Source: an uncultured Methanosarcinales archaeon (lineage in GTDB: Archaea; Nanobdellota; Nanobdellia; Woesearchaeales; UBA11576). Taken from it: a stretch of DNA of 64,000 bases. Positions within the stretch are counted from its first letter, which is position 1, and each line of letters opens with the position of its first letter. The notes below the pieces were generated by a model. The model made no database searches. It was not told the DNA's origin and saw only the letters and a list, made by a program, of their open reading frames with translations. Where the stretch lies: the NCBI GenBank assembly GCA_964563755.1, contig CAZLYC010000001.1:11548-75547 (forward strand), read 5' to 3'. The translations under genes and the position numbers were made by a program. Positions 1 through 64,000 of this stretch are shown in pieces.

Positions 1-456
1 TGACGTGTCCTTGAGCTTAAGGCCCAAGTCATGCATCTTCAAGAGGAAATCGTTGAAGAACCCATTCATGAAATTCGCTTTGAGTGATAATACTGAAGGC
101 TGAAGTATCTCAACAGATGAAGGCGTGAAATCAAAAAGGAAACCTGAAAGAGTATCAACATCATGGAACCATATCTCAAGCTCTGAGAATGTTATGAAAA
201 GCTTGCCTTTCTCCTCTGCCTCAAAGGTCTGCTCTGAAACAAGCTCAGCCTTCTCCATGTTCCTTACCTTATCCACAACAAGCTGTATGGCCTCCTCAAC
301 ATAATCCTTTGGAGCGCCCAATACCTCTATCACTGTACGAACAAGGACCTGTCCAGCATCAATACGCTGCTTGTCAGTAAGGACTTTCTTCGCTTCTTTT
401 GGCACTTCTTTTGCTGCATCTTTTACTTCCTTTTTCTGCTTGCTTTTAGCGGCCAT
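1..456 (-). CDS. Hypothetical protein, partial (N-terminal 152 aa; C-terminus lies beyond the window start)
   Basis: ATG at 454-456 on the minus strand (MAAKSKQKKEVKDAAKEV...). The frame stays open to position 1. The N-terminus is Lys-rich, followed by a globular region. I did not recognise a family. Confidence 0.4.
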   Translation of the reverse strand, partial: MAAKSKQKKEVKDAAKEVPKEAKKVLTDKQRIDAGQVLVRTVIEVLGAPKDYVEEAIQLVVDKVRNMEKAELVSEQTFEAEEKGKLFITFSELEIWFHDVDTLSGFLFDFTPSSVEILQPSVLSLKANFMNGFFNDFLLKMHDLGLKLKDTS

Positions 457-513
457 AAGCACTTAAAAAATCAGGTCGGTTTATATATCTTATGGAAAAT
501 AAAAAACAAAGCT

Positions 514-1563
514 TCAGAGCCTTTTAAAGAGCAATATCACGAGGATAAGAGCCAGCAATATAATCAGGAAATATATCGTCATGTCCCTTGCCTTTGCACT
601 GCTTGACCTGAACACCACACCCTGATTTGATGATGAAACATTCGACGTGTTTATCTTTCTCTTTGAAGCATTTGAAACAGAGCTATCTGTAACTGCCGCA
701 GAAGTGATCTTGTTTGCAGACCTTATACTGCCTGATGAATCTGAAATGACTTTTAGAGGGATACTGAATTCTTTAGGGGTTGAACGGCCTGAAAGCAGCA
801 GCTTCACTTTCAATGTGTAATTTCCTGCTGATGCATTGACAACATTATCAAGGTCGAATGTCACATTCGAGAAAGCCGGCAGATTTATCGTCAGCCTGTT
901 CTCCTCACGCTCACCCGAATAGCATTTCGATGAACGAAACACATAGCTCCACGCATCAAATTCCAAATCCTCTTCGGTTGGATTGAGTGCCAGGACTCTT
1001 GTCCTGAAATTCTCTCCTGAACGGATAGTTGAAACGCTATCTGATATTGAGAAAGACACTTCTTTGTCCATGACTGCCGGAATCTGCTCGTCCCAATCAT
1101 CTGCGCATCCTAAAACAGATAAGTCGACCGGCTTTGTTGCATTGACGTCGAGACCCTCCGCAACTATCCTGAAATCACCGTTAGAGAAACACCTTAGGAA
1201 AGAGATGTTCGCAGAAAGATTGTAAGATATGAACCTTGTTGGAATGGAGAGCTTTGATTTTGTAGAGACCGCAGCTCCTGAACTGTTCACTATCCAGACA
1301 TATACAGTGAGCTTTAGGGTTGAACCGCGATAGATTAACAACGGTATGCTGATGTTTGAGCCAAGAGTTATTTCATCTGCAGATGCAGTAGCCACATCTT
1401 CTATAACAATCACATCTCCTATAATAATATAGGAAGAGTTCCTGTCACCAACATTCACTTTCACAGCTATATCTCTCTTGAAAATATCTGTTTTAGAAAG
1501 GTCTGCTTTCACCAGCGCTGCGCAAAGCAGCAGAGGTATTGCAACATAAAAAAGTAATCTCAT
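514..1563 (-). CDS. Secreted, membrane-anchored surface (glyco)protein
   Basis: N-terminal signal/TM segment MRLLFYVAIPLLLCAALVKA and a C-terminal TM helix (IYFLIILLALILVILLF). The beta-rich middle carries many N-x-S/T sequons. Start chosen at the internal ATG at 1563. Confidence 0.55.
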   Translation of the reverse strand: MRLLFYVAIPLLLCAALVKADLSKTDIFKRDIAVKVNVGDRNSSYIIIGDVIVIEDVATASADEITLGSNISIPLLIYRGSTLKLTVYVWIVNSSGAAVSTKSKLSIPTRFISYNLSANISFLRCFSNGDFRIVAEGLDVNATKPVDLSVLGCADDWDEQIPAVMDKEVSFSISDSVSTIRSGENFRTRVLALNPTEEDLEFDAWSYVFRSSKCYSGEREENRLTINLPAFSNVTFDLDNVVNASAGNYTLKVKLLLSGRSTPKEFSIPLKVISDSSGSIRSANKITSAAVTDSSVSNASKRKINTSNVSSSNQGVVFRSSSAKARDMTIYFLIILLALILVILLFKRL

Positions 1564-1735
1564 ACATAACAATATGCTTCCTTGCTTTATGTTCTCTACC
1601 CTAAAACACACAGAAGATATTCAGCAGAAAAGACAGCCATACGGAGGGTCTGAAAATGCTCCGCAGAATGCTAAATCAACCGAAAAATAATATATCAAAT
1701 ATGCTGTGTATCCGTCGAAATAATCACATCAGTGT

Positions 1736-2578
1736 TTGTTGTCACTATTTTGGAATACTAATATAAGTTTAAATAGATATTTGGTTAGCTATCCGCCAGT
1801 AGGTTTTATTTGGGGGGTAATAATGGGAATATTTGGGTTTTTAAAAAAAGGTAAAGCAGACACTGCTACGGCAGAGATGGAACTGCCTCCGCTTCCAAGC
1901 ATGGACGACCTCGGGGGATTTCCACAGGCGCACAAAGAAGAGCTGCCTCCGCTGCCAGATTCATTCTTGCCTCCATTGCCAACAGAATTCCCTTCATCAG
2001 TACCTCCTGCTCCACAAGAGACAACAATAAAGGCACCTAGATTTGAGATGTCAATGCCTGCGCCACAGGAAAAGCCAGAGCCGCAGAAGATAGAAGTGAC
2101 AAAGCCTGTTGAATCACATGAAGAAGATATGCATGAAACGTCTCCAACGATGGAATTCCCTGCAATGCCTGACATGCCTTCTGAAGAGGTCGTGCCTGAC
2201 ACAGTCCCTCCGCTAGAGGAATTGCCAGAGCCGCCTGAATACACTTATGTTCCAGAGAAACGAGAGATTCCAAAGATGGAAATGCAGCGTCCAGAGCCTG
2301 TTGAAGAGATAATACCAAGATACGCACCAGAAGAGATGGAACCGCAGAAGAGAAGACTGGTGCGCGGACCGACGTTCATGAAGACAGAGAGCGTAAGGAC
2401 AATGCTTGAGAACATAGAACTCATAAGGACTAAATTCAAGGATGAAGACGACGTATTCTTCAGGATAACTGAAATCAAGAATGTCCAGGACCAGAAATAT
2501 GAAGGGTTCAGGCAGACACTTGAAGACATGCAGAGGAAACTCCTCTTCATAGACAAGACATTATTCGAATCAAGATAG
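1736..2578 (+). CDS. Acidic Pro/Glu-rich protein with one N-terminal hydrophobic segment; repeated ELPPLP motifs
   Basis: ORF of 280 aa. The low-complexity PxxP/acidic middle contains ELPPLP twice. The C-terminal ~70 aa are predicted helical. An alternative start is the ATG at 1823, preceded by a G-rich stretch. First gene of a tight three-gene cluster. Confidence 0.45.
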   Translation: MLSLFWNTNISLNRYLVSYPPVGFIWGVIMGIFGFLKKGKADTATAEMELPPLPSMDDLGGFPQAHKEELPPLPDSFLPPLPTEFPSSVPPAPQETTIKAPRFEMSMPAPQEKPEPQKIEVTKPVESHEEDMHETSPTMEFPAMPDMPSEEVVPDTVPPLEELPEPPEYTYVPEKREIPKMEMQRPEPVEEIIPRYAPEEMEPQKRRLVRGPTFMKTESVRTMLENIELIRTKFKDEDDVFFRITEIKNVQDQKYEGFRQTLEDMQRKLLFIDKTLFESR

Positions 2579-2587
2579 GTGAAACAA

Positions 2588-2818
2588 ATGGAAAGACAAG
2601 CACCGGTATTCGTAAAAGTCGAGGAATACAAAGACGTACTCGACATACTCGACCTCGTCAAGAACAAGATAAAAGAGGCGAAAGCGACAATAAAAGAGAT
2701 CAACGACCTCAAGAACCAGGAAGATTCAGAGCTCGCCATATGGACAAACGAGATAGCTGATATCGAGAGAAAGATAGACTTCGTAGACCAGACACTACTC
2801 GAACCGGAGAACCTGTAA
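2588..2818 (+). CDS. Small coiled-coil protein
   Basis: ATG at 2588, 9 nt after the upstream stop. Heptad-like charged sequence (KDVLDILDLVKNKIKEAKATIKEINDLKNQ). Confidence 0.4.
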   Translation: MERQAPVFVKVEEYKDVLDILDLVKNKIKEAKATIKEINDLKNQEDSELAIWTNEIADIERKIDFVDQTLLEPENL

Positions 2819-2819
2819 G

Positions 2820-3167
2820 ATGGAAGATGGCCAATATTTCGTACAGATAAAAGATCCGCTTGAGATAAGAAGGACACTTCTAGGCAATTCCAGGCAGACA
2901 ATCCAGATACTGCAAAGATACGAAAGGATAAAAGACCTAAGGGTCAAGAAACTGGAGAAGATATCAAAATTAAGAGGGACTAACAGGGAAGTAAACCTGC
3001 TGGTCGCGAAAATGAAGAAGGCATTCCCTGCAGCAGACTTAAGAATCAGGCTCGACAAGGAGACAAAGCCTTCCAAGGAAAGGAAATCTGAAGTCAAAGG
3101 CGACGAACTCGCAAAGCTTGAACATGAGCTTAGACGAATAGAAGAGAAGATAGGGAAGATACGTTAG
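2820..3167 (+). CDS. Small basic coiled-coil protein
   Basis: Starts 1 nt after the upstream stop. Lys/Arg/Glu-rich helical sequence (ELAKLEHELRRIEEKIGKIR). Confidence 0.4.
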   Translation: MEDGQYFVQIKDPLEIRRTLLGNSRQTIQILQRYERIKDLRVKKLEKISKLRGTNREVNLLVAKMKKAFPAADLRIRLDKETKPSKERKSEVKGDELAKLEHELRRIEEKIGKIR

Positions 3168-3198
3168 TTTTAAATAAACAAATTCTATATCTTACAAT

Positions 3199-3459
3199 AT
3201 GGGCGTGTTCATAAGAACTATAATGATAATAACAATAGTCGGACTATTACTTCTTGATTTAAGCGTAGTCTTGCTCGCAAAAGGACACGATATGGAACAC
3301 TGCAAAACTTCGCTAATGCAGAAAGGATACAGTCCTGAAAAAGTTCAGGAAGGATGCCAATTCCCTCAAGACCTAGTCGATAATAGATATATAATATACG
3401 GAATTTCAGCCACCCTTATATTGGCAGCAGCAATAACATTTATAGCTAAAGGAGATTAG
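3199..3459 (+). CDS. Small membrane protein with two TM helices
   Basis: 86 aa. Hydrophobic segments IMIITIVGLLLLDLSVVLLA and ISATLILAAAITFIA. Confidence 0.35.
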   Translation: MGVFIRTIMIITIVGLLLLDLSVVLLAKGHDMEHCKTSLMQKGYSPEKVQEGCQFPQDLVDNRYIIYGISATLILAAAITFIAKGD

Positions 3460-3470
3460 TTTTATATACC
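3460..3470 (+). promoter_or_regulatory. Archaeal TATA-box-like element upstream of the tRNA gene
   Basis: tttatata lies about 25 nt upstream of the tRNA 5' end at 3494. Confidence 0.4.
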
Positions 3471-3493
3471 AGTCAAATTTTACAAAACTATAC

Positions 3494-3656
3494 GAGGGGG
3501 TGCCGGAGTGGCCAAACGGGACAGTTTTTAGTGTCTCTCAGGCACTGAAAGTTCAAACTCAAGTTAGTTGAGTGCTGAGGCTTATCGCCAGTGAAGAACT
3601 CCTATGGGCCATCTGTTGGCTTAGTGCCTACTAGGGTTCAAATCCCTACCCCCTCA
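3494..3656 (+). tRNA. Intron-containing tRNA gene; long variable arm suggests a class II tRNA (Leu or Ser); isotype unresolved
   Basis: - 5' acceptor strand GAGGGGG (3494-3500) pairs with CCCCCTC (3649-3655); discriminator A at 3656.
- Canonical T-arm TAGGG-TTCAAAT-CCCTA; D-arm CCGG..GGCCAAA.
- Anticodon-stem candidates GACAG/CTGTT, followed by a 14-nt variable region.
- The precursor is 163 nt, so about 75-80 nt must be intronic.
- Poly-T follows and no CCA is encoded.
- No single-intron splice I tried gives a loop consistent with a class II tRNA. Confidence 0.6.
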
Positions 3657-3697
3657 TTTTTTAGAAAAAAAAATGAAGTAAAACATGGGCGGCGTTC

Positions 3698-3710
3698 GCA
3701 CCTTCGGTGC
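3698..3710 (+). other. Stable GC hairpin (GCACC-UUC-GGUGC) about 30 nt upstream of the PHP gene
   Basis: Perfect 5-bp stem with a UUCG-like loop, embedded in GGGCGGCG...CCACCC, which could extend the helix. Confidence 0.3.
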
Positions 3711-3739
3711 TCAGCCACCCGATTTGAGGAAGAAAATAT

Positions 3740-4537
3740 ATGAAAATTGATTATCACATTCATTCTGATACATCATCAGACAATAAAATAAAACCAAAAG
3801 AGATATACGAAGAAGCAGAGAAGAAAGGCATAAAAGACGTCTGCGTCACATGCCACCACGAGCCTTCTGAAGTCATGAAAAACGAGTTCAAGCAGTCTCT
3901 GACAAAAGAGAAGCTTGATGCTATAAGAAAAGATGTTTCTGAACTCAACAAGAAAGGCACAGTGAAGATGCATCTCGGGGTAGAGATGTCATACACGGAA
4001 GCAGAAGAAGAATACATAAGACAATACCTGAAGGAAAACAAGTTTGATTTCGTACTTGGTTCCATACATTATGTTCTCGGAATAAAGATAGCAGAAGTGA
4101 AGAACAGGGATAAAGTGAAAGACCCTGATGCACTCATGAAAGAATATTTCAGGCTCTTGAAAAAAGCCATAAGCTCAAGACTATTCGATGTAATAGCACA
4201 TATAGACATATGCAAGCTCATGGTACCTGAGCCGAACCATGCGGTCTGGACAGCAGAGTGGAAAGATGTCGCAAGACTGCTTCATGACAACCATGTCGGA
4301 TTCGAACTCAACACAAGCCACGTCAAGTACAAGCCAGGAGACATATACCCTTCCCAGAATATACTGAATATCCTTACCGGAGAAAAAGAGCAAGTAATAA
4401 CACTTGGCAGCGACGCACACAAGCCAGAAGACATCGGAAGGATGCTAAACGAAGCAGAAATCATGCTTAAACAGCTCGGAGTGAAAAATATATATAAGTT
4501 CGAGCATAGAACACCTATAAAGGTAACAATCAACTAA
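3740..4537 (+). CDS. PHP-domain (histidinol-phosphatase-like) metal-dependent phosphoesterase
   Basis: N-terminal MKIDYHIHSDTS matches the PHP motif, and further His/Asp/Glu metal ligands are spaced through the 265 aa. Confidence 0.65.
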   Translation: MKIDYHIHSDTSSDNKIKPKEIYEEAEKKGIKDVCVTCHHEPSEVMKNEFKQSLTKEKLDAIRKDVSELNKKGTVKMHLGVEMSYTEAEEEYIRQYLKENKFDFVLGSIHYVLGIKIAEVKNRDKVKDPDALMKEYFRLLKKAISSRLFDVIAHIDICKLMVPEPNHAVWTAEWKDVARLLHDNHVGFELNTSHVKYKPGDIYPSQNILNILTGEKEQVITLGSDAHKPEDIGRMLNEAEIMLKQLGVKNIYKFEHRTPIKVTIN

Positions 4538-4553
4538 AAAAGGAGATGAAAAA

Positions 4554-5888
4554 ATGACATTAGAGATATGCGCGGTCGGCGGATACAACGAAGTAGGAAA
4601 GAACATGACCGCAATAAGAGTAGATGATGAAGTCGTACTCATAGACATGGGACTGCATCTTGACCCATACATAAAATACACAGAAGATGACGAACAGCAC
4701 GTTCTCAGCACAGCAGTGCTAACTAACATAGGAGCAATACCCGACATAAAGCCGATAGCTGAATGGAAAAAGATGGTAAAAGTGATAATACCGACTCACG
4801 CACACCTGGATCACGTGGGCGCCGTGCCATACTTATCAAACGAGTTCAAAGCACCGATAATCTGCACGCCGTTCACGGCAGCAGTCCTCGAGGCGATATG
4901 CAGGGATGATAAGATAAAGCTCAACAACAAGATAAAGATACTCAACATGAACTCTATCTACAAGGTATCCAACAAGATAACGATAGAATTCATCAATGCG
5001 ACGCACTCGACACCCCAGACAGTCATGGTAGCAGTGCACACTCCATATGGAGTGGTGCTTTACGCATCTGACTTCAAGTTCGACAACCACCCTGTCCTCG
5101 GAAAGAAGACAGACTTCACCAAGCTTAAACAGCTCGGCAAAAAGAAAGTCATATGCCTGATATGCGACAGCACAAAGGCAGCGCAGGCGATGAAGACACC
5201 TTCAGAACAGGTCGCAAGAGAGATGCTTAAAGACGTAATGCTCGCGACAGACTCAGAAGGTAGAGCAGTCATAGTAACGACATTCAGCTCGCACCTCGCG
5301 AGGCTCACATCCATAGTTGAATTCGGACAGAAACTAAACAGGAAGATAGTATTCCTTGGCAGGAGCCTGGCAAAATATGTAGAGGCCGGCGAGAAGATAA
5401 AGCTCGTGAACTTCTCAAAGAAAGTCATGATAGTGAAATACGGAAAAGACATAGGCAGAAAACTAAAGATGATACAAAGAGAGCCTCACAAATACCTCAT
5501 CGTCTGCACAGGACATCAGGGAGAGCCGAAATCCGTGCTTGGAAAGATATCACGTGGAGTGTTCGACTTCAAGTTCAATAAAGAGGACCATATAATATTC
5601 TCTTGCACTGTAATCCCCACTCCTCTTAATCAGGCGAACAGGGACGCTCTTGAGAAGAGCCTAAAATCACATGGAGTCAGGATATTCAAGGACATACACG
5701 CATCCGGGCATCCGTCAAGGGAAGACTGCCGAGAACTCATAAATATGGTCAAGCCACAGCACATAATACCATGTCACGTCGACATGACTATGGCTTCTGG
5801 CCTGTCGGATTTGGCAGTAGAACTTGGTTATAGCACGGGAGAACAAGTGCATCTGATGCAGAACGGGAAGATGCTACGGCTTCTTTAG
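4554..5888 (+). CDS. rnj: Archaeal RNase J-like ribonuclease (metallo-beta-lactamase plus beta-CASP)
   Basis: HxHxDH motif IPTHAHLDHVGAVPYL. Later Asp/His motifs of the beta-CASP fold are present. The length (444 aa) is typical of archaeal RNase J. Confidence 0.75.
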   Translation: MTLEICAVGGYNEVGKNMTAIRVDDEVVLIDMGLHLDPYIKYTEDDEQHVLSTAVLTNIGAIPDIKPIAEWKKMVKVIIPTHAHLDHVGAVPYLSNEFKAPIICTPFTAAVLEAICRDDKIKLNNKIKILNMNSIYKVSNKITIEFINATHSTPQTVMVAVHTPYGVVLYASDFKFDNHPVLGKKTDFTKLKQLGKKKVICLICDSTKAAQAMKTPSEQVAREMLKDVMLATDSEGRAVIVTTFSSHLARLTSIVEFGQKLNRKIVFLGRSLAKYVEAGEKIKLVNFSKKVMIVKYGKDIGRKLKMIQREPHKYLIVCTGHQGEPKSVLGKISRGVFDFKFNKEDHIIFSCTVIPTPLNQANRDALEKSLKSHGVRIFKDIHASGHPSREDCRELINMVKPQHIIPCHVDMTMASGLSDLAVELGYSTGEQVHLMQNGKMLRLL

Positions 5889-8007
5889 GGCTGCTCTTAA
5901 AGAAAGAGGAAAGGCCACCGACAAACTTCTTGATAGGGCTTGCTCTATCCTGCGCTTCAGAATACAAATTCTGGATGTCAGCATTGGAAAGCTCACCCGC
6001 AATATAGCGCACCCTGAACTTCTTATCAGGATTCTTATTTTCGATGTATTTTATTTTATTATTCAGCTCTTCATCCTTGAATGATACCTTGAGATTCTTC
6101 AATGCATTAACTCTTTGGTCATACCTTAAATCTTTGACCAAGGAAAGTATACTATCGAGATTATCAGGAGGGAATTCCTCTAAAGCCGCCCTGAAATTCA
6201 TCATTATCCTGCTGAACCCATCTTCCATAAGCGAATAAAATTTCGGCTCTTTTAACAGATAGCAGAGCTTCTCCTTGATCTTCTTCTCAACCACGACCAT
6301 CTTCTCAAGGTTATCAAAAGAATTGCGCGCATCATTGAAATCCTTCCCATATCTGCCCATTATGTAGCCTGCACGGGCTTTTGCGAGAAGCGCTTTTGGC
6401 GCGGCGAGCGAAACTGCATGAAGCGCAATCTCTATATCAGACTCAGCCTCAAGATAAAGAAGATTCTGCTCGAGCGAGGGGTCTGTATGTATCTCCGCGG
6501 CACGCCTTATCTGGTCAGCGACCCTAGAATCCAGCATGATATCATAAATCGCAGTGTCTGGGCTTGCATCCCCTCTTTGCTTCCTCCTGTACTTGTCTAT
6601 ATCAGGCAGGCAGATGAGAACACGATAAGTCTCATTATGCTCTTTCTCAAGCCAAGCCTCGAGGTCCTTGCAGTCTTCATCATATATGTCAAGACCGATT
6701 TCTGAAGCTGCTGCTACAGGCGCCTTATCGAAAAACTCCTCATATGAAGATACGGGCTTAGGCTCAACTTTCTTTTCTTTTGCAGCAAGACGCTCCCTCA
6801 TCATATTATCGTCTGCAGCCTTGCCGTTCAAAGAATCAAGAGCGACCTCGACATCATTATCGACAAGGAATCCTTTCAGATCAATCTTTTTGGCATCCTC
6901 TTCAGCTTTCTTTCTTGCAAGCTCACGCTCTGCAGCATATCTTGCCCTGACTTCAGGAGATATTTGAGACGGAATAATGTTGCCCTGGCTGGAAACAGGT
7001 TTTAGAACAGAGTTTTCTGCAACTTTCTTATCTATTAGCTCTATATCTTCCATATTCACATAAGGAGTAGTATCTGTTGATGTCTCTACAAAATCATTCC
7101 ATGTCTCTGCCTCGACATCCGCAAAAGAAAGTTCTGATGCGGGAGTAGAGTAGAAACCCAATACACTATCAATCTTTGATTTTATCGAATTCAGGATATT
7201 CTCTTTTGATTCATTGTCGTAAAGCTTGTTATTTGATATGAATTGTGATGCCAGAGAAAGATATTCCTGTTCCTCGAAATTAAGGCTTGCTTTCCTCTCC
7301 TCTGTCAATGCCGAGAATGCATCATCGAAATCCTTGCTCCTGTTCTTCCAGAGCCTCCTTGATGCAATGGACTTTCCTATAGCAAGGACATCATCTCCTA
7401 CTGAACCTATCGCAGCAGATATCTCGCTGCCATTCTTTGTTGATTCACGGTACTGCCTTATCGAATCATAGAAAACCGTCTTTGCCTTGAAAGGATTGCT
7501 AAGGAAACGATTCTCTTCCCAGGGCTTGCCCAGACATTCCGCATAAGCATCATTATCTCCCTTGAGCTTGTTGAGCTCAGGAAATTCTTTCGCTCTTATC
7601 GCGTTCTCTATGCCATATTCCAGGTCATGGCTCTGCGCAGAACGCATGTTCTCGAAAAACAGGACAGTCAGGTCATTAAGCGAATAATCCTTCAAAAGCT
7701 CAGGAACAAAACCCGTAGGCTCAAGAGAACTCTTGCGGCCTTTCTTGACATAATCGAAATACTCAGGGAAACCAAGCTCCTGGTAGATACGCATCTTCCT
7801 CGCGAGCCTGTTCTTTGTGCCCTTCTCTTTGCCATGCAGGATGCCAAGAAGCTTTTCAAAATCAATCTTTTTTATTTGCTGCTCTGAAGGTTCTGCTACA
7901 ACTTCTAATTCTGGACTGTTCAAGCTAGAACCATCTTCAACTGATTCTTCCACAAACTGGACTAAGGATTCTATAGAATCGTCCAACATCTCGCCCTCCT
8001 GCCTCAA
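5788..8007 (-). CDS. Large hypothetical protein (739 aa), acidic and helical, no recognised domain
   Basis: Long ORF. Its 3' end overlaps the rnj 3' end convergently by about 100 nt. Confidence 0.45.
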   Translation of the reverse strand: MRQEGEMLDDSIESLVQFVEESVEDGSSLNSPELEVVAEPSEQQIKKIDFEKLLGILHGKEKGTKNRLARKMRIYQELGFPEYFDYVKKGRKSSLEPTGFVPELLKDYSLNDLTVLFFENMRSAQSHDLEYGIENAIRAKEFPELNKLKGDNDAYAECLGKPWEENRFLSNPFKAKTVFYDSIRQYRESTKNGSEISAAIGSVGDDVLAIGKSIASRRLWKNRSKDFDDAFSALTEERKASLNFEEQEYLSLASQFISNNKLYDNESKENILNSIKSKIDSVLGFYSTPASELSFADVEAETWNDFVETSTDTTPYVNMEDIELIDKKVAENSVLKPVSSQGNIIPSQISPEVRARYAAERELARKKAEEDAKKIDLKGFLVDNDVEVALDSLNGKAADDNMMRERLAAKEKKVEPKPVSSYEEFFDKAPVAAASEIGLDIYDEDCKDLEAWLEKEHNETYRVLICLPDIDKYRRKQRGDASPDTAIYDIMLDSRVADQIRRAAEIHTDPSLEQNLLYLEAESDIEIALHAVSLAAPKALLAKARAGYIMGRYGKDFNDARNSFDNLEKMVVVEKKIKEKLCYLLKEPKFYSLMEDGFSRIMMNFRAALEEFPPDNLDSILSLVKDLRYDQRVNALKNLKVSFKDEELNNKIKYIENKNPDKKFRVRYIAGELSNADIQNLYSEAQDRASPIKKFVGGLSSFFKSSPKEAVASSRSASDALVLPCYNQVLLPNPTGQKP

Positions 8008-8284
8008 AAGAATTATGTTTTGCGTATTTATAAAGGTTATTACGTTAGAATTTGCCGTTTAAAGCCCTTAAAGAGGGATTTGTGCATGCGCTCATCAGTT
8101 ACTTCCTTTCGTCATCTCCTTTTGGGATCGGCCGGTGTTCACTAAATCAATGCGCATTATGCAATCCTATGCCTGTTTTAGGCTTTCCTTGCAGTTTTAT
8201 TGAAGTATATAAAAGTATGTTTTCGTAACTTGACAGTAGTTAAAAAACGAAAAGTTTAAATATTGCCTCTTTTTAATACAGGAT

Positions 8285-8998
8285 ATGGACAAAGAACAGT
8301 TCCAGTTCAGGAAGCTGAATGATATTCTATGCACATCCTTCAATAATGTGAAGTATGACGTACGAGACATAAACACAAAGATAGAGAACCTAAAGACAAA
8401 CTTCGCCAACTTCTCAACAGACAGCGTAAGAACTGCTTTTGAGAAGCAGACACAACTGATAATCGCACAGCAGGAATCAATAAACCAGCTTAACGAAAGG
8501 ATTGCAGAGCTTGAGAGAAAACCCGCTGTAAGAACAGAGAGAATAATCGAGAGGCCTCATTCAACAGTTTTCGGGACAAAAGAATCAGCTCTTGCAGAAG
8601 TCAAGAAGTTCATAAAAGAAACAAGGCCTGAAAAAGCATCTTCTGTATATGATGTCGCTGAAGGCGAAGTCAAGATAACAAAGACCAACTTCAAATCTGA
8701 AGGCAAAGACCTCAACGGAGAATGGGTTGAATTGACAGGATACGGCCTCGACCTGACAGGATTCAAGCTAAGAGACAAGAAGAAACACGAATTCAAGTTC
8801 CCAGACGGATTTACAATCTACGGACCTGTAAAGATATTTACAGGCAAAGGAAAAAACACCAATACAAAACTATACTGGAACAGCAAAAAGCACATCTGGA
8901 ACGACAAAGGAGATGTCGTGACTCTTGTCGACAAGAAAAACAGGATAGTGAGCCAGATTTTGTCAGAGCCGACTTATTCTTTCAAGAAGTTGAAATAA
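8285..8998 (+). CDS. Coiled-coil protein with a C-terminal lamin-tail-domain (LTD)-like beta domain
   Basis: The C-terminal half reads GEWVELTGYGLDLTGFKLRDKKKHEFKFPDGFTIYGPVKIFTGKG, matching the LTD pattern (EWVEL...DLSG..L.D......FP.G..L.PG..V.V.TG.G). The N-terminal half is coiled coil. Confidence 0.55.
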   Translation: MDKEQFQFRKLNDILCTSFNNVKYDVRDINTKIENLKTNFANFSTDSVRTAFEKQTQLIIAQQESINQLNERIAELERKPAVRTERIIERPHSTVFGTKESALAEVKKFIKETRPEKASSVYDVAEGEVKITKTNFKSEGKDLNGEWVELTGYGLDLTGFKLRDKKKHEFKFPDGFTIYGPVKIFTGKGKNTNTKLYWNSKKHIWNDKGDVVTLVDKKNRIVSQILSEPTYSFKKLK

Positions 8999-9894
8999 TG
9001 AGAGATAAAAAAGACTCATCCAAATTAGAAGAATTCCTTGCAGATATTCCTGAGATAACATTCGGTGAACTGTATGATCACCTCTGTAAATCGCTTTCAG
9101 AACTGGAATCAGAAGCGAAAGCAGACGCTTATAATCGCGGAAGAAAGAATTCTTCAATTGACACATTCATGTCTAAGATGTTCTGTAATCACAATATTGA
9201 AAAAAAATATGAACTTTTAAAAGTTAAGAAAGAATTAGAAGAAAACAAAGATAGGTCATTGACTTTAGACACGCTCAAAGAATCATATGGCAATATTAGC
9301 GGTTATCTTGACGAAGATATACTTTTAAGTGTTGCTAAAAGAATAGTTGAATTAGACCCGAACCATTCATACGGATATGAGATTATAGGGGGTCTTCTTG
9401 AAATGTCAGAAAAATATGAATTAGCAAAAGAAGCATACTTAATAGCCACCAAAATATCACCGAGTATCCCTTCTTACAAACATCTAATCAGCACACATCT
9501 AAAATGTGGCGAAGCCAAACTTGCAGAAGATGCTTGTGAAAAGATGTATGAATTAGCTAAATCTGAAATCTATTCAAAAATTTATGTTGGAGAATACTTT
9601 CTCGACCTAGGACTAGAAGACCGAGCAGAACATATTTTCACTGAAATAAAAGACCATGTAGCAATAATCATGGAGTCTGGAAAACTAAATCATGATGAAG
9701 CAAGTAAATATGTTAAAGCGTGCAAGGGATTAATTAAAATATATGATTGTAAAGGCGACGGCCGTGCTGCCCTTGTAAAAAATGAACTTTACTCAGCCAC
9801 AGATCCTTCTGTTCAAGAAATTCGTGAAGGTTATGTTGAGGCTTTTATTAAACAAGCTATTAAAAAAGGACAAGAATTGAAAGAATTGAATTAA
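8998..9894 (+). CDS. Helical-repeat (TPR-like) protein
   Basis: 298 aa, all-alpha with repeated amphipathic helix pairs (..AYLIATKISPS..YKHLISTHLKCGEAKLAEDACEKMYELAK..). Overlaps the upstream stop (TAATG). Confidence 0.4.
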   Translation: MRDKKDSSKLEEFLADIPEITFGELYDHLCKSLSELESEAKADAYNRGRKNSSIDTFMSKMFCNHNIEKKYELLKVKKELEENKDRSLTLDTLKESYGNISGYLDEDILLSVAKRIVELDPNHSYGYEIIGGLLEMSEKYELAKEAYLIATKISPSIPSYKHLISTHLKCGEAKLAEDACEKMYELAKSEIYSKIYVGEYFLDLGLEDRAEHIFTEIKDHVAIIMESGKLNHDEASKYVKACKGLIKIYDCKGDGRAALVKNELYSATDPSVQEIREGYVEAFIKQAIKKGQELKELN

Positions 9895-10923
9895 TCATAG
9901 AACCTTAAAATCCACGCACACCCTAAATACACGTGGAGCGTGCTGGCCGCACTTGACTGTGCTTAAGATTTCACATTGCAGCTTATTACGCTTGCATGCG
10001 GCAAGTATCTTGTCGTGCACTTTCTTAAAATCCTCTTCTGCCTCGAACGCATAAAAGTGGATTATTGTCCCTGATTTCGATGCTGACAACGCGATATCCA
10101 GGAAATCCTCTGCAGATTTCGGCAAGGGCATGGCAATTCGGTCGAACTTGCGCTTCAATGCAGGAACAACATCACGCACGTCTCCTTGAAACAGCTCGAC
10201 GTTCTTCAGCTTGTTTAGCTTAATGTTCTCAAGACCATATTTATGACCGACCGGGTTCAATTCTACTCCTATGATATCCTTTGCCTTGCTCTTCTTTGCG
10301 ATGACGCAAGGATATGGAGCGCAGCCAGAGAACATCACAAGAACAGACTCTCCAGTCTTCACCTGTTTTGCTACACGCTCACGCTCTGTAGAAAGACGCG
10401 ATGAGAAATAGACCTGCTCGACATCTAGTTTTATCCTGACACCGTGCTCTGTGTGGATAGTCTCTTTAGTATCAACGCCAGTAAGATACTGCATAGGCTG
10501 CAAGCGAAACTCTGTAGAATGGATACCTGCTTTCTTGACAACAGTCTTAACGTTCTTCTGGATCTTCAAAAGAGTCTCTGCGACAAGCTTTTCCTTGTCC
10601 AAAAGCTCGTCCGGAATCTCAAGGATAGCTATGCTGCCGACGATATCGAACGAAGTCCTCAGGATCTTCATCTCCTCTTCTGTAAGCTTATCTGAAAGCA
10701 CGTCCTTCATATTCGTGCTCATCCTGTCCTTCTTCGCATTCCTTATCTCAGCGAACTCAACAAAAGGGAACTTCTTCTTTATGCATCCTTTCTTGACTAT
10801 CGGGAAAAATATGTGCTCTCCAGACTTATGAAAAACATAATCCTTGTCAAAAAGTTCATTCTGGACAAGATATTTCTTCACTTCCTGAGCCTTCTTCAAT
10901 GCAACTTCGACATAAAGCGCCAT
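9895..10923 (-). CDS. trm5: tRNA (guanine37-N1)-methyltransferase Trm5/TYW2 family
   Basis: Class I SAM methyltransferase core DIIGVELNPVGHKYGLENIKLNKL...FDRIAMPLP, matching the Trm5 NPPY-like region. The length (342 aa) fits archaeal Trm5. Confidence 0.65.
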   Translation of the reverse strand: MALYVEVALKKAQEVKKYLVQNELFDKDYVFHKSGEHIFFPIVKKGCIKKKFPFVEFAEIRNAKKDRMSTNMKDVLSDKLTEEEMKILRTSFDIVGSIAILEIPDELLDKEKLVAETLLKIQKNVKTVVKKAGIHSTEFRLQPMQYLTGVDTKETIHTEHGVRIKLDVEQVYFSSRLSTERERVAKQVKTGESVLVMFSGCAPYPCVIAKKSKAKDIIGVELNPVGHKYGLENIKLNKLKNVELFQGDVRDVVPALKRKFDRIAMPLPKSAEDFLDIALSASKSGTIIHFYAFEAEEDFKKVHDKILAACKRNKLQCEILSTVKCGQHAPRVFRVCVDFKVL

Positions 10924-10930
10924 TTTACAC

Positions 10931-11965
10931 CTAGAAGAAATCCCCTAAACCTTTCTGCGCTGATTTTGAGACTGCTGCGTCAAGCTTATCCAGCGTATCT
11001 TTCACACGCTCTTCACTGAACTCGTGCCTCTCGCAAAGTATGCTCATCACTTTTTCCCTATCGATAGGATTCCATGAAAGAGCGTAATCCTTATCTACAG
11101 GCATCTCCTTGAAAAGCCTGAAAACGTCTTTCCAATCATGGCTGAAATGCTCAGACCACTTGACCTCTTTAAACAATGAATCAAAATCATCGCCGTGCTC
11201 CTTGATTAATGTAAGAGCTTTCTTCGGCCCTATTCCTTTTATCCCGCCGACATTAAAATCAGTACCGATAAGGATGCCAAGGACTATTAGCTGGTCATGC
11301 GAGATGCCTAATGCTTCAAGATTCTCATCTAGAACCAACTGCTGCGGCTTGACTATCTCATATGAAAGCTTGTCTTTCTTCTTCTTGCGTTCAGAAATCG
11401 TCAGGTTCTGCACCATCCTCGGCACACCAAACAACAAGCAATCGTAATCCTGCGAGATTTCCGCAAAACAATCCCCTTTCTTCACCATGTAAGCTGCCTG
11501 AGCCTCGCCCTCAGAAGGAGCCTGGACAACAGGCACGCCAAGAGCATGGATAAGGTCAACTGCCTCGTCAATCATATCCCTAGTAAGACGTGATGTGCGC
11601 ATAGAATACTTCTTCATGTCATCGACATTGCCCTCGCTCTTTGCCTTCTCGTAAAGCTGCTTCGCCTCTTCCTTAAGACCGGCACGACGCTCAGACTCGT
11701 GACGCTTAAGTTCAGGAGCTTTCCCATCAAAAACAAACACCAGCTTGATGCCATAATGCATGATCTTTGTGGTCCTGTGAAAAAGACCATTAAGATGAGA
11801 AGTTATGCGACCTTTAGAATCCATAAGAGGAGTGCCATCCATCTGACGGATAGTGGAAAGGAACTGATAAAGAACATTATTTCCGTCAACAACAAGCCTC
11901 TTGCCAGAGAGCTGCTGCAATGATACCTCTTTTTTTACCACAATATCCTTAAGATTAACACCCAC
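10931..11965 (-). CDS. fen: Flap endonuclease FEN-1
   Basis: N-terminal MGVNLKDIV...GKRLVVDGNNVLYQFL and the acidic active-site blocks (VFVFDGKAPELK; DYDCLLFG), followed by the H3TH region. 344 aa. Confidence 0.9.
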   Translation of the reverse strand: MGVNLKDIVVKKEVSLQQLSGKRLVVDGNNVLYQFLSTIRQMDGTPLMDSKGRITSHLNGLFHRTTKIMHYGIKLVFVFDGKAPELKRHESERRAGLKEEAKQLYEKAKSEGNVDDMKKYSMRTSRLTRDMIDEAVDLIHALGVPVVQAPSEGEAQAAYMVKKGDCFAEISQDYDCLLFGVPRMVQNLTISERKKKKDKLSYEIVKPQQLVLDENLEALGISHDQLIVLGILIGTDFNVGGIKGIGPKKALTLIKEHGDDFDSLFKEVKWSEHFSHDWKDVFRLFKEMPVDKDYALSWNPIDREKVMSILCERHEFSEERVKDTLDKLDAAVSKSAQKGLGDFF

Positions 11966-11976
11966 CCAGGCACCTT

Positions 11977-12996
11977 TTAGATTTTCTTGACAAACATGCT
12001 CTTGAATTCCTTACTCAGAAGCTCCTCTGCCTTCTTATGCAGCTCGCCATTAGTGAGGAAAAGTATAGGAAGCTTCTTGACCTGACCATAGACAAAAGCT
12101 GTCGAAAGATCAGCATCACTTATCTTGGCCTTGTTCTTGGCCTTGCAATAATAATTCAATGACCCCACATTACTAGGAATCTTCACGACAAAATCATACT
12201 CAGAGCCTTTCTTAATCATAGAGAAATCAGATATCTCTATTCCTGAACCATCAAAGAACTCACTGACCTTCTTGAAGAACTTGTCATCCTCAGGGAAAGC
12301 GAGGACTTTTTGAGATTCCTCTAAGGGTGGCGCTTTCTTCTCTATCTTAATCTTCTCATCAGTATCTATCTGAGTGGAGAAAGAGAATGCAGTTTCATAA
12401 GAAAACTCCGGAACCTGCGATTCATCAAGCTGCGTCAAAGTGACAGAGGTTATCTGCTTCGCTGGATCTGCAGGAACAGATATTGACTCCTCAGCGACCT
12501 CAATAGTAGACTGCACTTCCTTCGGTTTCTCTACAGCAGCCTTCTTTGCATGCTCATCATTAAGGTAATCGCGAATAAGGTCCTTGGCCTCTGCGTCAGG
12601 GACAAGATAATACTTCCAGAACAAGTCAGCATGACTGTTCGCTGTAACTTCCAATGGAACAGCAAAATCAGTTATCTCACGCAACGAAACTCTCATCTGG
12701 GGATCAAGGCTCTTATCCTTTAGTATCTTATTTTTCTTAAGAAGCTGGAAAGTGTTGAAATCAGCGTCAGGCAGCTTATGGGCAAAGTTCTCAAGAACAG
12801 CCTCCTGGCCTTCGCAATAGTACAAAGGAGAGCCGCCTACCTTCATCGATGTCAACCTGAGCTTCTTCTGGTCAACCATCTCTGAAAGCATGGCTGAAGC
12901 GAACAGGACATTAGTCTTCATCTCATGATTTATCTGAGCAGGAAGCAACGGTCCCTTTTCCTTGACAATAGAAAGAAGCTTATCCCTATGGTCCAT
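11977..12996 (-). CDS. Winged-helix domain protein, otherwise hypothetical
   Basis: N-terminal ~80 aa look like a wHTH (LLSIVKEKGPLLPAQINHEMKTNVLFASAMLSEMVDQKKLRL). The C-terminal ~100 aa form a separate alpha/beta domain. Tightly packed upstream of fen and trm5 on the same strand. Confidence 0.4.
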   Translation of the reverse strand: MDHRDKLLSIVKEKGPLLPAQINHEMKTNVLFASAMLSEMVDQKKLRLTSMKVGGSPLYYCEGQEAVLENFAHKLPDADFNTFQLLKKNKILKDKSLDPQMRVSLREITDFAVPLEVTANSHADLFWKYYLVPDAEAKDLIRDYLNDEHAKKAAVEKPKEVQSTIEVAEESISVPADPAKQITSVTLTQLDESQVPEFSYETAFSFSTQIDTDEKIKIEKKAPPLEESQKVLAFPEDDKFFKKVSEFFDGSGIEISDFSMIKKGSEYDFVVKIPSNVGSLNYYCKAKNKAKISDADLSTAFVYGQVKKLPILFLTNGELHKKAEELLSKEFKSMFVKKI

Positions 12997-13104
12997 AAGT
13001 TGAAAATTGTTAGTTTTTCTATATAAACTTTGTCCTGTTTAAAAAGAAAGATTTAATCGATAAAAAATCGTAAAAGAATCAGGATGAATGCGACATTAAA
13101 ATGA

Positions 13105-13753
13105 TTAAGGCCTCATCCATCTAATCTCATAATATGTGACGTCCCCTTCGTCATCTACAACTCCAATCAGAAGACGTTTCTTTGTGGAATGCGCAACCCT
13201 GTTCTTCGCAGAAAAATCATACCAAGTTATCTGCTCGCCCTCGTGGACAGGATATATTATCCATCTTGCGTGGTCCTCGCCTGGCTTCACCCCTCGGTCA
13301 TACACACGGAAATCCGCGCCGAACTTAAGGGCAGTCTTTATGATGTAACCCCTGTTCCTTATATCCTTAAAAACCATATACCTAATCCAGAAATTAGGCT
13401 CCACTTTCTTCGCCTTCTTGATAAAATCATCCTTTGAAATCTGCTTGTCCTTGTCATCGATAACCTTGAGCCTGCCCTTCTCGATAAGATAAAGAGCTTC
13501 AAGCAAAGAGAGCTGGACCTTGCCTTCCTCAATCATGTTGCCGAAACGGCTCTGATTATAGAACTCCCTAGCCTCATCACTAGATTCAGCAATTACACGC
13601 TCGCGAGCAAAAACTGCAAGAACGACTGACTTTGGCTTCTTCTGCTCCTCCTTTGGAGCATCCTTCATCTCGACTGGCGAGATAGTCTCTGAAACCATTG
13701 CAGCCGATTCATCGGTCTCTGCAGGCGCCTCGACTTTCTTCTTGCGGGGCATG
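13105..13753 (-). CDS. endA: tRNA-splicing endonuclease EndA
   Basis: The C-terminal catalytic domain carries the conserved ALKFGADFRVYDRG...H...K block. Start chosen at ATG 13753 (MPRKKK...). Confidence 0.85.
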
Positions 13754-13843
13754 ATACACAAAAGATAATAGGGGATTTATAAATGTTTGGTGGTGTGTCC
13801 GCGTGTAAATATTTATAAATCTTGGCAGAACTTCTTTTGAACC

Positions 13844-14749
13844 ATGGAAATCACATTTTTAGGTACATCGGCAATGGTGCCGACAAAGGAAAGGAACGTA
13901 ACTGGAATATTCATCAAGTACAAAGAAGAAGGCATACTCATGGACTGCGGAGAAGGCACTCAGAGGCAGATGAACATAGCGGGGATAAACCGCAACTCAG
14001 TCACGAAGATACTCGTCAGCCACTGGCATGGAGACCACGTCTCAGGCATAGTCGGACTCATACAGACCATGGCGAACAAGGAGAAGAACCCGACAATAGA
14101 CCTCTACGGCCCTGAAGGGACTGAAGAGCATGTCAGGCACATGATAGGCATGGTCATATTTGACATACAGATAAACCTGAGAGTCCATGAACTGAAACCT
14201 CAAAAGAACGAGATACTCAAAGTCCTTGAAAATGAGGATTACATAATAGAATGCGCAGAGCTTGACCATAAAGTCCCCTGCATCGGATACAGCTTCATAG
14301 AGAAAGACAGGCTGAACGTAGACCCTGAAAAGCTGAGAGCTTTAGGAGTGAGGGACGGACCACATCTAAGGAAGATAAAGAACGGCGAAACAATAAACTA
14401 CAAAGGAAATGAGATAAAACCAGAACAGGTCACGTATAAAGTCGAAGGAAAGAAACTCACGTACATAGCAGACACTGCCGCATGCGAAAACGCGATAAAG
14501 CTCGCGGAAGCAGCAGACATAATGATATCAGAATCAGTATACGCAGACAAGCTGCAGGATAAGGCAGAGGATTACAAACACCTTACAGCAAAAGATGCCG
14601 CGATGATAGCAAGCCAGGCTGACGTAAAAAAACTCATACTCACGCATTTTTCACAAAGATACAAGACAACCGAAGAGATTGAGGAGAACGCAAGGACAAT
14701 ATTCCCAGAGACGACCTGCGCTTATGACTTCATGAAACTCAATCTTTGA
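13844..14749 (+). CDS. rnz: Ribonuclease Z (tRNA 3' endonuclease), short form
   Basis: Metallo-beta-lactamase HxHxDH motif (LVSHWHGDHVSG). 301 aa, typical of short RNase Z. Confidence 0.85.
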   Translation: MEITFLGTSAMVPTKERNVTGIFIKYKEEGILMDCGEGTQRQMNIAGINRNSVTKILVSHWHGDHVSGIVGLIQTMANKEKNPTIDLYGPEGTEEHVRHMIGMVIFDIQINLRVHELKPQKNEILKVLENEDYIIECAELDHKVPCIGYSFIEKDRLNVDPEKLRALGVRDGPHLRKIKNGETINYKGNEIKPEQVTYKVEGKKLTYIADTAACENAIKLAEAADIMISESVYADKLQDKAEDYKHLTAKDAAMIASQADVKKLILTHFSQRYKTTEEIEENARTIFPETTCAYDFMKLNL

Positions 14750-14826
14750 TTTCTCGACGACAAAAAATTTCATCCTTTGATGATGATAATAAATCTTTAA
14801 ATATACATAAATAATCAGAAAAAAGC

Positions 14827-14973
14827 ATGAATAAAACGAGCTGGCAAACTAGGAATGCAAAAGAGGATATCTTCGAAGACAAGGTAAGACAGCTCATGTA
14901 TAAAAGAAAAATAACATATCAGGAAGCGTCCCAACTAATAAAGAATGGGCAACGTTCAGTTTTTGATTTTTAA
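14827..14973 (+). CDS. Possible small ORF (48 aa) not in the supplied track
   Basis: ATG at 14827 (MNKTSWQTRNAKEDIFEDKVRQLMYKRKITYQEASQLIKNGQRSVFDF). No other support. Confidence 0.2.
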   Translation: MNKTSWQTRNAKEDIFEDKVRQLMYKRKITYQEASQLIKNGQRSVFDF

Positions 14974-14981
14974 GAAAGACA

Positions 14982-15072
14982 ATTGCCGCGCTCGCACTGA
15001 TTCTTTTAACGATTTCGTTTGCCCAACTACAAGTCAAGCAGATTGATTTTCTGTTGCTTGCCAGGCGGCAAT
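14982..15072. repeat. Copy A of a ~90-nt structured element (GC-rich 5' core GCCGCGCTCGCACTG, terminal helix ATTGCCGC/GCGGCAAT)
   Basis: Homologous to 59286-59380, with an identical 15-nt core and roughly 65% identity overall. The terminal inverted repeat covaries between the copies. Confidence 0.5.
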
Positions 15073-15145
15073 GACGCTAAGTTCTCTAACAATCTTTAAG
15101 CGTAATTACGCAACGTATTTAACCACACAAACCATTTTCTAATGT

Positions 15146-15535
15146 ATGTCCCGAAAAAGCAAAGGAATAAACGCAGAAAGGGAGCTCATACACCTGTTCT
15201 GGGCGAACGGATGGAGCGCATGCAGGATAGCTGGAAGCGGCTCATCAAGATACCCATCACCCGACGTGATAGCAGGCAACAATGTCAGGAGGATGGCAAT
15301 AGAATGCAAAGTCACAAAGGACATAAGGCAATACTTCACAAAAAAACAAGTAAATGAACTGCAGGAATTTGGCAAGATATTCGGAGCAGATCCTTGGACC
15401 GCTGTCAAGTTCAACTATGTCAACTGGTACTTCCTAACGCTTGAAGACATTGAACCCACACCCGAAGTATACTCAGTATCAATAGAAAGCGCGAAAAGAA
15501 AAGGTTTCCTTTTTGAAGAAATGATAAGAAAATAA
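15146..15535 (+). CDS. hjc: Holliday junction resolvase Hjc
   Basis: GINAERELIHLFWANGWSACRIAGSG...PDVIAG...RRMAIECKV matches the Hjc catalytic core (E..D/E.K). 129 aa. Confidence 0.85.
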   Translation: MSRKSKGINAERELIHLFWANGWSACRIAGSGSSRYPSPDVIAGNNVRRMAIECKVTKDIRQYFTKKQVNELQEFGKIFGADPWTAVKFNYVNWYFLTLEDIEPTPEVYSVSIESAKRKGFLFEEMIRK

Positions 15536-15537
15536 AT

Positions 15538-16527
15538 TTACCAGAGCTTAAGTTTCTTGAAGACGCTCTTTATCATGCCTTCTTCTTTCTCAACAGCCTC
15601 GACTTCTGTCTCAACCTTCCTTATCTCAGCCTGCTCTTTCTGGAGTTCAGCTTCCTCCTTCTTCACCTCAGTCATCAGCTCTTTCTCCTCTTTCTTGACT
15701 TCCTGGATAAGCTCTGTCTCTTCCTCCTTCTGCGAGAGGAACTCTGCGTTTGAGACGAACAATAGAAGTATCGCGATGAAAAGTACGTTTATCACGATGC
15801 CGAACAATGACTCCATGAAAAAGACGAACCTCGCCGCAGTAGACAATGGCGATATGTCACCATAACCAACTGTCGCAAAAGTCACCATGCTATAATAGAT
15901 GAAAGTGCCAAGCGTAGGAGGCTTCTCCTCTGCAAAGGAAATCGCAAAAGATTTCTGGCTGAATGAATCAGTATAAATATCATAATACAATGCGCCAAAA
16001 CCCGTGACATAAAGAAGAACTATAGCCATGCAGATAATCATGATAGATATCTGCTTGCCATGCTTGAACCAATCTCTAAGATTACGCTCTATGCCCAATA
16101 CCTCGGGGCACATTATGAAACTCACAAGTATATAGCTGCCAAAGTAGCTCACAATAGTCATAAGAAGACTATAGTCCTTGCGCCAAACTGAAGGAAAAGC
16201 TATCCCCAGACCTACAATCATGAAAGCCATGATAGAGTAACGCACACCGATGACCTTCTCCCTCTTCCTTATGAAGGGGATTATCAAGAAGAAAAACACG
16301 AACATGAAAGGTACCATGAATATCTTCGCGATGATTGCAGGAGATGCCTCAAAATATCCTGTGGTGACAGACCCTATCTTCATAGCAATAAGAAGGAACA
16401 CCATTATAGGTATGAAAAAAAGCATATTATAATTTATCAGCTTAAGGACAGAGATATCCGCCTTATGCTTGTCCATAGAACTGGAATGCTTACTATATCT
16501 CTGAAGCACCTCTTTCTTCAAGTCCAT
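15538..16527 (-). CDS. Potassium channel (six predicted TM segments and a pore loop) with a C-terminal acidic coiled coil
   Basis: Selectivity filter TVGYGD in MVTFATVGYGDISP, flanked by hydrophobic helices. C-terminal EEKELMTEVKKEEAELQKEQAEIRK coiled coil. Confidence 0.75.
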   Translation of the reverse strand: MDLKKEVLQRYSKHSSSMDKHKADISVLKLINYNMLFFIPIMVFLLIAMKIGSVTTGYFEASPAIIAKIFMVPFMFVFFFLIIPFIRKREKVIGVRYSIMAFMIVGLGIAFPSVWRKDYSLLMTIVSYFGSYILVSFIMCPEVLGIERNLRDWFKHGKQISIMIICMAIVLLYVTGFGALYYDIYTDSFSQKSFAISFAEEKPPTLGTFIYYSMVTFATVGYGDISPLSTAARFVFFMESLFGIVINVLFIAILLLFVSNAEFLSQKEEETELIQEVKKEEKELMTEVKKEEAELQKEQAEIRKVETEVEAVEKEEGMIKSVFKKLKLW

Positions 16528-16596
16528 ACGACCATCAAAACAAAATCAGTATTTAAACCTTTTTGAATAAAATACACAACCAACAGAATGACAGAC

Positions 16597-17745
16597 TTAA
16601 CCTAGCTCCTTAATGTATAATACCTTCTTCTCATCACTTAAGCCCCAAGCGGAAATGATGGAATTCTTGATGAGCTTATCAACAATCTCAGGACCGTAAA
16701 GCCCTGCAAGACGTATGAGATTATCATGCATATGTCCGCCAGGTATCATGGCAGGGTCATCAGGATTTACCGTGACAAGAACTCCCTGAGAGAGCAACCT
16801 ATCGAGACGAAGGTCATCATGCACATCCTTCCTGAAGAAGAACTCATTACAAACAGGATTCGACTCCAGACGTATGTTCTTTTCCCTCATGTAATAGATG
16901 CTGTCAGGATCCTTATGAAGAGGTATTGCGTGACTGATTGCGTCTGCACGAAGACAATGAATCGCTGTCCAGATATTCCTCATGTTAGTTGATTCATCAC
17001 ACATCTCACCAGCATGGACTGTACGCTTCAATGGCGTATCAAAAGTCTGCCTGAAAGCAGGGTAATGCTTCTCAGGAGGATTGCCGACTTCCCAACAGGC
17101 CAAGTCAATACCTAACACCATGCCAGGATAGTCCTTGTTGACAGCTATCGCAGCATCAGCTACAGCAACTCCAAGGTCAGGTGCTGAACCGCGGTCAATA
17201 CAGATTATCAAGCGTGCATCGACACCCGTAGCTTCATGCCCTTTCTGAAAACCATCGACAGCGCAGCGGATAACATCCTCAATAGAAAGCCCTGCACGAG
17301 TATGATACTCAGGAGCGAAACGCACCTCTGCGTAAGGCGAGTTCTGCGTCTTAAGATAGCGGCACTGGGCAAGAGCCAGATCCTCAAAGTCCTTCGAGGT
17401 CTGCATGAACTGCGTGAACATACCAAAAACATCAGTTATCTTATACTTCCCAAGAGCATGTATGAACTCAGTCAGCATAGCAGGACTGTCAACCCTCCTT
17501 GAAGAAGACGGAAAGTAACTGATAAGACGATTACTTATATCAAAGGAAGGCATCAATAGGTCTGCACCACGCTCCTCTGCCATGTGAAAGAGGCTTTCAG
17601 CAGGAATAGAACCATCCCAATGCAGGTGCAAAGGAAAGGTCTTCCTGTCCCTTATCCAAGAATAATCATCCCCCATACCAAAAAAACAGTCTCCTTGGAA
17701 ATATAAACCTTTTCCATGACAATATCTGTCTATAAGATAAAACAA
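16597..17745 (-). CDS. Adenosine/AMP deaminase-family amidohydrolase
   Basis: Signature HLHWDGS (HxHxDG) near the N-terminus and later His/Asp metal ligands. 382 aa. The true start may be the internal MGDDYSW. Confidence 0.6.
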   Translation of the reverse strand: MFYLIDRYCHGKGLYFQGDCFFGMGDDYSWIRDRKTFPLHLHWDGSIPAESLFHMAEERGADLLMPSFDISNRLISYFPSSSRRVDSPAMLTEFIHALGKYKITDVFGMFTQFMQTSKDFEDLALAQCRYLKTQNSPYAEVRFAPEYHTRAGLSIEDVIRCAVDGFQKGHEATGVDARLIICIDRGSAPDLGVAVADAAIAVNKDYPGMVLGIDLACWEVGNPPEKHYPAFRQTFDTPLKRTVHAGEMCDESTNMRNIWTAIHCLRADAISHAIPLHKDPDSIYYMREKNIRLESNPVCNEFFFRKDVHDDLRLDRLLSQGVLVTVNPDDPAMIPGGHMHDNLIRLAGLYGPEIVDKLIKNSIISAWGLSDEKKVLYIKELG

Positions 17746-17805
17746 GTATACAGATATGTCATTTTGACAAAAAGATTAATAAAACAAACCCACGTAAACA
17801 GAGCC

Positions 17806-18459
17806 ATGAAGAGGTGGATGCATAAAATAGAAGTCCTTGTGGACAAGGCAATAGGACCATGCATAATAATACTTCTCGCAGTAATCATAATGGAGCTGGG
17901 ATTCCATGACATGGTAGAGCACTACCAACTTGAAACACACATCCTGATAGCAGACTATCTTGTCATATTCATATTCGTGCTTGACCTCATATTCAAATAC
18001 CTAAAAACAAAGCACCTAAAAGATTTCTTCAGAAAATACTGGCTGGACATACTCGCAGTATTCCCATTCTTCCTCATGTTCAGATTCTATGAGATAACAA
18101 TAGGAATATTCACACCCGCACTGGCAGAAGGAGCAGAGACAGCACAGAAACTGATACATGAAGGACTTGAAGTCGAAAAGGAAGGAGTGAAGATAATACG
18201 AGAATCTGAAAAGATAGCTAAAGAAGCATCAGAACTATCTAAAGTGGGCAGAGAGGCATCCGAAGTCTCCAAGATAAGCAGAGAAGCGTCAGAAATATCC
18301 AAAGTGAGCAGGACAGGAAGACTAGCACGATTCCTAAGGCCGATATTCAGGATACCCCGATTATTCAAAAGTGCACACCACACGACAAAATTCTTCGCCC
18401 AGCCAGATGGAAGCCATCACGAGCATGAATACATGCCAAGACACAACAGAAAAAGCTAA
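17806..18459 (+). CDS. Voltage-sensor-domain-like membrane protein with no pore domain
   Basis: Three TM helices carry buried acidic residues (ADYLVIFIFVLDLIF; KYWLDILAVFPFF). An S4-like segment follows with Arg at every third position (RLARFLRPIFRIPRLFK). The loop before it holds three tandem EASE(L/V/I)SK(V/I)(G/S)R decapeptides. Confidence 0.5.
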   Translation: MKRWMHKIEVLVDKAIGPCIIILLAVIIMELGFHDMVEHYQLETHILIADYLVIFIFVLDLIFKYLKTKHLKDFFRKYWLDILAVFPFFLMFRFYEITIGIFTPALAEGAETAQKLIHEGLEVEKEGVKIIRESEKIAKEASELSKVGREASEVSKISREASEISKVSRTGRLARFLRPIFRIPRLFKSAHHTTKFFAQPDGSHHEHEYMPRHNRKS

Positions 18460-18471
18460 TACAAAAAGAAA

Positions 18472-20358
18472 TCAAACATCCTTTTTCTTCACACCGAAGA
18501 TATAGATATACTGCCAGGCAAGCCCCTGCTTCCTGACAACCTTGACACTAAAACCCGCCTCTTCAAAAACAGATATTATCTTCTTATCATCTTCCAACCA
18601 ATCAATGTTAGGCAGTACATCAAAGAATTTGTCATAATCCATAAAAACAATCCGGCTCCCCTTCAATATCTTCTTGTTCAGACTCTTAAGGAAAGCCAGC
18701 TCCTCAGATATATAGCCTATCATGCCTGCAGAGACAACGACATCTACTTTAGGTATGCCCGGATGAATCTTAGACTGCTCTACCTGGAACAGCTTAACGT
18801 GATTGTGCCCTTCTTTCTTTAAACGTCTCTCAACAATCGCATGCTCATGCGGCGTTATAGATGTTCCATAAACCTTGCCGCTAGGCTTGACTTCCTCTGC
18901 GAGCAACATCGTCAATGTGCCGACACCGCAGCCATACTCTAGAACTGTCTTGTTCTTGACATCACCAAGAAGAGATATTATCTCACGACGCACACTCTTA
19001 GGCATGTCATAACTTTCGAACCATAATGACACCTTGGCCATGAAGTTATTCACTTTACCTATAAATCTTGCATCATAGAACATCTCGAGCAGGCCATAAA
19101 GAGGCAGGCCAAGAAGTATGAGAGACAATGCTGTCCTCAACTTATGAGCAGCACCTTCAGTATGCCAGAGCCAGAAGACAAGCAATGACGAAAATATCAG
19201 AACTATTATTATCGGACCGACCTTCCCGAAAGGCACTGTAAAATGTCGTTTAAGATTCGGCTTAGTGTATCTCAGCACGACGACACTTAGAAGTATGACA
19301 CTATAAAGTATCAAAAGCATAGGAAGAAGCATCTCCAAGATGAGATAATAAGAACCAGCGCCAACAATTATGACAATAGAAGATATCACTGTCTGAAGCA
19401 TTATTGCCTTGTAAGGCGTGCCATATTTAGGATGAATCGCCTCAAAGTTCTTGATGAAAAGATTATCCTCAGCCATTGAAAGTATAAGCCTTGGAGCAGA
19501 GACAACCCAGTCAGCGACCGACCCTATCACTGCCAAGTATACTATTATCGTGAAGAAAGTCAGAGCACCAGGACCAAAATAAAAATTAGCTAGATCAGAC
19601 AAAGGAGCGGTACTCTCGCCGAACTTCTGCCAGCCCATTCCACCCATTGACATGAGAACAAAGAAAAAGGATATTATGCTTATTATTATCGTACCATGCA
19701 CAAGAGCCTTTGGCATCACTTTCTCTCCGTCTTTTACCTCTCCTGCAAGATAAGTCGGAGACTCCCATCCGAAAAAAGTCTCTGCAATGAAAAATATGGC
19801 CAGGAAAATAGCAGGAATGCCTAGTGGCATGAATGGCTCAAGACTGGACTGCGAAAAATGGAACAGACCAGGAATAGCTACGGAAAGAACAGCTATCAAT
19901 GTTATGAAAGAGAAAGCGACAAGCAGATTTGCACTGACCTTCATACCTCTATAAGCAGTGAAGTTGAACATGATGATAAGAATTATTGAAACTATTATGA
20001 CAGGAATCGGCGCATGAAAAGGGAGCAGGTACTTTACAGCACCAATCATCAACATGGCAACTGTGAAGTTTGCGGTTATTATGCTAAGCCAGCCTATCAG
20101 GAAAGAAGCGAAACGGCCATATGCCTGCTTGCTGAACTCATATATTCCTCCAGCTTTAGGAAACATTGAAGTCAGCTCGCCAAAACAAGCAGCAATGTAA
20201 ACCGCCATCAACGAAAGGATTCCCCAAGAGATTAGAGAAGCAGGACCTGCCATCTTGGCACCAAGCGCAGGAAGAAAAAAGATACCTGTGCCCATTATTG
20301 AATTGATTACTATAAGAAGTATGACATGATAGCTTAAAACCCTCTTTAACTCTGCCAT
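18472..20358 (-). CDS. APC-family amino-acid permease fused to a C-terminal class I SAM-dependent methyltransferase domain
   Basis: The N-terminal ~440 aa have about 12 TM helices with the APC signature (GTGIFFLPALGA...FGELTSMFPKAGGIYEF). The C-terminal ~180 aa carry MTase motif I (VLEYGCGVGTLTMLLAEEV) and downstream motifs. Confidence 0.65.
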   Translation of the reverse strand: MAELKRVLSYHVILLIVINSIMGTGIFFLPALGAKMAGPASLISWGILSLMAVYIAACFGELTSMFPKAGGIYEFSKQAYGRFASFLIGWLSIITANFTVAMLMIGAVKYLLPFHAPIPVIIVSIILIIMFNFTAYRGMKVSANLLVAFSFITLIAVLSVAIPGLFHFSQSSLEPFMPLGIPAIFLAIFFIAETFFGWESPTYLAGEVKDGEKVMPKALVHGTIIISIISFFFVLMSMGGMGWQKFGESTAPLSDLANFYFGPGALTFFTIIVYLAVIGSVADWVVSAPRLILSMAEDNLFIKNFEAIHPKYGTPYKAIMLQTVISSIVIIVGAGSYYLILEMLLPMLLILYSVILLSVVVLRYTKPNLKRHFTVPFGKVGPIIIVLIFSSLLVFWLWHTEGAAHKLRTALSLILLGLPLYGLLEMFYDARFIGKVNNFMAKVSLWFESYDMPKSVRREIISLLGDVKNKTVLEYGCGVGTLTMLLAEEVKPSGKVYGTSITPHEHAIVERRLKKEGHNHVKLFQVEQSKIHPGIPKVDVVVSAGMIGYISEELAFLKSLNKKILKGSRIVFMDYDKFFDVLPNIDWLEDDKKIISVFEEAGFSVKVVRKQGLAWQYIYIFGVKKKDV

Positions 20359-20417
20359 AGACGATATCTACTGAAAAAACTATTTAAACGTTTCGTGACT
20401 ATCCTGAAATAAAGAAA

Positions 20418-20520
20418 AGCCCCCGGCGAGAGTTGCACTCGCGACCTTCTGCTTATTGCCCGTCAGTACCACAAAGCAACTGACTCGAGGCAGACACTAT
20501 AGCTACTAAGCCACGGGGGC
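20418..20520 (-). tRNA. Intron-containing tRNA-like gene; isotype ambiguous
   Basis: - Minus-strand read: acceptor GCCCCCG/CGGGGGC, D-stem GCTT/TAGT.
- Anticodon stem TCTGC/GCAGA, separated by 37 nt (7-nt loop plus 30-nt intron).
- 5-nt variable loop AGGTC; T-arm GCGAG-TGCAACT-CTCGC, an atypical T-loop.
- Poly-T follows.
- A canonical 37/38 splice gives anticodon CGA (Ser), which is incompatible with the short variable arm.
- Non-canonical splices give CGU (Thr) or CAU (Met/Ile). Confidence 0.5.
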
Positions 20521-20528
20521 GTTGAAAA

Positions 20529-20675
20529 TCAAATATTCTTCAGGATATCCTCTTTTTTAGGGAACTTCTTCTGGCATTCAGCGCAGACTGTGTGCTTCTT
20601 TCCATTCTCATCCTTAACGTAAGTACCTATTGGCTTTTCAAGGAATGTCTCGTTTATCTTGCCTTTGCAAATCTC
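20529..20675 (-). CDS. Small zinc-ribbon protein (48 aa), not in the supplied track
   Basis: MKCEICKGKINETFLEKPIGTYVKDENGKKHTVCAECQKKFPKKEDILKNI has two CxxC pairs. It ends 9 nt from the 5' end of the tRNA-like gene. Confidence 0.4.
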   Translation of the reverse strand, partial: EICKGKINETFLEKPIGTYVKDENGKKHTVCAECQKKFPKKEDILKNI

Positions 20676-20897
20676 GCATTTCATAGATTCAAAAATAAGG
20701 CGTTAGTATTTAAATTTTAGGGGTTGGCTCAAGAGCAGAAAAGCCAAGATAGTATCATTGCCACGCTCGCTCCAGAATGCGCCAATGACCGTTAAACCAA
20801 GTTCCCATTTTTCTGATGGGCTTATCGCCAGCTCGCTAGGTGGCAATGACGCATAAATACAGTAAAATTATTAAAAAAGCCCTAATTCAAACGTTTT

Positions 20898-22658
20898 ATG
20901 GCAAGGATAGCTATAGTCAAAAGGCAGGAATGCAACCCTACAGGTTGCGGCGGCTACTTGTGCGCAAAGGTCTGCCCGATAAACAGGAAAGGCGAGCAAT
21001 GCATAAAGGAAGCTCTGATAGACCGCAAGGCAGAGATAGATGAAAAACTATGCATAGGCTGCGGAATATGCCCAAACCGGTGCCCATTCGAAGCGATTGA
21101 CATAATCAACCTGCCAGAAGAACTCAAGCAAGAACCAATACATAGATACGGCCAGAATGGATTTGCACTATACTCACTGCCAACACCTATTTTTGGAAAA
21201 GTCGTAGGAGTATTGGGAGTGAATGGCATAGGAAAATCAACAGCAATCAAGATAATAGCCGGTGTCCTTAAGCCAAATCTTGGAAGGATAGGCGGAACTG
21301 ACGCGAGCTACCAGGAACTACTTGAATTCTTCAAAGGGACTGAAGCACAGAAGTTCTTCGAGGACATGCGAGACGGAAAAGTGAAAGCAGCATACAAGCC
21401 TCAATCAGTGGATTTCATATCAAAACAATTCTCAGGAAAGGTACGAGAGCTACTAAAGAAAATAGACCAAAAAGGAATATTCGACAAAATCGTCAAATCA
21501 CTCGACCTGGAAAAGATACTTGATAATGACATAAAAAGCATATCCGGCGGAGAACTGCAAAGAGTGGCAATAGCAGCGACAGTCATGAAAGACGCAAACC
21601 TTTACATCTTCGACGAACCGACATCATACCTGGACATCAAACAGAGGATAATAGTCAGCAAATTCATCAAAGAACTCGCAAATGAACAGACAGCAGTGCT
21701 TGTAATAGAGCACGACCTAATAATACTTGATTACATAACAGACTTGATACACATAATGTACGGCAGAGAAGGGGGATTCGGAGTCGTAAGCCTGCCAAAG
21801 ACCACAAGAATAGGCATAAACATATTCCTCGATGGCTATTTAAGAGAAGAGAACGTGCGTTTCCGGGACTACGAGATAAAATTCGCTTCAAAACCACCAA
21901 TACAGAAAGCAGGAAAAGACATACAATGCACATGGGAAGGAATATCAAAGCAGCTAGGCAAATTCTCGCTTGTCACAGAGCACGGAGAGGTGCACAAGAA
22001 TGATGTCGTCGGAGTTCTTGGAGAGAACGGAACAGGAAAGACAAGCTTCGTCAAGATGCTCGCTGAAGAAATAAAGCCAGACAAAGGCAAGATAGAAGGA
22101 AAAGTCACAGTATCATACAAACCGCAATACCTTGAAGGAAGCGACGAACTCACAATCACCGCACTCGGAGAAGGACTCGAAAAATATGAAGCACAGATAA
22201 TGAGGCCACTCAACATAAAACCGCTTCTTATGAAAAAACTCAACGAACTCAGCGGAGGAGAGCTCCAAAGAGTCGCAATAGCATTATGCCTATCAAAAAA
22301 AGCAGACCTATACCTCATGGACGAACCATCAGCATACCTTGACGTAGAGCAGAGGATAAGAGTATCGAAGATAATCGCGGATGTTATGGAACTAAGAGGG
22401 ACTTCAGCACTGATTGTCGACCACGACCTGCTTTTTATTGATTATTTATCTAAGAAAATCATGGTATTCGAGGGAGAACCTGCAGTGAAAGGAACAGTGA
22501 CCGGGCCATTCGACATGCAGGAAGGCATGAACAGATTCCTGACCGGACTTGACATAACAATGAGACGCGATGAAGAATCACTCCGACCAAGAATAAACAA
22601 GCCAGGAAGCCAGAAAGACAGGCAACAGAAGAGCGAGAATAAGCTATATTATGTATGA
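20898..22658 (+). CDS. abcE1: ABCE1 (RNase L inhibitor/Rli1) ribosome-recycling ATPase
   Basis: N-terminal 4Fe-4S ferredoxin-type Cys clusters (CNPTGCGGYLCAKVCP; CIGCGICPNRCP) followed by two ABC ATPase domains with Walker A and LSGGELQR signatures. 586 aa. Confidence 0.9.
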   Translation: MARIAIVKRQECNPTGCGGYLCAKVCPINRKGEQCIKEALIDRKAEIDEKLCIGCGICPNRCPFEAIDIINLPEELKQEPIHRYGQNGFALYSLPTPIFGKVVGVLGVNGIGKSTAIKIIAGVLKPNLGRIGGTDASYQELLEFFKGTEAQKFFEDMRDGKVKAAYKPQSVDFISKQFSGKVRELLKKIDQKGIFDKIVKSLDLEKILDNDIKSISGGELQRVAIAATVMKDANLYIFDEPTSYLDIKQRIIVSKFIKELANEQTAVLVIEHDLIILDYITDLIHIMYGREGGFGVVSLPKTTRIGINIFLDGYLREENVRFRDYEIKFASKPPIQKAGKDIQCTWEGISKQLGKFSLVTEHGEVHKNDVVGVLGENGTGKTSFVKMLAEEIKPDKGKIEGKVTVSYKPQYLEGSDELTITALGEGLEKYEAQIMRPLNIKPLLMKKLNELSGGELQRVAIALCLSKKADLYLMDEPSAYLDVEQRIRVSKIIADVMELRGTSALIVDHDLLFIDYLSKKIMVFEGEPAVKGTVTGPFDMQEGMNRFLTGLDITMRRDEESLRPRINKPGSQKDRQQKSENKLYYV

Positions 22659-22700
22659 ATATGACTCGTTAGTGCGGTGGCGGTGCCTGTTTAGAATTAA

Positions 22701-23123
22701 TCAATTCTTGTGAAATAACAGGTCTTCTATCTTAAGTTTCTCTGCGTAAGTCAGGTCTTTAGGAATATATGTCTTGTTCCTTTCTTGCTCGTGAGTCGGC
22801 AGCGCTATAGGCTCGCCCCAATCATGATCTGTCTTCCACCTAGGATAGATGTGACCGTGGACATGACGCGTCCAGTTGCAGTTTATCTGCCAGTTTATGA
22901 TATCAGGATGCACAACCTGCTCGATTGCCTTGCCGACCTTAATCCAGGCATCCATAATCGCTGATGCCTCCTCAGGAGATAGCTCTGTCAGATTCTCGGC
23001 ATGACGCTTGAGCATCACTTTAACGTGACCTTTCACGTATGGGGAGCCCCAGACAGCGACAGCATGAGAATTCTCATAAATCTTCTTGTAATGCTTCTCC
23101 CACTCGCAGAACTTGCATTTCAA
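22701..23123 (-). CDS. HIT-like (histidine triad) hydrolase, paralog 1
   Basis: Histidine triad HVHGHIYPR near the C-terminus, N-terminal CxxC, and a GHVKVMLKRH core. Confidence 0.5.
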   Translation of the reverse strand: MKCKFCEWEKHYKKIYENSHAVAVWGSPYVKGHVKVMLKRHAENLTELSPEEASAIMDAWIKVGKAIEQVVHPDIINWQINCNWTRHVHGHIYPRWKTDHDWGEPIALPTHEQERNKTYIPKDLTYAEKLKIEDLLFHKN

Positions 23124-23124
23124 A

Positions 23125-23646
23125 TTACCACAGCTCCTTTGTTATCTTCTTTATCTCATTATTGAATACGGCAAGCTCTTTAGATGTAAGAGGCTTATCC
23201 TTGAATGGCTGGCCCTTAAGAGGAATCACCGGAGGATTGCCCCAGTCAGGGTCTTTCTTGAACCTAGGATAGATGTTCCAATGTATATGATGGTCCCAGT
23301 TGTCAAGATACTCTATATTGAAAAGGTCTGGCTTTATTGCCTTCCCAAGAGCCTTCATCATCAAGATAGTATCATTCATGAACGAATCTATTGTCTCGGT
23401 ATGGAGTTTCAGAAGATCCTCTTCATGGGCCTTAGGCATCACAAGAAGATGCCCCTTATGATGCTGCCTGCCGAACATCACGACAATATGATGGTTCTCA
23501 AAAAGAATATCCTTATTCGCCTTGATCTTTACGCAGAACTTGCACTCAGGATGACGATGAGGGTGCTGATGACTTTTCTTCAGGAACTTAAAACGCTCGC
23601 CTTTATTTTTGATTGCCAAAAAAATCACCTCAGATTCTCCTTCCAA
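23125..23646 (-). CDS. HIT-like (histidine triad) hydrolase, paralog 2
   Basis: HHIHWNIYPR triad and a GHLLVMPKAHEED core. Similar to the adjacent gene, with a 1-nt intergenic gap. Confidence 0.5.
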   Translation of the reverse strand: MEGESEVIFLAIKNKGERFKFLKKSHQHPHRHPECKFCVKIKANKDILFENHHIVVMFGRQHHKGHLLVMPKAHEEDLLKLHTETIDSFMNDTILMMKALGKAIKPDLFNIEYLDNWDHHIHWNIYPRFKKDPDWGNPPVIPLKGQPFKDKPLTSKELAVFNNEIKKITKELW

Positions 23647-24406
23647 AAGAGATGAAACCCGAATGGATTGTGGTCTTTGACTTCGGACGCACCTTTCGCT
23701 TCTCGACTTCCCACTCGCGCTCTATGACTTCAACAGTCTTAAGATGGATGAACTCTTCTCTTGCAGACATAGCATTTACAAAGTCAGCAGTCTGAATGAT
23801 TGTAGGAGAATATGAGACGATAAAACCGCCCTGCTTCAACGATTTTGAAGCAGTATCAAGAGCTTTCCATGGCTCAGGCACGTCAAGACACATCACATCA
23901 GCATTCTTGACATCAACTGGCTCGTAAAGGCTGCCCTTGTTGAAAGAAATATTCTTTATTCCTAAGTTTTCCGCGTTACTCTTCGATACAGCTATGTGTT
24001 CCTGCTCCACATCGAAAGAATGCACCTTCTTGCAGAGCCTCGCAAGCATCAACGCAAGAGCGCCTGAACCAGTGCCTCCTTCTAACACGACGGAATCCGG
24101 TCCTATGCCTGTCTTAGCTATTATGAAACCAATATCCTTTAGGGGAATTATCTGAGGAAGACGCTTAATCCTCCTGTAAGAATCAATAAAATCAGCGTCG
24201 AATATCCTAAATTCCTTGTCCTGATTCGACTTGATAGACCCGGTCTTCTTAAGGTCTGCTTTCTTAAGCATACCATAAGGCGTCGAAAAATCCTTTGAAC
24301 TGTCATCTATGTAGAAGTGCTTCTCCTTGACTATCGTGACCTCCTTGTCAAGATCCTCAAAGTACTGCTTCTTCCCTTTCCTAACAGCTATCTTCGCCTT
24401 ATTCAT
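23630..24406 (-). CDS. trmI: tRNA (adenine-N1)-methyltransferase TrmI (Gcd14 family)
   Basis: SAM motif VLEGGTGSGALALMLA and the TrmI acidic motif DVMCLDVPEPW. Start chosen at MNKAKIAV. Confidence 0.7.
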   Translation of the reverse strand: MNKAKIAVRKGKKQYFEDLDKEVTIVKEKHFYIDDSSKDFSTPYGMLKKADLKKTGSIKSNQDKEFRIFDADFIDSYRRIKRLPQIIPLKDIGFIIAKTGIGPDSVVLEGGTGSGALALMLARLCKKVHSFDVEQEHIAVSKSNAENLGIKNISFNKGSLYEPVDVKNADVMCLDVPEPWKALDTASKSLKQGGFIVSYSPTIIQTADFVNAMSAREEFIHLKTVEVIEREWEVEKRKVRPKSKTTIHSGFISFGRRI

Positions 24407-24416
24407 GGTAAAAGAA

Positions 24417-26000
24417 CTATTTTTTTGCCTTAATCTCACGGAAAATCTCATCCAAGAGTTCCGGAGGCCAGGCCTTATCCATCAAAGCCTTCCTTATCTG
24501 ATTTTCTTTGAAACCCTTCGACATGACATGGAAAATATACTTCTCAAGCAAAAGCTTGCTTGTCTTCGTTATCACGACCGGCTTTTGTCTGGGCTTTGGC
24601 TTTTCTTTAACCTCTTCCTTCTTCTCTAAAACCGGCGCTACTGGCGTATTAAAAACCGGGACAGATTTGGAGGCTTCGGAAGAAGTTTCGGGTAAACCTA
24701 GCTCCAAACCTGTCCTAGTCACAGTAGGGGGTTTTTCCATATGATGCAGCCTAGACCTGTAAAGGGCTATGCTGCCCACAAGGAACATGACGAAAACTGA
24801 CGCAAAGATTATTGTCCAGATATTTATCGGGGACTCTGGAAGCTGTATCTCTTCAGGCGGCGTTGCAGGCGCGACTATCGGTCCTGTCGTTGGAACTGTT
24901 GAACCAGGAGTCACTGCAGGCCTGACATTTGTCGGAGTTGTTACCGGCTGCTCTGTCCTAGGTGTGCGAGCTCTTGCAGGCAACAATGGGAAAGAGAATC
25001 CCTTCTTCTCAGCAAGCTTGAATGTCAGTATAGCAAAATTATTTGAGACATGCATCTCTACAGTTATATCATCGCTGAACAATGATACAAGACCTATATC
25101 CTTAGGAGCGCCCATCAATACATCATAAGTAAGCCCAACTTTTGACTTGAGCTCGACCTCTCCTGCAGCCACATTAGAGACTGTGAAAGGATACTCTGAA
25201 CCCTTGAACTGCACGATTATGCGGTCATTCTCATATACCTGAACAGAAACTCCGTCTGTTGTTGGAGAGACATAGATTGTCTTAGGAGCCATGCCTCCGC
25301 CGCCTCCACCACCGCCTCCACCACCGCCTGACAAGTACTGTGGACCAGATGGGCATGCAGCGCATACATCACCACAATCAGTGCCTGTCTCTTCATAGTT
25401 CTTGGCACCATCAGCGCAATGATCTTCTGTTAAGAAGAATGAACCGAAGCCAGTAATTGAGTTAGTCCTGTAAGTATTGCTGCCTTCTGTATTGAGAGTA
25501 AGAGGTGTTGAGCCACATGATGACGTATTTGTCTTGTTGTTGACAAAATCAAAACCGCATTTGAACAGCGCAGGATGGGCTACGCCAGAGTAATCTACCA
25601 GAGCAGTGTATGAAGCAGACTGCAGCTGAGTTATATTCACTCCGTATGCTCGTACAACTAGGTACCTGAAGTCATTGCCATTATTTCCTACGACTCCACT
25701 ATAATCCTGAGCTCCAAGATTTGTATTCCTTCCTGAAATATTCAGTTCAGGGTAATCATAAGCATTAAGCGAAGACCACGAAAACTTGAATTTACTGTCC
25801 GAGCTACCGAAATCGACATTCCATGTAGTGTTAGGAAGAGTGACATTCACCTGAGCAAGGGCATCAGTCTGTCCTTGCGCCAGGATTTCCCCAGATGCTG
25901 TCTTGTACACATATGTCATGTTCTCAGCAGAAGCAAAAGATGCAAGAGCAACAGCTAAGACGAACAATACAAGGCATTTGCTTAACATATTCTGTCTCAT
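24417..26000 (-). CDS. Secreted, membrane-anchored protein with a Gly12 run and a Pro/Thr-rich linker
   Basis: Signal peptide MLSKCLVLFVLAVALASFASA. The beta-rich ectodomain has N-x-S/T sequons, then GGGGGGGGGGGG, a PT-rich linker, a TM helix (IWTIIFASVFVMFLVGSIALY) and a basic cytoplasmic tail. Its start lies 1 nt from the stop of the 3240-aa gene. Confidence 0.6.
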   Translation of the reverse strand: MRQNMLSKCLVLFVLAVALASFASAENMTYVYKTASGEILAQGQTDALAQVNVTLPNTTWNVDFGSSDSKFKFSWSSLNAYDYPELNISGRNTNLGAQDYSGVVGNNGNDFRYLVVRAYGVNITQLQSASYTALVDYSGVAHPALFKCGFDFVNNKTNTSSCGSTPLTLNTEGSNTYRTNSITGFGSFFLTEDHCADGAKNYEETGTDCGDVCAACPSGPQYLSGGGGGGGGGGGGMAPKTIYVSPTTDGVSVQVYENDRIIVQFKGSEYPFTVSNVAAGEVELKSKVGLTYDVLMGAPKDIGLVSLFSDDITVEMHVSNNFAILTFKLAEKKGFSFPLLPARARTPRTEQPVTTPTNVRPAVTPGSTVPTTGPIVAPATPPEEIQLPESPINIWTIIFASVFVMFLVGSIALYRSRLHHMEKPPTVTRTGLELGLPETSSEASKSVPVFNTPVAPVLEKKEEVKEKPKPRQKPVVITKTSKLLLEKYIFHVMSKGFKENQIRKALMDKAWPPELLDEIFREIKAKK

Positions 26001-26001
26001 T

Positions 26002-29000
26002 TTATTCCATGTTCAATGTCTGGTTTATCGCTGGATATACTGTAAATACATTCGAAGCATGATAGTTAGTCAATATGTCCGCATTCGTGTTGTTCAGCAA
26101 AGTTATGAACACATCATACCTACCGAAATTGGTTGTCGATATGGCTGTCAGGTTCCTTGTAAAGCTGTTTGTGCTGTTTATCATGTCAGTGAAATCTGCA
26201 GTAGTGAAAGTATGCACGTCAGAACCTGAGTTATTGATTCTTAGGTCTAATGTATCCCAAGGCGTGGAAGAGAATACCTCCAATGTCAGATTGACCTTGT
26301 TGCCATCGATAAGCACGCTAGGCACTGCTCTCACGTTCACTATCTGTATGCCTGAAGACTTTGCAGTAAAGACTATTGCTGTACTGTTTGCGTTAATAGT
26401 ATCTGGAAGATCTGTGCACGAAACATTGACTCTATATGAGACATCATTGATAAGATTAGTAAGAATAACAGTATGTGTTGTGCCTGATGAGAATGTTGTA
26501 ACGCCTACTGATGATACATTAGGCACGAAAGAGCACGTGGCAGATTCGTGCGTCGTCACATTGACAGAGCCATTGCCGCCTGATATTATCATGTAAGGTA
26601 TTGTCGGATAGACAACAGTAATCTGCGGGCCAAGGTTATCTATAGTGAAGTTACCCTCGTATACATGCTGAGACGTATCCATACCATCGCTGACATTAAG
26701 CCTCAGAGTTATGTTAACTTCTGAATCTATGAATAATATCGATGAGTTCCATGAATAAGAGGTATTCTGCTGCAAGGTTGCATAATCAACAAGCTGGTTC
26801 CATGTCGTCCCATCTGTCGAATAAGACAGATAATAAGTCAATGCCTGATTCTCATTCGCCTTGTCAGATGCAGCAATCCATGAAACAGGGAAAGTCCCTT
26901 TCTTTCTCGCACCTATCGGTGGAGCTGTGAAGTTGCCGACAACAGGCGCGTCATTGACACTCGCTATATCCACTGTCGCATTAAGCTTGGTCTGCACTGT
27001 CGTATCATTCACCTTGAATGTGATATTATACACACCAAACTGGTCGGCCTTAAGCGTGAAGTTGAACTTGCCTGCAGCAAGGTCGTATTGCGTAAGATTA
27101 AAGACGGCGATGTTATAGTCAGGCAGCGTCCAGGATAGAGTATCTCCATCCACATCAGTGGCTGACAAGCTGTATTCTATTGTCGTCAGGTTATCCTCTG
27201 AAGTGTAAACTGCAGGAACAGCAGAGATGACAGGGGCATCATTGACCGATATCACAACAAGAGTGACTGCGTTAGAATGGTTCATCTTCCCATAACTATC
27301 AGTAGCGTTGAAATACACTGTAACGTTGCCGTTGAAATCGCCTGTAGCTGTGATGTTTTGTATCTTTCCTGTCGTTGAATTCACATCTATTGCCACAGAT
27401 GAGCTGTTATCTGTCGCGCTGAAAGTAAGATTATCAAGATAACCCCAGACAGAGTCCTCGTCATTCACATCACTGAAATAAGATGATATATTAGGCAATA
27501 ATGCGCTTGAATTATAGCTATCTTCCTTGACATAAATCATAGGTATTGTACCTTCGAAATCAGGAGCATTCGATTCAACAAAAACGCTCAACAGAGTTGT
27601 CGTGTTGACCCTGTCAAGGCCGTCTCTTGCTGTAGATGTCCAGTAGAAAGAACTGTTTATGTAAGATCTGATATCAATGGATGAAGATACATAACGACCT
27701 CCAGACAAGGTCATGTTCTCCTTGATGCTTGTGATATTTGACTTATTCCAGTTATCATACGTCACATTAATTTCACGTATAGTTATATCTGTCCAGTTTA
27801 TGGACAATACAATGTTCTGGCTAGCGAATATTGTTGTAGGAGACGCATTGTACCAGAAAGGCGCATTGCGGTCTACATAGAATGTCCTGTTCTGGCTATT
27901 CGGACCATCAGGGTTAGTGCCATTGAACTGGGCCACATACTTCCCATCAGGCCAGGTGACAACAGATATAGGATCGGGATAGATATGAGTAGTCACGGAC
28001 GTATTGACCTGCGAACGAGAAGACCTCGATGTAGTCGTTGGCAGAGGTCCAGATATCCTGATATTTGACGTCAAGACATTGAATGCGGTGAATGTGGAGT
28101 TTACCGAGTTGATGAACGCAGTGACATCAGTTATTATCTCCTCACTGCCTGTTCCAAAAATAAACCAAGCAGTATCATTGTCCACAGTGAACATCGAAGA
28201 TGCTGAATTAAGATTATACAGACTGTCTCTTGCATAAACCAATACTGTGAAGTTAGATACATTAACATCCTGGAAATCAAGAACGCTTGACGTCATCCAG
28301 ACATTTCCTGACTGCACAAGAGTTCCAGAATACTTCCTGGTTCCATTAGAGTAAGATATAGAATAATTTGCGTATGTGACCGCAGAATAGCCTCTGTTGT
28401 CATCTATCTTCGCGTAAAGCCTGAACTGGCCTGCAACTATCGATTCATTGCCTGGAGAGACTATGCTGATTTCAGGCGGAGTATTATCTATTGTGAACGA
28501 AGCATAATCATTAGAGCCATAGTCAGCGAACACACATGAATTGTTCACGAAGCTGTTATCACACGCCTGCAATCTCCAGTAATATACGCCATCCTGTGAT
28601 AAGCTTGAATTTATCCAAAATATGACATAAGGATAGAATGCATTGTACTCGAACAGATACCTTCCGGGCATGTACTCGTTTCGGAATGCATAGAATACAT
28701 CCTGTCCGTCATCAAATGCCAAGAGGTCATTGTGGATGTCAGGATCCATGCCCTGATGAATTCCAATAGTTGAGCTTGAAGGGCCAAGCAAGTCTACAAC
28801 AGTTATGTTTCCTGAAGTATTTCTATACACAAGCAGACCATCACTCATAGTCCCCTGAGTCCCGGAGAAACTAGATACACTAGCTGAACCATTCCTCAAA
28901 TCCCTGACATGTATTCCTGTAGAGTTCTCGTTTAGCAGGAAATAACCCCACATCCTGCCTATGCCATCAAGACCTGTAGCGAACGCGCTTCGGTTAGATA

Positions 29001-32000
29001 TGTCATAAATCCAGATCTGACTGTCTGAAGAGTTAGTCCAGACAACATCATTACCATATATTGAGATGTTTATCGCATTAGACGCATTAAACAGTAATCT
29101 CTCTTCATCAAGATAAATATCAGAACTGTAATTCATGAATTCCTTCGAGTATATCGCTGAAGATTTCCTGTAGACCACACGGTCGCTGAAGAAATCCATG
29201 CTGTACGGCTCTATACCTGATACCACCAGCTTTGTTATAGAGCTTGAAATGCTGTACATGTAAACATCGCTCGTCGCTCCATTATTACGCTCATAAGCGA
29301 CAAATGAACGGTATATCTGAGGATTGAGCTCGTTTGAAGTCGAAGTCACTACCGCAGTCTCCAAGCCAGTCGCCTTATCATATACATATATGTCATTAGA
29401 GCCTGACCTAGTATCCTCGTAAACTATCTTTGTCTCAAAAACATCAGGATTCCTCTGCACACCTGGTATCTGGACCCCATCCGCATCCAATCTACTAACG
29501 CTTTCGAAAGATACCTGAATATTATTTGACCAATTGAAGCTTGTCTCATTATCAATCTGCAGCTCCAGATTGATAAAATCATCATCAATATCATCATAAG
29601 GACCTATCCAGCTAAAATTCACAAAGCCATTAAGCAAATCCCCATTCTCTGGCAAATTCAGCTCAAATTCCTGGTCAGGAACATTATTATTTATCACTAC
29701 AGAATTTGAAACATTGCTCCAGATGCTCTCGTTGTCAGTAACATTTACCAGGCAGGTTATATTGTTCAGCCGGTAAGTATAATTCGCGGTCAATGTATCA
29801 GCAACATAATAGATATATTTTCCTGGCTCCTGCTCATAGCCCGTATTCGTCAAGCTGGTCGTAATCTTCTTTATGAGAACTGTGCCAGAATACCATGATA
29901 TCGTCGCATTTGCCATGTTCTGCTCATCATCAGTATCATAGAAATCAGCACGGCAATACAGATTATCATCTGAATAAATATCTGAAGCATCCTCTGAGTC
30001 CAGGAAAGACACAAGGAATTTCGGTGGGTCAGGCCAGTCAACAGTGAACCATATAAGAGCATTATTCGCATAGCTCTGCGTATTCCACCACTTATCCCTG
30101 CATGCGAGAGCCCAGCTGAAAGTCTCCTGCGTCGGGCTTCCGCCAGAATAATTCGTGAAATTGATGCAATTTATCTTTGTTATATTTGTCACAATATAAT
30201 CAGTAAGTTCGTCAGAGAAACTAGTCTCATTGCTTAGGACATCACTTATTGTGCAGTTCGCGACAAGCATATCAGACCTTGCAGTCTCAGTATAATCAAT
30301 GTCCTGGCTCATCAAGACACAATTCTCTATATCATGATAGCCATCCAGGTCACCGTAAGCTGTTATGTTTATCTTTCCATCGCTATGCTCTGTCAGGTAT
30401 GGTGAAGAGCTCTGATTATCCTCATTTATGGTGTATACGTATATCTGACCGGGCGGAGCGTTATCGACATACAGTATGCCATTGCTCCACGTCCTTCCAC
30501 CGAAATTGTCCGCCTTGTCGAATGGAGTGACAACAAAATAATACTTGTAATTATGCTCAAGGCTTATCGGAGTAAGAGTAATCTCAGTAGCTGTGGTGTT
30601 CCCTTCAAATATCCTCGCACCGCAGCTGAAAGTAGAAGTAGTCACGTTACAGTCATTCGGATTTGCCGTGTTATCAGCGTAAACTTCCCAAAGATAATGG
30701 TCGAAACCTGAACCAGTGTCAGTGCTTGCAGTCCACCAGGCATGCAGCTGCTTCCTGTCAAACGTATAGAAGCCATCATCATACACCGCAGTGATGTTTG
30801 TAGGCGCAACATAATCTATCTTCACATATTCCAATGTCTCATTCGGCATGAAGAACTGCTCAGCATTACCTGCATTATCCCACACATTAAGCCTGAAGAC
30901 ATAACAGAATCCTGAAGAGACGTTGAAATCTATCCACGTAGCGCCTGTCACAAGAGGCAGGAAAGAATCAAGGTCATAAATAGGCTGGCAAATTCCGTTA
31001 ATCAATTCTGAACGACCATACTCCAAACTAGCATTCGAGATTCCACTCGTGTTTGGCCAGTCCTGACCTGTATTGTATTGTATCGTGACATAGTTAGTAG
31101 TCGTATAATTAGTGCTATTATAGAATATGAAACCGCCATAAGGTGGTCGAGTGTCTATCCTTACCTCTGGGGAAGAAACCCATGTGCTCCATGTGCCATT
31201 GTAATTTATTATTATATTACCATTCCTTGCCTTGACGTTGAAATAATACGTCCCATTCTCACTCAGGTTAAGGTCATCTCTCAACACGCTGTCGCTGCTT
31301 ATTTCAGTCCTTGCAACAACACTCTCAAAACCCGGAGCAGGGTACTGTGAAGTACCGATAGAATACATATAACCAATAATATCAGACTCATTATCCTCAA
31401 AATCCCAGCTTGCAGACAAGGAATTACGCGAATTGACCCAATGCTGAGTCGTAACGCAATTACCTCCAACACAGACTGGCGGAGTCGGGTCTATGAAAAG
31501 CACTCCATCTGAAGTTCCGTACTTGCCGTACTCGCCTCTTGAATCGACAGCCCGGACAGTAAGATAATAAACCGTTCCTGTCTTCATCTTAAGAGTCGTA
31601 GCGTTAGTGGAAGTTGCATTATGGGTAAAGTTCACCCAATCCTGCTGGCAATTGCCAAGAGCAGTGCATGAAGACTGCCACGATTTTATCGAATCGTAAC
31701 CTGATTCTGGATATGGCACTGTACCAAGAGCGAATTCATATCTGTCAAGCACACCGCCATTAGTCGTCCAGTTGAAGTACAACCAAAGGTCGCTTGTTAT
31801 GTCATCTCCATCATCAACAGAAATAATGTCTGCCTTAGATACATTGATCTTCATAAGGTGCGTCGTGAAATTAGACCAGCCAGCCATGTCTGAAACAGTG
31901 AAATTGAATGTGTGGTTTCCGTTATATGTCAGGTTCGGCTGGAAAGTGCATTCATAATAAGAACCATTGAGGAACAGATTGAAGCAAGTCATATTATCTA

Positions 32001-35000
32001 TAGTGTACACGTGGCTCTCTGAAGTGTGATTTATCATTACAATAAGCTTGCTTGTATCTACCTTGAAATCATCATATACGCTGAAAGTTATTTCCGGCGT
32101 ATTTGAATAAGAGTAGTTCTGAACTGAAGATATGTTGAACCAAGGACTGATTCCATCCTTATGTACGTAATTAGATTCAGACTGATATCCTTCTGTTGAG
32201 CCCCTAAAAGGAACAAGGTACAACTCATTCAGTCCGTCCTTCAAGTCAGAAATATCGACTGATATGTTGAACCATCCCTGCTTATGCACACTGTTATAGA
32301 ATGCAGCTTCAGTAACTGCCCCTGCAAGAGAAGCAGAGAGATTGGGATAGATGTATATCCTCGCATCCTCGCCAGGATTCTTGGTATGATTGGTCACATT
32401 ATACCTGAACCAGTAAGTCCTGTTGTGATTAGAGAACTCTACCCACAGGTTATTCCATCCTACAGTAGCCTCTATCTCATTATAGTCAAGAGGATTGATG
32501 AAGAAATAATCAGAACCGACAGGCCTGCTTTGTGTCACAACAGTCTCTCTGTGCAAAGTAGATGACTCGAAAGTCCAGTTCCAGAAATAGAAGAAATAAT
32601 CATCCTGCAATATGTTAACAGACATGTTAAGATTGAAAGTAGATTCATTCAGGTATCCTATTATCGTGAAATTCGTGTCGTTCCTGACAGCTTCCGGCAC
32701 AGGCCATAACACTGGAGCAGGTGGAGCAGTCTCAGGGTATGGCGCATTTATCCAATCTGAGGTTGCGTTGCCTTCATTCCCTTCCCTGTCAACACCCCAC
32801 GCAGTTATCCTGTTTGAGCCTCCGAAAAGCGAGACATTCATTATGAAGTAGCCCGGAGGATGAGGCGTCGTGTATAGACGCATGACTGTTCCCATAGGAA
32901 TATCTTCTGCGAGAGGCTGATAGAACTCTATCCTTATGTCATCACCAGTCTTATTCGCGCGAAGTATCTGATACCTATCAAAATAACTCCTATTATGATT
33001 AGAGAATTCAACATAGCTGAAACGGTTCAAAGCGCTCTGTATGACTGCGTTCCATGCAACAAAAGTCACGTTCTGGCCCTTGGTAGAGTCAAAGTTGACT
33101 ACAATATTGTCCCCTTTGTATTCTGAATCTATGCCTGAATAAGAACCCGTACCCATGAACTGGTATGACCAGAATCCGTGCAAAGCGACTATCGAGTAAG
33201 TTATGTCAGACTCGCCGAAATATCCTGCGACATATGTCCAATCAACACCATCTGTAAGGTTGGAAGGATGCAGCAATATCTGAGGGTACAGTATCGGCTT
33301 TTCCGGAGGTGTCGTATCCGGAATCACCCTGAAATATTCCATGAAACCAAGAGGCTCGTATATTGTTGATGAGCAGTTTATCCTGTAACGATAATAATCT
33401 GATGCTGCAGGGAAATCCTCTGCGCTGGATTCAAGAACATAGACTCCGTAGAAGTCATCATACTCCATCTCATCAGTACCATTGACATAGACAGTCACAT
33501 CATCTATGTAGACGGTATGGTTGCCAGGGACAGAATTATCAAGATAGAATATCATCTGGGCAGGTACGCCGTTGCCAGTGAACTGCTTAGATATTGAATA
33601 AACAGTCCAATTTGTTGACAAACTCCAGGATTGATCATTGTTCTCATTCTCTGAACCGACTTCAGTAAGATTTAGATGTATATTCCTTCCGTTGACATCA
33701 GACCTTGCACGGAAAGTTATGTTAAAATTCAGTTGAGATGTATTTGTTATAACTGAAGTTGAATTGATACCATAGCAATCAATATCATTTGAAACACAGG
33801 CATCATCGACCATCTGAAGCTTCATCGAATACTTATCAATATCGTCGGTATATTCAAGGGATGAATTAAGATAAGAGCTAGATTCAGACCATGGATTCAA
33901 AACATTGTTGTTGAAATCATAGCTTAAAAGTTCCTTATTCGCTTTCTGTATTATTGAACCGTTAGGCAGGAACAGAGTTATATTACATGCTCCGCCATTC
34001 GTGACTTCAGGATAGCCCCCTGTCTTGTCATTCACAGGAGAACCGTCTATATACTTCGAGTAGTTAGCAAAGAACCTTAGCCTATGATGAGGTTCCATTA
34101 TCTTAGGCGCATCTGACATGAACGAAGATGCGCGAGAATCATTCTGGGTGAAGGTCTCTAGCATGCTATTTGCAGCAGTCGTGAATGTGGAGAAGTGCAG
34201 TGCTGTAAATGATAAAACACCTGCGAAAGACGATGCTGTCGGCAATGGATTATAATCAGTGCATAGACCTGAAGGGCAAGGATAGCCATCGACAAGGACG
34301 ATAGGCACTTTGGTGTAATTCGTTAACTGCTTGAAATTAACTTTTGCCTGCTTGTTGAATCTGTTGCCATTTGTCGCAAGGATATTTACTGATATCAAGT
34401 TCTTTGTTATCGTAAAAATAGAGCTGATGTCCACCCCTGTAAGGTCTGTTGCAGCATCATACTGTACTGAACCGAACTCGTTGCTTATGAATGCGGCAGG
34501 TGTTTCAGTCAACTTTGTAATGCTTCCATTCACATACATATCATTATCAAAAGTTCCTATATCAAATCCATGACCGCAACCATCGTCAAGCCAATCTGTC
34601 AATAAATCGCAATCGTCATCAACAGTATCGTAACAGAACGTTGTTCCGTTCCCACCAAGAGAATCTGTGCTTGTATCATTCTCCCTGTATTCTGGTTGAT
34701 GTATCGAAGAATTGCTATCATTGCAGTCCCAAACATCAAAATAACCGTTATCCTGAAGAATGATAAGGCTTAGATTAGAAGCGCCATCAAAATCGTGATC
34801 GTTTGAAACTTCAAAATCATATGTCTCGTTACTGGTCCCATTGTAAAGATTGTCAAAAGGAATGACCTTGACGGTTATTTTGCTATTAAGAATAGTCACA
34901 GTATTCAAATCCAAATATAAATCAGGAGTCATTCCATCATTTTCTATGACGGAAGAGAATACATATGTCTGGTTATCCTTAGACAAAACATTATATGTTA

Positions 35001-35724
35001 TATCTTGATAGGTTGAAGTTGATTGTGGAGTCCAGTTAATTCTCAATTGGTCGATGTTATCAAACTTTTGATTTTTCAACACAACTCCAGCTACATCTGT
35101 TATGTTCACAAGACCGCAGGTAGATTTGATATTCTCTTTTGATATGTTGCTGACATAAAAGTTTCCTGACTTGCCAGCATCATCACATACATTCGTTGCT
35201 GCAACATTTCCAGTCACACCTCCATCATGGAAATTGTTGTTCCAAATCTTTATGTTTGAATTCGAAGATCCTATGGATATTCCTGTTCCTGATGTTATAA
35301 TATTATTATTTATGTTGACTTTATTAGTGCCTGTTGCATCGATTTTGATTCCCGTGTTAAAACCCGTTATTTTACAGTTCTTAACAGAGACGTTGTTGCT
35401 CGTGGTATTAACAAGAATACCATAACTACCAGTAGTACCGGTTATAGACTTACCTTGACAATCAAACACCACATCGCTGGCAGTTATATTTATACCAAAA
35501 TAGCTATCTGGACAGGTCAAGTCATTGCTTAGTGTCCAAGTTTTGCTTCCATCTCCTGGCTTGATTGAACCATTACAACCTCCAATATATGCATCAAATC
35601 CAGTAATCTCGCTTCCGATTCCGGAACCGAGCATATAAGCCCCTGTACCAAGAATAGCCATGGCTACTAGAACTAGCAGTAATGGAAACAATGCTGCTCT
35701 TTTTTGACGGACTAAACTTAACAC
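26002..35724 (-). CDS. Giant secreted surface protein (3240 aa) with an N-terminal parallel beta-helix region and an extreme density of N-glycosylation sequons
   Basis: Uninterrupted 9.7-kb ORF. Signal peptide with hydrophobic core (LFPLLLVLVAMAILGTGAYMLG). Beta-helix-type repeats (NVSVKNCKITGFNTGIKIDATG...NINNNIITSGTGISIG...IWNNNFHDGG). The composition is Asn/Ser/Thr/Tyr/Asp-rich, with N-x-S/T throughout. No TM anchor. Confidence 0.8.
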   Translation of the reverse strand: MLSLVRQKRAALFPLLLVLVAMAILGTGAYMLGSGIGSEITGFDAYIGGCNGSIKPGDGSKTWTLSNDLTCPDSYFGINITASDVVFDCQGKSITGTTGSYGILVNTTSNNVSVKNCKITGFNTGIKIDATGTNKVNINNNIITSGTGISIGSSNSNIKIWNNNFHDGGVTGNVAATNVCDDAGKSGNFYVSNISKENIKSTCGLVNITDVAGVVLKNQKFDNIDQLRINWTPQSTSTYQDITYNVLSKDNQTYVFSSVIENDGMTPDLYLDLNTVTILNSKITVKVIPFDNLYNGTSNETYDFEVSNDHDFDGASNLSLIILQDNGYFDVWDCNDSNSSIHQPEYRENDTSTDSLGGNGTTFCYDTVDDDCDLLTDWLDDGCGHGFDIGTFDNDMYVNGSITKLTETPAAFISNEFGSVQYDAATDLTGVDISSIFTITKNLISVNILATNGNRFNKQAKVNFKQLTNYTKVPIVLVDGYPCPSGLCTDYNPLPTASSFAGVLSFTALHFSTFTTAANSMLETFTQNDSRASSFMSDAPKIMEPHHRLRFFANYSKYIDGSPVNDKTGGYPEVTNGGACNITLFLPNGSIIQKANKELLSYDFNNNVLNPWSESSSYLNSSLEYTDDIDKYSMKLQMVDDACVSNDIDCYGINSTSVITNTSQLNFNITFRARSDVNGRNIHLNLTEVGSENENNDQSWSLSTNWTVYSISKQFTGNGVPAQMIFYLDNSVPGNHTVYIDDVTVYVNGTDEMEYDDFYGVYVLESSAEDFPAASDYYRYRINCSSTIYEPLGFMEYFRVIPDTTPPEKPILYPQILLHPSNLTDGVDWTYVAGYFGESDITYSIVALHGFWSYQFMGTGSYSGIDSEYKGDNIVVNFDSTKGQNVTFVAWNAVIQSALNRFSYVEFSNHNRSYFDRYQILRANKTGDDIRIEFYQPLAEDIPMGTVMRLYTTPHPPGYFIMNVSLFGGSNRITAWGVDREGNEGNATSDWINAPYPETAPPAPVLWPVPEAVRNDTNFTIIGYLNESTFNLNMSVNILQDDYFFYFWNWTFESSTLHRETVVTQSRPVGSDYFFINPLDYNEIEATVGWNNLWVEFSNHNRTYWFRYNVTNHTKNPGEDARIYIYPNLSASLAGAVTEAAFYNSVHKQGWFNISVDISDLKDGLNELYLVPFRGSTEGYQSESNYVHKDGISPWFNISSVQNYSYSNTPEITFSVYDDFKVDTSKLIVMINHTSESHVYTIDNMTCFNLFLNGSYYECTFQPNLTYNGNHTFNFTVSDMAGWSNFTTHLMKINVSKADIISVDDGDDITSDLWLYFNWTTNGGVLDRYEFALGTVPYPESGYDSIKSWQSSCTALGNCQQDWVNFTHNATSTNATTLKMKTGTVYYLTVRAVDSRGEYGKYGTSDGVLFIDPTPPVCVGGNCVTTQHWVNSRNSLSASWDFEDNESDIIGYMYSIGTSQYPAPGFESVVARTEISSDSVLRDDLNLSENGTYYFNVKARNGNIIINYNGTWSTWVSSPEVRIDTRPPYGGFIFYNSTNYTTTNYVTIQYNTGQDWPNTSGISNASLEYGRSELINGICQPIYDLDSFLPLVTGATWIDFNVSSGFCYVFRLNVWDNAGNAEQFFMPNETLEYVKIDYVAPTNITAVYDDGFYTFDRKQLHAWWTASTDTGSGFDHYLWEVYADNTANPNDCNVTTSTFSCGARIFEGNTTATEITLTPISLEHNYKYYFVVTPFDKADNFGGRTWSNGILYVDNAPPGQIYVYTINEDNQSSSPYLTEHSDGKINITAYGDLDGYHDIENCVLMSQDIDYTETARSDMLVANCTISDVLSNETSFSDELTDYIVTNITKINCINFTNYSGGSPTQETFSWALACRDKWWNTQSYANNALIWFTVDWPDPPKFLVSFLDSEDASDIYSDDNLYCRADFYDTDDEQNMANATISWYSGTVLIKKITTSLTNTGYEQEPGKYIYYVADTLTANYTYRLNNITCLVNVTDNESIWSNVSNSVVINNNVPDQEFELNLPENGDLLNGFVNFSWIGPYDDIDDDFINLELQIDNETSFNWSNNIQVSFESVSRLDADGVQIPGVQRNPDVFETKIVYEDTRSGSNDIYVYDKATGLETAVVTSTSNELNPQIYRSFVAYERNNGATSDVYMYSISSSITKLVVSGIEPYSMDFFSDRVVYRKSSAIYSKEFMNYSSDIYLDEERLLFNASNAINISIYGNDVVWTNSSDSQIWIYDISNRSAFATGLDGIGRMWGYFLLNENSTGIHVRDLRNGSASVSSFSGTQGTMSDGLLVYRNTSGNITVVDLLGPSSSTIGIHQGMDPDIHNDLLAFDDGQDVFYAFRNEYMPGRYLFEYNAFYPYVIFWINSSLSQDGVYYWRLQACDNSFVNNSCVFADYGSNDYASFTIDNTPPEISIVSPGNESIVAGQFRLYAKIDDNRGYSAVTYANYSISYSNGTRKYSGTLVQSGNVWMTSSVLDFQDVNVSNFTVLVYARDSLYNLNSASSMFTVDNDTAWFIFGTGSEEIITDVTAFINSVNSTFTAFNVLTSNIRISGPLPTTTSRSSRSQVNTSVTTHIYPDPISVVTWPDGKYVAQFNGTNPDGPNSQNRTFYVDRNAPFWYNASPTTIFASQNIVLSINWTDITIREINVTYDNWNKSNITSIKENMTLSGGRYVSSSIDIRSYINSSFYWTSTARDGLDRVNTTTLLSVFVESNAPDFEGTIPMIYVKEDSYNSSALLPNISSYFSDVNDEDSVWGYLDNLTFSATDNSSSVAIDVNSTTGKIQNITATGDFNGNVTVYFNATDSYGKMNHSNAVTLVVISVNDAPVISAVPAVYTSEDNLTTIEYSLSATDVDGDTLSWTLPDYNIAVFNLTQYDLAAGKFNFTLKADQFGVYNITFKVNDTTVQTKLNATVDIASVNDAPVVGNFTAPPIGARKKGTFPVSWIAASDKANENQALTYYLSYSTDGTTWNQLVDYATLQQNTSYSWNSSILFIDSEVNITLRLNVSDGMDTSQHVYEGNFTIDNLGPQITVVYPTIPYMIISGGNGSVNVTTHESATCSFVPNVSSVGVTTFSSGTTHTVILTNLINDVSYRVNVSCTDLPDTINANSTAIVFTAKSSGIQIVNVRAVPSVLIDGNKVNLTLEVFSSTPWDTLDLRINNSGSDVHTFTTADFTDMINSTNSFTRNLTAISTTNFGRYDVFITLLNNTNADILTNYHASNVFTVYPAINQTLNME

Positions 35725-35748
35725 CTTTTTTTCCTCGTGACTTTAAAC

Positions 35749-36039
35749 TTAAAGCTCCTCCAGCTTACCCTTCTGGCGACGCTTGTACTCTGAAACAGAC
35801 TTATCGATGTTTGACGTCGAGACTCCTATCTTGTCTGACTTTTCCTTGATCTTGGATACGACGACAGAATGCTCGCTCAAATCTTCCTTTGGAATAATCT
35901 TCAGAAGTATGCCCTCTTCGGTTATAGAATACATCCAGAACGCGCTGCCTTCGTCTATGTCAAGCTCCTGCCTTATGTCCTTGGGGATGACTATCTGTCC
36001 CCTGCTATCACATTGGACGACTTTAGGGTATTTCTTCAT
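35749..36039 (-). CDS. AbrB/SpoVT-type (swapped-hairpin) DNA-binding protein
   Basis: N-terminal VVQCDSRGQIVIPKDIRQELDIDEG matches the AbrB/MazE looped-hinge motif. 96 aa. Confidence 0.55.
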   Translation of the reverse strand: MKKYPKVVQCDSRGQIVIPKDIRQELDIDEGSAFWMYSITEEGILLKIIPKEDLSEHSVVVSKIKEKSDKIGVSTSNIDKSVSEYKRRQKGKLEEL

Positions 36040-36044
36040 TCAAA

Positions 36045-36180
36045 TCTCTGAATTTCTGATTTATTAACTGATTTACTAAAATAATTGCTGAAAATTTAAA
36101 TTTATTTCTGATTTGTAGCCTTAATTACTGATTTTTTGTTTAAATCGTTGAAATTTTGATTTTTTTTCTGAAAATAGGAA
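36045..36180. repeat. AT-rich region with about 8 direct copies of CTGA(T/A)(T/A)T, upstream of the abrB-like gene
   Basis: tctgaatttctgatttattaactgatttactaaaataattgctgaaaat...tctgatttg...actgatttttt...ttgaaattttgattttttttctgaaaat. Confidence 0.45.
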
Positions 36181-36311
36181 AAAGACTATTTAAATGTTTC
36201 GAAAAGAGATGGAACTAGGAAACGACGAAAAAACAAAGAAGCAGTAAAACTGGTTTAAACGCATTATAAGATAAAAATATACAAAAAATTTCTTAAAACG
36301 TAAACAAAATA

Positions 36312-38318
36312 TTATGGAACCCTGGTAGCATAAGTACCAACAGCACCAACAGTACTTTCTCTGTATGCAATAGTTAAACAAGTACGACCATTAGTAGGAC
36401 AAGTTGCACACACAGCATCACCAGCATAACTGCTTACACGACCCATCTGATCTGTTGCATCTGCAGGGTATGTTAAACCACCACAACAACCACAATCGTT
36501 GCAATCTGCGTAACCATCACAATCCTCATCTACAGGCGTACCCGAACCATAATGAGATAGCGTGCCTGAGCGTATCCAACCATAAGCTCCACTGCAGGTA
36601 GCCCAATTATCTTCAGTTGCTGCCGGATTCACTGATGCACTTGAATCTTTGCAGTCATTTGAGTTTGAAACATACCCTGAAGGAGCAGTACATGCTTGTT
36701 GTGTCGTAGCAGGTGTACCATAACCATCACTATCAGCATCTCTATAGAACGTAGTTTTTACACCATCATCAATAGTACTATCACAATCATCATCAATACC
36801 ATTGCATGTTTCAGCAGCTCCTGGTTTTATAGATGCAACAGCATCATTGCAGTCAGTGTGATCAACTAAATGACCTGCAGGCGCATCACAACCCCTAACA
36901 CCACCAGTAGTTGAACCATATCCATCAGCATCAGTATCTGGATACTTCAAAGAGACACAATCAGTCGTGCAAGATGCAACTGTACCAGCACAATCATTAT
37001 TAGAGGACACATAACCAGTAGGCGCATCACAACCCCTAACACCAGCACCAGCACCAAACCCATCAGTATCAGTATCGGGGTATTTCTGAGAAGTACAATC
37101 AGTTGTGCAAGATGCTTTTGTATCGTCACAATCCTGACTATTGGTCACATAGCCTGATGGAGTAGAGCATGCCCTCTTACTATCTGAAGCCAAGCCCTTC
37201 CCATCACCATCTCCGTCCTTATAATACAAAGTACCGCCAGATAAAATGTTATCTATTGTATTATCACAATTATCATCAACACTATTACATGTTTCTGTTA
37301 TTGGATCTACGCTTCCAACACAAGAACCCCAATTTCCATTAGCATTGCAAGTTGATGTTCCTTTCTTACAAGGCAAAGGACCGGCAGTATTGCCGCAGAC
37401 TTGAGTGTTTCCTGGAGAGCAGCAACCAGAAATTCCGTTATCAATAGTTCCGTCACAATTGTCATCAATAGCATTACAAGTTGTTCCTTCTGGATGACCC
37501 GGATTCACGTTTCGAGTGGCGTCGTTACAATCATTACCTACCGTAACATAATCCGAAGCAGGAGCAGGTGAAGAGCAAGCTTGAACAGCAATTGATGTGT
37601 TACCATAATTATCGTGATCAGAGTCCAAATAATATGTAGTCTTGACTCCTTCATCTATGCCGCCAACACAATTGTTATCAACACCATCACAAATTTCAGG
37701 CACACCTGGCTTTATTGAATTGACCGTATCATTACAATCGCCAGCGCAACTTGTAAAACCATCTCCATCAGAATCAAATCCTTCATCAATATTTCCATTA
37801 CAATTGTCGTCCAAACCATTACAGATTTCAGGAGTTGGATTGTTCCTGCAGTCAGCATCTCCACAATCAGTGGTCTTGTCGCAATCATTATCTCTTCCGT
37901 CAGAACATAATTGCTCTGGAAGATCAACAATGCATCCCGCCTGTCTCTTATAATCCATCTCTGTTATGCAATCTCCATGAAAACATCTCTCAGGGCAAGG
38001 TGAATTAGTAACGACATCCTTATTCTTGCCGTCTGCAGAACAAGTACTTATTATCGGCTGATTTTGAGCAGTACAATCTTTTGTTACTGAATTTGGCTCA
38101 CATACTTGTTTCGATGCTGAAAGAGATTGTATACGACCAAAACTGTCCACATTCTTTTCAGCAGCCTTGAGCGCTGTTCCACTTTGTCCTGTCTTCTTCA
38201 GCGCACCTAATGCCTGACCGGCGCACTGGTCACACACACTCTCACAACCAGAAAGAAGAACAACGCCAAAAAACAAAGCAACAACAAGAATAACAGACAA
38301 GACTTTGACATTCACCAT
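36312..38318 (-). CDS. Secreted Cys-rich lipoprotein with tandem DxDxDG / CxxDCxD Ca-binding-like repeats
   Basis: Signal plus lipobox-like LLSGC. Repeated blocks of the form DCND...NPG..E.CNG.DDDCDG..DEG / Y.D.DGDGYG. 668 aa, rich in Cys, Asp, Gly, Asn. Confidence 0.65.
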   Translation of the reverse strand: MVNVKVLSVILVVALFFGVVLLSGCESVCDQCAGQALGALKKTGQSGTALKAAEKNVDSFGRIQSLSASKQVCEPNSVTKDCTAQNQPIISTCSADGKNKDVVTNSPCPERCFHGDCITEMDYKRQAGCIVDLPEQLCSDGRDNDCDKTTDCGDADCRNNPTPEICNGLDDNCNGNIDEGFDSDGDGFTSCAGDCNDTVNSIKPGVPEICDGVDNNCVGGIDEGVKTTYYLDSDHDNYGNTSIAVQACSSPAPASDYVTVGNDCNDATRNVNPGHPEGTTCNAIDDNCDGTIDNGISGCCSPGNTQVCGNTAGPLPCKKGTSTCNANGNWGSCVGSVDPITETCNSVDDNCDNTIDNILSGGTLYYKDGDGDGKGLASDSKRACSTPSGYVTNSQDCDDTKASCTTDCTSQKYPDTDTDGFGAGAGVRGCDAPTGYVSSNNDCAGTVASCTTDCVSLKYPDTDADGYGSTTGGVRGCDAPAGHLVDHTDCNDAVASIKPGAAETCNGIDDDCDSTIDDGVKTTFYRDADSDGYGTPATTQQACTAPSGYVSNSNDCKDSSASVNPAATEDNWATCSGAYGWIRSGTLSHYGSGTPVDEDCDGYADCNDCGCCGGLTYPADATDQMGRVSSYAGDAVCATCPTNGRTCLTIAYRESTVGAVGTYATRVP

Positions 38319-38451
38319 GAAGATACCTCTGTTTTATTTTTTAGTCAAAACAGATATTCTAATATTTAAACGTTATTAAACATCAAACAAAGCTTCTAAC
38401 CTAATTGAAATGATAGTTAACTATATATAAAATGAAGAAATAATGATTTAC

Positions 38452-39141
38452 ATGGCAAAAAAATCATTCCTGCTAATATCCTTGAAAGAGAACAAGGCAA
38501 AGAAACTTGCAGAAGTCATAAGCAACAAGACCTGCAGGAATATACTTGATTATATGGCTGAAAAGAAAGATGCCACAGAGTCAGAGATATCGAAAGACCT
38601 GCAGATACCGATTTCTACTGTGCACTACAACATGAAAGCGCTTGTCGAAGCACGGCTTGTGAAAAGCGATGAATACCATTACAGCGAAAAAGGAAAGGAA
38701 GTCAGCCACTATAAGCTTGCCAATCAATACGTAATAATCGCGCCAGAAGGCGAGAAACAGATATTGCGGGAGAAGCTGAAATCAATAATACCAACTGCGC
38801 TCATAATGGCCACTGCTGCCGGGCTGATAAAGATGTTCTCAATTGGCAGCTTCGCACAGAAAGCCTCAGCGCCGATGCTCATGGGCGCTATGGAAGCCAC
38901 TGCAGATGAAGCAATGCAAGAGACCGCTAATGCAGGAGCAGATATGCTCATGGCAGAAGCAGCACCAGCGATGCAGAAAGCAGCCTTGCGAACTGTTGAA
39001 ACTGCTCCTCCTATCCGCGAGGCAATAAGCCAGACGCCGGAGATAGCATTGTGGTTCTTTATCGGTGCAGTATCTGGCGTAGCAATCTATCTATTAATAG
39101 AATTCATAATGAAAAAACTAAAGGAAAGACGAGAAGAATAA
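38452..39141 (+). CDS. Membrane-anchored ArsR-type winged-HTH regulator
   Basis: wHTH (CRNILDYMAEKKDATESEISKDLQIPISTVHYNMKALVEARLV) followed by a hydrophobic region and a C-terminal TM helix (IALWFFIGAVSGVAIYLLIEFI). Confidence 0.55.
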   Translation: MAKKSFLLISLKENKAKKLAEVISNKTCRNILDYMAEKKDATESEISKDLQIPISTVHYNMKALVEARLVKSDEYHYSEKGKEVSHYKLANQYVIIAPEGEKQILREKLKSIIPTALIMATAAGLIKMFSIGSFAQKASAPMLMGAMEATADEAMQETANAGADMLMAEAAPAMQKAALRTVETAPPIREAISQTPEIALWFFIGAVSGVAIYLLIEFIMKKLKERREE

Positions 39142-39150
39142 AGACAATAG

Positions 39151-40041
39151 GTGAGGCAAAAAATGAAACTCAAACAATCAATCATAATATTAGCATTAAT
39201 CGTTTCTGTGCTCCTAATAGGCTGCGCAAAGACAGAAATGAACGAACAGACTGTCTCTTCCAGAGCATACATGGGAAAATCACTGGTAATGCCTGCTGCT
39301 GAGCCGATGATGGATTATGCATCCGGCGAAGCTCGAAATTATGAATATGATGAAGAATCTGCAGGACAAGGCACCGCATCAACTGAAACAAAAATAATAA
39401 AGAATGCTTACCTCAACATAGAAGTCCAGGATTTTGCTATAGCGAGCCAGAAGGCAGAAGGCCTTGCGAAGAAATATAACGGATATCTCTCAAACTCAGA
39501 GGCCCGAACAGACCAAAATGACAAGCACAGCGGAACACTGACAATAAGAGTCGCTGACGAATTCTATGACGCGATAATAGCAGAGCTTTCGACATTAGGA
39601 GAAGTCAAATCAAAGACCCAGAACGCGGATGATGTCACAGAAGAATTCATAGACCTTGAAGCCAGACTCAACAACTCAAAGGCGCATGAGAAAAGGCTTC
39701 TTGAGATGTTCGAAGATGCAAAGAATGTCAATGAGATGCTACAGGTAGAAAGAGAATTGTCAAGAGTCAGGCAGGACATAGAGACAATGCAAGGAAGACT
39801 AAACTACCTAAAAAACAGAGTATCAATGTCTACAATAACAGTCTACATTTACGAAGAGACTCCTGTAGTGCAGGAATGGGGAATATGGCAGGCAATAAAA
39901 GACTCTCTCAACAACATGCTAGCTACACTCAGATGGCTGATAGAATTTGTAGGACTTGTACTGCCACTGTTGATATTCGGCGGAGCAATCTGGATGCTTA
40001 TCAGATGGATAAGACGAAAGAGAAGCAGCGTGAAAAAATAA
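39151..40041 (+). CDS. DUF4349-like lipoprotein with a C-terminal TM helix
   Basis: Lipobox LLIGC. The middle is helical/coiled (EEFIDLEARLNNSKAHEKRLLEMFEDAKNVNEMLQVERELSRVRQDIETMQGRLNYLKNRVSMSTITVYIYE), then a C-terminal TM. This architecture matches DUF4349. Confidence 0.5.
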   Translation: MRQKMKLKQSIIILALIVSVLLIGCAKTEMNEQTVSSRAYMGKSLVMPAAEPMMDYASGEARNYEYDEESAGQGTASTETKIIKNAYLNIEVQDFAIASQKAEGLAKKYNGYLSNSEARTDQNDKHSGTLTIRVADEFYDAIIAELSTLGEVKSKTQNADDVTEEFIDLEARLNNSKAHEKRLLEMFEDAKNVNEMLQVERELSRVRQDIETMQGRLNYLKNRVSMSTITVYIYEETPVVQEWGIWQAIKDSLNNMLATLRWLIEFVGLVLPLLIFGGAIWMLIRWIRRKRSSVKK

Positions 40042-40064
40042 AAAAAAGAGCCATACCTGAATAA

Positions 40065-43000
40065 TCATCCTGTGTAGTTCAGGAGATTATCCATAAGAAG
40101 CTGGCCCCAGGCAGTAGGCTCAAGAGACATGCCTACACCACATCCACCAGCAGAATAGTCAACTAAAAGATTTGGCGGGCAGCGCATATGGAAAGTCCAT
40201 GCAAGATAAGGGATTCTCAAATCCTGGGCACTATCAATAAGTTGCTGGCAATCATCCATGCTCATATATCCTGATGCCGGACCGAACTCACCTATTATCA
40301 CAGGGATTGACTGCGACGGATCCACAAAACGATCATTGAAAGTCGATGCCGGATCATATACGTGGACCTCATACGCTATATTATCCCCACCGTGTGCAGT
40401 TATAGGATGATCAACATAATATCCAAGAAAACGTGACCACCCACCTGTGCCCTGAACAGCAATAATGTGGTGTTGAGACCCTTCTGAATCCTCTGTCTCG
40501 CGTATAATACCGACCGTAGCGTTCATAGTTACCCACACTGCAGCATCAAGAGTGCCAGCATAATTCATCTCAGGCTCATTGACTAAACCAAACAGTACGT
40601 GAGATTCATTTGCAAATGTCGATGCAAGACGCTGCCATATCTGGCGGGTTCCATCTGTAGGCCAGCCATTAGAATCAAAAGTAGGATCTACCCAAAGCGA
40701 GAGCATGACATACACGCCCTGCTTAGTCCTTATGTGCTCCACAATCTCCACTATATCATCAAGATAATCCTGATCATCAAGCACACCCTGCCAATGGACT
40801 CTTCCCCCTGAATCAGCGTAACTCTCAAGAGCAAGACGTACAAAATCAGCGCCCCAAACATCAACAAGCAAATCTATCCTGCGCTTTACTTCTTCCACAT
40901 CAGGAGCATTCCAAGAGCATGCGTCACATGACCTTGTGTCGTGGATATTCGCTCCCCTTCCTACCCACACTTCTCCGTCAGAGTAAATCTTATTCCCCTG
41001 AGTGTAGAGCCAACCTGAAGTGTTGACTGTAGACTGAGTGGAGCATACATCATAACGCTCATGTATCCCTATCTCAAAACCATCATCCTGAATCCTGGAG
41101 TTTCCATAGAAATCCTCAAAGACAGGCACACTAGCTCCTGCACATATCGCTGGGCTTCCGGACTGGAGGCGGAAGTCATCACCCGCAGGATTCACAAGCA
41201 GAGGATTAGCATCAAGACTATGATTGTCCTGACCAAAACCAGACTGCCATCCAGACAAATTCAGATAGTTCCCGATTCCCAACCTCACAAATGTTGCGCC
41301 AGAAGTGCTATGAGTCATCAAGAGATTGTTATCAGAGTCCATCTTCGATACAGCGACAGATATCTCTTCTGTGCTTTGGTCACCGGGCTCAAACAGCAGG
41401 AATCTCGCATCATTCCCTGATATCTGTGTAGAAACAGCTATGTTGTTCCTAAGAACAACGGAATCAAAATCATCACCATAAAATCTTGCGAATGAAAACG
41501 TATCATCATAAGATGCGTATTGCAGATTGTTGTATATATTCACTCTCACTGCAGGAGGAGACGGGCTTAGTCCATCAGTATCTATCGAACATGCTATGGG
41601 CGTGTAGAAAATATTGTTCCGCACAGTCACATTTACTGCCCTTATCTGAATCCCTATAGGCGTCAAAAATCCAGAATTCCGCTCAAAAACATTCCGCTCA
41701 ACAACAACATCCCTTATACGCTCATCGTAATGATTGCTCTCCTCCCTGACCGTGACATACCAATCAGTCCCTCTGAAGATATTATCAGATATGACAACAT
41801 ATTGAGAATAAAAACCAGTGAATGCCTCGTCAAGGCTTGGCGCGTGAAGCTTAAGGGCATGCTGTGTTGCGCCAGGGTCACGAAGGACATTGTCGCTTAT
41901 GAATGCCTTCCCTGCATAAGGTATACGGACAACATGGTAGACTGAAGCGTTGAGTATTGCGTTGCCTATTATCGCTATGTTATTGCCACCATACCAAAAA
42001 TGCGCGCCAGAAGCGCTATTGTATATCCATGAATCCGCAACAGTTATGTCATGATTCTGGTGTATATTCTGCTGATGAATAAACACGCTTCCGCTGAAAT
42101 CGTGGATGTGCATACGTAAGATAAGATGCCTTGACTGCATACCGAAAGCCCTTATGGCGTTTGAACTTGAAATTCCTAACCCTTCCATCTCAAGATCAGA
42201 TATCCTCCAATCTGTGACTAGGCCGTTCTGAGAGAATTCAAAACCATGCCCTGCGTGAGCAGATATTATCTTCGGGGCATTCGCACATATTCCCCGTTCA
42301 TCAGGATCCAAACAAGAACCGTACGCGCCGATATGTCCAGGGCCTGCCCTGTTCACATATGCCCTGCTTGTAGTAGTCCAAACATCTCCACGCCTGAACA
42401 ATATCCTCCTGTTCGAACCAGCGACATTATCACTATCCTCATACAAAGGAAAATAATCCAGATGGTCTGAAGAATTCCCTGAAGGACAGCCAGTGAAATC
42501 TCCAGAATTGGAAACGCAGAATGTCCTTCCGACAGGAGGCATGAAAACTACTTCAGGATTCTGTATCTCAACATTGAAGCGCTGCGATGAACTGTTGCCT
42601 TGAATATCCCTTACAGTCAAGACAACCTCATGAGCGCCAACAGATTCAAAGACATGAGCAGCAACACCTCCTTTTGCAGAAGGATGCGTAGAACCTGTGT
42701 CGTCAAAATCCCACTCAAATTCAAGGTCATGGAATGGCCTTTCAATCCCTGCAGCAGAAGTCATAGAAGCGTCAAAGAATATCGAACAAGGAGCTACACA
42801 AGAGCTGCGAGATAAGCTTATGTTTATCGATATGTTTCCAGACACAGATGTATTGACAGGTACAGATGTGTTGCCTGACCCTATGATATCAGTCTCATTA
42901 TCTGAGTCAGGACCGCATCCGGGATCTCCTGAGTCAATCAAACCGTCAAAATCGTTATCTATCGTATCATTACATTCTGTCATTAAAACATCATAAGAAT

Positions 43001-43487
43001 CATCATCTGATACGGGATCAGGAGGAGCAACGCTACCGCTTCCACCGCCGCCTCCACCGCCACCAGAACTGCAGTAACAATCATAACGACAATTGTGACA
43101 ATCTTCACCCGCACCGCAAGAACCATCGCCGCAGTATCCTGTATCAGTCATATTACCTTGGCCAGCGTAGGCAATCACGGGCTTTACAACCAAAGGCAAT
43201 GTTTTTTTGGGATAAGGAGATACTGGAGAAGAAGAGTTATCTGTTGCTTTCGTAATCTCTTCTTGTATAACATCTTTCCCTTTATCGGACTCAGCAACAG
43301 GACTTCCGTCATTGAAATCATGCAATGCGCTTTTGTCGGGCTCTTTGTAAGAGAAAATAGCAAAACCTGACAGCATTCCGTCCTGCCATTGAAACGCGAC
43401 TAGAGTTATTACTATGATGACTGAGAAAAGCACAAAAAATTTTGAATATCTGCTTGTCAACACCATCTTTTCAACGAAAACATCCAA
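40065..43487 (-). CDS. Large secreted multidomain protein: Gly-rich linker, PKD-like domain, parallel beta-helix and a C-terminal GH5-like (cellulase-family) glycoside hydrolase
   Basis: N-terminal TM/signal (FFVLFSVIIVITLVAF), SSGGGGGGGGSGS, PKD-like block (FEWDFDDTG...HEVVLTVRDIQGNSS) and beta-helix repeats (IYNNLQY...VLRNNIAV). The C-terminal catalytic region has GH5-like motifs (LFGLVNEPEM; IIGEFGPASG). Confidence 0.65.
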   Translation of the reverse strand: MDVFVEKMVLTSRYSKFFVLFSVIIVITLVAFQWQDGMLSGFAIFSYKEPDKSALHDFNDGSPVAESDKGKDVIQEEITKATDNSSSPVSPYPKKTLPLVVKPVIAYAGQGNMTDTGYCGDGSCGAGEDCHNCRYDCYCSSGGGGGGGGSGSVAPPDPVSDDDSYDVLMTECNDTIDNDFDGLIDSGDPGCGPDSDNETDIIGSGNTSVPVNTSVSGNISINISLSRSSCVAPCSIFFDASMTSAAGIERPFHDLEFEWDFDDTGSTHPSAKGGVAAHVFESVGAHEVVLTVRDIQGNSSSQRFNVEIQNPEVVFMPPVGRTFCVSNSGDFTGCPSGNSSDHLDYFPLYEDSDNVAGSNRRILFRRGDVWTTTSRAYVNRAGPGHIGAYGSCLDPDERGICANAPKIISAHAGHGFEFSQNGLVTDWRISDLEMEGLGISSSNAIRAFGMQSRHLILRMHIHDFSGSVFIHQQNIHQNHDITVADSWIYNSASGAHFWYGGNNIAIIGNAILNASVYHVVRIPYAGKAFISDNVLRDPGATQHALKLHAPSLDEAFTGFYSQYVVISDNIFRGTDWYVTVREESNHYDERIRDVVVERNVFERNSGFLTPIGIQIRAVNVTVRNNIFYTPIACSIDTDGLSPSPPAVRVNIYNNLQYASYDDTFSFARFYGDDFDSVVLRNNIAVSTQISGNDARFLLFEPGDQSTEEISVAVSKMDSDNNLLMTHSTSGATFVRLGIGNYLNLSGWQSGFGQDNHSLDANPLLVNPAGDDFRLQSGSPAICAGASVPVFEDFYGNSRIQDDGFEIGIHERYDVCSTQSTVNTSGWLYTQGNKIYSDGEVWVGRGANIHDTRSCDACSWNAPDVEEVKRRIDLLVDVWGADFVRLALESYADSGGRVHWQGVLDDQDYLDDIVEIVEHIRTKQGVYVMLSLWVDPTFDSNGWPTDGTRQIWQRLASTFANESHVLFGLVNEPEMNYAGTLDAAVWVTMNATVGIIRETEDSEGSQHHIIAVQGTGGWSRFLGYYVDHPITAHGGDNIAYEVHVYDPASTFNDRFVDPSQSIPVIIGEFGPASGYMSMDDCQQLIDSAQDLRIPYLAWTFHMRCPPNLLVDYSAGGCGVGMSLEPTAWGQLLMDNLLNYTG

Positions 43488-43555
43488 AACAGTTATTCTC
43501 AGCTGTCCAGACCGCTGTTTAAATAATCGATGGTTGGCATGTTTACGAAAAGGCT

Positions 43556-43566
43556 AAGTTTAAATA
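43556..43566 (+). promoter_or_regulatory. TATA-box-like element (gtttaaataaa) about 25-35 nt upstream of the 43591 start
   Basis: An archaeal BRE/TATA-like A/T block at the expected distance. Confidence 0.4.
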
Positions 43567-43590
43567 AATAAACAAGGAGTATGTGAGACT

Positions 43591-44082
43591 ATGACTGCAG
43601 CAATAATAGTGACTGGAACTCCGGGCACAGGAAAGACGACAGTAGCGATGCAGCTAGCAAAGAGACTTAAGTATGAATATATCGACGTCAACAGAATAAT
43701 AAAAAATGAAAAGCTCAGCGAAGGATATGATCGCAAAAGACTATGCAAGATAATAGACATCAAGAAACTGAATAGAATTTTGGGCAAGATAATAAAGAAT
43801 TCCAAAAAAAAGGTTGTTATTGATTCTCACCTGTCACATCACCTGCCCGTAGAACTAGTTGATATGTGCGTGGTGACAAAGTGCAACCTTAAACTTTTGA
43901 ATATGAGACTCAAGAAACGAAAGTATCCTCTAAATAAGATAAAGGAAAACCTCCAATGCGAGATATTTGATGTGTGCCTGAACGAGGCGCATGAAAAAGG
44001 ACACAAGACAATCATATTTGATACCGATAGAAACCCTGATTATTCAATTTTAATAAAGAAAATAAAAAGAATAAAAAAATAA
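43591..44082 (+). CDS. Adenylate kinase isoenzyme 6 / Fap7-like P-loop NTPase
   Basis: Walker A IIVTGTPGTGKTT. Region VIDSHLSHHLPVELVDMCVVTKCN...KIKENLQCEIFDVCLNEA parallels archaeal AK6/Fap7. 163 aa. Confidence 0.7.
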   Translation: MTAAIIVTGTPGTGKTTVAMQLAKRLKYEYIDVNRIIKNEKLSEGYDRKRLCKIIDIKKLNRILGKIIKNSKKKVVIDSHLSHHLPVELVDMCVVTKCNLKLLNMRLKKRKYPLNKIKENLQCEIFDVCLNEAHEKGHKTIIFDTDRNPDYSILIKKIKRIKK

Positions 44083-44090
44083 AATATTCT

Positions 44091-45398
44091 TTACAGCGCG
44101 TCAAGCGATAGGACAATCGTGTTTGTACCCTTAACTTTCGCTTCTGTTCCTATCAGGAACTTTGCGCTGGCCTTCTCTGACGCCGCGACAACATCTGCAT
44201 CTACAGCACCATCCATGACTATCGCATAGACACCAGAACTTAGGCTGTTAAGCGTAGTTGCAAGCTCAGGTATAGGAACCTTTCCAAGTATAGTGAGCTT
44301 CTGGTCAAGTATGTATGCTCCCTTGGTGCCGATAAGATCCTCAATCATCTGCTTGAAAGACTTCTTCTCCTCATCAGACATCAAAGGACCTCTGGACGAA
44401 ACCCTGAGAGGCGCACGCTGCAAAGGCGGCCTGCCCATTGTCGGCAAAGGCTGCCTCATAGGCCTCTGAAAAGATGAAGGCGCTGTCGTAGCTGAAGACT
44501 GCTGCGTCCTTGGCGCAACATAACTTACTGGCGCAGATGGAGCTGGCTTTGGCATCGGCTTCTTGCCGACAAAATCATGCTTCGCCTGCTCAGCGACAAT
44601 CCTTGCCCTCAGGCACTTGTGGATTTCCTTCTGAGTTAGCTCCTCGACTTCCTTTCCGTCAGGCGCTTTTGTGAAGAAATCTATCTCAGCAACCTGTAAC
44701 AGCTCCTGGATATTAAGGTCTCCACCTCTGTCACCATCAACAAAAGCAGTCATTGTCTTCTGCCTTGAAAGATCTATGATTGTCTGAGGAACAGAACTTC
44801 CATTCATCGCAATCACGTTCTTGAAACCATGCTTAAGCAGGTTGAGAACATCTGCCCTTCCCTCTACGAGAATCACTTCTTCAGACTCTGCCACGCCCGG
44901 ACCTGCAGGAAGCCTGTCCTTGCCGTACTCGAGCACTTCCATCATCCTGACAGAATGAGCGACCTCGTCAGCTAGTTCCTGTGAATCAGGCAATACTGAT
45001 TCAGTTAGCTGCTTCAAGAGCTCCTTTGCCCTCTCGACAACGTAGCTTCTCTTCGAGATACGGACGTCCTCTATCTTCTGAACCTTTATCTTCGCATTGC
45101 AAGGACCTATCCTCTGGATTATCTCTAGAGCTGCTGCGATTATCGCAGTCTCTGCCTTGTCAAGGCTTGATGGTATTATTATCATACCTGCGGTCTTTCC
45201 CGCTTTTGTCTCTGTATTCACTTCTATCCTTCCTATCCTTCCTGAGCGCTGAAGCTCTCTGAGCTCTAGCTCATTTCCTAACAGTCCTTCTGTCTGGCCG
45301 AAAATCGCGCCTATAACATCTGGCCTGTCAACTACACCTTCAATCTCTATCATTGCGTGCACAATATATTTTGCTGAAACTTGGCTTATTTTTGCCAT
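44091..45398 (-). CDS. dnaG: Archaeal DnaG-type primase (TOPRIM; exosome-associated)
   Basis: N-terminal KYIVHAMIEIEGVVDRPDVIGAIFGQTEGLLG...LRELQRSGRIGRI is the archaeal DnaG signature. TOPRIM acidic motif (VILVEGRADVLNL). Pro/Ser-rich C-terminal tail. Confidence 0.85.
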   Translation of the reverse strand: MAKISQVSAKYIVHAMIEIEGVVDRPDVIGAIFGQTEGLLGNELELRELQRSGRIGRIEVNTETKAGKTAGMIIIPSSLDKAETAIIAAALEIIQRIGPCNAKIKVQKIEDVRISKRSYVVERAKELLKQLTESVLPDSQELADEVAHSVRMMEVLEYGKDRLPAGPGVAESEEVILVEGRADVLNLLKHGFKNVIAMNGSSVPQTIIDLSRQKTMTAFVDGDRGGDLNIQELLQVAEIDFFTKAPDGKEVEELTQKEIHKCLRARIVAEQAKHDFVGKKPMPKPAPSAPVSYVAPRTQQSSATTAPSSFQRPMRQPLPTMGRPPLQRAPLRVSSRGPLMSDEEKKSFKQMIEDLIGTKGAYILDQKLTILGKVPIPELATTLNSLSSGVYAIVMDGAVDADVVAASEKASAKFLIGTEAKVKGTNTIVLSLDAL

Positions 45399-45399
45399 A

Positions 45400-46227
45400 T
45401 CTTTTCACCTTTGTTGCTTAGCAGCATATCAGAATCCGAAGTGCAGAGCAAGCATGATACCTGCTCAATTGCATTTTATCTGAACTATAGAACAAGCTCC
45501 AATCATTCCCTTATCATTCGCTTAAACAAACATACAAACTTGAATGAAATGATGTGATGAGCATGAAAAACGAAACACTTTGTTCCGATAGTCCATTGAT
45601 ACTGATATGCGGTTATTTGTTGGATTAGCGCTTTAAAGCGCTTTTGTAATCATTAAAACAATTTAAAACGATTATAAAAAAGTTTGTCGCCCGAAACACT
45701 AACTCCCAAGCTCATAGCTTGATATTCATCGTTAGCTCCGTTGAGTACTCTCGTGTCGGGCTGTATTGCACAAGAGCGTCTTTAAATCCCTGCCAAACGT
45801 TTAGTCCAGCTCTTTAAACGACCCATTTGCGCAATCGGCGTATGAGTATCAATATGATTGATTCCTTTTTAAACCTTATCAAGTTCTTGTAAAGAGTCTA
45901 AGAAACCTACCAACTCACTGTTTTAAAACCCTGGCAGGACCCCTTGCGAGGCCCTGCTGGGAAAAAGAGGTGATCTTGATGAGTATAAAACCCAACAGAT
46001 ACTTGCGTATCTGCCGGGAAAAGAGGTGTTTAGACAGCTTAACATGAATTTTTGATTGTGTGATTTTGTTAAATTATTTGTTTCTATGTAGTAGTGAAAT
46101 ATAGGTAATATATAAACTTTTCGCTATTTTGCTACTTCTTAGTAATAAAATAACGTTTTGCGGGGTATAGGTATTTAAATAAGGGCAAATTGTTTGTTCC
46201 AATCAGCTCCAAAAACAGATCTGCACC
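45400..46227. other. Roughly 830-bp region without a plausible ORF, containing direct repeats and a perfect 16-nt palindrome
   Basis: Two copies of C(T/C)GGGAAAA(A)GAGGTG (about 45970 and 46017), a 7-bp hairpin CAGATAC-TTGC-GTATCTG, and the palindrome AGCGCTTTAAAGCGCT (about 45619-45634). Divergent dnaG and rio promoters must also lie here. Confidence 0.5.
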
Positions 46228-46929
46228 ATGAAACTAGGACAAGAAAAGTTCAAAACCTGGGGAAACGTATTCGACCAGCACAACATAAGAAACATCTTCG
46301 AACTAAGTTCTAAAGGACATTTCATAGGCCTAAAAAGCCCAATATCAATAGGCAAAGAGGCAAACATATTCACTGCAGAGACAGAGACAGGAGAACTCAA
46401 GATAGTAAAGATATACCGCCTTGAGACCTGCGACTTCAACAGGATGTATGATTACATCAAATACGACGCAAGATACATCAACCTCAAATCAAAGAAAAGG
46501 GACATAATATTCTCATGGGCGCAACGCGAGTTCAGGAACCTTATGAAAGCAAGAGAGGCAGGAGTGAGAGTGCCATTGCCGATAAAATGCAAGGACAACA
46601 TACTCATAATGGAAATGATAGGAGCAAAAGAGCCAGCACCGAAACTTAAGGACCAGTACCCTGAGGACCCGCAGAAATTCATGGAAAAAGTCATAGAGTA
46701 TGTAAAGAAATTATACAAGGCAGGGCTTGTCCATGGAGACCTATCCGAATTCAACATACTCAACAACAATGATCAGCCAGTATTCATAGACATGTCACAA
46801 GGGACAATAACAAGAAGCAACAATGCAATGGAACTTTTGACAAGAGATATAAAGAACTTGTGCAGATTTGCAAAAAAAATGGGTCTGAAATACGAACAAG
46901 AAGAAATCATGAAGAAAATCACAGGCTAA
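46228..46929 (+). CDS. rio: RIO-type serine protein kinase
   Basis: LVHGDLSEFNIL catalytic loop, an IGKEANIF nucleotide-binding region and a flexible-loop region. 233 aa. Confidence 0.8.
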   Translation: MKLGQEKFKTWGNVFDQHNIRNIFELSSKGHFIGLKSPISIGKEANIFTAETETGELKIVKIYRLETCDFNRMYDYIKYDARYINLKSKKRDIIFSWAQREFRNLMKAREAGVRVPLPIKCKDNILIMEMIGAKEPAPKLKDQYPEDPQKFMEKVIEYVKKLYKAGLVHGDLSEFNILNNNDQPVFIDMSQGTITRSNNAMELLTRDIKNLCRFAKKMGLKYEQEEIMKKITG

Positions 46930-46933
46930 AAGA

Positions 46934-47524
46934 ATGGACGAATTCGAATACGCATACGAGCTGAAGATACCTAAAGACAGGATAGCTGCGCTAATAGGCA
47001 AAGGCGGAGAGATGAAGAGAAAGATAGAGTTAGAGACCAGCACTAACGTATTCATAGACTCTAAAGAAGGCGACGTGAGGATAAGCGGAAAAGACAGCCT
47101 CGGACTCTTCAGCGCAAGAGAGATAATAAAAGCGATAGCAAGAGGATTCAGTCCTGAGACGGCATTGAACATACTCAAATCAGATTATGCACTTGAAGTG
47201 CTTAGCATAGCAGACTACGTAGGCAAGTCAAAAAAGACCGCGATGAGGCTCAAAGCAAGAGTAATAGGAACAGAAGGAAAGACAAGAAAGTACATAGAAG
47301 ACACGACAGAAACAAATATATGCATCTACGGAAAGACGATAGGCATAATAGGAGAAGTCGAGCATATGATGCTCGCAAGACGCGCGATAGAAAACCTTCT
47401 TGCGGGAGCGACACACTCATCAGTATACCAATGGCTTGAGCGCAAGAAAAAAGAGCTTGAGAGAAACAGGATGCTAGGGATACCTAATATAGAACTAAAA
47501 GAGGGGTTCAAGGACGATGACTAA
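46934..47524 (+). CDS. KH-domain RNA-binding protein (Dim2/Pno1-like), classically paired with RIO kinase
   Basis: Two KH-like GxxG segments (IGKGGEMKRKIE; IGTEGKTRKYIE). Immediately follows rio. Confidence 0.7.
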   Translation: MDEFEYAYELKIPKDRIAALIGKGGEMKRKIELETSTNVFIDSKEGDVRISGKDSLGLFSAREIIKAIARGFSPETALNILKSDYALEVLSIADYVGKSKKTAMRLKARVIGTEGKTRKYIEDTTETNICIYGKTIGIIGEVEHMMLARRAIENLLAGATHSSVYQWLERKKKELERNRMLGIPNIELKEGFKDDD

Positions 47525-49262
47525 ACCGGAACAGAAAAAACTCACAGAGACAAAAGATGAAAGTGGCACAGTAGCACACCAGCTCGCAAAAAAACAAAGA
47601 GAGATAAGCGTAGCAGAATTCTTTGCAAAGAACAGGCATCTTCTAGGATTCGACAACCCAAGAAAAGCACTTCTCACAGCAATAAAAGAAGCAGTAGACA
47701 ACAGCCTTGACGCATGCGAAGAGGCAAGGATACTTCCAGAAATAAGCGTAGAAGCGATAGAGATGGCAGAAAATAGGTTCAGGATTATCATCGAAGATAA
47801 TGGACCCGGAATCGTCAAGAATCAAGTCCCAAAAGTATTCGCAAAACTCCTATACGGAAGCAAGTTCCACAGGCTAAAGATGAGCAGAGGACAGCAGGGG
47901 ATAGGAATATCCGCCTCGGTCATGTATGGACAACTCACAACAGGAAAACCTGCAAGGATAACGACAAGGATAAGCCCTAAACATCCCGCATACTACTGCG
48001 AACTGAAAATAAACACATCGGAAAACAAACCTGAAGTCCTAAAGGAAAACGAAGTCGAGTGGAACAAGGAACATGGAACACGAGTAGAGATAGACCTTGA
48101 AGCGACTTACCAAAAGGGCAGCCAAAGCATAGATGCTTACCTAAAGCAGACTGCAATAGTCAATCCGCACGCAATGATAATCTACACGAACCCGAAAGCA
48201 GAGCAGATAATATTCCCAAGAGCGACTGAAGAACTGCCTGTTGAACCTAAGGAGATAAAGCCACATCCTAAGGGAGTCGAACTCGGATACCTCATAAAAA
48301 TGATGGACGAGACAGAAGCGAGAACAATGCAGAGCTTCTTTGTCAATGATTTCTCAAGAGTCGGCCCTGGAAGCGCTAAAGAGATACTGCAAAAAGCAGG
48401 CATGCTAACAGATTTCGAACCTAGCAAGGTCTCAAGAGAGCAGGCAGAACGCCTGATAAAAGCTATAGAAGACACTAAGCTCATGAACCCGCCTACAGAA
48501 TGCGTAACACCAATCGGCGAAGATCTATTCGAGAAAGGCCTGAAGAAAGAAATCAAGGCGGAATTCTATGCTGTAACCACAAGACCTCCTGAAGTATACA
48601 GGGGAAATCCTTTCATAATAGAAGCAGGGATAGCATTTGGCGGAGACCAAGAAGCAGACCAGCCGATAAAAGTGCTCAGGTACGCAAACCGAGTGCCACT
48701 CCAATACCAGCAGAGCTCATGCGCGATAACACAATCAATAATCCAGACAAACTTCCGAAGCTACGGCCTTAGCCAAAGCAGAGGAGCTATACCGATGGGA
48801 CCATGCACAATAGTCGTGCACCTAGGTTCAGTTTGGGTCCCGTTCACATCAGAATCAAAAGAAGCGATAGCGCATTATCCTGAGATAGTCAAAGAAATAA
48901 AACTCGCGCTGCAAGAATGCGGAAGGAAACTCGCGAGCTATGTCCTCAAAAAACAGAGACTCAACAATGAGATGAAGAAAAGAGGCCACATAGAAAGATA
49001 CATACCGTACATAGGCATGGCACTGCAAGAGCTACTCAAGCTAAGCCCCGGACAAAAAGATAATGTCGAGACAGAGCTCAAAGGTCTCTTGGAAGAAAAA
49101 CGCGGAAAACTTGAGAGCATAGAAGCAGAGAACACAGAATACGATGAAGAAATGGCAAAAATAGGAACGAATGCAGAAGAAGAGCTGTATGATGAAGATA
49201 AGAAAGAAGACGTAGATGATAATGATGGAGACAAGGATGAAGGAGGTGAAGACAATGAGTGA
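47517..49262 (+). CDS. top6B: DNA topoisomerase VI subunit B
   Basis: GHKL/Bergerat ATPase motifs (EAVDNSLDACEEA; IIEDNGPGI; GQQGIGIS), a transducer domain and an acidic C-terminal tail. 581 aa. Confidence 0.9.
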   Translation: MTKPEQKKLTETKDESGTVAHQLAKKQREISVAEFFAKNRHLLGFDNPRKALLTAIKEAVDNSLDACEEARILPEISVEAIEMAENRFRIIIEDNGPGIVKNQVPKVFAKLLYGSKFHRLKMSRGQQGIGISASVMYGQLTTGKPARITTRISPKHPAYYCELKINTSENKPEVLKENEVEWNKEHGTRVEIDLEATYQKGSQSIDAYLKQTAIVNPHAMIIYTNPKAEQIIFPRATEELPVEPKEIKPHPKGVELGYLIKMMDETEARTMQSFFVNDFSRVGPGSAKEILQKAGMLTDFEPSKVSREQAERLIKAIEDTKLMNPPTECVTPIGEDLFEKGLKKEIKAEFYAVTTRPPEVYRGNPFIIEAGIAFGGDQEADQPIKVLRYANRVPLQYQQSSCAITQSIIQTNFRSYGLSQSRGAIPMGPCTIVVHLGSVWVPFTSESKEAIAHYPEIVKEIKLALQECGRKLASYVLKKQRLNNEMKKRGHIERYIPYIGMALQELLKLSPGQKDNVETELKGLLEEKRGKLESIEAENTEYDEEMAKIGTNAEEELYDEDKKEDVDDNDGDKDEGGEDNE

Positions 49263-50352
49263 ACGCGTAGAAAAAGACGTCGTAAAAGAAGTCCAGACCC
49301 TGGCAAAAGGAGTATATACGAACATAACAGACAAGAAACTGCCTTCACTGAACATGCCAATAAGGGCACTCCAGAACGTCAAATACGACCCTAAGGCCGG
49401 ATTCTTTGAACTTGTCGGAAAAAACAAGGAAAGGACACTCACAGCATCAACAGTAAAGACATTCGCCCAGACGCTCCTCATGATGAATGAATCAAAGAAG
49501 ATAGTGGAGACAGACGACATAGCGACTAAAAGAGAAATCTACTACATATCAAAGAACTGGGGAGACGCAAGATTCAACGAACAGCCAGAATCAGATACTG
49601 TAATGGATGACATAGAAGCAATGCTTATGGTAAACCGAGAACAGATGGGATTTATTCCTGAAGAAAAAGGCGGAGACGTAGCAGGAAACCTCATAGTGAT
49701 AGATAAAGACCAGGAAACTGGAAAAGAGATAAAGATTGACTGCACAAAATTCGGCTCAGGAGCGTACTCTGTCCCTAGCAGCGTAGAACACCTCAAGTTC
49801 CAGACAGACGCAAAATTCATACTCGCAATAGAAACAGCAGGATGTTTCCAGAGACTTGTCAAGCACAAGTACTGGAAAAAAGCAAACTGCATACTTGTAT
49901 CTATGGGAGGAGTTCCGACAAGAGCATGCAGGAGATTCATAAGAAGGCTTGCTGACTCGATGAAAGTCCCTGTCTATGTATTCACAGATGGAGACCCATA
50001 CGGATACCTCAACATCTACAGAACGCTCAAAGTCGGAAGCGGAAACGCTGCGCACATAAACCAGTTCTTCTGCGTCCCACAGGCAAAATTCATAGGTGTC
50101 ACGCCACAAGACATAATCGACTACAAACTGCCTACACATCCTCTGAAAGATATTGACATAAAAAGAGTCAAAGATGGAGTAAAGAACGACCCATTTGTAC
50201 AACATTTCAAGGAATGGCAGAACGCACTTGACTTCATGACAAAGATGAAGAAAAGAGTAGAACAGCAGGCATTCGCACAGCACAGCCTGAACTATGTCAT
50301 AGACACATACCTGCCAGAGAAGCTAAAGAACCCGAGCAAGTGGCTACCCTAG
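49255..50352 (+). CDS. top6A: DNA topoisomerase VI subunit A (Spo11 homolog)
   Basis: TOPRIM DxD motif (VYVFTDGDPYGY) and the winged-helix catalytic-Tyr region. ATG at 49255 follows GGAGGTGA and overlaps the top6B stop by 8 nt. Confidence 0.9.
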   Translation: MSERVEKDVVKEVQTLAKGVYTNITDKKLPSLNMPIRALQNVKYDPKAGFFELVGKNKERTLTASTVKTFAQTLLMMNESKKIVETDDIATKREIYYISKNWGDARFNEQPESDTVMDDIEAMLMVNREQMGFIPEEKGGDVAGNLIVIDKDQETGKEIKIDCTKFGSGAYSVPSSVEHLKFQTDAKFILAIETAGCFQRLVKHKYWKKANCILVSMGGVPTRACRRFIRRLADSMKVPVYVFTDGDPYGYLNIYRTLKVGSGNAAHINQFFCVPQAKFIGVTPQDIIDYKLPTHPLKDIDIKRVKDGVKNDPFVQHFKEWQNALDFMTKMKKRVEQQAFAQHSLNYVIDTYLPEKLKNPSKWLP

Positions 50353-50357
50353 GCAAA

Positions 50358-50368
50358 TTATTTAAATA
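50358..50368 (+). promoter_or_regulatory. TATA-box-like element (ttatttaaata) about 30 nt upstream of the tRNA pair
   Basis: Position and composition fit an archaeal tRNA promoter. Confidence 0.45.
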
Positions 50369-50398
50369 CTGCTCCTGAAAAAGGGAAAGAATAAAAAA

Positions 50399-50494
50399 GG
50401 CCCTGTAGCGCAGCTTGGATAGCGCGACTGCCTTCTAAGGCAGAAAAAGCTAAAGGAAAGCAGTAGGTCGTGGGTTCAAATCCCATCAGGGCCG
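50399..50494 (+). tRNA. tRNA-Arg (anticodon UCU) with a ~21-nt intron at the canonical 37/38 position
   Basis: Acceptor GGCCCTG/CAGGGCC, D-arm GCGC-AGCTTGGATA-GCGC, anticodon stem ACTGC...GCAGT, loop CTTCTA|A, intron AGGCAGAAAAAGCTAAAGGAA, variable loop AGGTC, T-arm GTGGG-TTCAAAT-CCCAT, discriminator G. Confidence 0.8.
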
Positions 50495-50497
50495 TAT

Positions 50498-50619
50498 GGC
50501 GGCGTCGCCAAATCCGGTAAGGCAATCGCCTGCAGACTGGACACAACGCTGTGTCGAGCGCGAAAGCGCGATGAGAGGAAGACAGCGATCATTTGGGGGT
50601 TCAAATCCCTCCGCCGCCT
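50498..50619 (+). tRNA. tRNA-Cys (anticodon GCA) with a ~48-nt intron containing a GNRA-capped hairpin
   Basis: Acceptor GGCGGCG/CGCCGCC with discriminator U (typical of Cys). Anticodon stem ATCGC...GCGAT, loop CTGCAG|A. The intron includes GCGCGAAAGCGCG. Variable loop CATTT, T-arm GGGGG-TTCAAAT-CCCTC, then poly-T. It starts 3 nt after tRNA-Arg. Confidence 0.75.
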
Positions 50620-50719
50620 TTTTTAATCAACCAATAAAATGCGTACCAGAATAATGATTTCTAAAGAGAGGAAACGAATAAGTCATGGACAAAATCGCCA
50701 TAACAAAAGGTGAATAACA

Positions 50720-51196
50720 ATGGCATCATGCGAGATGTGCGGAAGGGAGACAAGGCTTGCAAAAGCCAAAGTCGAGGGCACTTTACTTGACGTTTGCGAA
50801 CAGTGCGCAAGATTTGGCGAGATAGTGTCCATGCCAAGAGCGATGTCAAGAGAGATGCCGCAGGCAAGACAAGCAGCAGTGCCCAAAAGAAAAGAGATAG
50901 TTGAGATGATTTCTTCGGATTATGCTCAGAAGATAAAGGCCAAGAGGGAGAAATTCGGTCTTACGCAGGAAGAATTTGCGAAAAAGCTTAACGAGAAAAT
51001 CTCTGTCATGCAAAAACTTGAATCCGGACAGATGAAACCATCAATAGAGCTCGCAAGAAAGCTTGAACGGGCGCTCGGAATAGAGATTGTCGAGCAGTAC
51101 GGAGATGAAGGCGGAGAGGCACCAATAGGAAGTGGTCAACGCAAGAAAGAAGACGGATTCACGCTAGGGGATTTCATAAAGACAAGAAAGAAGTAA
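50720..51196 (+). CDS. mbf1: Archaeal MBF1 (multiprotein bridging factor 1): zinc ribbon plus Cro/C1-type HTH
   Basis: N-terminal CEMCG...CEQCARFG zinc ribbon and a C-terminal XRE-type HTH (FGLTQEEFAKKLNEKISVMQKLESGQMKPSIELARKLERALGIEI). 158 aa. Confidence 0.8.
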   Translation: MASCEMCGRETRLAKAKVEGTLLDVCEQCARFGEIVSMPRAMSREMPQARQAAVPKRKEIVEMISSDYAQKIKAKREKFGLTQEEFAKKLNEKISVMQKLESGQMKPSIELARKLERALGIEIVEQYGDEGGEAPIGSGQRKKEDGFTLGDFIKTRKK

Positions 51197-51200
51197 AAAA

Positions 51201-52694
51201 TCATTCATCAAGCCGCATGACTTCCCATACAGAAACGCCATTCTTATCATACACATTCGTGAATGTCATCCGGTCGTTCAGCAGGAAAAGCAAACCCTCG
51301 TTCTGCTTTGTCCAGACAGAATCCGAGCGCATCCTCGGAGTTATGTAGATATACCTTATGTTGTAGTTCTTGAAAAGAGTCTTCGCATCATCCAACTTGC
51401 GTCCATAGAACAACGAGTCCTGGACCTTGTAGGTGAAACGCTGGTCATAGCCAGATGAAAAGAATGCGTCTGTAAGAACAGGATTCCTTGCGACAGTCGA
51501 TATCAGATAGCCCTCATCATAGTGAGAGAGGACAAAACCATCCTTGAATGCGTTATCGCGCATCCATGCCAAGCTATCCATCATATCCTTGTCAGGCTCA
51601 AGAGATTCCAGCCTTTCCAGATAAGATATTGTTGAGAACAATATACCACATATGAGTATCAGAATGGACAGGTCCTTAAGCATAGGAACAGCAGACTTCT
51701 CCTCTGTTAACTTCACGAAACCCATGCCTCCTGCCACCGCGACAAAGAACGCAAGATACATGCTGATGAAACTACCGAAGAAAAACAGACACACAAAAAG
51801 CAGAGTAGAAATACCAAAAAAAGGAAGGAAATCAGACTTATCCTTCCAATTGGACACAACACCATGCGCTGCAAGGACTATGCTGAATATGCCAAAACCA
51901 ATCATTCCGCCAAGGTCAGAGAAAAGGCTGCTGATTATGTTCACCTCGTGCTCATAAGCGTAATTATAGAACAGCTTAGAGCCCATCGCGAGCGAAAAAA
52001 ATGCTGTCATGAAAGCGGTGACGACAAAACGGCTCTGCATCTTCCTCTTAAGCAGTATGTAAGAGAGAAGAAGAAGCAATACAAGCACCGTATTGAAAAG
52101 GCTGAACAGTGAGACTATCAAAAGGCACGCAAGGGACAAGAAAGCAAAAATCCTGCCTTCATTCATGAAAAAATAAAAACCGAGCAAAGAAAATACTATG
52201 ACCGCAGCATTCGCATTCGAGACAGTGAACAAGTATATGAAAGCAGGATTGAGGACAAGCAAGATAAGAGATACGTGCCGCTTATAATCATCCTTAATGA
52301 AACGCTTCAGGATAAGATTGAACACAAGCAAAGACAAGACTCCTGCTAAAAACGGGGCTATACGAGAGGAGGTCTGAAGCGAGAAAATACTCGATGCGTA
52401 CACAAGGAAGTAATGATACGGATTGAACACATAATTCCTATGCGAATACGCCATGTCCTGTATATCCTCAGGAGGATTGAAAAGATTGTATGACTTCTCC
52501 TTAATGAGTTCTGCAGAAGCCCTGAGATGATAATACGACTCTGAACCCACCAACGAGTCATTGCCTGAATAGAACCGTGCAAAATTCGGAAAAACGAGCA
52601 CAAAGAAAAGCAAGACTATCGCAGGGATGAAAAGGTTGCGTTTCTTCAGCCCAAGATTAAGGTATTCCATCATCTTGCTACACCTGCCCTGCAT
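51201..52694 (-). CDS. Polytopic GT-C-type membrane glycosyltransferase (ArnT/PMT/STT3-like), paralog 1
   Basis: At least 10 TM helices followed by a soluble C-terminal domain (DSLAWMRDNAFKDGFVLSHYDEGYLIST...). That domain resembles the downstream paralog (ALEWLKHNSEAGSVVLSTISEGNLVSA...). Confidence 0.45.
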   Translation of the reverse strand: MQGRCSKMMEYLNLGLKKRNLFIPAIVLLFFVLVFPNFARFYSGNDSLVGSESYYHLRASAELIKEKSYNLFNPPEDIQDMAYSHRNYVFNPYHYFLVYASSIFSLQTSSRIAPFLAGVLSLLVFNLILKRFIKDDYKRHVSLILLVLNPAFIYLFTVSNANAAVIVFSLLGFYFFMNEGRIFAFLSLACLLIVSLFSLFNTVLVLLLLLSYILLKRKMQSRFVVTAFMTAFFSLAMGSKLFYNYAYEHEVNIISSLFSDLGGMIGFGIFSIVLAAHGVVSNWKDKSDFLPFFGISTLLFVCLFFFGSFISMYLAFFVAVAGGMGFVKLTEEKSAVPMLKDLSILILICGILFSTISYLERLESLEPDKDMMDSLAWMRDNAFKDGFVLSHYDEGYLISTVARNPVLTDAFFSSGYDQRFTYKVQDSLFYGRKLDDAKTLFKNYNIRYIYITPRMRSDSVWTKQNEGLLFLLNDRMTFTNVYDKNGVSVWEVMRLDE

Positions 52695-54172
52695 AGAACC
52701 TTGTAGATCTTCACGTTCGAATCATAGACCAGCTCGAAACAATCCTTATCAACATACTTGAGCTCAGATATGTTGAACACGGTTTTCGCCCTGCCTGAGA
52801 AATACACATAGCTCACATCATACTTTGTCATCGTCTCAAGCGCACTTGTCTTCAATATGGCAACATACATCTGCCGAACATCATCAAATACAGCATCTGA
52901 CTGTCGTATCATGAGAAAATCATTATCAGCGACATTCTTCCTCTCTGCTATCGCTGAGACCAGATTGCCTTCGGATATTGTCGAGAGCACCACTGACCCT
53001 GCTTCTGAATTATGCTTAAGCCATTCAAGAGCATTGATCTCATCATCACTAACTGAATCTGATATTGCAAGGGATGCCCTTGCAACAGACGGCAGAAGCG
53101 AGGATAATATCACGAGCAGAAGAAGAGGCAGCCAAAATAGGTTCTTGTATGCTGAAATCTTTGTCATATCGATATACTTGAAAAAAAGATTCAAAGTCTG
53201 GCCAAGAAGAGGAATGAGAATAGCGCCAAGGAACATGAGACCAGTCTCTAGCGTCATCATCTTTGACCAGAGAAGGAAAGCGACTGAAAGCGCAAAAGCC
53301 ATGAGAAGATATGTCCTCTTGTCACGCTGCTGGAACATGTATCTGTAAACCGCATAGACACCAAGCACAAGAGGAAGCAAGCCTATACTTGTGACGCTCG
53401 CTATCAAGTCGACATCCTGAAAATATGAAGAAAGCACCTGTGAGGGTATGTTCTGCCATATCAATGAGTATGAATGGAAAAGGAAAGCCCTCTTGTAAAG
53501 CATTATATTGACCCAAAGAGTCATGAAAGTGACGAAAAGTATCGAATCAAGCTCTGTCCTATCCTTGATATCATACTCCAGCTTAATCAACAACAAGTAG
53601 ATAAGAAGACCGAAAATGAAAAGGAAAGAGACTGCGCTCGTCAATGAGAGGAAGAGAGACAAAATAAGGAACTGATAAAAGTACTCCTTCCGGTCTATAC
53701 GCATGAAACAATACAGCACATAGAACATAAGAGGCAAAAGGAAAGACAATACCGATGCAGAATTCAAAGTGCCTGCAAAAAAAACAGGTATGAACGCTGA
53801 GGTAAAAGAGCAAAACAAAGCAATGCTGCGATTCTTTGTCAGCTCATAGACGATAAGGTAGATGATTATCACTAAAGTGCATGCGAGTATGTTCGGTATT
53901 ATCTTCAATGTCAGGACTGTCCCAAGCACAAAAGAAAACACTGAAAGAAGGTAATAATAGACAGGAGGAAATACGTGAATCCTGCCTGAATAGCTCAAAT
54001 CATCAAAGTATGAAGGGAAAAAATCCTGGCCTATCAGCTCTACCTGTCGATAGGTGAAGTAGGAATCTCCAATCACGAAATTATCTGTCTGGAAAGCAAG
54101 GAACAGCCTTATGGCTAGTGCAAAAACAAATATTCCCCCCACAAGATAAGCGTAAAACCTACGATTAACCAT
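52670..54172 (-). CDS. Polytopic GT-C-type membrane glycosyltransferase, paralog 2
   Basis: Same architecture as 51201-52694. An N-terminal loop has YFDDLSYSGR between TM1 and TM2. Overlaps the downstream gene by 25 nt on the same strand. Confidence 0.45.
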   Translation of the reverse strand: MVNRRFYAYLVGGIFVFALAIRLFLAFQTDNFVIGDSYFTYRQVELIGQDFFPSYFDDLSYSGRIHVFPPVYYYLLSVFSFVLGTVLTLKIIPNILACTLVIIIYLIVYELTKNRSIALFCSFTSAFIPVFFAGTLNSASVLSFLLPLMFYVLYCFMRIDRKEYFYQFLILSLFLSLTSAVSFLFIFGLLIYLLLIKLEYDIKDRTELDSILFVTFMTLWVNIMLYKRAFLFHSYSLIWQNIPSQVLSSYFQDVDLIASVTSIGLLPLVLGVYAVYRYMFQQRDKRTYLLMAFALSVAFLLWSKMMTLETGLMFLGAILIPLLGQTLNLFFKYIDMTKISAYKNLFWLPLLLLVILSSLLPSVARASLAISDSVSDDEINALEWLKHNSEAGSVVLSTISEGNLVSAIAERKNVADNDFLMIRQSDAVFDDVRQMYVAILKTSALETMTKYDVSYVYFSGRAKTVFNISELKYVDKDCFELVYDSNVKIYKVLCRAGVAR

Positions 54173-54247
54173 AGCAAATAATCCTCTAAAAGGACTATTT
54201 ATATCTTTGGCAAAAGCTTTATAAAACGCATTAACCTAGTAAAAACC

Positions 54248-54934
54248 ATGGAAAACACAAGGATAACGACAGGAAGTGAAGCGCTTGACAAGCTCCTATC
54301 TGGCGGGTACGAGACAGACACTGTCACGACAATATATGGTCCTTCAGGAAGCGGAAAGACAAACATATGCGTCATAGCCGCAGCAACAATCGCGAAGACA
54401 GGGAAAAAAGTCATCTATATAGACACAGAAGGAGGGTTCTCTGTAGAAAGACTCAAACAGATGACACCAGACTACAAGGAATTGCTGAACAATATGGTCT
54501 TCCTGCAGCCGATGAACTTCACAGAACAGAGAAACGCGTTCGGAAAACTTTCAAAGCTTGTTGATGATAATATAGGGATAATAATCGTCGATACAATATC
54601 TATGCTATACCGCCTTGAGATAGGCCAGACCGACGACGTGTATTCTGTGAACAAAGATTTAGGCACGCAGATATCATACCTTAGCGAAATCGCAAGAAGA
54701 AAGAACATACCAGTACTTATCGCGAACCAGGTATATTCAAGCTTCGAAGAGAAAGAGAACATAAAGATAGTCGGCGGAGACATCCTGAAATACGGAAGCA
54801 AATGCCTAATAGAACTACAGAAAGGGCATAACGGCATAAGAAGGGCTATCCTGAAGAAGCACAGGAGCATAGCAGAGGACAGAGAAGCTGTGTTTAAGAT
54901 AATCAATGAAGGAATAGAAGAGTTCAAAGCCTGA
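54248..54934 (+). CDS. radB: DNA repair and recombination protein RadB
   Basis: Short RecA-family core without the N-terminal HhH domain. Walker A GPSGSGKTN. Begins ITTGSEALDKLLSGGYETDTVTTIYG. 228 aa. Confidence 0.8.
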   Translation: MENTRITTGSEALDKLLSGGYETDTVTTIYGPSGSGKTNICVIAAATIAKTGKKVIYIDTEGGFSVERLKQMTPDYKELLNNMVFLQPMNFTEQRNAFGKLSKLVDDNIGIIIVDTISMLYRLEIGQTDDVYSVNKDLGTQISYLSEIARRKNIPVLIANQVYSSFEEKENIKIVGGDILKYGSKCLIELQKGHNGIRRAILKKHRSIAEDREAVFKIINEGIEEFKA

Positions 54935-55045
54935 AAGATTTGCTTTTAGCTAAAAAACCACGACACTTCTTTTATAAACAAAAAATACCTTGATGCATAT
55001 AGAAAGCTTTTAGTAACACCCCTAAAAAACGCTAAAGGTGAAACA

Positions 55046-55645
55046 ATGCTGCTTGAAAAAATAATAGAGATGCCAGACCCAAAATATCCTCTGAAAAGCA
55101 AAGTCGACATAGACGAAGCACCGACACTCAATATCCTTCTCACAGGACAAGGACCAAGAAAGGACTGCCCTAACATACTCACAGTGCATGTCGAATACAG
55201 GAGCTGGGAAGAGACCGAACTCCTGAAACAATACCTGAAAGCCCATCCGAACAACAAGACAGCGTCCAACAACAACGTGCAGCTCTATGAGTCAGGTGAT
55301 GAGAAGACGTTCCTATACGAATTCGACTGCAATACCGGAGCCATGAACATCGCTGCAGTGTACAGAGGATCAAAATTCAGCGACCCGCAGTTCAGGTACA
55401 ACGAAAGGCTCATAGAAGAATGGAGACCACAAAATAAAAACAAGAGACAGAAGAAGAAAGAGCACAGCAACTACAACAGCGTCGTTGACAAGGCATATTG
55501 CCTGATGGGCGACCTAAGAAAAAAAATCACTGAAGAAGCGAAAAAGCCAAACCTCAAAATCAAAGAGAAAGACAAGATGATATATTTCATCAGTGCACTT
55601 GACAAGATATGCAGTTATGACCGAGAATCATTGAAAATAAAATAA
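55046..55645 (+). CDS. Hypothetical protein
   Basis: 199-aa ORF with a Lys-rich C-terminus. No recognised motif. Confidence 0.35.
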   Translation: MLLEKIIEMPDPKYPLKSKVDIDEAPTLNILLTGQGPRKDCPNILTVHVEYRSWEETELLKQYLKAHPNNKTASNNNVQLYESGDEKTFLYEFDCNTGAMNIAAVYRGSKFSDPQFRYNERLIEEWRPQNKNKRQKKKEHSNYNSVVDKAYCLMGDLRKKITEEAKKPNLKIKEKDKMIYFISALDKICSYDRESLKIK

Positions 55646-55661
55646 AAAAAAGAAAAAAAAC

Positions 55662-56276
55662 TTACTGTTCTGTGAAATCCTCGACAGACAGCTCGAGTTC
55701 CTTGTCCCTCGGGAGCATACCACGCTCGCGCAAGTAATGCGTAGCAAGGATGTGGAATAAAATACCCAGAGACTTCTTGCCCTTATTATTGCAAGGCACG
55801 ACGAAATCTATGTTATTCGTCTGGTTATTCGTATCGCACAATGCTATAACAGGTATACCTGCCTTCATCGCATCATTGATTGCGTTCCTGTCAGGCCATG
55901 CGTCGACAACAAGAATGACCTTGGTCTCGATGAATGTCTTGAGGTTTGTGTTAGTCAATATTCCCGGAGGATACCTTCCTGCGAAAACCTTTATGCCTGT
56001 CACCTTGTTGAACATCTTCACAGGCTTCCAGCCGTTCTCCCTCCTGCAGCAGATTATTATGTCCTGCGGCTCATACTTCGACAGGAACTTAGCTGCGAGG
56101 CCTATCCTCTCATCAATCTTCTGCAGATTCAGGACATAAAGCCCGTCAGGCCTTGTCTTGTAGATGAAGTTCTCCATGTACTTTGTCTTGAACTTAGTAC
56201 CTATGTGGATGCCTGCCTTGAGATAATGATCAATCGGCACCAAAAGCTGTTCGTCTCCCATTCTGAATTCCTCCAA
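55662..56276 (-). CDS. rps2: 30S ribosomal protein S2 (uS2)
   Basis: LLVPIDHYLKAGIHIGTKFKTKYMENFIYKTRPDGLYVLNLQKIDERIGLAAKFL matches the archaeal uS2 N-terminal block. About 200 aa. Confidence 0.85.
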   Translation of the reverse strand: MEEFRMGDEQLLVPIDHYLKAGIHIGTKFKTKYMENFIYKTRPDGLYVLNLQKIDERIGLAAKFLSKYEPQDIIICCRRENGWKPVKMFNKVTGIKVFAGRYPPGILTNTNLKTFIETKVILVVDAWPDRNAINDAMKAGIPVIALCDTNNQTNNIDFVVPCNNKGKKSLGILFHILATHYLRERGMLPRDKELELSVEDFTEQ

Positions 56277-56401
56277 AAAAGCGCAATAGAAAAAGCTTCT
56301 ATTGCCGCATTATTATCGCCCTGCGACACGCATAAGGTCCATTTAAGCTAACCCTTATGCTGGGCTGTTTTGATAAAAATAAAAACAGGTTACTTATAAA
56401 A

Positions 56402-56938
56402 CTATTGACGAGCCTCAAAACCCTTTAAAACCTCATAAATAGGTCCTTTAGACGTCAAAGTCGATTTTATCAGCTTGAAAGAAGATACAGAAAATCGTGC
56501 TTCCTGGATTTTTGCGGCATCAAGCGCAGCTAAGAACAATTTCTTGTCATCTATGAACTTAATCCTTGACAAAGTAAGATGCGGATGAAAATTATTGTCC
56601 AATTCAAAGCCGAGCTTTCTTGTGGCTCCATCAACTTTTGACTGGAGCTCCATGATTTCCTTGTGCGGCTCGATACCGACCCACATAACCCTCGCAGCAT
56701 TCCTATCAGGAAAGACACCCACGCCTGAAAGATGAACATCAAACTTGCTGAATGATATCTTAGAAAGCTCTGAAACAACAGCATTAACTTTTTTCTCATC
56801 AACCTCTCCAAGAAATTTAAGAGTAAGATGAAAATCACTGACATTTGTGGCCTTGCCAGGGAAAACGATCTTCCTCTGTGCATCGATAAGAATACGTTTG
56901 ACCTCTTCAGGGATTTCTATCGCAATGAACAAGCGCAT
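56402..56938 (-). CDS. thpR: RNA 2',3'-cyclic phosphodiesterase / 2'-5' RNA ligase (LigT/ThpR, 2H family)
   Basis: Two H-x-T/S-x motifs (FHLTLKFLG and HPHLTLSRIK) starting from MRLFIAIEIP. 178 aa. Confidence 0.8.
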   Translation of the reverse strand: MRLFIAIEIPEEVKRILIDAQRKIVFPGKATNVSDFHLTLKFLGEVDEKKVNAVVSELSKISFSKFDVHLSGVGVFPDRNAARVMWVGIEPHKEIMELQSKVDGATRKLGFELDNNFHPHLTLSRIKFIDDKKLFLAALDAAKIQEARFSVSSFKLIKSTLTSKGPIYEVLKGFEARQ

Positions 56939-56970
56939 TTTAAAGAAATAAAAGATTAAAAAAATTGAAA

Positions 56971-57456
56971 TCAGTCGGTTTTCTCTTCCTCGCCGAAATC
57001 CTCAGAATCCTCTGGCAAAGGAGGTGCGTCCATCTCCTCTGAAGACTGCTCGCCGAACTCCTGAGAATCCTTTGGAGCTTCTTCTTGCGCTTCTGATTCT
57101 GGCTGGGCTGATTCCTCTTGAGTTGCTCCTTCCTTAGGCGCAGACTTGCCGATCACTTCCGCAAATCCAACCTTCCGAAGCACCTTGGTAACGCGAATCT
57201 TGACTTCGTCGCCTTCCTTGGTGTTAGGCACGAACAAGACGAAGCCGCGCTTCCTGGCAATACCATCGCCTTTCTCGCCAACAGCTTCTATCCTTACGTC
57301 CAACTCTTCTCCGACTTTAACTGGTGCGAAACCTCCTCCGCCACCACCGAATCCACCGCCGCCGAATCCGCCACCGAATCCACCGCCGTGTGAATCTCCA
57401 CCATCTCTATTTCGAGGCCTAAAGCCTCCCCTTCCGCCTTCGCCGTACATATTCAC
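56971..57456 (-). CDS. TRAM-domain RNA-binding protein with an N-terminal Gly/Arg-rich region and an acidic C-terminal tail
   Basis: GGFGGGFGGGGFGGGGGGF low-complexity stretch, then a TRAM-like beta-barrel (VKVGEELDVRIEAVGEKGDGIARKRGFVLFVPNTKEGDEVKIRVTKV). Confidence 0.65.
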   Translation of the reverse strand: MNMYGEGGRGGFRPRNRDGGDSHGGGFGGGFGGGGFGGGGGGFAPVKVGEELDVRIEAVGEKGDGIARKRGFVLFVPNTKEGDEVKIRVTKVLRKVGFAEVIGKSAPKEGATQEESAQPESEAQEEAPKDSQEFGEQSSEEMDAPPLPEDSEDFGEEEKTD

Positions 57457-57689
57457 AATTCACCTATATAACCAATTCGAATCTACACGATAAACCGTGT
57501 ATAAACCAAAAAGAATGAGACTTTATTTATAAATATATTGAAAAAAAGAAAGAATTTTTCGACAAAAAAAGTATTTTTGTCGCCGAATCAAACGTCCTTG
57601 ATTCCGCAGGTATGCAACCAAAACTTTCAAAAAGTTTTGATTCAAATGGTGCGGCTTCGCAAACCGTTGCTCAGTCACACTAAAAAAAA

Positions 57690-58649
57690 TCAAACGTCCT
57701 TTATGCCGCCGGTCTCAACAATGAAGTTGCACTCGCCGTCAGGGAGGTTTGGAGCGTCAATAAGTTTTGCAACTCTTGAACCCTTCTTGCCTTTCCTCAG
57801 ATAAATCCTGAAAGTTGAAGCGTGCGCAACAATGTGGCCGCCGACTGCCTTTGTCGGGTCTCCGAAGAACTGCGCAGGATCCACCTGGACCTGGTTAGTC
57901 ACGTAGACGCAGATGTTCTTTGTATCAGCCAGCTTAATCAAAGTGTGCATGTGCTTATTGAGCTTCTGCTGCCTTTCAGCAAGTGTCCCTCGACCGATGA
58001 ACTCTGCACGGAAATGCGCTGTAAGCGAATCGACTATTATCAATTTCACGTTGAGCTTATCCTGGTCTATCATCTCAGCAATCTTCTCTGCAAGAAGCAT
58101 CTGGTGGTCAGAGTTGTAAGCTTTTGCAACTTTGATGTTGCGCAAGACCTGCGTCGTATCAAGACCCAGCCCTTCAGCGAACTGGCGAACCCTCTCTGGC
58201 CTGAAAGTGTTCTCAGTATCAATATAGATGGCGACAGCGGAAGGGTCTTCCAACTGACATCTGACAGCAAGCAGATGACCTATCTGCGTCTTTCCGGAAC
58301 CGAACTCTCCGAAACACTCTGTTATCGCGCCGGTCTCAAAACCACCAGCCATGAGTTCATCAAAAGCCTTGCTTCCGGTAGTTATCTTCCTCACACGCTC
58401 ACGCTTCTCAAGCACTTCAATGCCTGATATGAAACCCATCTTCAGTGAGTCGCGTGCTGCCTGTATCATCTTCCTTGCTACAGACTCTGTGACGCCAGCG
58501 TCTTCCATAAGTTTACCTGGAGAAGCCACTGCAATGCTCATCACAGTATCATAGCCAGACTCCTTAAGCTTCTCTGCTGTCGCCGCCCCGACGCCAGGCA
58601 GGTCAAAAAGGTCAGGCAATTTCTCATCCGAAGACTTTTCTTCTGCCAT
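57690..58649 (-). CDS. radA: DNA repair and recombination protein RadA
   Basis: N-terminal HhH (LPGVGAATAEKLKESGYDTVMSIAV), Walker A GEFGSGKTQ and the RecA core. Start chosen at the internal MAEEKSS (319 aa). The ORF extends to 58742. Confidence 0.85.
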   Translation of the reverse strand: MAEEKSSDEKLPDLFDLPGVGAATAEKLKESGYDTVMSIAVASPGKLMEDAGVTESVARKMIQAARDSLKMGFISGIEVLEKRERVRKITTGSKAFDELMAGGFETGAITECFGEFGSGKTQIGHLLAVRCQLEDPSAVAIYIDTENTFRPERVRQFAEGLGLDTTQVLRNIKVAKAYNSDHQMLLAEKIAEMIDQDKLNVKLIIVDSLTAHFRAEFIGRGTLAERQQKLNKHMHTLIKLADTKNICVYVTNQVQVDPAQFFGDPTKAVGGHIVAHASTFRIYLRKGKKGSRVAKLIDAPNLPDGECNFIVETGGIKDV

Positions 58650-58770
58650 TTTCCTCGACTTCCTAGAAGTTTTCTCGGACTCATGAGATGATGGAACTTC
58701 CATCACATCTGAATCATTATAAGATGCTGCCTCTGTTGTCATTTAGTACCACCTCATATTTTAATCTTGC

Positions 58771-59058
58771 CTAAAAGATTTCAACAGCCATGTCACTCTG
58801 GCTATTGAGAACAATGTATTCGTATGCCTTATTGAGCACAACGACTGCTTTAGGAAGGTCCATTGTCCTTAAAGAGCTAGAAGTCTTCCATTCGTCAGTC
58901 TCTTTGTCCTTGTAAGACCGCTCGAAAGAAACAGACCTGACTTCTGTGTCACGTCCATCTTTTGTCTTTATAGTATTGCGCCATATAGTCGCACAGATAG
59001 CGCCTGCCCTGAACTTCTTTTCAGGCAAATTTTTTCCGAATTCATTTAAGCTACTCAT
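58771..59058 (-). CDS. Small ssDNA-binding-like protein, possibly PC4/Sub1-like
   Basis: FRAGAICATIWRNTIKTKDGRDTEVRSVSFERSYKDKETDEWKTSSSLRTMDLPKAVVVLNKAYEYI resembles the PC4 beta-sheet/helix pattern. This is weak, pattern-level similarity. Confidence 0.35.
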   Translation of the reverse strand: MSSLNEFGKNLPEKKFRAGAICATIWRNTIKTKDGRDTEVRSVSFERSYKDKETDEWKTSSSLRTMDLPKAVVVLNKAYEYIVLNSQSDMAVEIF

Positions 59059-59285
59059 TTTTACTCCTCGCGTTGCTTTTCGCATCTTTTTTCAACCCGA
59101 CAAACCGCTTTTTTGCGATTTTGGGCCGCGATACAGATAACAGAGGCAGACATCGTTTAAATAGCTCATCCGAGCATGTCCAGTGGGCTGTGGAGGAATA
59201 AAACCTGCATAAGCTAAGAATTCTGCAAGACGGGAAAACGCCGAAAATATTCCGTGTGTCTAGTGCTATGCTAATTATTGGTGCA

Positions 59286-59380
59286 AGAATGCCGCGCTCG
59301 CACTGCTTCTTATTCGGTTGTTGTCTGCCCAGCTGCAAGGTAATTAGAATTTGAAAACGCTGCTCGCTAGGCGGCATTCT
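59286..59380. repeat. Copy B of the ~90-nt structured element (same GCCGCGCTCGCACTG core; terminal helix AGAATGCCGC/GCGGCATTCT)
   Basis: See copy A at 14982-15072. The terminal inverted repeat is intact in both copies despite the sequence change. Confidence 0.5.
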
Positions 59381-59389
59381 TGTCGGATT

Positions 59390-59842
59390 CTACAGGAAAA
59401 TCAAGCTGAAAATGCAAACTGCAATCAACACAAAGAAAAAAGCGTGCTCGTAAAATGCTCCTGTGTGAAAAGGTCCTCTGAATCTTAGGTGCGTCAATGG
59501 ATGGAGAGGCATTATGCCTTGTGTTGAAAATGCATCCGCAAACATGTGCGATGCATAGCCGAGCAGGAACGCTATAGAACACATCACTGAGCCAGACAAC
59601 ATGAAAAGCAGGAAAGGAAACAAGACTATAGCGAAAAAAGAGTGAAAGAACCCACGATGCTCGAAAAAAAGAGAGATTGGCCACGCCATCTGGCCGAGCC
59701 TTGATTTTGGATGGTCGATGTCAGGAAAAGCAGCTCCGAACAACAGAATAAATGCGAAAAGCAACTGGTTCGCTGGATTTAGGAACTTTATCGCAAATAT
59801 TGCTACAAGAAAACCAAATGCGATGTGAGTGCGGAAGAGCAT
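59390..59842 (-). CDS. Membrane-bound metal-dependent hydrolase-like protein (YdjM/DUF457-like)
   Basis: Four TM helices with conserved His/Asp (DIDHPKSRLG; HRGFFHS; HMFADAF). 150 aa. Confidence 0.5.
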   Translation of the reverse strand: MLFRTHIAFGFLVAIFAIKFLNPANQLLFAFILLFGAAFPDIDHPKSRLGQMAWPISLFFEHRGFFHSFFAIVLFPFLLFMLSGSVMCSIAFLLGYASHMFADAFSTQGIMPLHPLTHLRFRGPFHTGAFYEHAFFFVLIAVCIFSLIFL

Positions 59843-59904
59843 GATACTACAAAAAGAATGATGAATTAATAAATATTCGTTGTGAGAATCGAAAGAACTT
59901 CCGA

Positions 59905-60531
59905 TTAATTCGATTTGTAATCGTCGAACGGAAGCATCAACTGATAAGACTTGTCTGCCAGCCCTTTAGAGATGCTAAACTCCACACAGCTATATCTCCA
60001 ACAGTCTTTTGCCGACTTAAGCATCCTTCTAAGTATAGAATCCAGACGCGGTTGGCTTTTGTATATTTCATGTGCCTGTCGAGTTATCTCCAGTTCTATT
60101 GGATGTGACTCTCCCAGATGAAGCCCACCATATCCGATGAACTCAGGAGCCAGATGCGTTATCTCGTGCAAAAACGATTTTACACTCTCCTCTAGACCAA
60201 GCTCTTCATTCACCTGTATGGTATATGCAAAATCAGGTTTGTGAGAGTAGATAATCCTTGCTCTACAGAACAGAGGACAAACTTCTAAGTTTGCGCCTTC
60301 TTTCTTGATTTTCAGCAATCCTTCATAAATGCCCATATCATGGTACCAATAATCTGAACGAGTTAATAGCACTATAAAGATTACGTTATTTTTCCGAATG
60401 TCTCCGTAGACATAATAAATTCGTTTAAATGCTACGTGCCATAATTGAACGGTGACGAAAGACAAAAACATAAAGATAATAAATAAGCAGAAAATGAGAT
60501 GGCCAAAGGGGAGGCAAAGGGGGTAATTCAA
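59905..60531 (-). CDS. Putative zinc metallopeptidase (HExxH)
   Basis: HEITHLAPEF motif followed by a downstream Glu. An N-terminal hydrophobic segment is present. The start is uncertain. Confidence 0.35.
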   Translation of the reverse strand: MNYPLCLPFGHLIFCLFIIFMFLSFVTVQLWHVAFKRIYYVYGDIRKNNVIFIVLLTRSDYWYHDMGIYEGLLKIKKEGANLEVCPLFCRARIIYSHKPDFAYTIQVNEELGLEESVKSFLHEITHLAPEFIGYGGLHLGESHPIELEITRQAHEIYKSQPRLDSILRRMLKSAKDCWRYSCVEFSISKGLADKSYQLMLPFDDYKSN

Positions 60532-61547
60532 TGATAAAGCTCAGCGCAGAACAGATAATCGCGAAGATAAAAGAGAAAAAAGGCATTTCTGAAGAAGAGA
60601 TCAACCAGCGAATAAAGGAAAAGATGGACCAGCTAGCTGGACTTGTCTCAAGAGACGGTGCTGCGCACATAGTCGCTAATGAACTAGGTATAAACGCATT
60701 CGAGGAATTCACAGGCAAGGTCAAACTCAACAAGCTCCTGCCAGGCATGAGAAGTGTCGATGTCGTCGGAAAAATCCGCCAGATATACGAGATAAGGGAA
60801 TTCAAGACAGAGAAAGGCAGCGGAAAAGTAGGAAGCTTCCTCATAGGAGACGAAGAAGGACTCGCAAGAGTCACATGCTGGCATGCGCAGACAGAAAAGA
60901 TGTCAACTCTAAAGCCAGAAGACATAGTCAGGATAAAGAACGCTTATGTAAGAGATAACAACGGCAGACTAGAACTGCATCTAAACGACAAGAGCGAAAT
61001 AGAAGTGAATCCGCCGGGAGAAAAAGTGGTGGTGCCTGATAATCTGAAACCTCAGCAGGCAGATGTGACAAGAAAGAAGATATCAGAACTTGCGGACGGA
61101 GAGAATAACATAGAGATACTCGGTACAATCGTGCAGGCATTCGAGCCAAGATTCTTCGAGGTATGCCCCAGTTGCGGAAAAAGGGCACGACAAAGGGAGA
61201 ATGCGTTCGTCTGCGAACAGCACGACATAGTCAACCCAGACTATTCTTATGTCGTCAACGCGATAATAGACGACGGAAGCGAAACAATACGAGCCATATT
61301 CTTCAGGGAGCAAGCAGAGCAGCTCATAAGAAAACCAAGAGAAGAAATCGTCCAGTACAGGCAGTTCAGGGAAAAATTCGACGAAGTCAAGATAGAACTC
61401 CTAGGACAGATGACGAAACTCACAGGACGAGTCGCTAAAAATGCCATGTTCGACAGGCTTGAGTTCAATGTAAGGAAAGTCGAGATGAACCCAGACCCTA
61501 AAGCAGAGATAGAACTCCTGAACAAGAAGCTAGGAAACCAGCAGTAA
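60531..61547 (+). CDS. rpa: Replication protein A (ssDNA-binding; OB folds plus a C4 zinc finger)
   Basis: OB-fold blocks (VDVVGKIRQIYEIREF...GSFLIGDEEGLARVTCW) and a Zn ribbon (CPSCGKRARQRENAFVCEQH). 338 aa. Confidence 0.75.
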   Translation: MIKLSAEQIIAKIKEKKGISEEEINQRIKEKMDQLAGLVSRDGAAHIVANELGINAFEEFTGKVKLNKLLPGMRSVDVVGKIRQIYEIREFKTEKGSGKVGSFLIGDEEGLARVTCWHAQTEKMSTLKPEDIVRIKNAYVRDNNGRLELHLNDKSEIEVNPPGEKVVVPDNLKPQQADVTRKKISELADGENNIEILGTIVQAFEPRFFEVCPSCGKRARQRENAFVCEQHDIVNPDYSYVVNAIIDDGSETIRAIFFREQAEQLIRKPREEIVQYRQFREKFDEVKIELLGQMTKLTGRVAKNAMFDRLEFNVRKVEMNPDPKAEIELLNKKLGNQQ

Positions 61548-62332
61548 TGCTCATGGATATATTTTATTCAAAGATACTCAGAGAAGCCAACACACTATTC
61601 GGATTCTTTGTCGCAATATTAGTATTCCTGCTGATAATAACAGTCATAGCGAAAGCGCCTGAACAAAGGAATATCCTGATAAGCTTTGACGTCGAGGAAG
61701 TCGATACCAGAAATGATATCACAAACATACTCGAGATACTTTACGACAACAAAATAGACGCGACTTTCTTTGTCACAGGAGGGTACGCAGAAAAAAATCC
61801 TGGAATTGTCAAGATGATGTCTGCGCATGAGATTGCGTGCCATGCATATTCACATAAAACTTTGACAAAAATGGATTATGAAGATAAGAAAAAAGAGGTA
61901 ACTGCGTGCGCAGATACAATAAAGAACATAACAGGCACAAGACCAATAGGATTTCGCGCACCATATCACAGGATAGACCTGGAAACACTTGAAATACTTG
62001 ACCAAGAAGGCTTCACATATGACGCGTCAATAATAAAAGGCCTCGGATTCGCTTTCCCTGACGTTTCAATGCACAGCATAGGAGAGATTCCTGTGTCGAG
62101 CATCTTTGGAATACCCATAGAAGATGTGATCTGGATATACTATCTTAGGTCAAATGACGTGTTTTTCTACATCCTGAACCACAAAAATACCGAATTGGAG
62201 TCATACCTGTTCCACCCACACCACATAATGCTCCATAAAGAGGAATTTAGGGGCTTCATAAAGGGTTTAAAAACCCAAAACGCAAATTTTATAAGCCACA
62301 AAGGACTAATTTTTTCACAAGATGGGGGTTAA
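61547..62332 (+). CDS. Polysaccharide deacetylase (NodB-homology, CE4) with an N-terminal TM anchor
   Basis: NodB motifs ISFDVEE (TFDD-like) and IACHAYSHKTL (H-x-x-x-H region), and RAPYH. 261 aa. Confidence 0.7.
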   Translation: MLMDIFYSKILREANTLFGFFVAILVFLLIITVIAKAPEQRNILISFDVEEVDTRNDITNILEILYDNKIDATFFVTGGYAEKNPGIVKMMSAHEIACHAYSHKTLTKMDYEDKKKEVTACADTIKNITGTRPIGFRAPYHRIDLETLEILDQEGFTYDASIIKGLGFAFPDVSMHSIGEIPVSSIFGIPIEDVIWIYYLRSNDVFFYILNHKNTELESYLFHPHHIMLHKEEFRGFIKGLKTQNANFISHKGLIFSQDGG

Positions 62333-62987
62333 TAGACAAGTAGGGAAGATAGTTTTAGTTCTAACGATAGTTTCTTTACTAATCCTCACAGGCTGCGGAA
62401 CAGATAACTGCGACCCTGACAAGAGCTACGAACAGATACCGCAAATAAAGACAGTAGAGCTCTACGAAGACCAGCCATACACAACCCAAGAATACGAAGT
62501 GGTGGGCAAGAAATGCCTCAGCAGAGATTATAGCGAACTCAACAACTCAAGATTCAGCGTAAGCCTTGGGCCGCCAGAATGGCTCACACAGCCACCTGTA
62601 GTCGGACAGACAAACTACCTTAGAAGGGTCGTCAAGGTATACAATGCAATCAATGAGATAGATACAATCTACCTCGATAAGATATACTTATATGACGGGG
62701 AAGAGACCAAAAGGTCAAGGCACGCACTCAAATTCCTAGTTGAACCGAAATCAGTGAGGACTCTCTATGTGATGTGGGACACGCAATACGACCCACTAAA
62801 AGATGTTGTAGTTGACTTCTCTAATAATACCGCAGAGCTTGGATTTGAAACATCGACCATGCAGCTTTGCATAAACGAGACAAAGGCAATCAATGTCACG
62901 AAATACAACAAGGTAAAGACAGGAGAAAAAGTAGAGACAGAAGGATACAGAGACCTCATCAGGGTAAAACTCAAGAGGGAATGCTAA
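62322..62987 (+). CDS. Secreted lipoprotein, hypothetical
   Basis: Signal plus lipobox (LLILTGCGTDNC). 221 aa. Confidence 0.45.
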   Translation: MGVNRQVGKIVLVLTIVSLLILTGCGTDNCDPDKSYEQIPQIKTVELYEDQPYTTQEYEVVGKKCLSRDYSELNNSRFSVSLGPPEWLTQPPVVGQTNYLRRVVKVYNAINEIDTIYLDKIYLYDGEETKRSRHALKFLVEPKSVRTLYVMWDTQYDPLKDVVVDFSNNTAELGFETSTMQLCINETKAINVTKYNKVKTGEKVETEGYRDLIRVKLKREC

Positions 62988-64000
62988 ATCTCGGGTAGTG
63001 TAAGTACACTCGATAATGATTCTTCGCTTAAAATTCCCTTGTACTCTATATCTTCCATGACAACTGTCTTGATACCAATCACTGCAAACCTTGCTTGATG
63101 AGGAGATTCTATGAATCCACATTCCACTTCTGTGAAGTCTGACGCTGGCCTTGAAAACGTAACAGAACCATCGTTAAGCTGTGAGATGCCTTCTGCATAA
63201 AGCCCATCTTTCATTGAATTATCAAAATCGACCTCTCCATCATTGAAACAGTATATCTTATATGTTATAGAATAGTCAGACTGCAGCTGTGTCCCATCTA
63301 TATTGGTTGTCACAGGATCTATAGTGAATGCGACATTTTCTCCTTCTATCGCTACAAAACGTATGACTGCGAGAGCAGGAGGTACGTCATCATTTGGAGC
63401 CTCATTATGTTCTGCATCAGTAAGAGTGAATGCAGGGCTCTCTGCACCTGTAGAATCTGTAGCAGTTATGGCGAAAACATAGTACTGTCCATTATTCAGC
63501 TCAGGTATGATATAGAAATACTTGTTCTCTAATATCGAATAATACAGCTTTTTATCTTTCAGTAACGTACTGAAAGTTCCGTCTTCTGAAATAATATCTT
63601 CAGGGCTTAGCGAAGAACTTATTCCGTAGGATATTTCACAATTGGTTCCCTTCACAGCACATCTTGGCTCTAATATCGAACTGACTTCTATATCTTTATC
63701 TTCCGCTGTTGCCACATTAACAGAAAGCATTTTTAGACCTTCTATCGAAGAAGAATCAAATGATTTAGGAGCCCTGTCCCTGAAAGTCGCCGCAATCCCT
63801 GCACTCTCTGAGTAGTATATGTTATAATTCATAACATTGCCTTCCAACAAGTCCCAGAATAAAACAGACTTATTTGATGACAATGGTAGGTCGTATACCT
63901 CGAAATTTGATATTGATGATACTTCACCCTTAAACATATAGGCAAATCTCATGACCAGCTGCTGAAGCTCGAGCTGATTCGTATCCTTATTATACGCCAC
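62984..64000 (-). CDS. Hypothetical secreted beta-rich protein, partial (N-terminus beyond the window end)
   Basis: The ORF is open to position 64000. The visible C-terminal 338 aa are Ser/Thr/Asn-rich. Confidence 0.4.
   Translation of the reverse strand: MAYNKDTNQLELQQLVMRFAYMFKGEVSSISNFEVYDLPLSSNKSVLFWDLLEGNVMNYNIYYSESAGIAATFRDRAPKSFDSSSIEGLKMLSVNVATAEDKDIEVSSILEPRCAVKGTNCEISYGISSSLSPEDIISEDGTFSTLLKDKKLYYSILENKYFYIIPELNNGQYYVFAITATDSTGAESPAFTLTDAEHNEAPNDDVPPALAVIRFVAIEGENVAFTIDPVTTNIDGTQLQSDYSITYKIYCFNDGEVDFDNSMKDGLYAEGISQLNDGSVTFSRPASDFTEVECGFIESPHQARFAVIGIKTVVMEDIEYKGILSEESLSSVLTLPEI

What the first reader, a model, noticed from the sequence alone, without database searches (positions are those of the whole stretch)
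3494..3656. tRNA gene with an unusually long (~75-80 nt) intron and an unresolved isotype, in a window that also encodes EndA
Acceptor, D-arm, T-arm and discriminator are unambiguous. The 5' and 3' halves are separated so that the precursor is 163 nt. A 14-nt variable region argues for a class II tRNA (Leu or Ser).

Yet no single splice between the best anticodon-stem halves (GACAG/CTGTT) gives a Leu or Ser anticodon. The inserted sequence also contains its own hairpins (TAGTG...CACTG; CTCAA-GTTAG-TTGAG).

This points to a non-canonical intron position, more than one intron, or an intron-encoded structured RNA. The splicing endonuclease gene (13105-13753) is in the same window.
Basis: seen in the sequence. 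Interest (0 to 1): 0.6.

Follow-up and report, generated by a model that had tools for sequence, protein, structure and literature searches.

The report
Two-intron leucine tRNA gene, resolved
The puzzling 163-base tRNA gene is an ordinary-for-its-lineage archaeal leucine tRNA (anticodon CAA) broken by two separate introns rather than one long one, a gene design shared by dozens of related DPANN archaea; the second intron also carries a conserved kink-turn hairpin of unknown role.

Summary
Window 3494-3656 (+) is a class II tRNA gene with 79 extra bases. These are two introns, not one: a 32-nt intron between tRNA positions 30/31 (3525-3556) and a 47-nt intron at the canonical 37/38 site (3564-3610). 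A 7-nt micro-exon, ACUCAAG (3557-3563), lies between them and carries the anticodon CAA. Removing both gives a clean 84-nt tRNA-Leu(CAA).

[quoted passage not shown] A scan of 185,579 genomes found 46 parsable Leu-CAA homologues (window included), almost all in Woesearchaeota/Nanoarchaeota. Four have no intron and show exactly the predicted junctions, 15 have only the 37/38 intron, 1 has only the 30/31 intron, and 26 have both. The BHB helices covary strongly, and the base opposite wobble position 34 tracks the anticodon.

A catalytically intact EndA, a TATA-like box and a T-run support a working gene. This is a new member of a known kind (multi-intron archaeal tRNA).

One less ordinary point: intron 2 folds into a conserved kink-turn hairpin. 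L7Ae binding is inferred. A box C/D-like guide role for Cm34 was tested and is not supported beyond chance.

The parts
3461..3468 (+). TATA-like box TTTATATA, starting 33 nt upstream of tRNA position 1
   Evidence: Read directly from the sequence. Across 97 homologous loci, TATA-like motifs peak at -33 to -30. Promoter function is inferred.
3494..3524 (+). Exon 1: tRNA positions 1-30 (acceptor 5' strand, D-arm, 5' part of the anticodon stem up to G30)
   Evidence: In-silico splicing gives a clean ARAGORN tRNA-Leu(CAA). Rfam tRNA model hit at 35.4 bits.
3525..3556 (+). Intron 1: 32 nt, between positions 30/31 (non-canonical). Relaxed HBh'-type BHB with central helix GGAC 3519-3522 / GUUC 3551-3554, bulges AGU 3523-3525 and AAA 3555-3557, and inner helix 3526-3536 / 3540-3550
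   Evidence: Top-ranked motif in an unbiased BHB scan of the precursor. In 30 homologues the central helix is 100% paired, and all 9 tested inner-helix pairs show compensatory changes. 0/500 shuffles reach the observed score; slid controls give 29-50% paired against 93% observed. Absent in 19 Leu-CAA homologues, which continue directly ...GGGACAG|ACTCAAG.
3557..3563 (+). Exon 2: 7-nt micro-exon ACUCAAG = positions 31-37; anticodon CAA at 3560-3562
   Evidence: The intronless homologues L041, L081 and L105 read GGGACAG-ACTCAAG-ATCTGTT without interruption.
3564..3610 (+). Intron 2: 47 nt, canonical 37/38 position. BHB with central helix CUCA 3558-3561 / UGGG 3605-3608, bulges AGU 3562-3564 and CCA 3609-3611, and inner helix UAG 3565-3567 / CUA 3602-3604
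   Evidence: With intron 1 removed, ARAGORN -i calls tRNA-Leu(CAA) with a 47-nt intron. In 57 homologues (Leu-CAA and Leu-UAG) 87% of cells are paired and 0/500 shuffles reach the score. Base 34 covaries with the intron base opposite it: C-G 26, U-A 22, U.G 6.
3570..3601 (+). Kink-turn-like hairpin inside intron 2. NC-stem 5' strand GAGUGCU 3570-3576, overlapping a D-like box CUGA 3575-3578; C-stem GGC 3579-3581 / GCC 3587-3589; loop 3582-3586; 3-nt bulge AGU 3590-3592; GA 3593-3594; NC-stem 3' strand AGAACUC 3595-3601
   Evidence: The same layout appears in most long Leu-CAA 37/38 introns. The signature bases (GA, U-GA) are invariant or nearly so in 22 sequences. The C-stem is 100% paired with compensatory changes, and the NC stem is 65% paired. 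L7Ae binding is inferred, not tested.
3611..3656 (+). Exon 3: positions 38-73 (3' anticodon stem, long variable arm, T-arm, acceptor 3' strand, discriminator A73)
3657..3662 (+). T6 run directly after the discriminator (archaeal terminator-like)
   Evidence: Read from the sequence. 53 of 95 homologues have a T run of 4 or more within 4 nt of the 3' end. Function is inferred.
13105..13752 (-). EndA, catalytic-type tRNA splicing endonuclease subunit (215 aa from the ATG), with a roughly 45-aa Lys/Glu-rich N-terminal extension
   Evidence: Pfam PF01974 at 1.4e-28 and PF02778 at 6.3e-16. Best solved relatives are the N. equitans alpha subunit 3iey_A (1.2e-40) and M. jannaschii alpha4 1a79 (3.4e-33). 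The residues aligned with the catalytic-triad motifs in that alignment (RVY, DHA, HSTKK) are conserved; the triad assignment rests on my own knowledge of the enzyme. No paralogue in the window.

Best explanation
Window 3494-3656 is a functional tRNA-Leu(CAA) gene of a DPANN archaeon (Woesearchaeota / GTDB Nanoarchaeota). It is split into three exons by two protein-spliced BHB introns: 32 nt at position 30/31 and 47 nt at position 37/38.

Shown here:
- The exon/intron boundaries.
- The two BHB motifs.
- Their conservation and covariation across relatives.
- The existence of natural variants with no intron and with each intron alone.

Inferred:
- The precursor is transcribed from a TATA box about 30 nt upstream.
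- The EndA encoded at 13105-13752 cuts in the four 3-nt bulges, and an RtcB-type ligase joins the three exons.
- Splicing is probably stepwise. The 7-nt middle exon would otherwise be held only by 4-5 base pairs to intron sequence.
- The first intron's central helix borrows G25-C28, so the anticodon stem, which is the outer helix of a strict canonical BHB for intron 2, can form only after intron 1 is removed.
- Intron 2 folds into one irregular rod (BHB, imperfect stem, kink-turn, capped stem). It most likely binds L7Ae, which would stabilise the splicing-competent fold or the excised intron.
For: - In-silico removal of 3525-3556 and 3564-3610 gives an 84-nt tRNA-Leu(CAA) with a perfect ACAGA/UCUGU anticodon stem, a CUCAAGA loop, a long variable arm and A73.
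- An unbiased scan of all BHB geometries ranks the intron-1 motif first and also recovers the intron-2 motif.
- The genome scan gave 109 loci. Of 46 parsed Leu-CAA genes, 4 have no intron and show exactly the predicted junctions, 15 have intron 2 only, 1 has intron 1 only, and 26 have both. Leu-UAG genes use the same two sites.
- Covariation for BHB1: 93% of cells paired, 9/9 inner-helix pairs with compensatory changes, 0/500 shuffles reach the score.
- Covariation for BHB2: 87% paired, base 34 covaries with the intron, and the 31-39 pair switches between A-U and G-C.
- K-turn C-stem: 100% paired with compensatory changes.
- EndA has both Pfam domains, and the residues aligned with the catalytic-triad motifs are conserved.
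- TATA-like box at -33 and a T6 run, both recurrent in homologues.
- All four tRNA genes in the window carry introns.
- Kaneta et al. 2018 (PMC5829648) report DPANN lineages rich in disrupted tRNA genes that prediction tools miss.
Against: - There are no expression or processing data. Nothing shows that mature tRNA is made from this locus.
- The nearest-neighbour energy model does not prefer the double-BHB conformer: -48.6 (hand model) or -54.7 kcal/mol (constrained), against an MFE of -63.9. The MFE fold pairs the anticodon loop with UUGAGU of intron 2 instead.
- The intron-1 BHB lacks an outer helix (1 bp), so it needs a broad-specificity endonuclease. The window's EndA shows no insertion relative to the strict M. 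jannaschii alpha4 enzyme in the phmmer alignment, and no beta subunit is present in the window.
- The splicing order, the ligase and L7Ae binding are all inferences.
Confidence: 0.92

Rival explanations
1. The gene has a single long intron (about 77-82 nt) and encodes another tRNA, such as Leu(UAG), an ochre-suppressor-like UUA tRNA, or Lys(UUU), read from the U-run right after GACAG.
For: - The Rfam model and ARAGORN -i can each absorb the whole insert as one insertion (one search gives a spurious Gly-GCC call with an 81-nt intron).
- In the brute-force test, 13 of 676 single deletions are called Leu(UAG), 46 'Stop(UUA)' and 22 Lys(UUU).
Against: - The Leu(UAG)-like product has a U.U mismatch in the anticodon stem, a pyrimidine at position 37, a shifted register and 86 nt.
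- No BHB exists at any of those junctions.
- Intronless and single-intron homologues show the ACTCAAG micro-exon in line with both flanks.
- A class II body does not fit Lys.
Confidence: 0.02
2. The locus is a decaying pseudogene whose insertions are junk.
For: - Default tRNA finders miss it.
- The thermodynamic MFE fold is not the BHB fold.
Against: - The same architecture is kept in dozens of genomes, with compensatory changes in every intron helix.
- The exons are intact and fold into a flawless cloverleaf.
- Promoter-like and terminator-like signals are present.
- Related MAGs show one Leu-CAA gene of this type per genome in the scan.
Confidence: 0.03
3. Intron 2 is a minimal, single-K-turn box C/D-like guide RNA (D-like CUGA, capped stem, C-like GUGAAGA). 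Its upstream segment UUGAGU would pair with the anticodon loop ACUCAA and direct 2'-O-methylation of C34, as the pre-tRNA-Trp intron does in Haloferax and Pyrococcus.
For: - UUGAGU is nearly invariant, and ACUCAA/UUGAGU is the hairpin that RNAalifold and the MFE fold predict.
- C34 would pair with the 5th nucleotide upstream of the D-like box (derived from the sequence; the offset is conserved).
- C34 of tRNA-Leu(CAA) is a predicted C/D sRNA target in Pyrococcus, and the tRNA-Trp intron guides Cm34/Um39 (PMC7994747).
Against: - The complementarity is only 6-7 bp, no better than other matches of the same segment within the same pre-tRNA.
- There is no second C'/D' or terminal C/D motif.
- The D-like box is degenerate (NNGA) in homologues.
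- Where GAGUG varies, the change is compensated in the intron's own 3' strand, not toward the anticodon loop: L068 U-A to C-G, L107 G-C to A-U.
- The Leu-UAG introns with the same K-turn have no consistent target.
- No Rfam C/D family matches, even at E up to 10.
Confidence: 0.15

Closest known systems
Multiple-intron tRNA genes of Thermoproteales (Sugahara et al. 2007/2008, as summarised in PMC4033280 and PMC4090602)
   Same: - Up to three BHB introns per tRNA gene.
- Introns at non-canonical positions with relaxed HBh'/hBH motifs.
- Missed by standard tRNA finders.
- Intron gain and loss between close relatives.
   Different: - The lineage here is DPANN (Woesearchaeota/Nanoarchaeota), mesophile-like and AT-rich, not Crenarchaeota.
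- The endonuclease in the window is a short alpha-type subunit. No beta paralogue lies nearby, and it has no insertion relative to M. jannaschii in the alignment. The crenarchaeal enzyme is (alpha-beta)2 with the CSL loop.
- I could not confirm from the papers I could read whether position 30/31 has been catalogued before.
Disrupted tRNA genes of DPANN archaea (Kaneta et al. 2018, PMC5829648)
   Same: That paper predicted tRNA genes for one Woesearchaeota genome. It reported that DPANN lineages with alpha4-type EndA carrying an 'L3' loop have many disrupted tRNA genes, including multi-intron ones, and that tRNA sets remain incomplete. This locus is the kind of gene meant.
   Different: - The text I could read does not describe this particular Leu-CAA 30/31 + 37/38 architecture, its distribution, or the K-turn in the intron.
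- I could not establish whether the window's EndA has the L3 loop.
Intron-encoded box C/D RNAs: pre-tRNA-Trp of Haloferax/Pyrococcus and the tRNA-Met intron of Nanoarchaeum equitans (PMC7994747, PMC3491384)
   Same: - A 37/38 tRNA intron that carries K-turn-forming GA motifs.
- Complementarity to the tRNA's own anticodon loop.
[quoted passage not shown]
   Different: - Only one K-turn is present here.
- The boxes are degenerate.
- The guide-like complementarity is 6-7 bp and not above chance.
- The covariation favours an intramolecular rod over a guide.
Canonical archaeal 37/38 tRNA intron with a strict hBHBh' motif
   Same: Intron 2 sits at 37/38. It has a 4-bp anticodon-loop/intron helix flanked by two 3-nt bulges, and cleavage falls after the second bulge base on each strand.
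   Different: Its outer helix (the anticodon stem) is interrupted by intron 1, so the strict motif exists only after intron 1 is removed.

Membership tests
Archaeal BHB-intron tRNA gene (multi-intron class) | Removing the proposed introns yields a canonical cloverleaf with a 7-nt anticodon loop | tested here: met
   ARAGORN calls an 84-nt tRNA-Leu(CAA) after the double in-silico splice. With only intron 1 removed it calls Leu(CAA) with a 47-nt intron.
Archaeal BHB-intron tRNA gene (multi-intron class) | Each exon-intron boundary pair lies in two 3-nt bulges separated by a 4-bp helix | tested here: met
   Intron 1: GGAC/GUUC with bulges AGU and AAA. Intron 2: CUCA/UGGG with bulges AGU and CCA. 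Both are conserved and covary in homologues.
Archaeal BHB-intron tRNA gene (multi-intron class) | A splicing endonuclease (EndA) is encoded by the organism | tested here: met
   13105-13752 (-): PF01974 at 1.4e-28 and PF02778 at 6.3e-16. The residues aligned with the catalytic-triad motifs in the alignments to 3iey_A and 1a79_A are conserved.
Archaeal BHB-intron tRNA gene (multi-intron class) | The precursor is actually cleaved and ligated to a mature tRNA | not testable with these tools
   No RNA-seq or biochemical data are available. A crude motif search found no RtcB signature in the window, which is uninformative.
Strict hBHBh' substrate (alpha4 / alpha'2-type EndA specificity) | Outer helix h of at least 2-3 bp on the exon side of both bulges | tested here: not met
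   For intron 1, h is 1 bp, so it is the relaxed HBh' type. For intron 2, h is 1 bp while intron 1 is present, and becomes the 5-bp anticodon stem once intron 1 is removed.
tRNA-Leu (class II) | Long variable arm, Leu anticodon, A73 discriminator | tested here: met
   Variable region of 14-15 nt with a GGC/GCC stem, anticodon CAA, purine G37 and A73. Recognition by LeuRS was not tested.
Kink-turn (K-turn) RNA motif | Canonical stem, 3-nt bulge, tandem sheared G.A/A.G, then a non-canonical stem | tested here: met
   The sequence layout GA-[GGC..GCC]-AGU-GA is present. The GA and U-GA bases are invariant or nearly so, and the C-stem is 100% paired with compensatory changes. The pattern alone is not significant in one sequence: 30 hits in the window against 24.6 expected. 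The three-dimensional kink and L7Ae binding are not testable here.
Box C/D guide sRNA | Two K-turn/K-loop motifs (C/D and C'/D') with consensus RUGAUGA and CUGA boxes | tested here: not met
   Only one motif is present. In the window it reads CUGA and GUGAAGA. In homologues the D-like box is NNGA and the C-like box is often AUGAAAU. No Rfam C/D family matches at E up to 10.
Box C/D guide sRNA | A guide of about 8-12 nt upstream of box D/D', complementary to a target whose modified base pairs with the 5th nucleotide upstream | tested here: inconclusive
   UUGAGU pairs with ACUCAA and places C34 at N+5. But the match is 6-7 bp and no better than other matches in the same pre-tRNA, and the Leu-UAG introns have no consistent target.

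The most novel reading that the evidence does not exclude
The conserved kink-turn hairpin in the long 37/38 introns of this lineage may be a functional RNP module rather than a passive stem. It is seen in the Leu-CAA and Leu-UAG introns of the homologues and in the Cys intron of this window. Two versions are possible:
- A minimal one-K-turn, D-before-C box C/D-like guide that methylates C34 in cis.
- An L7Ae-dependent clamp that lets an insert-free, apparently alpha4-like EndA process relaxed and interrupted BHB motifs, and that enforces the order of removal of the two introns.
Probability: 0.15. Interest if true: 0.65.

Novelty: new member of a known kind. Interest (0 to 1): 0.33.

Why it matters
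- It resolves an annotation problem. Default tRNA finders miss the gene or give it the wrong isotype. The gene is probably the organism's only decoder dedicated to UUG, so missing it makes a DPANN genome look as if it lacks an essential tRNA. Kaneta et al. 2018 raised exactly this concern.
- The comparative set is a compact natural experiment on tRNA intron gain and loss in DPANN archaea. It includes variants with no intron, with either intron alone, with both, and with a third or fourth site.
- It raises a question about the enzyme. The intron-1 BHB and the neighbouring Thr gene's 35/36 intron need a broad-specificity endonuclease, yet the EndA here shows no insertion relative to the strict M. 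jannaschii enzyme.
- The recurrent kink-turn in the long introns is a concrete, cheap target for an L7Ae-binding or Cm34 experiment.

Tried and rejected
1. Single-intron models. A brute-force test of 676 single deletions gave only defective products (Leu-UAG-like with a U.U mismatch and C37, 'stop' UUA, Lys UUU), with no BHB at the junctions. Rejected.
2. Box C/D guide for Cm34 (Leu-CAA) or Nm39 (Leu-UAG). The N+5 geometry fits C34, and one Leu-UAG intron (L102) has 8 bp against positions 38-43. Across the set, though, the complementarity is short and no better than chance matches. Kept only as a low-probability rival.
3. Rfam search of 3400-3750 at E up to 10. It found only the tRNA model, with no C/D or other family.
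4. Thermodynamic folding of the precursor. The MFE fold does not show the BHBs, so energy alone neither finds nor supports the splice sites. The case rests on geometry and comparison with relatives.
5. K-turn pattern scan of the window. It gave 30 hits against 24.6 expected, so the motif in a single sequence is not evidence. Three of those hits do fall inside tRNA introns, which total only about 180 nt.
6. Search for an EndA beta paralogue (phmmer against all window ORFs) and for L7Ae, fibrillarin, Nop5 and RtcB signature motifs. Nothing was found in the window, which says nothing about the rest of the genome.
7. Literature check on whether position 30/31 is already catalogued. The key paper (PMC1852824) is not held, and the reviews I could read do not mention it.
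8. Not run because not needed: the metagenome scan, the large protein homology searches and structure prediction.

Full report
**Observation.** About 80 extra bases separate GACAG (3520-3524) from CTGTT (3613-3617). ARAGORN in default mode and Rfam at default filters miss the gene. With permissive filters the Rfam tRNA model spans exactly 3494-3656 at 35.4 bits, above the gathering score of 29, and treats 82 nt as one insertion. The T-loop motif occurs three times in the window against 0.1 expected.

**Resolving the gene.** In the middle of the insert, ACUCAAG (3557-3563) reads as A31 plus the first six bases of a Leu anticodon loop (C32 U33 C34 A35 A36 G37). Joining 3494-3524, 3557-3563 and 3611-3656 gives an 84-nt sequence. 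ARAGORN calls it tRNA-Leu(CAA), with a perfect ACAGA/UCUGU anticodon stem and a CUCAAGA loop. With only 3525-3556 removed, ARAGORN -i calls Leu(CAA) with a 47-nt canonical intron. The insert is therefore two introns: 32 nt between positions 30/31 and 47 nt between 37/38, separated by a 7-nt micro-exon.

**Splice motifs.** I scanned the precursor for every possible bulge-helix-bulge geometry (a 4-bp helix flanked by 3-nt bulges on opposite strands, with the cut after the second bulge base), without using the proposed junctions. The top-ranked motif is exactly intron 1. Its central helix is GGAC 3519-3522 / GUUC 3551-3554, its bulges are AGU and AAA, its inner helix has 11 bp, and its outer helix has only 1 bp, which makes it a relaxed HBh' motif. 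The intron-2 motif is also recovered: CUCA 3558-3561 / UGGG 3605-3608, bulges AGU and CCA, inner helix UAG/CUA.

**Comparative test.** I scanned one genome for each of 185,579 species for the 20-mer that ends at the proposed 30/31 junction. This gave 109 loci, nearly all from Woesearchaeota/Nanoarchaeota MAGs. A few bacterial hits are unrelated coding sequence or bacterial tRNAs.

Intron content of the parsed Leu genes, window included among the 46 Leu-CAA genes:

| Gene class | No intron | 37/38 only | 30/31 only | Both |
|---|---|---|---|---|
| Leu-CAA (46) | 4 | 15 | 1 | 26 |
| Leu-UAG (50) | 13 | 20 | 0 | 17 |

- The intronless Leu-CAA genes read GGGACAG-ACTCAAG-ATCTGTT, exactly the predicted spliced junctions.
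- The automated parse flagged a further insert downstream of the anticodon arm in 6 of the double-intron genes and 4 of the 37/38-only genes. Seven of these are T-loop inserts; one (L093) lies in the variable arm and two (L009, L024) look like parsing artefacts.
- Each intron can evidently be processed without the other.

**Covariation.** I used fixed-length extracts anchored on the splice sites, so the alignment cannot be fitted to the structure.

| Element | Sequences | Result |
|---|---|---|
| Intron-1 BHB | 30 | Central helix paired in 100% of sequences; all 9 inner-helix pairs have compensatory changes; 93% of cells paired overall, against 29-50% when the partner is slid; 0 of 500 shuffles reach the observed score |
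| Intron-2 BHB | 57 | 87% paired (slid controls 21-54%), 0/500; the intron base opposite wobble base 34 follows the anticodon (C-G 26, U-A 22, U.G 6); the 31-39 pair switches between A-U and G-C |

This is strong evidence that both introns are maintained as endonuclease substrates and that the locus is not a pseudogene.

**Expression signals and enzyme.**
- TTTATATA begins 33 nt upstream of position 1, where TATA-like boxes peak across the homologues. A T6 run follows the discriminator directly.
- The ORF at 13105-13752 (-) has both EndA Pfam domains.
- It aligns best to the N. equitans catalytic subunit (3iey_A, 1.2e-40) and the M. jannaschii alpha4 enzyme (1a79, 3.4e-33). The residues aligned with the catalytic-triad motifs (RVY, DHA, HSTKK) are conserved; the triad assignment rests on my own knowledge of the enzyme.
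- It has a Lys/Glu-rich N-terminal extension of about 45 aa. It shows no insertion relative to M. jannaschii in the catalytic domain, and it lacks a 6-residue insert that N. equitans has just before the aligned catalytic His.
- No second EndA-like ORF is in the window.
- Kaneta et al. (PMC5829648) report that DPANN EndAs, many of them alpha4-type with an 'L3' loop, go together with heavy tRNA gene disruption. I could not establish whether this protein has L3.

**Mechanism.**
- Shown: the gene model, the two BHBs and their conservation.
- Inferred: EndA cuts the four bulges and an RtcB-type ligase joins the exons.
- Inferred: splicing is probably stepwise. The 7-nt exon is held only by the 4-bp helix to intron 2. 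The intron-1 helix also uses G25-C28, so the anticodon stem, which is the outer helix of a strict BHB for intron 2, can form only once intron 1 is gone.
- Caveat: nearest-neighbour folding does not favour the double-BHB conformer (-48.6 to -54.7 against -63.9 kcal/mol). G.A pairs and protein binding are not modelled in that calculation.

**The structured intron.** Intron 2 forms one irregular rod: the BHB inner helix, a UU bulge, GAGU/ACUC pairs, tandem G.A/A.G, a 3-nt bulge (AGU), and a capped GGC/GCC stem (3570-3601). This is a kink-turn layout.
- It recurs in most long Leu-CAA 37/38 introns, and in some Leu-UAG introns.
- The GA and U-GA bases are invariant or nearly so while the capped stem changes sequence and length.
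- The capped stem is 100% paired with compensatory changes, and the other stem is 65% paired.
- The same design sits in the 48-nt intron of the window's tRNA-Cys gene.
- The bare pattern is common by chance (30 hits against 24.6 expected), so the evidence is the conservation, not the single occurrence.
- L7Ae binding is the natural inference from what is known of archaeal K-turns, but it is untested.

**The box C/D guide idea.** The motif reads as a D-like CUGA, a stem, then a C-like GUGAAGA. The upstream UUGAGU is complementary to the anticodon loop, with C34 at the N+5 position. I therefore tested a guide role, which has precedent in the tRNA-Trp and N. equitans tRNA-Met introns and in Pyrococcus sRNAs that target C34 of tRNA-Leu(CAA) (PMC7994747, PMC3491384). 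The evidence goes against it:
- The complementarity is only 6-7 bp and no better than other matches in the same pre-tRNA.
- The Leu-UAG introns have no consistent target.
- There is only one K-turn.
- Where GAGUG varies, the compensating change is in the intron's own 3' strand (L068, L107).

I keep this reading as a 15% rival.

**Single-intron and pseudogene rivals.** The 676 single deletions give only defective products. Both rivals are rejected.

**Comparison with known systems and verdict.** Multi-intron tRNA genes with relaxed BHB motifs are well known in Thermoproteales (reviews PMC4033280, PMC4090602) and have been flagged in DPANN (PMC5829648). This locus is a new member of that known kind, now with its isotype, boundaries and distribution worked out. 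I could not check whether the 30/31 position has been catalogued before, because the key paper is not held. Interest is modest. The parts most worth following up are the conserved K-turn in the long introns, and how an insert-free EndA handles the relaxed motifs.

Noticed in passing
window 20418-20520 (-): ARAGORN -i calls this tRNA gene Ser(CGA) with a 37/38 intron. The only proper BHB (GCCU/GGGC, 6-bp inner helix) instead places a 30-nt intron at 35/36, inside the anticodon. Splicing there gives a clean 73-nt tRNA-Thr(CGU), which fits its short variable arm. This is a likely isotype mis-annotation trap.
   Followed up: partly
window 50498-50619 (+), K-turn-like hairpin at 50547-50583: A tRNA-Cys(GCA) gene with one 48-nt 37/38 intron; removing it gives a clean 74-nt tRNA. 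The intron contains UCGA-GCGC-GAAA-GCGC-GAU-GA, the same kink-turn hairpin design as intron 2 of the Leu gene. My strict 4/4 BHB scan did not find a perfect central helix at these junctions.
   Followed up: partly
window 50399-50494 (+): A tRNA gene with an insert of about 23 nt, for which ARAGORN cannot assign an anticodon ('tRNA-???'). Read by eye it looks like Arg(UCU) with a 37/38 intron. It ends 3 nt before the Cys gene, so the two may be co-transcribed.
   Followed up: no
L010, L017, L033, L096, L064, L013, L109 (T-loop); L093 (variable arm): The closest relatives (same GAGGGGG acceptor stem) carry a further 22-45-nt insert in the T-loop, apparently at 59/60, which the window's gene lacks. 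L093 has a 46-nt insert in the variable arm. The Leu-CAA gene lineage therefore uses at least four intron sites, with presence and absence varying between close relatives.
   Followed up: partly
window 13105-13752 (-), N-terminal ~45 codons: EndA carries a Lys/Glu-rich, low-complexity N-terminal extension (MPRKKKVEAPAETDES...KEEQKKPK) that is absent from the solved alpha subunits it aligns to. It has no insertion relative to M. jannaschii alpha4 in the catalytic domain. I did not check whether the tail is conserved in relatives or helps bind relaxed BHB substrates.
   Followed up: no
L004, L006, L008, L010, L011 and other loci titled 'uncultured Methanosarcinales archaeon': Many MAGs labelled Methanosarcinales carry the same DPANN-type Leu genes (identical D-arm and anticodon stem, same intron sites) as the Woesearchaeota/Nanoarchaeota MAGs. 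The taxonomic labels of these bins may be wrong.
   Followed up: no
97 homologous loci, positions -3 to -1 upstream of tRNA position 1: Directly upstream of the mature 5' end there is a conserved T-A-T (T 52, A 55 and T 66 of 97). This could be an initiator or RNase P context signal. The window itself has TAC.
   Followed up: no
window 3740-4537 (+) and 4554-5888 (+): Directly downstream of the tRNA lie a PHP-domain protein (PF02811, 3.9e-20) and a metallo-beta-lactamase / beta-CASP RNase J-like protein (Pfam families listed for L001). The same arrangement is on Logan contig SRR14492172_385102, which matches this part of the window.
   Followed up: no
L026, L034, L035, L078, L104 (bacterial MAGs): The 20-mer GGAGTGGCCAAACGGGACAG also occurs in several bacterial genomes, inside what looks like a conserved protein-coding region (similar downstream sequence in all five), not in a tRNA. 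L032, L057 and L094 (Planctomycetota: Phycisphaerales/Phycisphaeraceae) are bacterial class II-like tRNAs with a GTA anticodon loop.
   Followed up: no

What the first reader, a model, noticed from the sequence alone, without database searches (positions are those of the whole stretch)
14982..15072. Structured ~90-nt element present in two diverged copies with a covarying terminal helix (second copy at 59286-59380)
Both copies begin with the identical GC-rich 15-mer GCCGCGCTCGCACTG. They share roughly 65% identity over about 90 nt and end in GCTxGCxAGGCGGCA.

Each is closed by a terminal inverted repeat. Copy A uses ATTGCCGC...GCGGCAAT and copy B uses AGAATGCCGC...GCGGCATTCT. The closing stems differ in sequence but keep pairing, which is the signature of a selected RNA structure.

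Neither copy is coding: the only ORF over copy B is an antisense frame. There are no box C/D or H/ACA motifs that fit.

This is a candidate novel small ncRNA family or a MITE-like mobile structured element. Copy A sits in the 5' region of hjc. Copy B sits directly after the stop of the membrane-hydrolase gene.
Basis: seen in the sequence. Interest (0 to 1): 0.7.

Follow-up and report, generated by a model that had tools for sequence, protein, structure and literature searches.

The report
Mobile hairpin repeat family in Woesearchaeota
The two look-alike 90-base stretches are real and belong to a large, undescribed family of small hairpin-forming mobile DNA repeats (MITE-like) scattered through the genomes of tiny DPANN archaea; they are most likely not a dedicated small-RNA gene.

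Summary
The window holds three copies, not two: A 14982-15072, B 59284-59382, and a new copy C at 20755-20849. Pattern scans found over 100 more copies in Woesearchaeota/Nanoarchaeota MAGs and freshwater/sediment metagenomes, including at least 37 in one MAG. Rfam 15 has no match.

All copies share invariant boxes, (T)GCCRC-GCTCGC at the 5' end and GCTCGCTAGG-YGG at the 3' end. These are closed by a helix whose outer 4-8 bp differ between copies (42 distinct arms among 66) yet stay 92% Watson-Crick paired.

The evidence favours mobile DNA over an RNA gene:
- Copy A is absent from the same RNase Z / small ORF / hjc site in five relatives.
- Three intact copies elsewhere have outer inverted repeats flanked by perfect 9-bp target-site duplications.
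- Copies are intergenic with unrelated neighbours.
- No interior helix covaries.
- No promoter lies at a fixed distance.

Some observations remain unexplained. The subterminal core is invariant, and pairing is maintained by covariation. Mismatches show a weak G·U-type bias on the minus strand (17 vs 5). Copies also recur at two syntenic sites. No partner transposase was found.

Verdict: a new MITE-like family of modest interest, with a minority chance that the core is a functional hairpin module.

The parts
14982..15072 (+). Copy A, type-1 interior. The core TGCCGC-GCTCGCA...TTTGCCCAACTAC...GCTTGCCAGG-CGGCA spans 14984-15070, closed by the 8-bp inverted repeat ATTGCCGC/GCGGCAAT.
   Evidence: The covariance model scores it 74 bits, E=8e-17 (this copy was in the training set).
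15071..15093 (+). 3' tail of copy A (ATGACGCTAAGTTCTCTAACAAT). It is part of the ~110-nt block (14984-15093) that is absent in relatives. The first 12 nt resemble the tail of copy C (ATGACGCATAAAT). AACAAT at 15088-15093 repeats GACAAT at 14978-14983, a possible 5-6-bp target duplication.
   Evidence: Alignment with empty sites L058, L059, L060, L061, L062 and L123, read by eye. The boundary is uncertain by a few bases.
20755..20849 (+). Copy C, new in this analysis, with a type-2 interior (...TTAAACCAAGTTCCC...). The core spans 20759-20845 and is closed by the 10-bp inverted repeat TCATTGCCAC/GTGGCAATGA. It lies between the divergent promoters of a 51-aa zinc-ribbon-like ORF and ABCE1/RLI.
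   Evidence: The covariance model, not trained on it, scores 42 bits, E=1e-8. Interiors of the same type occur in L071, L108 and L121. ABCE1 identified.
59284..59382 (+). Copy B, type-1 interior. The core spans 59290-59376 and is closed by the 12-bp inverted repeat CAAGAATGCCGC/GCGGCATTCTTG. It lies 7 nt beyond the stop codon of the YdjM gene (59390-59842, minus strand), so that gene's transcript would read the element's reverse complement.
   Evidence: The covariance model scores 86 bits, E=5e-20 (training member). YdjM identified.

Best explanation
These are copies of a non-autonomous mobile DNA element: a MITE-like hairpin repeat family specific to Woesearchaeota/Nanoarchaeota (DPANN archaea).

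A full-length member has these parts:
- a 9-bp target-site duplication;
- an outer terminal inverted repeat of about 10-16 bp, which differs between genomes;
- an inner helix;
- the invariant subterminal boxes 5'-(T)GCCRC-GCTCGC and GCTCGC-NAG(G)-YGG-3';
- a 55-130-nt interior that comes in several unrelated types.

The elements land in the few places a compact genome tolerates, mostly directly after stop codons or between divergent promoters.

The three window copies are 'short forms'. They keep only the core and a 2-6-bp extension of the helix. I read them as older, partly eroded or truncated insertions.

What is shown: the family is multi-copy and dispersed; copy A has filled and empty sites; TIR plus TSD occur in three intact members; and the closing helix is maintained by compensation.

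What is inferred: a transposase supplied in trans, of a type that makes staggered 9-bp cuts, moves the elements; the invariant boxes are its subterminal binding sites or those of a host cofactor; and the element is handled at some step as a folded single strand, which would explain why pairing rather than sequence is conserved in the arms.
For: Spread and copy number
- An exact-pattern scan of 185,579 species genomes gave 57 loci, 53 of them AT-rich DPANN-type contigs. At least 37 came from one Woesearchaeota MAG, JABMQF01.
- The metagenome scan gave 58 more loci.
- The covariance model finds 80 copies in 508 kb of fetched loci and exactly three in the window.

Context
- No neighbouring gene recurs.
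- Copies are almost never inside real ORFs.

Insertion polymorphism
- The RNase Z / 48-aa ORF / hjc locus is syntenic in relatives whose Hjc is 74-89% identical.
- Their spacer is 59-77 nt, against 172 nt in the window, and none has the element.

Transposition hallmarks
- L062 has TIR GGCTTCATCCTAAATC and TSD GAGCTTGCA, inserted inside the 3' end of hjc.
- L056 has TSD GCCTGCCCA.
- L108 has TIR GGCTCTGTCC and TSD ATTTCCATC.
- All three TSDs are perfect 9-mers, against 0.2 hits expected in chimeric controls.

Against an RNA gene
- Interior helices lack covariation. At columns 48/59 the four base combinations occur at independence frequencies.
- Rfam finds nothing even at E<=10.

Background: a published census reports a Woesearchaeal genome among the archaeal genomes densest in MITEs (PMC11602168, read).
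Against: - No autonomous partner was found. The 5' and 3' boxes are always 66-130 nt apart, never around an ORF, and the loci hold no multi-copy transposase.
- The window copies, like most short forms, show no outer TIR and no convincing TSD. The 8/9 direct repeats around A and C are at chance level, and the one at A contradicts the alignment with relatives.
- The most conserved part is subterminal, while the termini vary between genomes. That is the reverse of ordinary DDE transposons.
- The arms are extremely diverse (42 distinct 5-mers among 66 copies) yet 92% Watson-Crick paired. Neutral decay of transposon TIRs would not give that.
- Mismatches are biased towards A·C on the + strand, which is G·U on the minus strand: 17 vs 5, p=0.017.
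- Orientation relative to tandem genes is mildly biased, 25 vs 12, p=0.047.
- Copies recur at the same syntenic spots in distant genomes: L027/L093, whose flanking protein is 67% identical, and upstream of ABCE1 in the window, L025 and L062.
- These last points leave room for a selected function.
Confidence: 0.6

Rival explanations
1. The conserved core plus closing helix is a functional RNA module. It would be read mainly from the minus strand as part of the 3' UTR of the upstream gene. Possible roles are a protective or processing hairpin, or a protein-binding site analogous to the role proposed for REP sequences in bacterial mRNAs. Transposition would only be the vehicle, or history, that spread it.
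For: - The closing helix is maintained by compensation across 66 diverse copies.
- Wobble-type mismatches favour the minus strand, 17 vs 5.
- In tandem gene contexts the minus strand is the sense strand 25 vs 12 times, with the stop codon a median of about 22 nt from the element.
- About 30 core nucleotides are invariant across more than 100 copies from many genomes, while the rest is randomised.
- Copies are retained at two syntenic sites across flanking-protein identities of 67-77%.
Against: - Only about 3% of helix cells are G·U-type, which is low for an RNA helix.
- No interior helix covaries on either strand.
- 15 of 59 copies sit between divergent promoters and 12 are in the opposite sense. 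The window itself has one copy in each of the three situations.
- Both strand biases are only p of about 0.02-0.05, on non-independent copies.
- The ABCE1 site holds three different element types, which suggests repeated insertion rather than retention.
Confidence: 0.2
2. The short form is an independent hairpin-mobilised element in the style of REPIN/RAYT, IS200/IS605 derivatives or integron attC sites. It would be moved as folded single-stranded DNA by a HUH (Y1) or tyrosine-recombinase enzyme. The TSD-flanked 'long forms' would be other MITEs that it has nested into.
For: - Pairing, not sequence, is conserved in the arms, with very few mismatches.
- Short forms show no TSD.
- Three loci hold head-to-head doublets (L031, L080, L112).
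- Different outer TIRs surround the same core.
- A Y1 transposase gene lies about 95 nt from a long-variant copy in L077.
Against: - The L077 Y1 transposase belongs to an IS200-like element. Its ends, defined from five distinct flanking contexts among nine loci, stop about 45 nt before the repeat and contain no GCTCGC core. None of those other contexts has a core element beside it.
- No 'empty shell' MITE without the core, and no empty hairpin TGCCRCGCTCGCYAGGYGGCA, was found.
- There is no GTAG/CGTC REP tag and no attC R''/R' boxes.
- Copies are not in cassette arrays: the window copies are 6 and 39 kb apart, among housekeeping genes.
Confidence: 0.12
3. The elements are stationary host regulatory DNA: palindromic protein-binding sites, insulators or terminators that arose by local duplication, or simply duplicated intergenic DNA.
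For: The copies are intergenic, close to gene ends and promoters. T4-T6 runs are common on the + strand just before the GCCCAACTGC box.
Against: - Presence/absence differs at orthologous sites.
- Three copies have TSDs.
- There was a burst of at least 37 near-identical copies in one genome.
- The T-run lies on the antisense strand in the majority orientation.
- Flanks outside the element are unrelated.
Confidence: 0.05

Closest known systems
Prokaryotic MITEs, for example Neisseria Correia elements (NEMIS), enterobacterial ERIC/RU elements and Sulfolobus SM1-SM4 (from my own knowledge; general census in PMC11602168)
   Same: The elements are about 100-200 bp and non-coding, dispersed in multiple copies and mostly intergenic. 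They have terminal inverted repeats that can fold the whole element into a hairpin. Intact copies carry target-site duplications. Sites can be filled or empty, and one genome shows a burst of near-identical copies.
   Different: The invariant part is subterminal and shared across many genomes, while the true termini differ. The inner arms covary rather than being conserved or decaying. No cognate IS is known. Most copies, including those in the window, lack a recognisable TSD.
REP / REPIN elements mobilised by RAYT (Y1 HUH) transposases in bacteria (PMC3116915, PMC2817692, seen)
   Same: They are hairpin-forming intergenic repeats, often at gene 3' ends, and can persist long term in a lineage. 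Pairing is maintained. One MAG shows mosaic arrays with other repeat modules, reminiscent of BIMEs.
   Different: There is no GTAG/CGTC tag and no flanked single-copy RAYT. The only nearby Y1 transposase is an unrelated IS200-like element. 9-bp TSDs occur in three copies. The unit is one hairpin of about 100 nt rather than two 20-40-nt palindromes.
Integron attC sites, which have been reported in archaea (from my own knowledge; not tested against that dataset)
   Same: They are imperfect inverted repeats of 60-140 bp with conserved inner boxes, a variable centre and structure-based conservation, placed directly after stop codons.
   Different: There are no RYYYAAC/GTTRRRY boxes, no cassette arrays and no intI nearby. 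The window copies are 6-39 kb apart among radA, hjc, RNase Z and ABCE1.
Structured small ncRNA genes of AT-rich archaea (C/D box, H/ACA and the Hgc-type GC-rich RNAs in Rfam)
   Same: GC-enriched ends in an AT-rich genome, and a closing helix supported by covariation.
   Different: There is no Rfam match at any threshold and no C/D or ACA boxes. Interior covariation is absent, no promoter sits at a fixed distance, and copy number and insertion polymorphism are typical of mobile DNA.

Membership tests
MITE (miniature inverted-repeat transposable element) | Small, non-coding, many dispersed copies within a genome | tested here: met
   Cores are 84-89 nt, and elements reach about 200 nt with outer parts. 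Length varies in single-base steps and no frame is shared. At least 37 copies occur in MAG JABMQF01, 3 in this 64-kb window and 80 in 508 kb of loci.
MITE (miniature inverted-repeat transposable element) | Terminal inverted repeats | tested here: met
   Inverted repeats run 8-12 bp in the window copies and up to about 38 bp elsewhere. Outer TIRs are GGCTTCATCCTAAATC (L062) and GGCTCTGTCC (L108).
MITE (miniature inverted-repeat transposable element) | Target-site duplication flanking the TIRs | tested here: inconclusive
   Perfect 9-bp TSDs occur in L056, L062 and L108, against 0.2 expected, and a 7/9 repeat flanks the second L062 copy. The window copies have none that is convincing: at best ACAAT at copy A, and the 8/9 repeats are at chance level.
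MITE (miniature inverted-repeat transposable element) | Insertion polymorphism (filled versus empty orthologous sites) | tested here: met
   Copy A is absent from the syntenic site in L058, L059, L060, L061, L062 and L123. The ABCE1-upstream site is filled in the window, L025 and L062 and empty in L058 and L060.
MITE (miniature inverted-repeat transposable element) | A cognate autonomous IS with the same ends | tested here: not met
   No ORF lies between a 5' box and a 3' box in about 900 kb of loci. No multi-copy transposase was found.
REPIN / RAYT system | REP palindromes with a conserved GTAG or CGTC head, flanking a single-copy Y1 (RAYT) gene | tested here: not met
   No such tag appears in the consensus. 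The one Y1 gene near a copy (L077) is an IS200-like element found in five distinct flanking contexts among nine loci, and its ends lack the core.
Integron attC site | R''/R' boxes (RYYYAAC...GTTRRRY) and arrays of cassettes next to intI | tested here: not met
   The arm consensus is GYCAA|TGCC...GGCA|TTGRC with no AAC/GTT boxes. The copies are 6 and 39 kb apart between housekeeping genes.
Any Rfam 15 RNA family (including tRNA, C/D and H/ACA sRNAs, and ribozymes) | Match to a covariance model | tested here: not met
   At gathering thresholds the window gives only three intron-bearing tRNAs. At E<=10 nothing falls on elements in L003, L016, L019 or L062. ARAGORN finds nothing there.
Independent structured ncRNA gene | Covariation in several helices, G·U tolerance on one strand, own promoter, expression | tested here: inconclusive
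   The closing helix covaries but the interior helices do not. The G·U-type bias on the minus strand is 17 vs 5. No TATA box lies at a fixed distance. Expression cannot be tested with these tools.
Diversity-generating retroelement TR/VR | Adenine-specific differences between repeats, a VR at the 3' end of a target ORF, and an RT gene nearby | tested here: not met
   Differences between A and B are not confined to A positions, by inspection. The copies are non-coding, with stops in the window copies.

The most novel reading that the evidence does not exclude
The invariant core (CCRC-GCTCGC ... GCTCGC-NAG-GYGG) with its covarying closing helix is a functional single-stranded hairpin module conserved across Woesearchaeota/Nanoarchaeota. 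One option is an RNA element acting in the 3' UTRs of many unrelated genes, read from the minus strand. The other is the recognition structure of a still-unknown hairpin-specific mobilisation system in archaea, a counterpart of bacterial REPIN-RAYT. In either case it would ride inside, or be the persistent remnant of, several different MITE shells.
Probability: 0.2. Interest if true: 0.65.

Novelty: new member of a known kind. Interest (0 to 1): 0.38.

Why it matters
DPANN archaea have very small, gene-dense genomes, so a repeat family that reaches dozens of copies in one genome and recurs across many lineages is a noticeable part of their non-coding DNA.

Practical value:
- The family gives a ready marker for DPANN contigs. 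It flags probably mis-binned contigs labelled Alphaproteobacteria or Methanosarcinales.
- It explains ORF extensions, such as the 173-aa Hjc in L062.
- It warns annotators against calling these GC-rich hairpins ncRNA genes.

If the minority reading is right, the invariant core would be a phylum-wide cis-acting RNA element or an archaeal analogue of REPIN-type replicators. Either would be new biology, testable with existing metatranscriptomes.

Tried and rejected
1. Coding. The frames differ between copies, stops are present, and lengths vary by single bases.
2. Known RNA families, tRNA-like or ribozyme. Rfam and ARAGORN give nothing. The D-loop-like AGUUGGG on the minus strand did not lead anywhere.
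3. BHB splice motif and K-turn. Threading by hand found no 3-nt bulge / 4-bp / 3-nt bulge arrangement and no tandem G·A pairs.
4. DGR template or variable repeat. The minus strand is A-rich with AAC codons in one MAG, but the copies are non-coding and differences are not A-specific.
5. Interior hairpins P2 (CGATT...AATCG) and P3 (YGC-CCAACT-GCR). P2 is only 53% paired, and the variable pair of P3 behaves as two independent columns.
6. 'GCTCGC is a 6-bp TSD of an insert into a conserved host hairpin'. No empty hairpin exists in the window or in 123 loci.
7. Y1/IS200 transposase as the partner. The neighbouring tnpA in L077 belongs to an IS whose ends exclude the repeat.
8. Shells without a core. 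None was found in the limited data.
9. Viral carriage. There was one chance hit in a GC-rich terminase gene, and none with a relaxed pattern.
10. 9-bp direct repeats around window copies A and C. They are at chance level (about 0.5 expected per copy), have no TIR, and the one at A conflicts with the ORF-end homology.
11. Recurrent neighbouring genes. None was found.
12. Exact look-ups of window proteins found nothing. The organism name of the 303-kb NCBI contig could not be recovered.

Full report
**What is in the window.** They share the exact 15-mer GCCGCGCTCGCACTG, which occurs nowhere else in the window. They also share the 3' motif GCTYGCYAGGCGGCA and 72% overall identity. Each is closed by an inverted repeat, 8 bp in A and 12 bp in B.

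Searching the 3' motif with mismatches exposed a third copy at 20755-20849 (+). It has the same end boxes, a G:C to A:T compensatory change in the helix and an unrelated interior. A covariance model built from 66 other family members finds A, B and C (E = 8e-17, 5e-20 and 1e-8) and nothing else in 64 kb on either strand.

None of the copies is coding. Frames differ between copies, stops are present, and family length varies between 84 and 89 nt in single-base steps.

**How widespread it is.** An exact scan of one genome per species with TGCCRCGCTCGC-N50-80-GCTYGCYAGGYGGC returned 57 loci. Fifty-three are AT-rich contigs of Woesearchaeota/Nanoarchaeota MAGs, and at least 37 of these come from a single MAG, JABMQF01. 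The four GC-rich bacterial hits look like chance.

The metagenome scan gave 58 more loci, 54 of them credible, mainly from freshwater and sediment samples. The model finds 80 copies in 508 kb of fetched loci, several contigs carrying two or three.

Viral contigs have none. Rfam 15 has no match at gathering thresholds or at E<=10. A full-text search for the core motif finds no relevant paper.

**Anatomy of the family.** From 5' to 3' a typical copy has:
- a variable arm of 4-8 bp;
- the box (T)GCCRC;
- the box GCTCGC(A);
- a moderately conserved 5' half (TCGATTCATTAATCGCTTCTKTTT);
- the invariant GC-CCAACT-GC;
- a variable stretch of about 25-30 nt;
- the box GCTCGCTAGG;
- YGGC(A), then the complementary arm.

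At least three interior types share the same end boxes. Type 1 includes copies A and B. Type 2 has AAACCRAGNTTC and includes copy C, L071, L108 and L121. 'Long variants' have GC-rich nested hairpins (L062, L077).

Even TGCC is not universal, since variants such as AACGCCGC and GACACCGC occur. The irreducible core is therefore CCRC-GCTCGC ... GCTCGC-NAG-GYGG.

**The closing helix.** On 66 diverse type-1 copies the helix is 89% paired, and 11 of 18 pairs change on both sides. The covariation score is 0.323, against 0.149 for column shuffles (0 of 500 reach it) and at most 0.127 for slid registers. There are 42 distinct 5-nt arms among the 66 copies, yet 486 of 528 cells are Watson-Crick. Pairing itself is clearly maintained.

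The helix does not, however, behave like a typical RNA helix:
- G·U-type cells are few.
- Duplex energies show no strand preference, with + better in 26 copies and - better in 29.
- The only asymmetry is a modest excess of A·C on the + strand, which is G·U on the minus strand (17 vs 5, p=0.017).

Neither proposed interior hairpin is supported. P2 is 53% paired. At the variable pair of P3, the combinations TA, TG, CA and CG occur at the frequencies expected for independent columns. RNAalifold predicts only the closing helix on either strand.

**Evidence for mobility.**
- *Context.* Flanking genes are unrelated between copies, and the copies are intergenic.
- *Empty sites for copy A.* The RNase Z / 48-aa ORF / hjc arrangement of copy A is conserved in contigs whose Hjc is 74-89% identical. 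There the spacer is 59-77 nt instead of 172 nt, and the element is missing. Aligning the spacers places a block of about 110 nt (14984-15093) between GACAAT and CTTTAAGCG, with AACAAT repeated at its 3' edge.
- *Transposition hallmarks.* Three members elsewhere carry outer inverted repeats flanked by perfect 9-bp direct repeats. These are L062 (GAGCTTGCA, inserted in the last codons of hjc and extending the ORF to 173 aa), L056 (GCCTGCCCA) and L108 (ATTTCCATC). Chimeric controls give 0.2 such hits. A second L062 copy has a 7/9 repeat.
- *Amplification.* One MAG shows a burst of near-identical copies embedded in mosaic GT-rich repeat arrays.

These are the properties of a MITE. A published census already ranks a Woesearchaeal genome among the archaeal genomes densest in MITEs, without describing families (PMC11602168).

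**Where copies sit.** Among 59 non-redundant copies with both neighbours called:
- 25 lie between tandem genes on the element's minus strand;
- 12 lie between tandem genes on its plus strand;
- 7 lie between convergent genes;
- 15 lie between divergent genes.

The nearest stop codon is a median of about 22 nt from the element's 3' side. Two ORFs actually end at the element's own CTAG. Gene starts, by contrast, are usually more than 55 nt away.

This fits insertion being tolerated only outside promoters in a compact genome. No TATA box lies at a fixed distance on either side (flanks), which argues against independent transcription units.

**What does not fit a plain MITE.**
- The termini differ between genomes, while a subterminal core is invariant.
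- The arms covary instead of being fixed or decaying.
- Most copies, including the three here, lack outer repeats and a clear TSD.
- Copies recur at the same intergenic spot in distant genomes. L027 and L093 share an insertion point within 3 nt, although their flanking protein is only 67% identical. The zinc-ribbon/ABCE1 spacer is occupied in the window (type 2), L025 (type 1) and L062 (long variant) but empty in L058 and L060. The different types at that spot favour repeated insertion into one of the few permissive sites, but retention under selection cannot be excluded.

**Search for a partner enzyme.** No ORF lies between the 5' and 3' boxes anywhere, and there is no multi-copy transposase in the loci.

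An IS200-like Y1 transposase sits about 95 nt from a long-variant copy in L077. Its homologues occur in five distinct flanking contexts among nine loci. Those contexts define IS ends that stop about 45 nt short of the repeat and contain no core box, and none of them has a repeat alongside. That lead is rejected. The 9-bp duplications point instead to a staggered-cut (DDE-type) enzyme, family unknown.

**Conclusion.** The finding is real and is larger than reported. It is best explained as a new MITE-like hairpin repeat family of DPANN archaea (confidence about 0.6).

A functional RNA or single-stranded DNA hairpin module spread by, or left over from, such elements remains possible (about 0.2-0.3 across the two variants). 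The reasons are the invariant core, the compensated helix, the weak minus-strand signals and the syntenic recurrences. The decisive data are strand-specific transcriptomes, whole-genome scans for an IS with the same ends, and strain-level presence/absence comparisons.

Noticed in passing
window 50399-50494 (+), 50498-50619 (+), 20418-20520 (-): Three tRNA genes are 96-122 nt long, so they carry introns. Two are only 3 nt apart. ARAGORN calls just one of them, with an odd anticodon, whereas Rfam scores all three.
   Followed up: no
L062 1620-2141 and 2001-2206 (also L063): A long-variant repeat inserted in the last codons of hjc, with the 9-bp TSD GAGCTTGCA. The annotated Hjc there (P0011) is 173 aa instead of 129, because the ORF reads into the repeat.
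   Followed up: yes
window 14827-14973 (+); L058 1242-1400; L060 2786-2935; L062 1414-1560: A small ORF of 48-52 aa between RNase Z and hjc is conserved in position and partly in sequence across relatives. It has no Pfam match.
   Followed up: partly
L026 5150-5850 (-), L020 520-2120, other JABMQF01 loci: In the copy-rich MAG the element is embedded in mosaic GT-rich intergenic arrays. These include tandem 31-nt units (TTGTTTGTTATTGGTTGTGTGTGCAGGCAGC) that repeat the 3' arm, upstream modules TGACTTCTTGGTTTGC, and a downstream GTAGTATTGACTTATTAC. The layout is reminiscent of bacterial BIMEs.
   Followed up: partly
L112 21-225; L080 694-919; L031 1820-2050: These are head-to-head doublets: a minus-strand copy is directly followed by a plus-strand copy, with their 5' ends facing and 0-27 nt apart.
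   Followed up: no
L077 4690-5126 (-); L124-L131: An active-looking IS200-like element encodes a 146-aa Y1 transposase, with three perfect hairpins upstream and an end at ...GGCGGAGAGGTTCAT. It is inserted in at least five different contexts in groundwater metagenomes and has hundreds of homologues on contigs of about 1 kb.
   Followed up: yes
L031, L046 (MAG labelled Alphaproteobacteria SMAG_U12101); L039 (MAG labelled Methanosarcinales): These AT-rich contigs carry bona fide copies of this DPANN repeat, and L031 also has a permease homologous to window 18472-20358. They are probably mis-binned DPANN contigs.
   Followed up: no
L062 3118-3140: A perfect 9-bp hairpin, AGTATTTCC-TAAC-GGAAATACT, lies just upstream of the long-variant repeat, between the divergent zinc-ribbon and ABCE1 genes.
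   Followed up: no
many loci, 15-30 nt outside the core (for example L033, L056, L082, L090, L091, L097, L112): A recurrent outer motif appears as GTCAAG(TT) upstream and (AA)CTTGAC / TTGAC downstream. In other copies the same GTCAA/TTGAC forms the arm directly next to the core. This suggests nested or duplicated arms.
   Followed up: partly
window 58771-59085 (-): The 104-aa ORF next to copy B has no Pfam match. The 108-aa ORF at 59051-59377 (-) that overlaps copy B looks spurious.
   Followed up: no

What the first reader, a model, noticed from the sequence alone, without database searches (positions are those of the whole stretch)
40065..43487. 1140-aa secreted PKD + beta-helix + GH5-like glycosidase in an organism with otherwise minimal metabolism
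The C-terminal ~330 aa carry GH5 catalytic signatures: an NEP acid/base in LFGLVNEPEM and a GEFG nucleophile region. In front of this sit a PKD-like domain, a parallel beta-helix and a Gly8 linker.

An endoglycanase displayed on a long stalk is unexpected for a tiny-genome archaeon. It could act on a host envelope polysaccharide rather than on a nutrient.
Basis: partly seen in the sequence, partly recalled or inferred. Interest (0 to 1): 0.65.

Follow-up and report, generated by a model that had tools for sequence, protein, structure and literature searches.

The report
Surface GH5 glycanase inserted in DPANN archaeon
A tiny-genome (Woesearchaeota-type) archaeon carries a lineage-specific inserted gene for a surface or secreted enzyme that joins a sugar-chain-cutting GH5 domain of a mostly myxobacterial type to a beta-helix module. 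The combination was found in no other protein, but its target sugar is unknown and GH5 genes in such archaea are already on record.

Summary
ORF 40065-43487 (minus strand; 1140 aa from TTG, 1133 aa from ATG) has this order: N-terminal hydrophobic anchor or signal, sequon-rich stalk with a Cys knot and Gly8, PKD domain, ~500-aa right-handed beta-helix, and a C-terminal GH5 domain.

GH5 membership is solid. Pfam gives 72 bits against a cutoff of 23.5. The AF2 model has pLDDT 96 and TM 0.72-0.74 to GH5 glucanases. The NEP acid/base (E971) and nucleophile (E1067) are intact, and 88 of 88 clade-conserved positions are kept.

The host is a DPANN (Woesearchaeota-like) archaeon.

New findings:
- The GH5 domain is 57-67% identical to stand-alone bacterial enzymes, mostly from Myxococcota. 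No archaeon appears among the best 80 genome hits.
- The PKD + beta-helix half belongs to a separate, widespread family.
- No other protein among 1.84 billion representatives joins the two halves.
- In four close relatives Fap7 and DUF4349 are adjacent; here the 3.4-kb gene sits between them.

"Unexpected" is overstated, because GH5 genes and extracellular CAZymes are already catalogued in DPANN. Substrate, GH5 subfamily and any host-directed role remain untested. Interest is moderate to low: a new architecture of a known enzyme kind.

The parts
40065..43487 (-). Whole ORF: 1140 aa from TTG. The likely real CDS is 40065-43466, 1133 aa from the ATG for Met8, identical to database protein P0001.
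43518..43527 (-). A/T-rich TATA-like box (ATTATTTAAA), 52-61 nt upstream of the Met8 ATG. Candidate archaeal promoter, read directly from the sequence and not tested.
   Evidence: upstream sequence printed
43383..43466 (-). aa 8-35: basic N-terminus plus one hydrophobic segment (FFVLFSVIIVITLVAF). Either a signal peptide or an uncleaved signal anchor.
   Evidence: hydropathy scan; the only such segment in the protein
42813..43382 (-). aa 36-225: stalk. It contains an S/P/K-rich linker, a six-Cys knot CGDGSCGAGEDCHNCRYDCYC (aa 119-139), Gly8 (aa 142-149), an acidic double-disulfide repeat (aa 170-191) and an NxS/T-rich linker.
42558..42812 (-). aa 226-310: PKD (Ig-like) domain.
   Evidence: Pfam above cutoff. 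Fold matches to ColG/ColH PKD domains, TM(target) 0.82-0.85.
41058..42557 (-). aa 311-810: right-handed parallel beta-helix with an Asn ladder (N509, 533, 569, 599, 625, 654, 682, 721). It ends in a choice-of-anchor-Q-like cap (aa 770-808). Family-conserved polar residues are D426, R428, D431, H518, R521, E597, R623 and D792.
41013..41057 (-). aa 811-825: 15-aa junction (RYDVCSTQSTVNTSG) between the end of beta-helix family homology and the start of GH5 family homology.
40068..41012 (-). aa 826-1140: GH5 (beta/alpha)8 catalytic domain.
40575..40577 (-). Codon of E971, the predicted acid/base in the N970-E971-P972 motif.
   Evidence: Aligned to NEP of 5ecu and 5wh8. Invariant in 51 clade members.
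40287..40289 (-). Codon of E1067, the predicted nucleophile in GEFG.
   Evidence: Aligned to the Glu of TEWG/TEFG in 5ecu and 5wh8. Invariant in the clade. The nucleophile mutant 2ckr (E355Q) scores 2.8 bits below wild-type 2cks against the clade profile.
39151..40041 (+). DUF4349 gene, one flank of the insertion. In relatives it lies directly next to the Fap7-like gene.
43591..44082 (+). Fap7-like AAA_18 kinase gene, the other flank of the insertion.

Best explanation
The gene encodes an exported, probably N-glycosylated, modular glycan-degrading protein of a Woesearchaeota-type DPANN archaeon.

How it is built. An N-terminal hydrophobic segment takes it across the membrane or anchors it there. 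A ~190-aa stalk and a PKD domain hold out a ~500-aa right-handed beta-helix. That helix most likely binds a polysaccharide chain and may also cut or modify it. At the far end sits a catalytically competent GH5 domain.

How it works. GH5 enzymes cleave beta-glycosidic bonds by a retaining double-displacement mechanism. Here E971 (NEP motif, strand 4) would be the acid/base and E1067 (GEFG, strand 7) the nucleophile.

Where it came from. The gene was gained in this lineage by insertion between two genes that are adjacent in its relatives. Its GH5 half comes from a clade otherwise found in bacteria, mainly Myxococcota. Its PKD + beta-helix half comes from a separate family spread over Myxococcota, CPR, DPANN and others.

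Shown: domain identities, folds, catalytic residues, conservation, uniqueness of the fusion, the insertion, and host taxonomy.

Inferred: enzymatic activity, export topology, glycosylation, direction of transfer, and the beta-helix role.

Unknown: the substrate. The closest folds are endo-beta-1,4-glucanases, so my best guess is a beta-1,4-linked glucan or mannan-type extracellular polysaccharide.
For: GH5 membership:
- PF00150 72.1 bits against a cutoff of 23.5.
- AF2 model pLDDT 96.
- Foldseek top 50 are all GH5 enzymes, TM 0.59-0.74.
- NEP and the nucleophile Glu align with those of solved GH5s.
- 88 of 88 positions that are >=95% conserved in 50 relatives are kept.

Export: a single N-terminal hydrophobic segment, and 18 sequons against 9.3 +/- 2.8 expected.

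Beta-helix:
- Model pLDDT 88.
- Best matches are PL6 chondroitinase B, the HK620 tailspike endoglycosidase, DFA-IIIase, the AlgE4 epimerase and phage depolymerases.
- In 2 of 7 contexts examined, stand-alone members sit as paralogue pairs in polysaccharide-biosynthesis clusters.

Bacterial affinity of GH5:
- 546 hits, the best at 57-67% identity and stand-alone.
- The best 80 loci among 185,579 species genomes are all bacterial, mostly Myxococcota.
- The window sequence is nested among them in an NJ tree.

Uniqueness: phmmer against 1.84 billion representatives finds no other protein covering both halves.

Insertion: four relatives (DnaG 76-80% identical) have Fap7 and DUF4349 44-265 nt apart. 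A more distant relative (DnaG about 60% identical) also lacks the gene.

Host: ABCE1 is 79-84% identical to Woesearchaeota/Nanoarchaeota proteins. The tRNAs contain introns. Topo VI, archaeal DnaG and Hjc are present.
Against: - No enzymatic or expression data exist.
- The strand-3 His conserved in most GH5 enzymes aligns with Trp932 in this whole clade. The -1 subsite therefore differs from characterised enzymes, and specificity cannot be transferred from them.
- Identity to any solved GH5 is at most 22%.
- None of the 10 other multidomain clade members scanned carries a Pfam carbohydrate-binding-module hit that would hint at the substrate.
- GC and GC3 of both halves are host-like and there are no flanking repeats. 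The transfer is therefore not recent, or its direction is not proven. Loss in the relatives is less parsimonious but not excluded.
- The tree is a distance tree without support values.
- The beta-helix matches are fold-level only (TM <= 0.5, 8-16% identity), so a purely structural or adhesive role is possible.
Confidence: 0.72

Rival explanations
1. Role variant A, nutrient or matrix degradation. The enzyme depolymerises environmental or biofilm-matrix beta-glycans around the cell. This releases oligosaccharides or clears a path. It is the usual reading of extracellular CAZymes in DPANN.
For: The literature treats DPANN CAZymes as mostly extracellular and degradative (PMC8421398; PMC12153355). 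The closest folds are endo-beta-1,4-glucanases. Members of the beta-helix family occur in exopolysaccharide gene clusters.
Against: No sugar transporter or glycolytic gene lies in the 64-kb window. The rest of the genome was not available. No Pfam carbohydrate-binding-module hit was found.
Confidence: 0.45
2. Role variant B. The enzyme is a contact tool that cuts a polysaccharide of the host's envelope or capsule. This would let the episymbiont attach or gain access, analogous to a phage tailspike depolymerase.
For: The beta-helix fold resembles tailspike and EPS depolymerases. The gene lies in a run of large, variable surface-protein genes: a 3240-aa giant and a MopE-repeat protein whose slot holds a different secreted protein in relative L102. 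The GH5 clade is centred on predatory Myxococcota, where one paper presumes GH5 acts in cell lysis (PMC11821767; speculative there too).
Against: The host is unknown. Resemblance to tailspikes is fold-level only. The relatives lack the gene, so it is not a core part of the symbiotic apparatus. No solved or characterised GH5 that matched here is a cell-wall hydrolase.
Confidence: 0.2
3. Adhesin reading. The protein is mainly a surface adhesin or stalk, and the GH5 domain serves as a non-catalytic sugar-binding module.
For: PfbA, a beta-helix adhesin, is among the fold matches. PKD and Cys-rich repeats are typical of adhesive surface proteins.
Against: Both catalytic glutamates and all 88 clade-conserved positions are retained. 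That pattern is what continued selection for catalysis would produce.
Confidence: 0.07
4. Artefact reading. The fusion is an assembly chimera or a mis-called read-through of two genes.
For: The architecture is a singleton, and the exact protein comes from a single contig.
Against: The ORF is uninterrupted, with a clean 15-aa junction exactly between the two homology regions. GC and GC3 of both halves match the archaeal neighbours. Archaeal genes flank it tightly on both sides, with gaps of 23 nt and 103 nt. A chimera would need two breakpoints inside 1 kb.
Confidence: 0.03

Closest known systems
Stand-alone bacterial GH5 proteins annotated 'cellulase family glycosylhydrolase' or 'endoglucanase' (Myxococcota, some Acidobacteriota and Desulfobulbia), e.g. 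P0112-P0118 and loci L003-L082; uncharacterised
   Same: The catalytic domain is 57-67% identical over 98% of its length. All conserved residues match, including the two Cys pairs (C854/C857 and C1103/C1116) and Trp in place of the strand-3 His.
   Different: They are 350-420-aa single-domain proteins. Judging from the alignment consensus and one example, they typically have an N-terminal Cys followed by a low-complexity linker, which looks like a lipoprotein signal. They are bacterial, and none has a PKD/beta-helix gene within +/-8 kb.
Structurally characterised GH5 endo-beta-glucanases: Thermobifida fusca Cel5A (2CKS/2CKR), metagenomic Cel5A (4HTY), Saccharophagus degradans SdGluc5_26A (5A8M/5A94), Bacillus subtilis Cel5A (3PZT), rumen GH5 5WH8
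   Same: (beta/alpha)8 fold with TM 0.72-0.74. NEP acid/base, nucleophile Glu on strand 7, and the Arg, His-x-Tyr and Trp hallmark residues.
   Different: Only 17-22% identity. The strand-3 His is replaced by Trp932. Subfamily and substrate are not assignable. Here the domain is fused behind a beta-helix.
PKD + beta-helix 'PKD repeat protein' family (P0002-P0111), including a Pacearchaeota protein with a LamG domain (P0095), Minisyncoccia, Myxococcota and Anaeromyxobacter sp. PSR-1 (P0080)
   Same: aa ~200-810 are 27-40% identical, with the same PKD, beta-helix and choice-of-anchor-Q-like cap. 40 of 46 family-conserved positions are kept.
   Different: None carries a GH5 domain. Most are ~630-800 aa and stand alone, and their function is unknown.
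Carbohydrate-active right-handed beta-helix proteins: PL6 chondroitinase B (7O78, 1OFM), phage HK620 tailspike endo-N-acetylglucosaminidase, AlgE4 epimerase, phage EPS depolymerases
   Same: Overall fold (Foldseek probability 1.0).
   Different: TM only 0.3-0.5 and 8-16% identity. No Pfam family hit above cutoff. Catalytic residues of those families could not be mapped. No evidence of trimerisation.
Extracellular CAZymes catalogued in DPANN/Woesearchaeota metagenome-assembled genomes
   Same: An exported glycoside hydrolase in a reduced-genome archaeon. GH5 is explicitly counted in DPANN (PMC12153355; PMC8421398).
   Different: Those surveys report family counts, not architectures. This particular fusion and its insertion history are not described there.

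Membership tests
Glycoside hydrolase family 5 (CAZy GH5; Pfam PF00150; clan GH-A) | Sequence match to the family model above the curated threshold | tested here: met
   PF00150 72.1 bits against a cutoff of 23.5, aa 867-1099
Glycoside hydrolase family 5 (CAZy GH5; Pfam PF00150; clan GH-A) | (beta/alpha)8 barrel fold matching solved GH5 structures | tested here: met
   AF2 pLDDT 96, pTM 0.94. The Foldseek PDB top 50 are all GH5, TM up to 0.74.
Glycoside hydrolase family 5 (CAZy GH5; Pfam PF00150; clan GH-A) | Acid/base Glu in the Asn-Glu-Pro motif at the end of strand 4 | tested here: met
   N970-E971-P972 aligns with NEP of 5ecu and 5wh8. Invariant in 51 sequences.
Glycoside hydrolase family 5 (CAZy GH5; Pfam PF00150; clan GH-A) | Nucleophile Glu at the end of strand 7 | tested here: met
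   E1067 aligns with the Glu of TEWG/TEFG and is invariant. The E355Q mutant 2ckr scores 39.5 bits against 42.3 for wild-type 2cks versus the clade profile.
Glycoside hydrolase family 5 (CAZy GH5; Pfam PF00150; clan GH-A) | The other hallmark residues: Arg (strand 2), His (strand 3), His and Tyr (strand 6), Trp (strand 8) | tested here: inconclusive
   R884, H1042, Y1044 and W1097 are present and invariant. The strand-3 His aligns with Trp932 in the whole clade. This rests on sequence alignment only and was not checked in 3D.
Glycoside hydrolase family 5 (CAZy GH5; Pfam PF00150; clan GH-A) | Retaining beta-glycosidase activity; CAZy subfamily | not testable with these tools
   No assay and no dbCAN/CAZy subfamily models were available. 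The nearest solved structures are at most 22% identical.
PKD domain (PF00801 / PF18911) | Family model above threshold and an Ig-like beta-sandwich fold | tested here: met
   30.8 bits against 27 and 26 against 23.5. ColG PKD TM(target) 0.85, rmsd 1.8 A.
Right-handed parallel beta-helix (pectate-lyase-like fold) | Stacked three-strand coils with an Asn ladder; fold match to known beta-helix proteins | tested here: met
   pLDDT 88, about 12 coils in DSSP. Conserved Asn roughly every 24-39 residues. Foldseek probability 1.0 to PL6, tailspikes and AlgE4.
Polysaccharide lyase family 6 (chondroitinase B / alginate lyase) | Family-level sequence or structure similarity, with the Ca2+ site and Lys/Arg catalytic pair | tested here: not met
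   TM 0.39/0.46 and 10-11% identity. No Pfam lyase family hit. The catalytic residues could not be mapped, so the module is not filed as PL6.
Phage-type tailspike depolymerase | Trimeric beta-helix with an N-terminal particle-binding domain and a catalytic groove | not tested
   Only monomer fold resemblance, TM 0.3-0.47. Oligomeric state was not modelled.

The most novel reading that the evidence does not exclude
The PKD + beta-helix module is itself an undescribed family of polysaccharide-cleaving or polysaccharide-modifying enzymes, widespread in Myxococcota, CPR and DPANN. This one-off fusion to a GH5 would then be a 'Rosetta stone' tying the family to beta-glycan breakdown. On this reading the DPANN archaeon has assembled, from bacterial parts, a two-headed depolymerase that it uses on the exopolysaccharide or envelope of neighbouring or host cells.
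Probability: 0.15. Interest if true: 0.65.

Novelty: new variant of a known kind. Interest (0 to 1): 0.36.

Why it matters
It is a clean, datable example of a reduced-genome DPANN archaeon gaining a large exported enzyme gene whose parts have bacterial affinities. The insertion is a 3.4-kb gene dropped into otherwise conserved gene order, in a region of variable surface-protein genes.

It also flags two uncharacterised families worth a biochemical look:
- A tightly conserved GH5 clade centred on Myxococcota, with Trp in place of the usual strand-3 His.
- A PKD + beta-helix family. The full-length exhaustive search returned 637 representatives at E <= 1e-30 for the two families combined.

The unique fusion suggests that the two families act on related substrates. 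It does not change the general picture, because extracellular GH5 enzymes in DPANN are already reported.

Tried and rejected
- The source record could not be fetched. The contig look-up for P0001 found nothing on record. Exact-cluster look-ups of P0001 and nine neighbouring proteins returned no names or accessions. The organism was therefore placed through ABCE1 homologues instead.
- I looked for a conserved gene partner of the stand-alone GH5 in 80 bacterial loci. None was found. The largest non-GH5 cluster occurs in only 15 loci, and a 21-locus cluster is an antisense ORF artefact. No PKD/beta-helix gene lies within 8 kb.
- I looked for carbohydrate-binding modules in other multidomain members of the GH5 clade as a substrate hint. 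Only Kelch, PPC, TSP3, PKD, Big_2 and T9SS sorting domains turned up.
- I looked for compositional signs of recent transfer and found none. GC is 0.45-0.47 and GC3 0.40, both host-like.
- I looked for target-site duplications or inverted repeats flanking the insertion and found only short chance matches.
- I looked for paralogues of either module in the window and found none.
- A GH5 subfamily could not be assigned without CAZy/dbCAN models. Papers on myxobacterial CAZymes gave no subfamily or function for this clade.
- Assembly chimera was considered and rejected, as set out under the rival explanations.
Full report
**1. The observation.** An uninterrupted ORF runs from 43487 down to 40065 on the minus strand. 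It is 1140 aa from a TTG start. The identical database protein P0001 is 1133 aa, which corresponds to a start at the ATG for Met8 at 43466. The quoted motifs are present: LFGLVNEPEM with NEP at aa 970-972, GEFG at aa 1066-1069, and Gly8 at aa 142-149. Pfam finds GH5 (PF00150, aa 867-1099, 72.1 bits against a gathering score of 23.5) and a PKD domain (PF18911 30.8 against 27; PF00801 26 against 23.5). NCBIfam gives sub-threshold hits to an acidic double-disulfide repeat (aa 170-191) and a choice-of-anchor-Q domain (aa 770-808). The only hydrophobic segment is N-terminal, aa 14-33. N-glycosylation sequons are enriched, 18 against 9.3 +/- 2.8 in shuffles, and cluster in the linkers. The one correction is that the Gly8 run lies in the N-terminal stalk, not next to the GH5 domain.

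**2. The GH5 domain.**
- An alignment of aa 826-1140 with 50 relatives (A1) gave an AlphaFold2 model with pLDDT 96 and pTM 0.94.
- Its 50 best Foldseek matches in the PDB are all GH5 enzymes. The first group is endo-beta-1,4-glucanases (4HTY, T. fusca Cel5A 2CKR/2CKS, CHU_2103, SdGluc5_26A, B. subtilis Cel5A), with TM 0.71-0.74 at 17-21% identity. GH5_8-type mannanases follow just behind.
- In HMMER alignments NEP aligns with NEP, and the Glu of GEFG aligns with the Glu of TEWG or TEFG in 5ECU and 5WH8.
- Against the clade profile, the T. fusca Cel5A mutant E355Q (2CKR) scores 39.5 bits and the wild type (2CKS) 42.3 bits. The mutated catalytic Glu therefore falls on a conserved Glu column.
- R884, N970, E971, H1042, Y1044, E1067 and W1097 are invariant in the clade. 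The window protein keeps 88 of 88 positions that are >=95% conserved in the other 50 sequences.
- One hallmark differs. The His on strand 3 (the DWH motif of 5ECU and 5WH8) aligns with Trp932 throughout this clade. I could not verify this in 3D.
- From established knowledge of clan GH-A, these residues imply a retaining double-displacement mechanism with E971 as acid/base and E1067 as nucleophile.
- Subfamily and substrate cannot be assigned. The best sequence relative with a structure is 5WH8 (profile E = 1e-16), and no structure exceeds 22% identity.

**3. The front half.**
- Residues 220-830, modelled with 68 relatives (A2), give a PKD sandwich followed by a right-handed parallel beta-helix (pLDDT 88, pTM 0.92).
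- The PKD part matches clostridial collagenase PKD domains (TM(target) 0.82-0.85).
- The helix matches PL6 chondroitinase B, the HK620 tailspike, DFA-IIIase, AlgE4, PfbA and GH87. These matches are weak: TM 0.3-0.5 and 7-14% identity.
- Against viral models the matches are tailspikes, pectate-lyase-fold proteins and EPS depolymerases, again at fold level only.
- Conserved positions include an Asn ladder (N509, 533, 569, 599, 625, 654, 682, 721) and a set of polar residues (D426, R428, D431, H518, R521, E597, R623, D792).
- The window protein keeps 40 of 46 family-conserved positions. All six changes lie at aa 230-338, in or just after the PKD domain.
- I do not file the module under any lyase or hydrolase family.

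**4. The two halves are separate families, and the fusion is unique.**
- With the full protein as query, every hit other than P0001 covers only about half of it (the PKD + beta-helix part), and none carries PF00150.
- With the GH5 part alone there are 546 hits. The best 120 are 57-67% identical, mostly 350-420 aa, and stand alone. Where named, they are 'cellulase family glycosylhydrolase' from Myxococcota, Deltaproteobacteria or unclassified bacteria.
- An exhaustive phmmer search of 1.84 billion representatives (of about 15 billion proteins) found 3429 hits. Among the 150 best listed, each covers either aa ~200-800 or aa ~810-1130. The best non-self score is 454 bits, for GH5 alone.
- Other multidomain members of the GH5 clade carry Kelch, PPC, TSP3, PKD, Big_2 or T9SS sorting domains, but no Pfam carbohydrate-binding module.

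**5. Who owns the relatives.**
- A scan of one genome for each of 185,579 species found 121 relatives of the GH5 domain. The best 80 are all bacterial at 49-67% identity. By record title they are overwhelmingly Myxococcota (Polyangiaceae, Archangium, Labilithrix, Haliangium, Sorangium, Anaeromyxobacteraceae), with a few Acidobacteriota and Desulfobulbia. None is archaeal.
- In a neighbour-joining tree the window sequence is nested eight nodes deep among them, next to two Myxococcota sequences. The tree has no support values.
- None of these loci has a PKD/beta-helix gene within 8 kb, and no other neighbour is conserved.
- The closest PKD + beta-helix relatives examined sit in bacterial contexts: NRPS, histidine kinases and the mur/ftsW cluster. 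One family member is from a Pacearchaeota contig.
- In two of seven contexts the family occurs as a pair of paralogues beside an Acyl_transf_3 + SGNH gene with glycosyltransferases nearby and, in L108, a Wzx-type flippase. Those look like exopolysaccharide clusters. This is a modest hint that the module handles glycans.

**6. The host and the locus.**
- The neighbours are archaeal housekeeping genes: Topo VI A and B, archaeal DnaG, RIO kinase, a KH protein, ABCE1, a Fap7-like kinase, Hjc, tRNA splicing endonuclease, FEN1, RadB and RNase J. The three tRNA genes contain introns.
- ABCE1 is 79-84% identical to its best hits, and the named ones are 'Candidatus Woesearchaeota' or 'Nanoarchaeota'.
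- All window proteins checked are singleton clusters from one 303-kb NCBI contig.
- A metagenome scan with DnaG returned 19 loci. In the four closest (DnaG 76-80% identical) the order Top6A-Top6B-KH-RIO-DnaG-Fap7-DUF4349-HTH is the same as here, but Fap7 and DUF4349 are only 44-265 nt apart. A more distant locus (DnaG about 60% identical) has DnaG-Fap7-HTH.
- In the window the 3.4-kb gene occupies exactly that gap, leaving 103 nt and 23 nt of spacer. The DUF4349 ends align across loci.
- No flanking repeats are detectable. GC (0.45-0.47) and GC3 (0.40) of both halves are host-like.
- The simplest reading is a gain in this lineage that is not recent, or one that came from a low-GC donor. Loss in the relatives is less parsimonious but not excluded.

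**7. What is already known.** GH5 genes have been counted in DPANN MAGs (229 in one acid-mine-drainage survey, PMC12153355). The Woesearchaeota comparative-genomics paper states that most DPANN CAZymes are extracellular (PMC8421398). Another Woesearchaeota study lists GH57, GH13, GH15, GH100 and GH133 (PMC11606122). The presence of an exported GH5 is therefore not surprising in itself. For Myxococcota, one paper presumes that expanded GH5 genes take part in lysing prey (PMC11821767). That is conjecture there as well.

**8. Verdict.** The protein is most likely a working, exported, modular retaining beta-glycanase. Its biological target is open, whether environmental or matrix glycan or a partner's envelope. 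The finding is real and correctly read at the domain level. Its claim to surprise is overstated. What is new is the one-off architecture, the bacterial (Myxococcota-type) affinity of the catalytic domain, and the clean insertion into conserved synteny. I rate it a new variant of a known kind, with interest about 0.36.

Noticed in passing
window 26002-35724 (-): A giant 3240-aa ORF whose only Pfam hits are cadherin-like and Big_9 domains near aa 2827-2920. A 48%-identical orthologue begins at the syntenic place in relative L102 (12248 onwards). It is probably a giant surface protein, a kind I recall being reported for DPANN.
   Followed up: partly
window 36312-38318 (-); L102 10310-11698: A 668-aa MopE-type Cys-rich repeat protein (PF11617, 105 bits) has an unusually low GC3 (0.24, against 0.42-0.53 for most neighbours). 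It has no counterpart in L102, where the same slot between the HTH gene and the giant gene holds an unrelated 462-aa secreted Cys-rich protein. Together with the GH5 insertion, this marks a variable surface-protein region inside conserved synteny.
   Followed up: partly
window 20418-20520 (-), 50399-50494 (+), 50498-50619 (+): Three tRNA genes of 96-122 nt are found by Rfam. ARAGORN reports only one of them and cannot name its anticodon, which suggests introns or unusual intron positions.
   Followed up: no
L088 4367-7618 (-): In a close relative, Topo VI subunit B is a single 1083-aa ORF, against 581 aa in the window. The two homologous parts are separated by about 1.5 kb, so there may be an intein or another insertion inside Top6B.
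   Followed up: partly
window 18472-20358 (-): One 628-aa ORF combines an amino-acid permease (aa 13-399) with a C-terminal SAM-methyltransferase domain (aa 452-589), which looks like an unusual transporter-enzyme fusion.
   Followed up: no
window 51201-52694 (-) and 52670-54172 (-): Two adjacent ORFs of about 500 aa have no Pfam hit and are weak paralogues of each other (24-32% identity by cross-hits in L088). Both are conserved in relatives L088 and L102.
   Followed up: no
window 38443-39141 (+) and 39151-40041 (+): An ArsR/HTH_20-type regulator with a C-terminal transmembrane helix is followed by a DUF4349 protein that also has a C-terminal hydrophobic stretch and basic tail. The pair is conserved in all four close relatives, and its function is unknown.
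   Followed up: partly
window 42786-42800 (-), aa 230 and 234 of the fusion protein: Two positions in the first PKD strand that are Gly and Leu in 96% of family members are both Cys here (SSCVAPCS). This may be a lineage-specific extra disulfide.
   Followed up: no
window 8285-8998 (+): A 237-aa protein with a lamin-tail domain (PF00932, 44 bits), next to two ORFs with no family hit.
   Followed up: no
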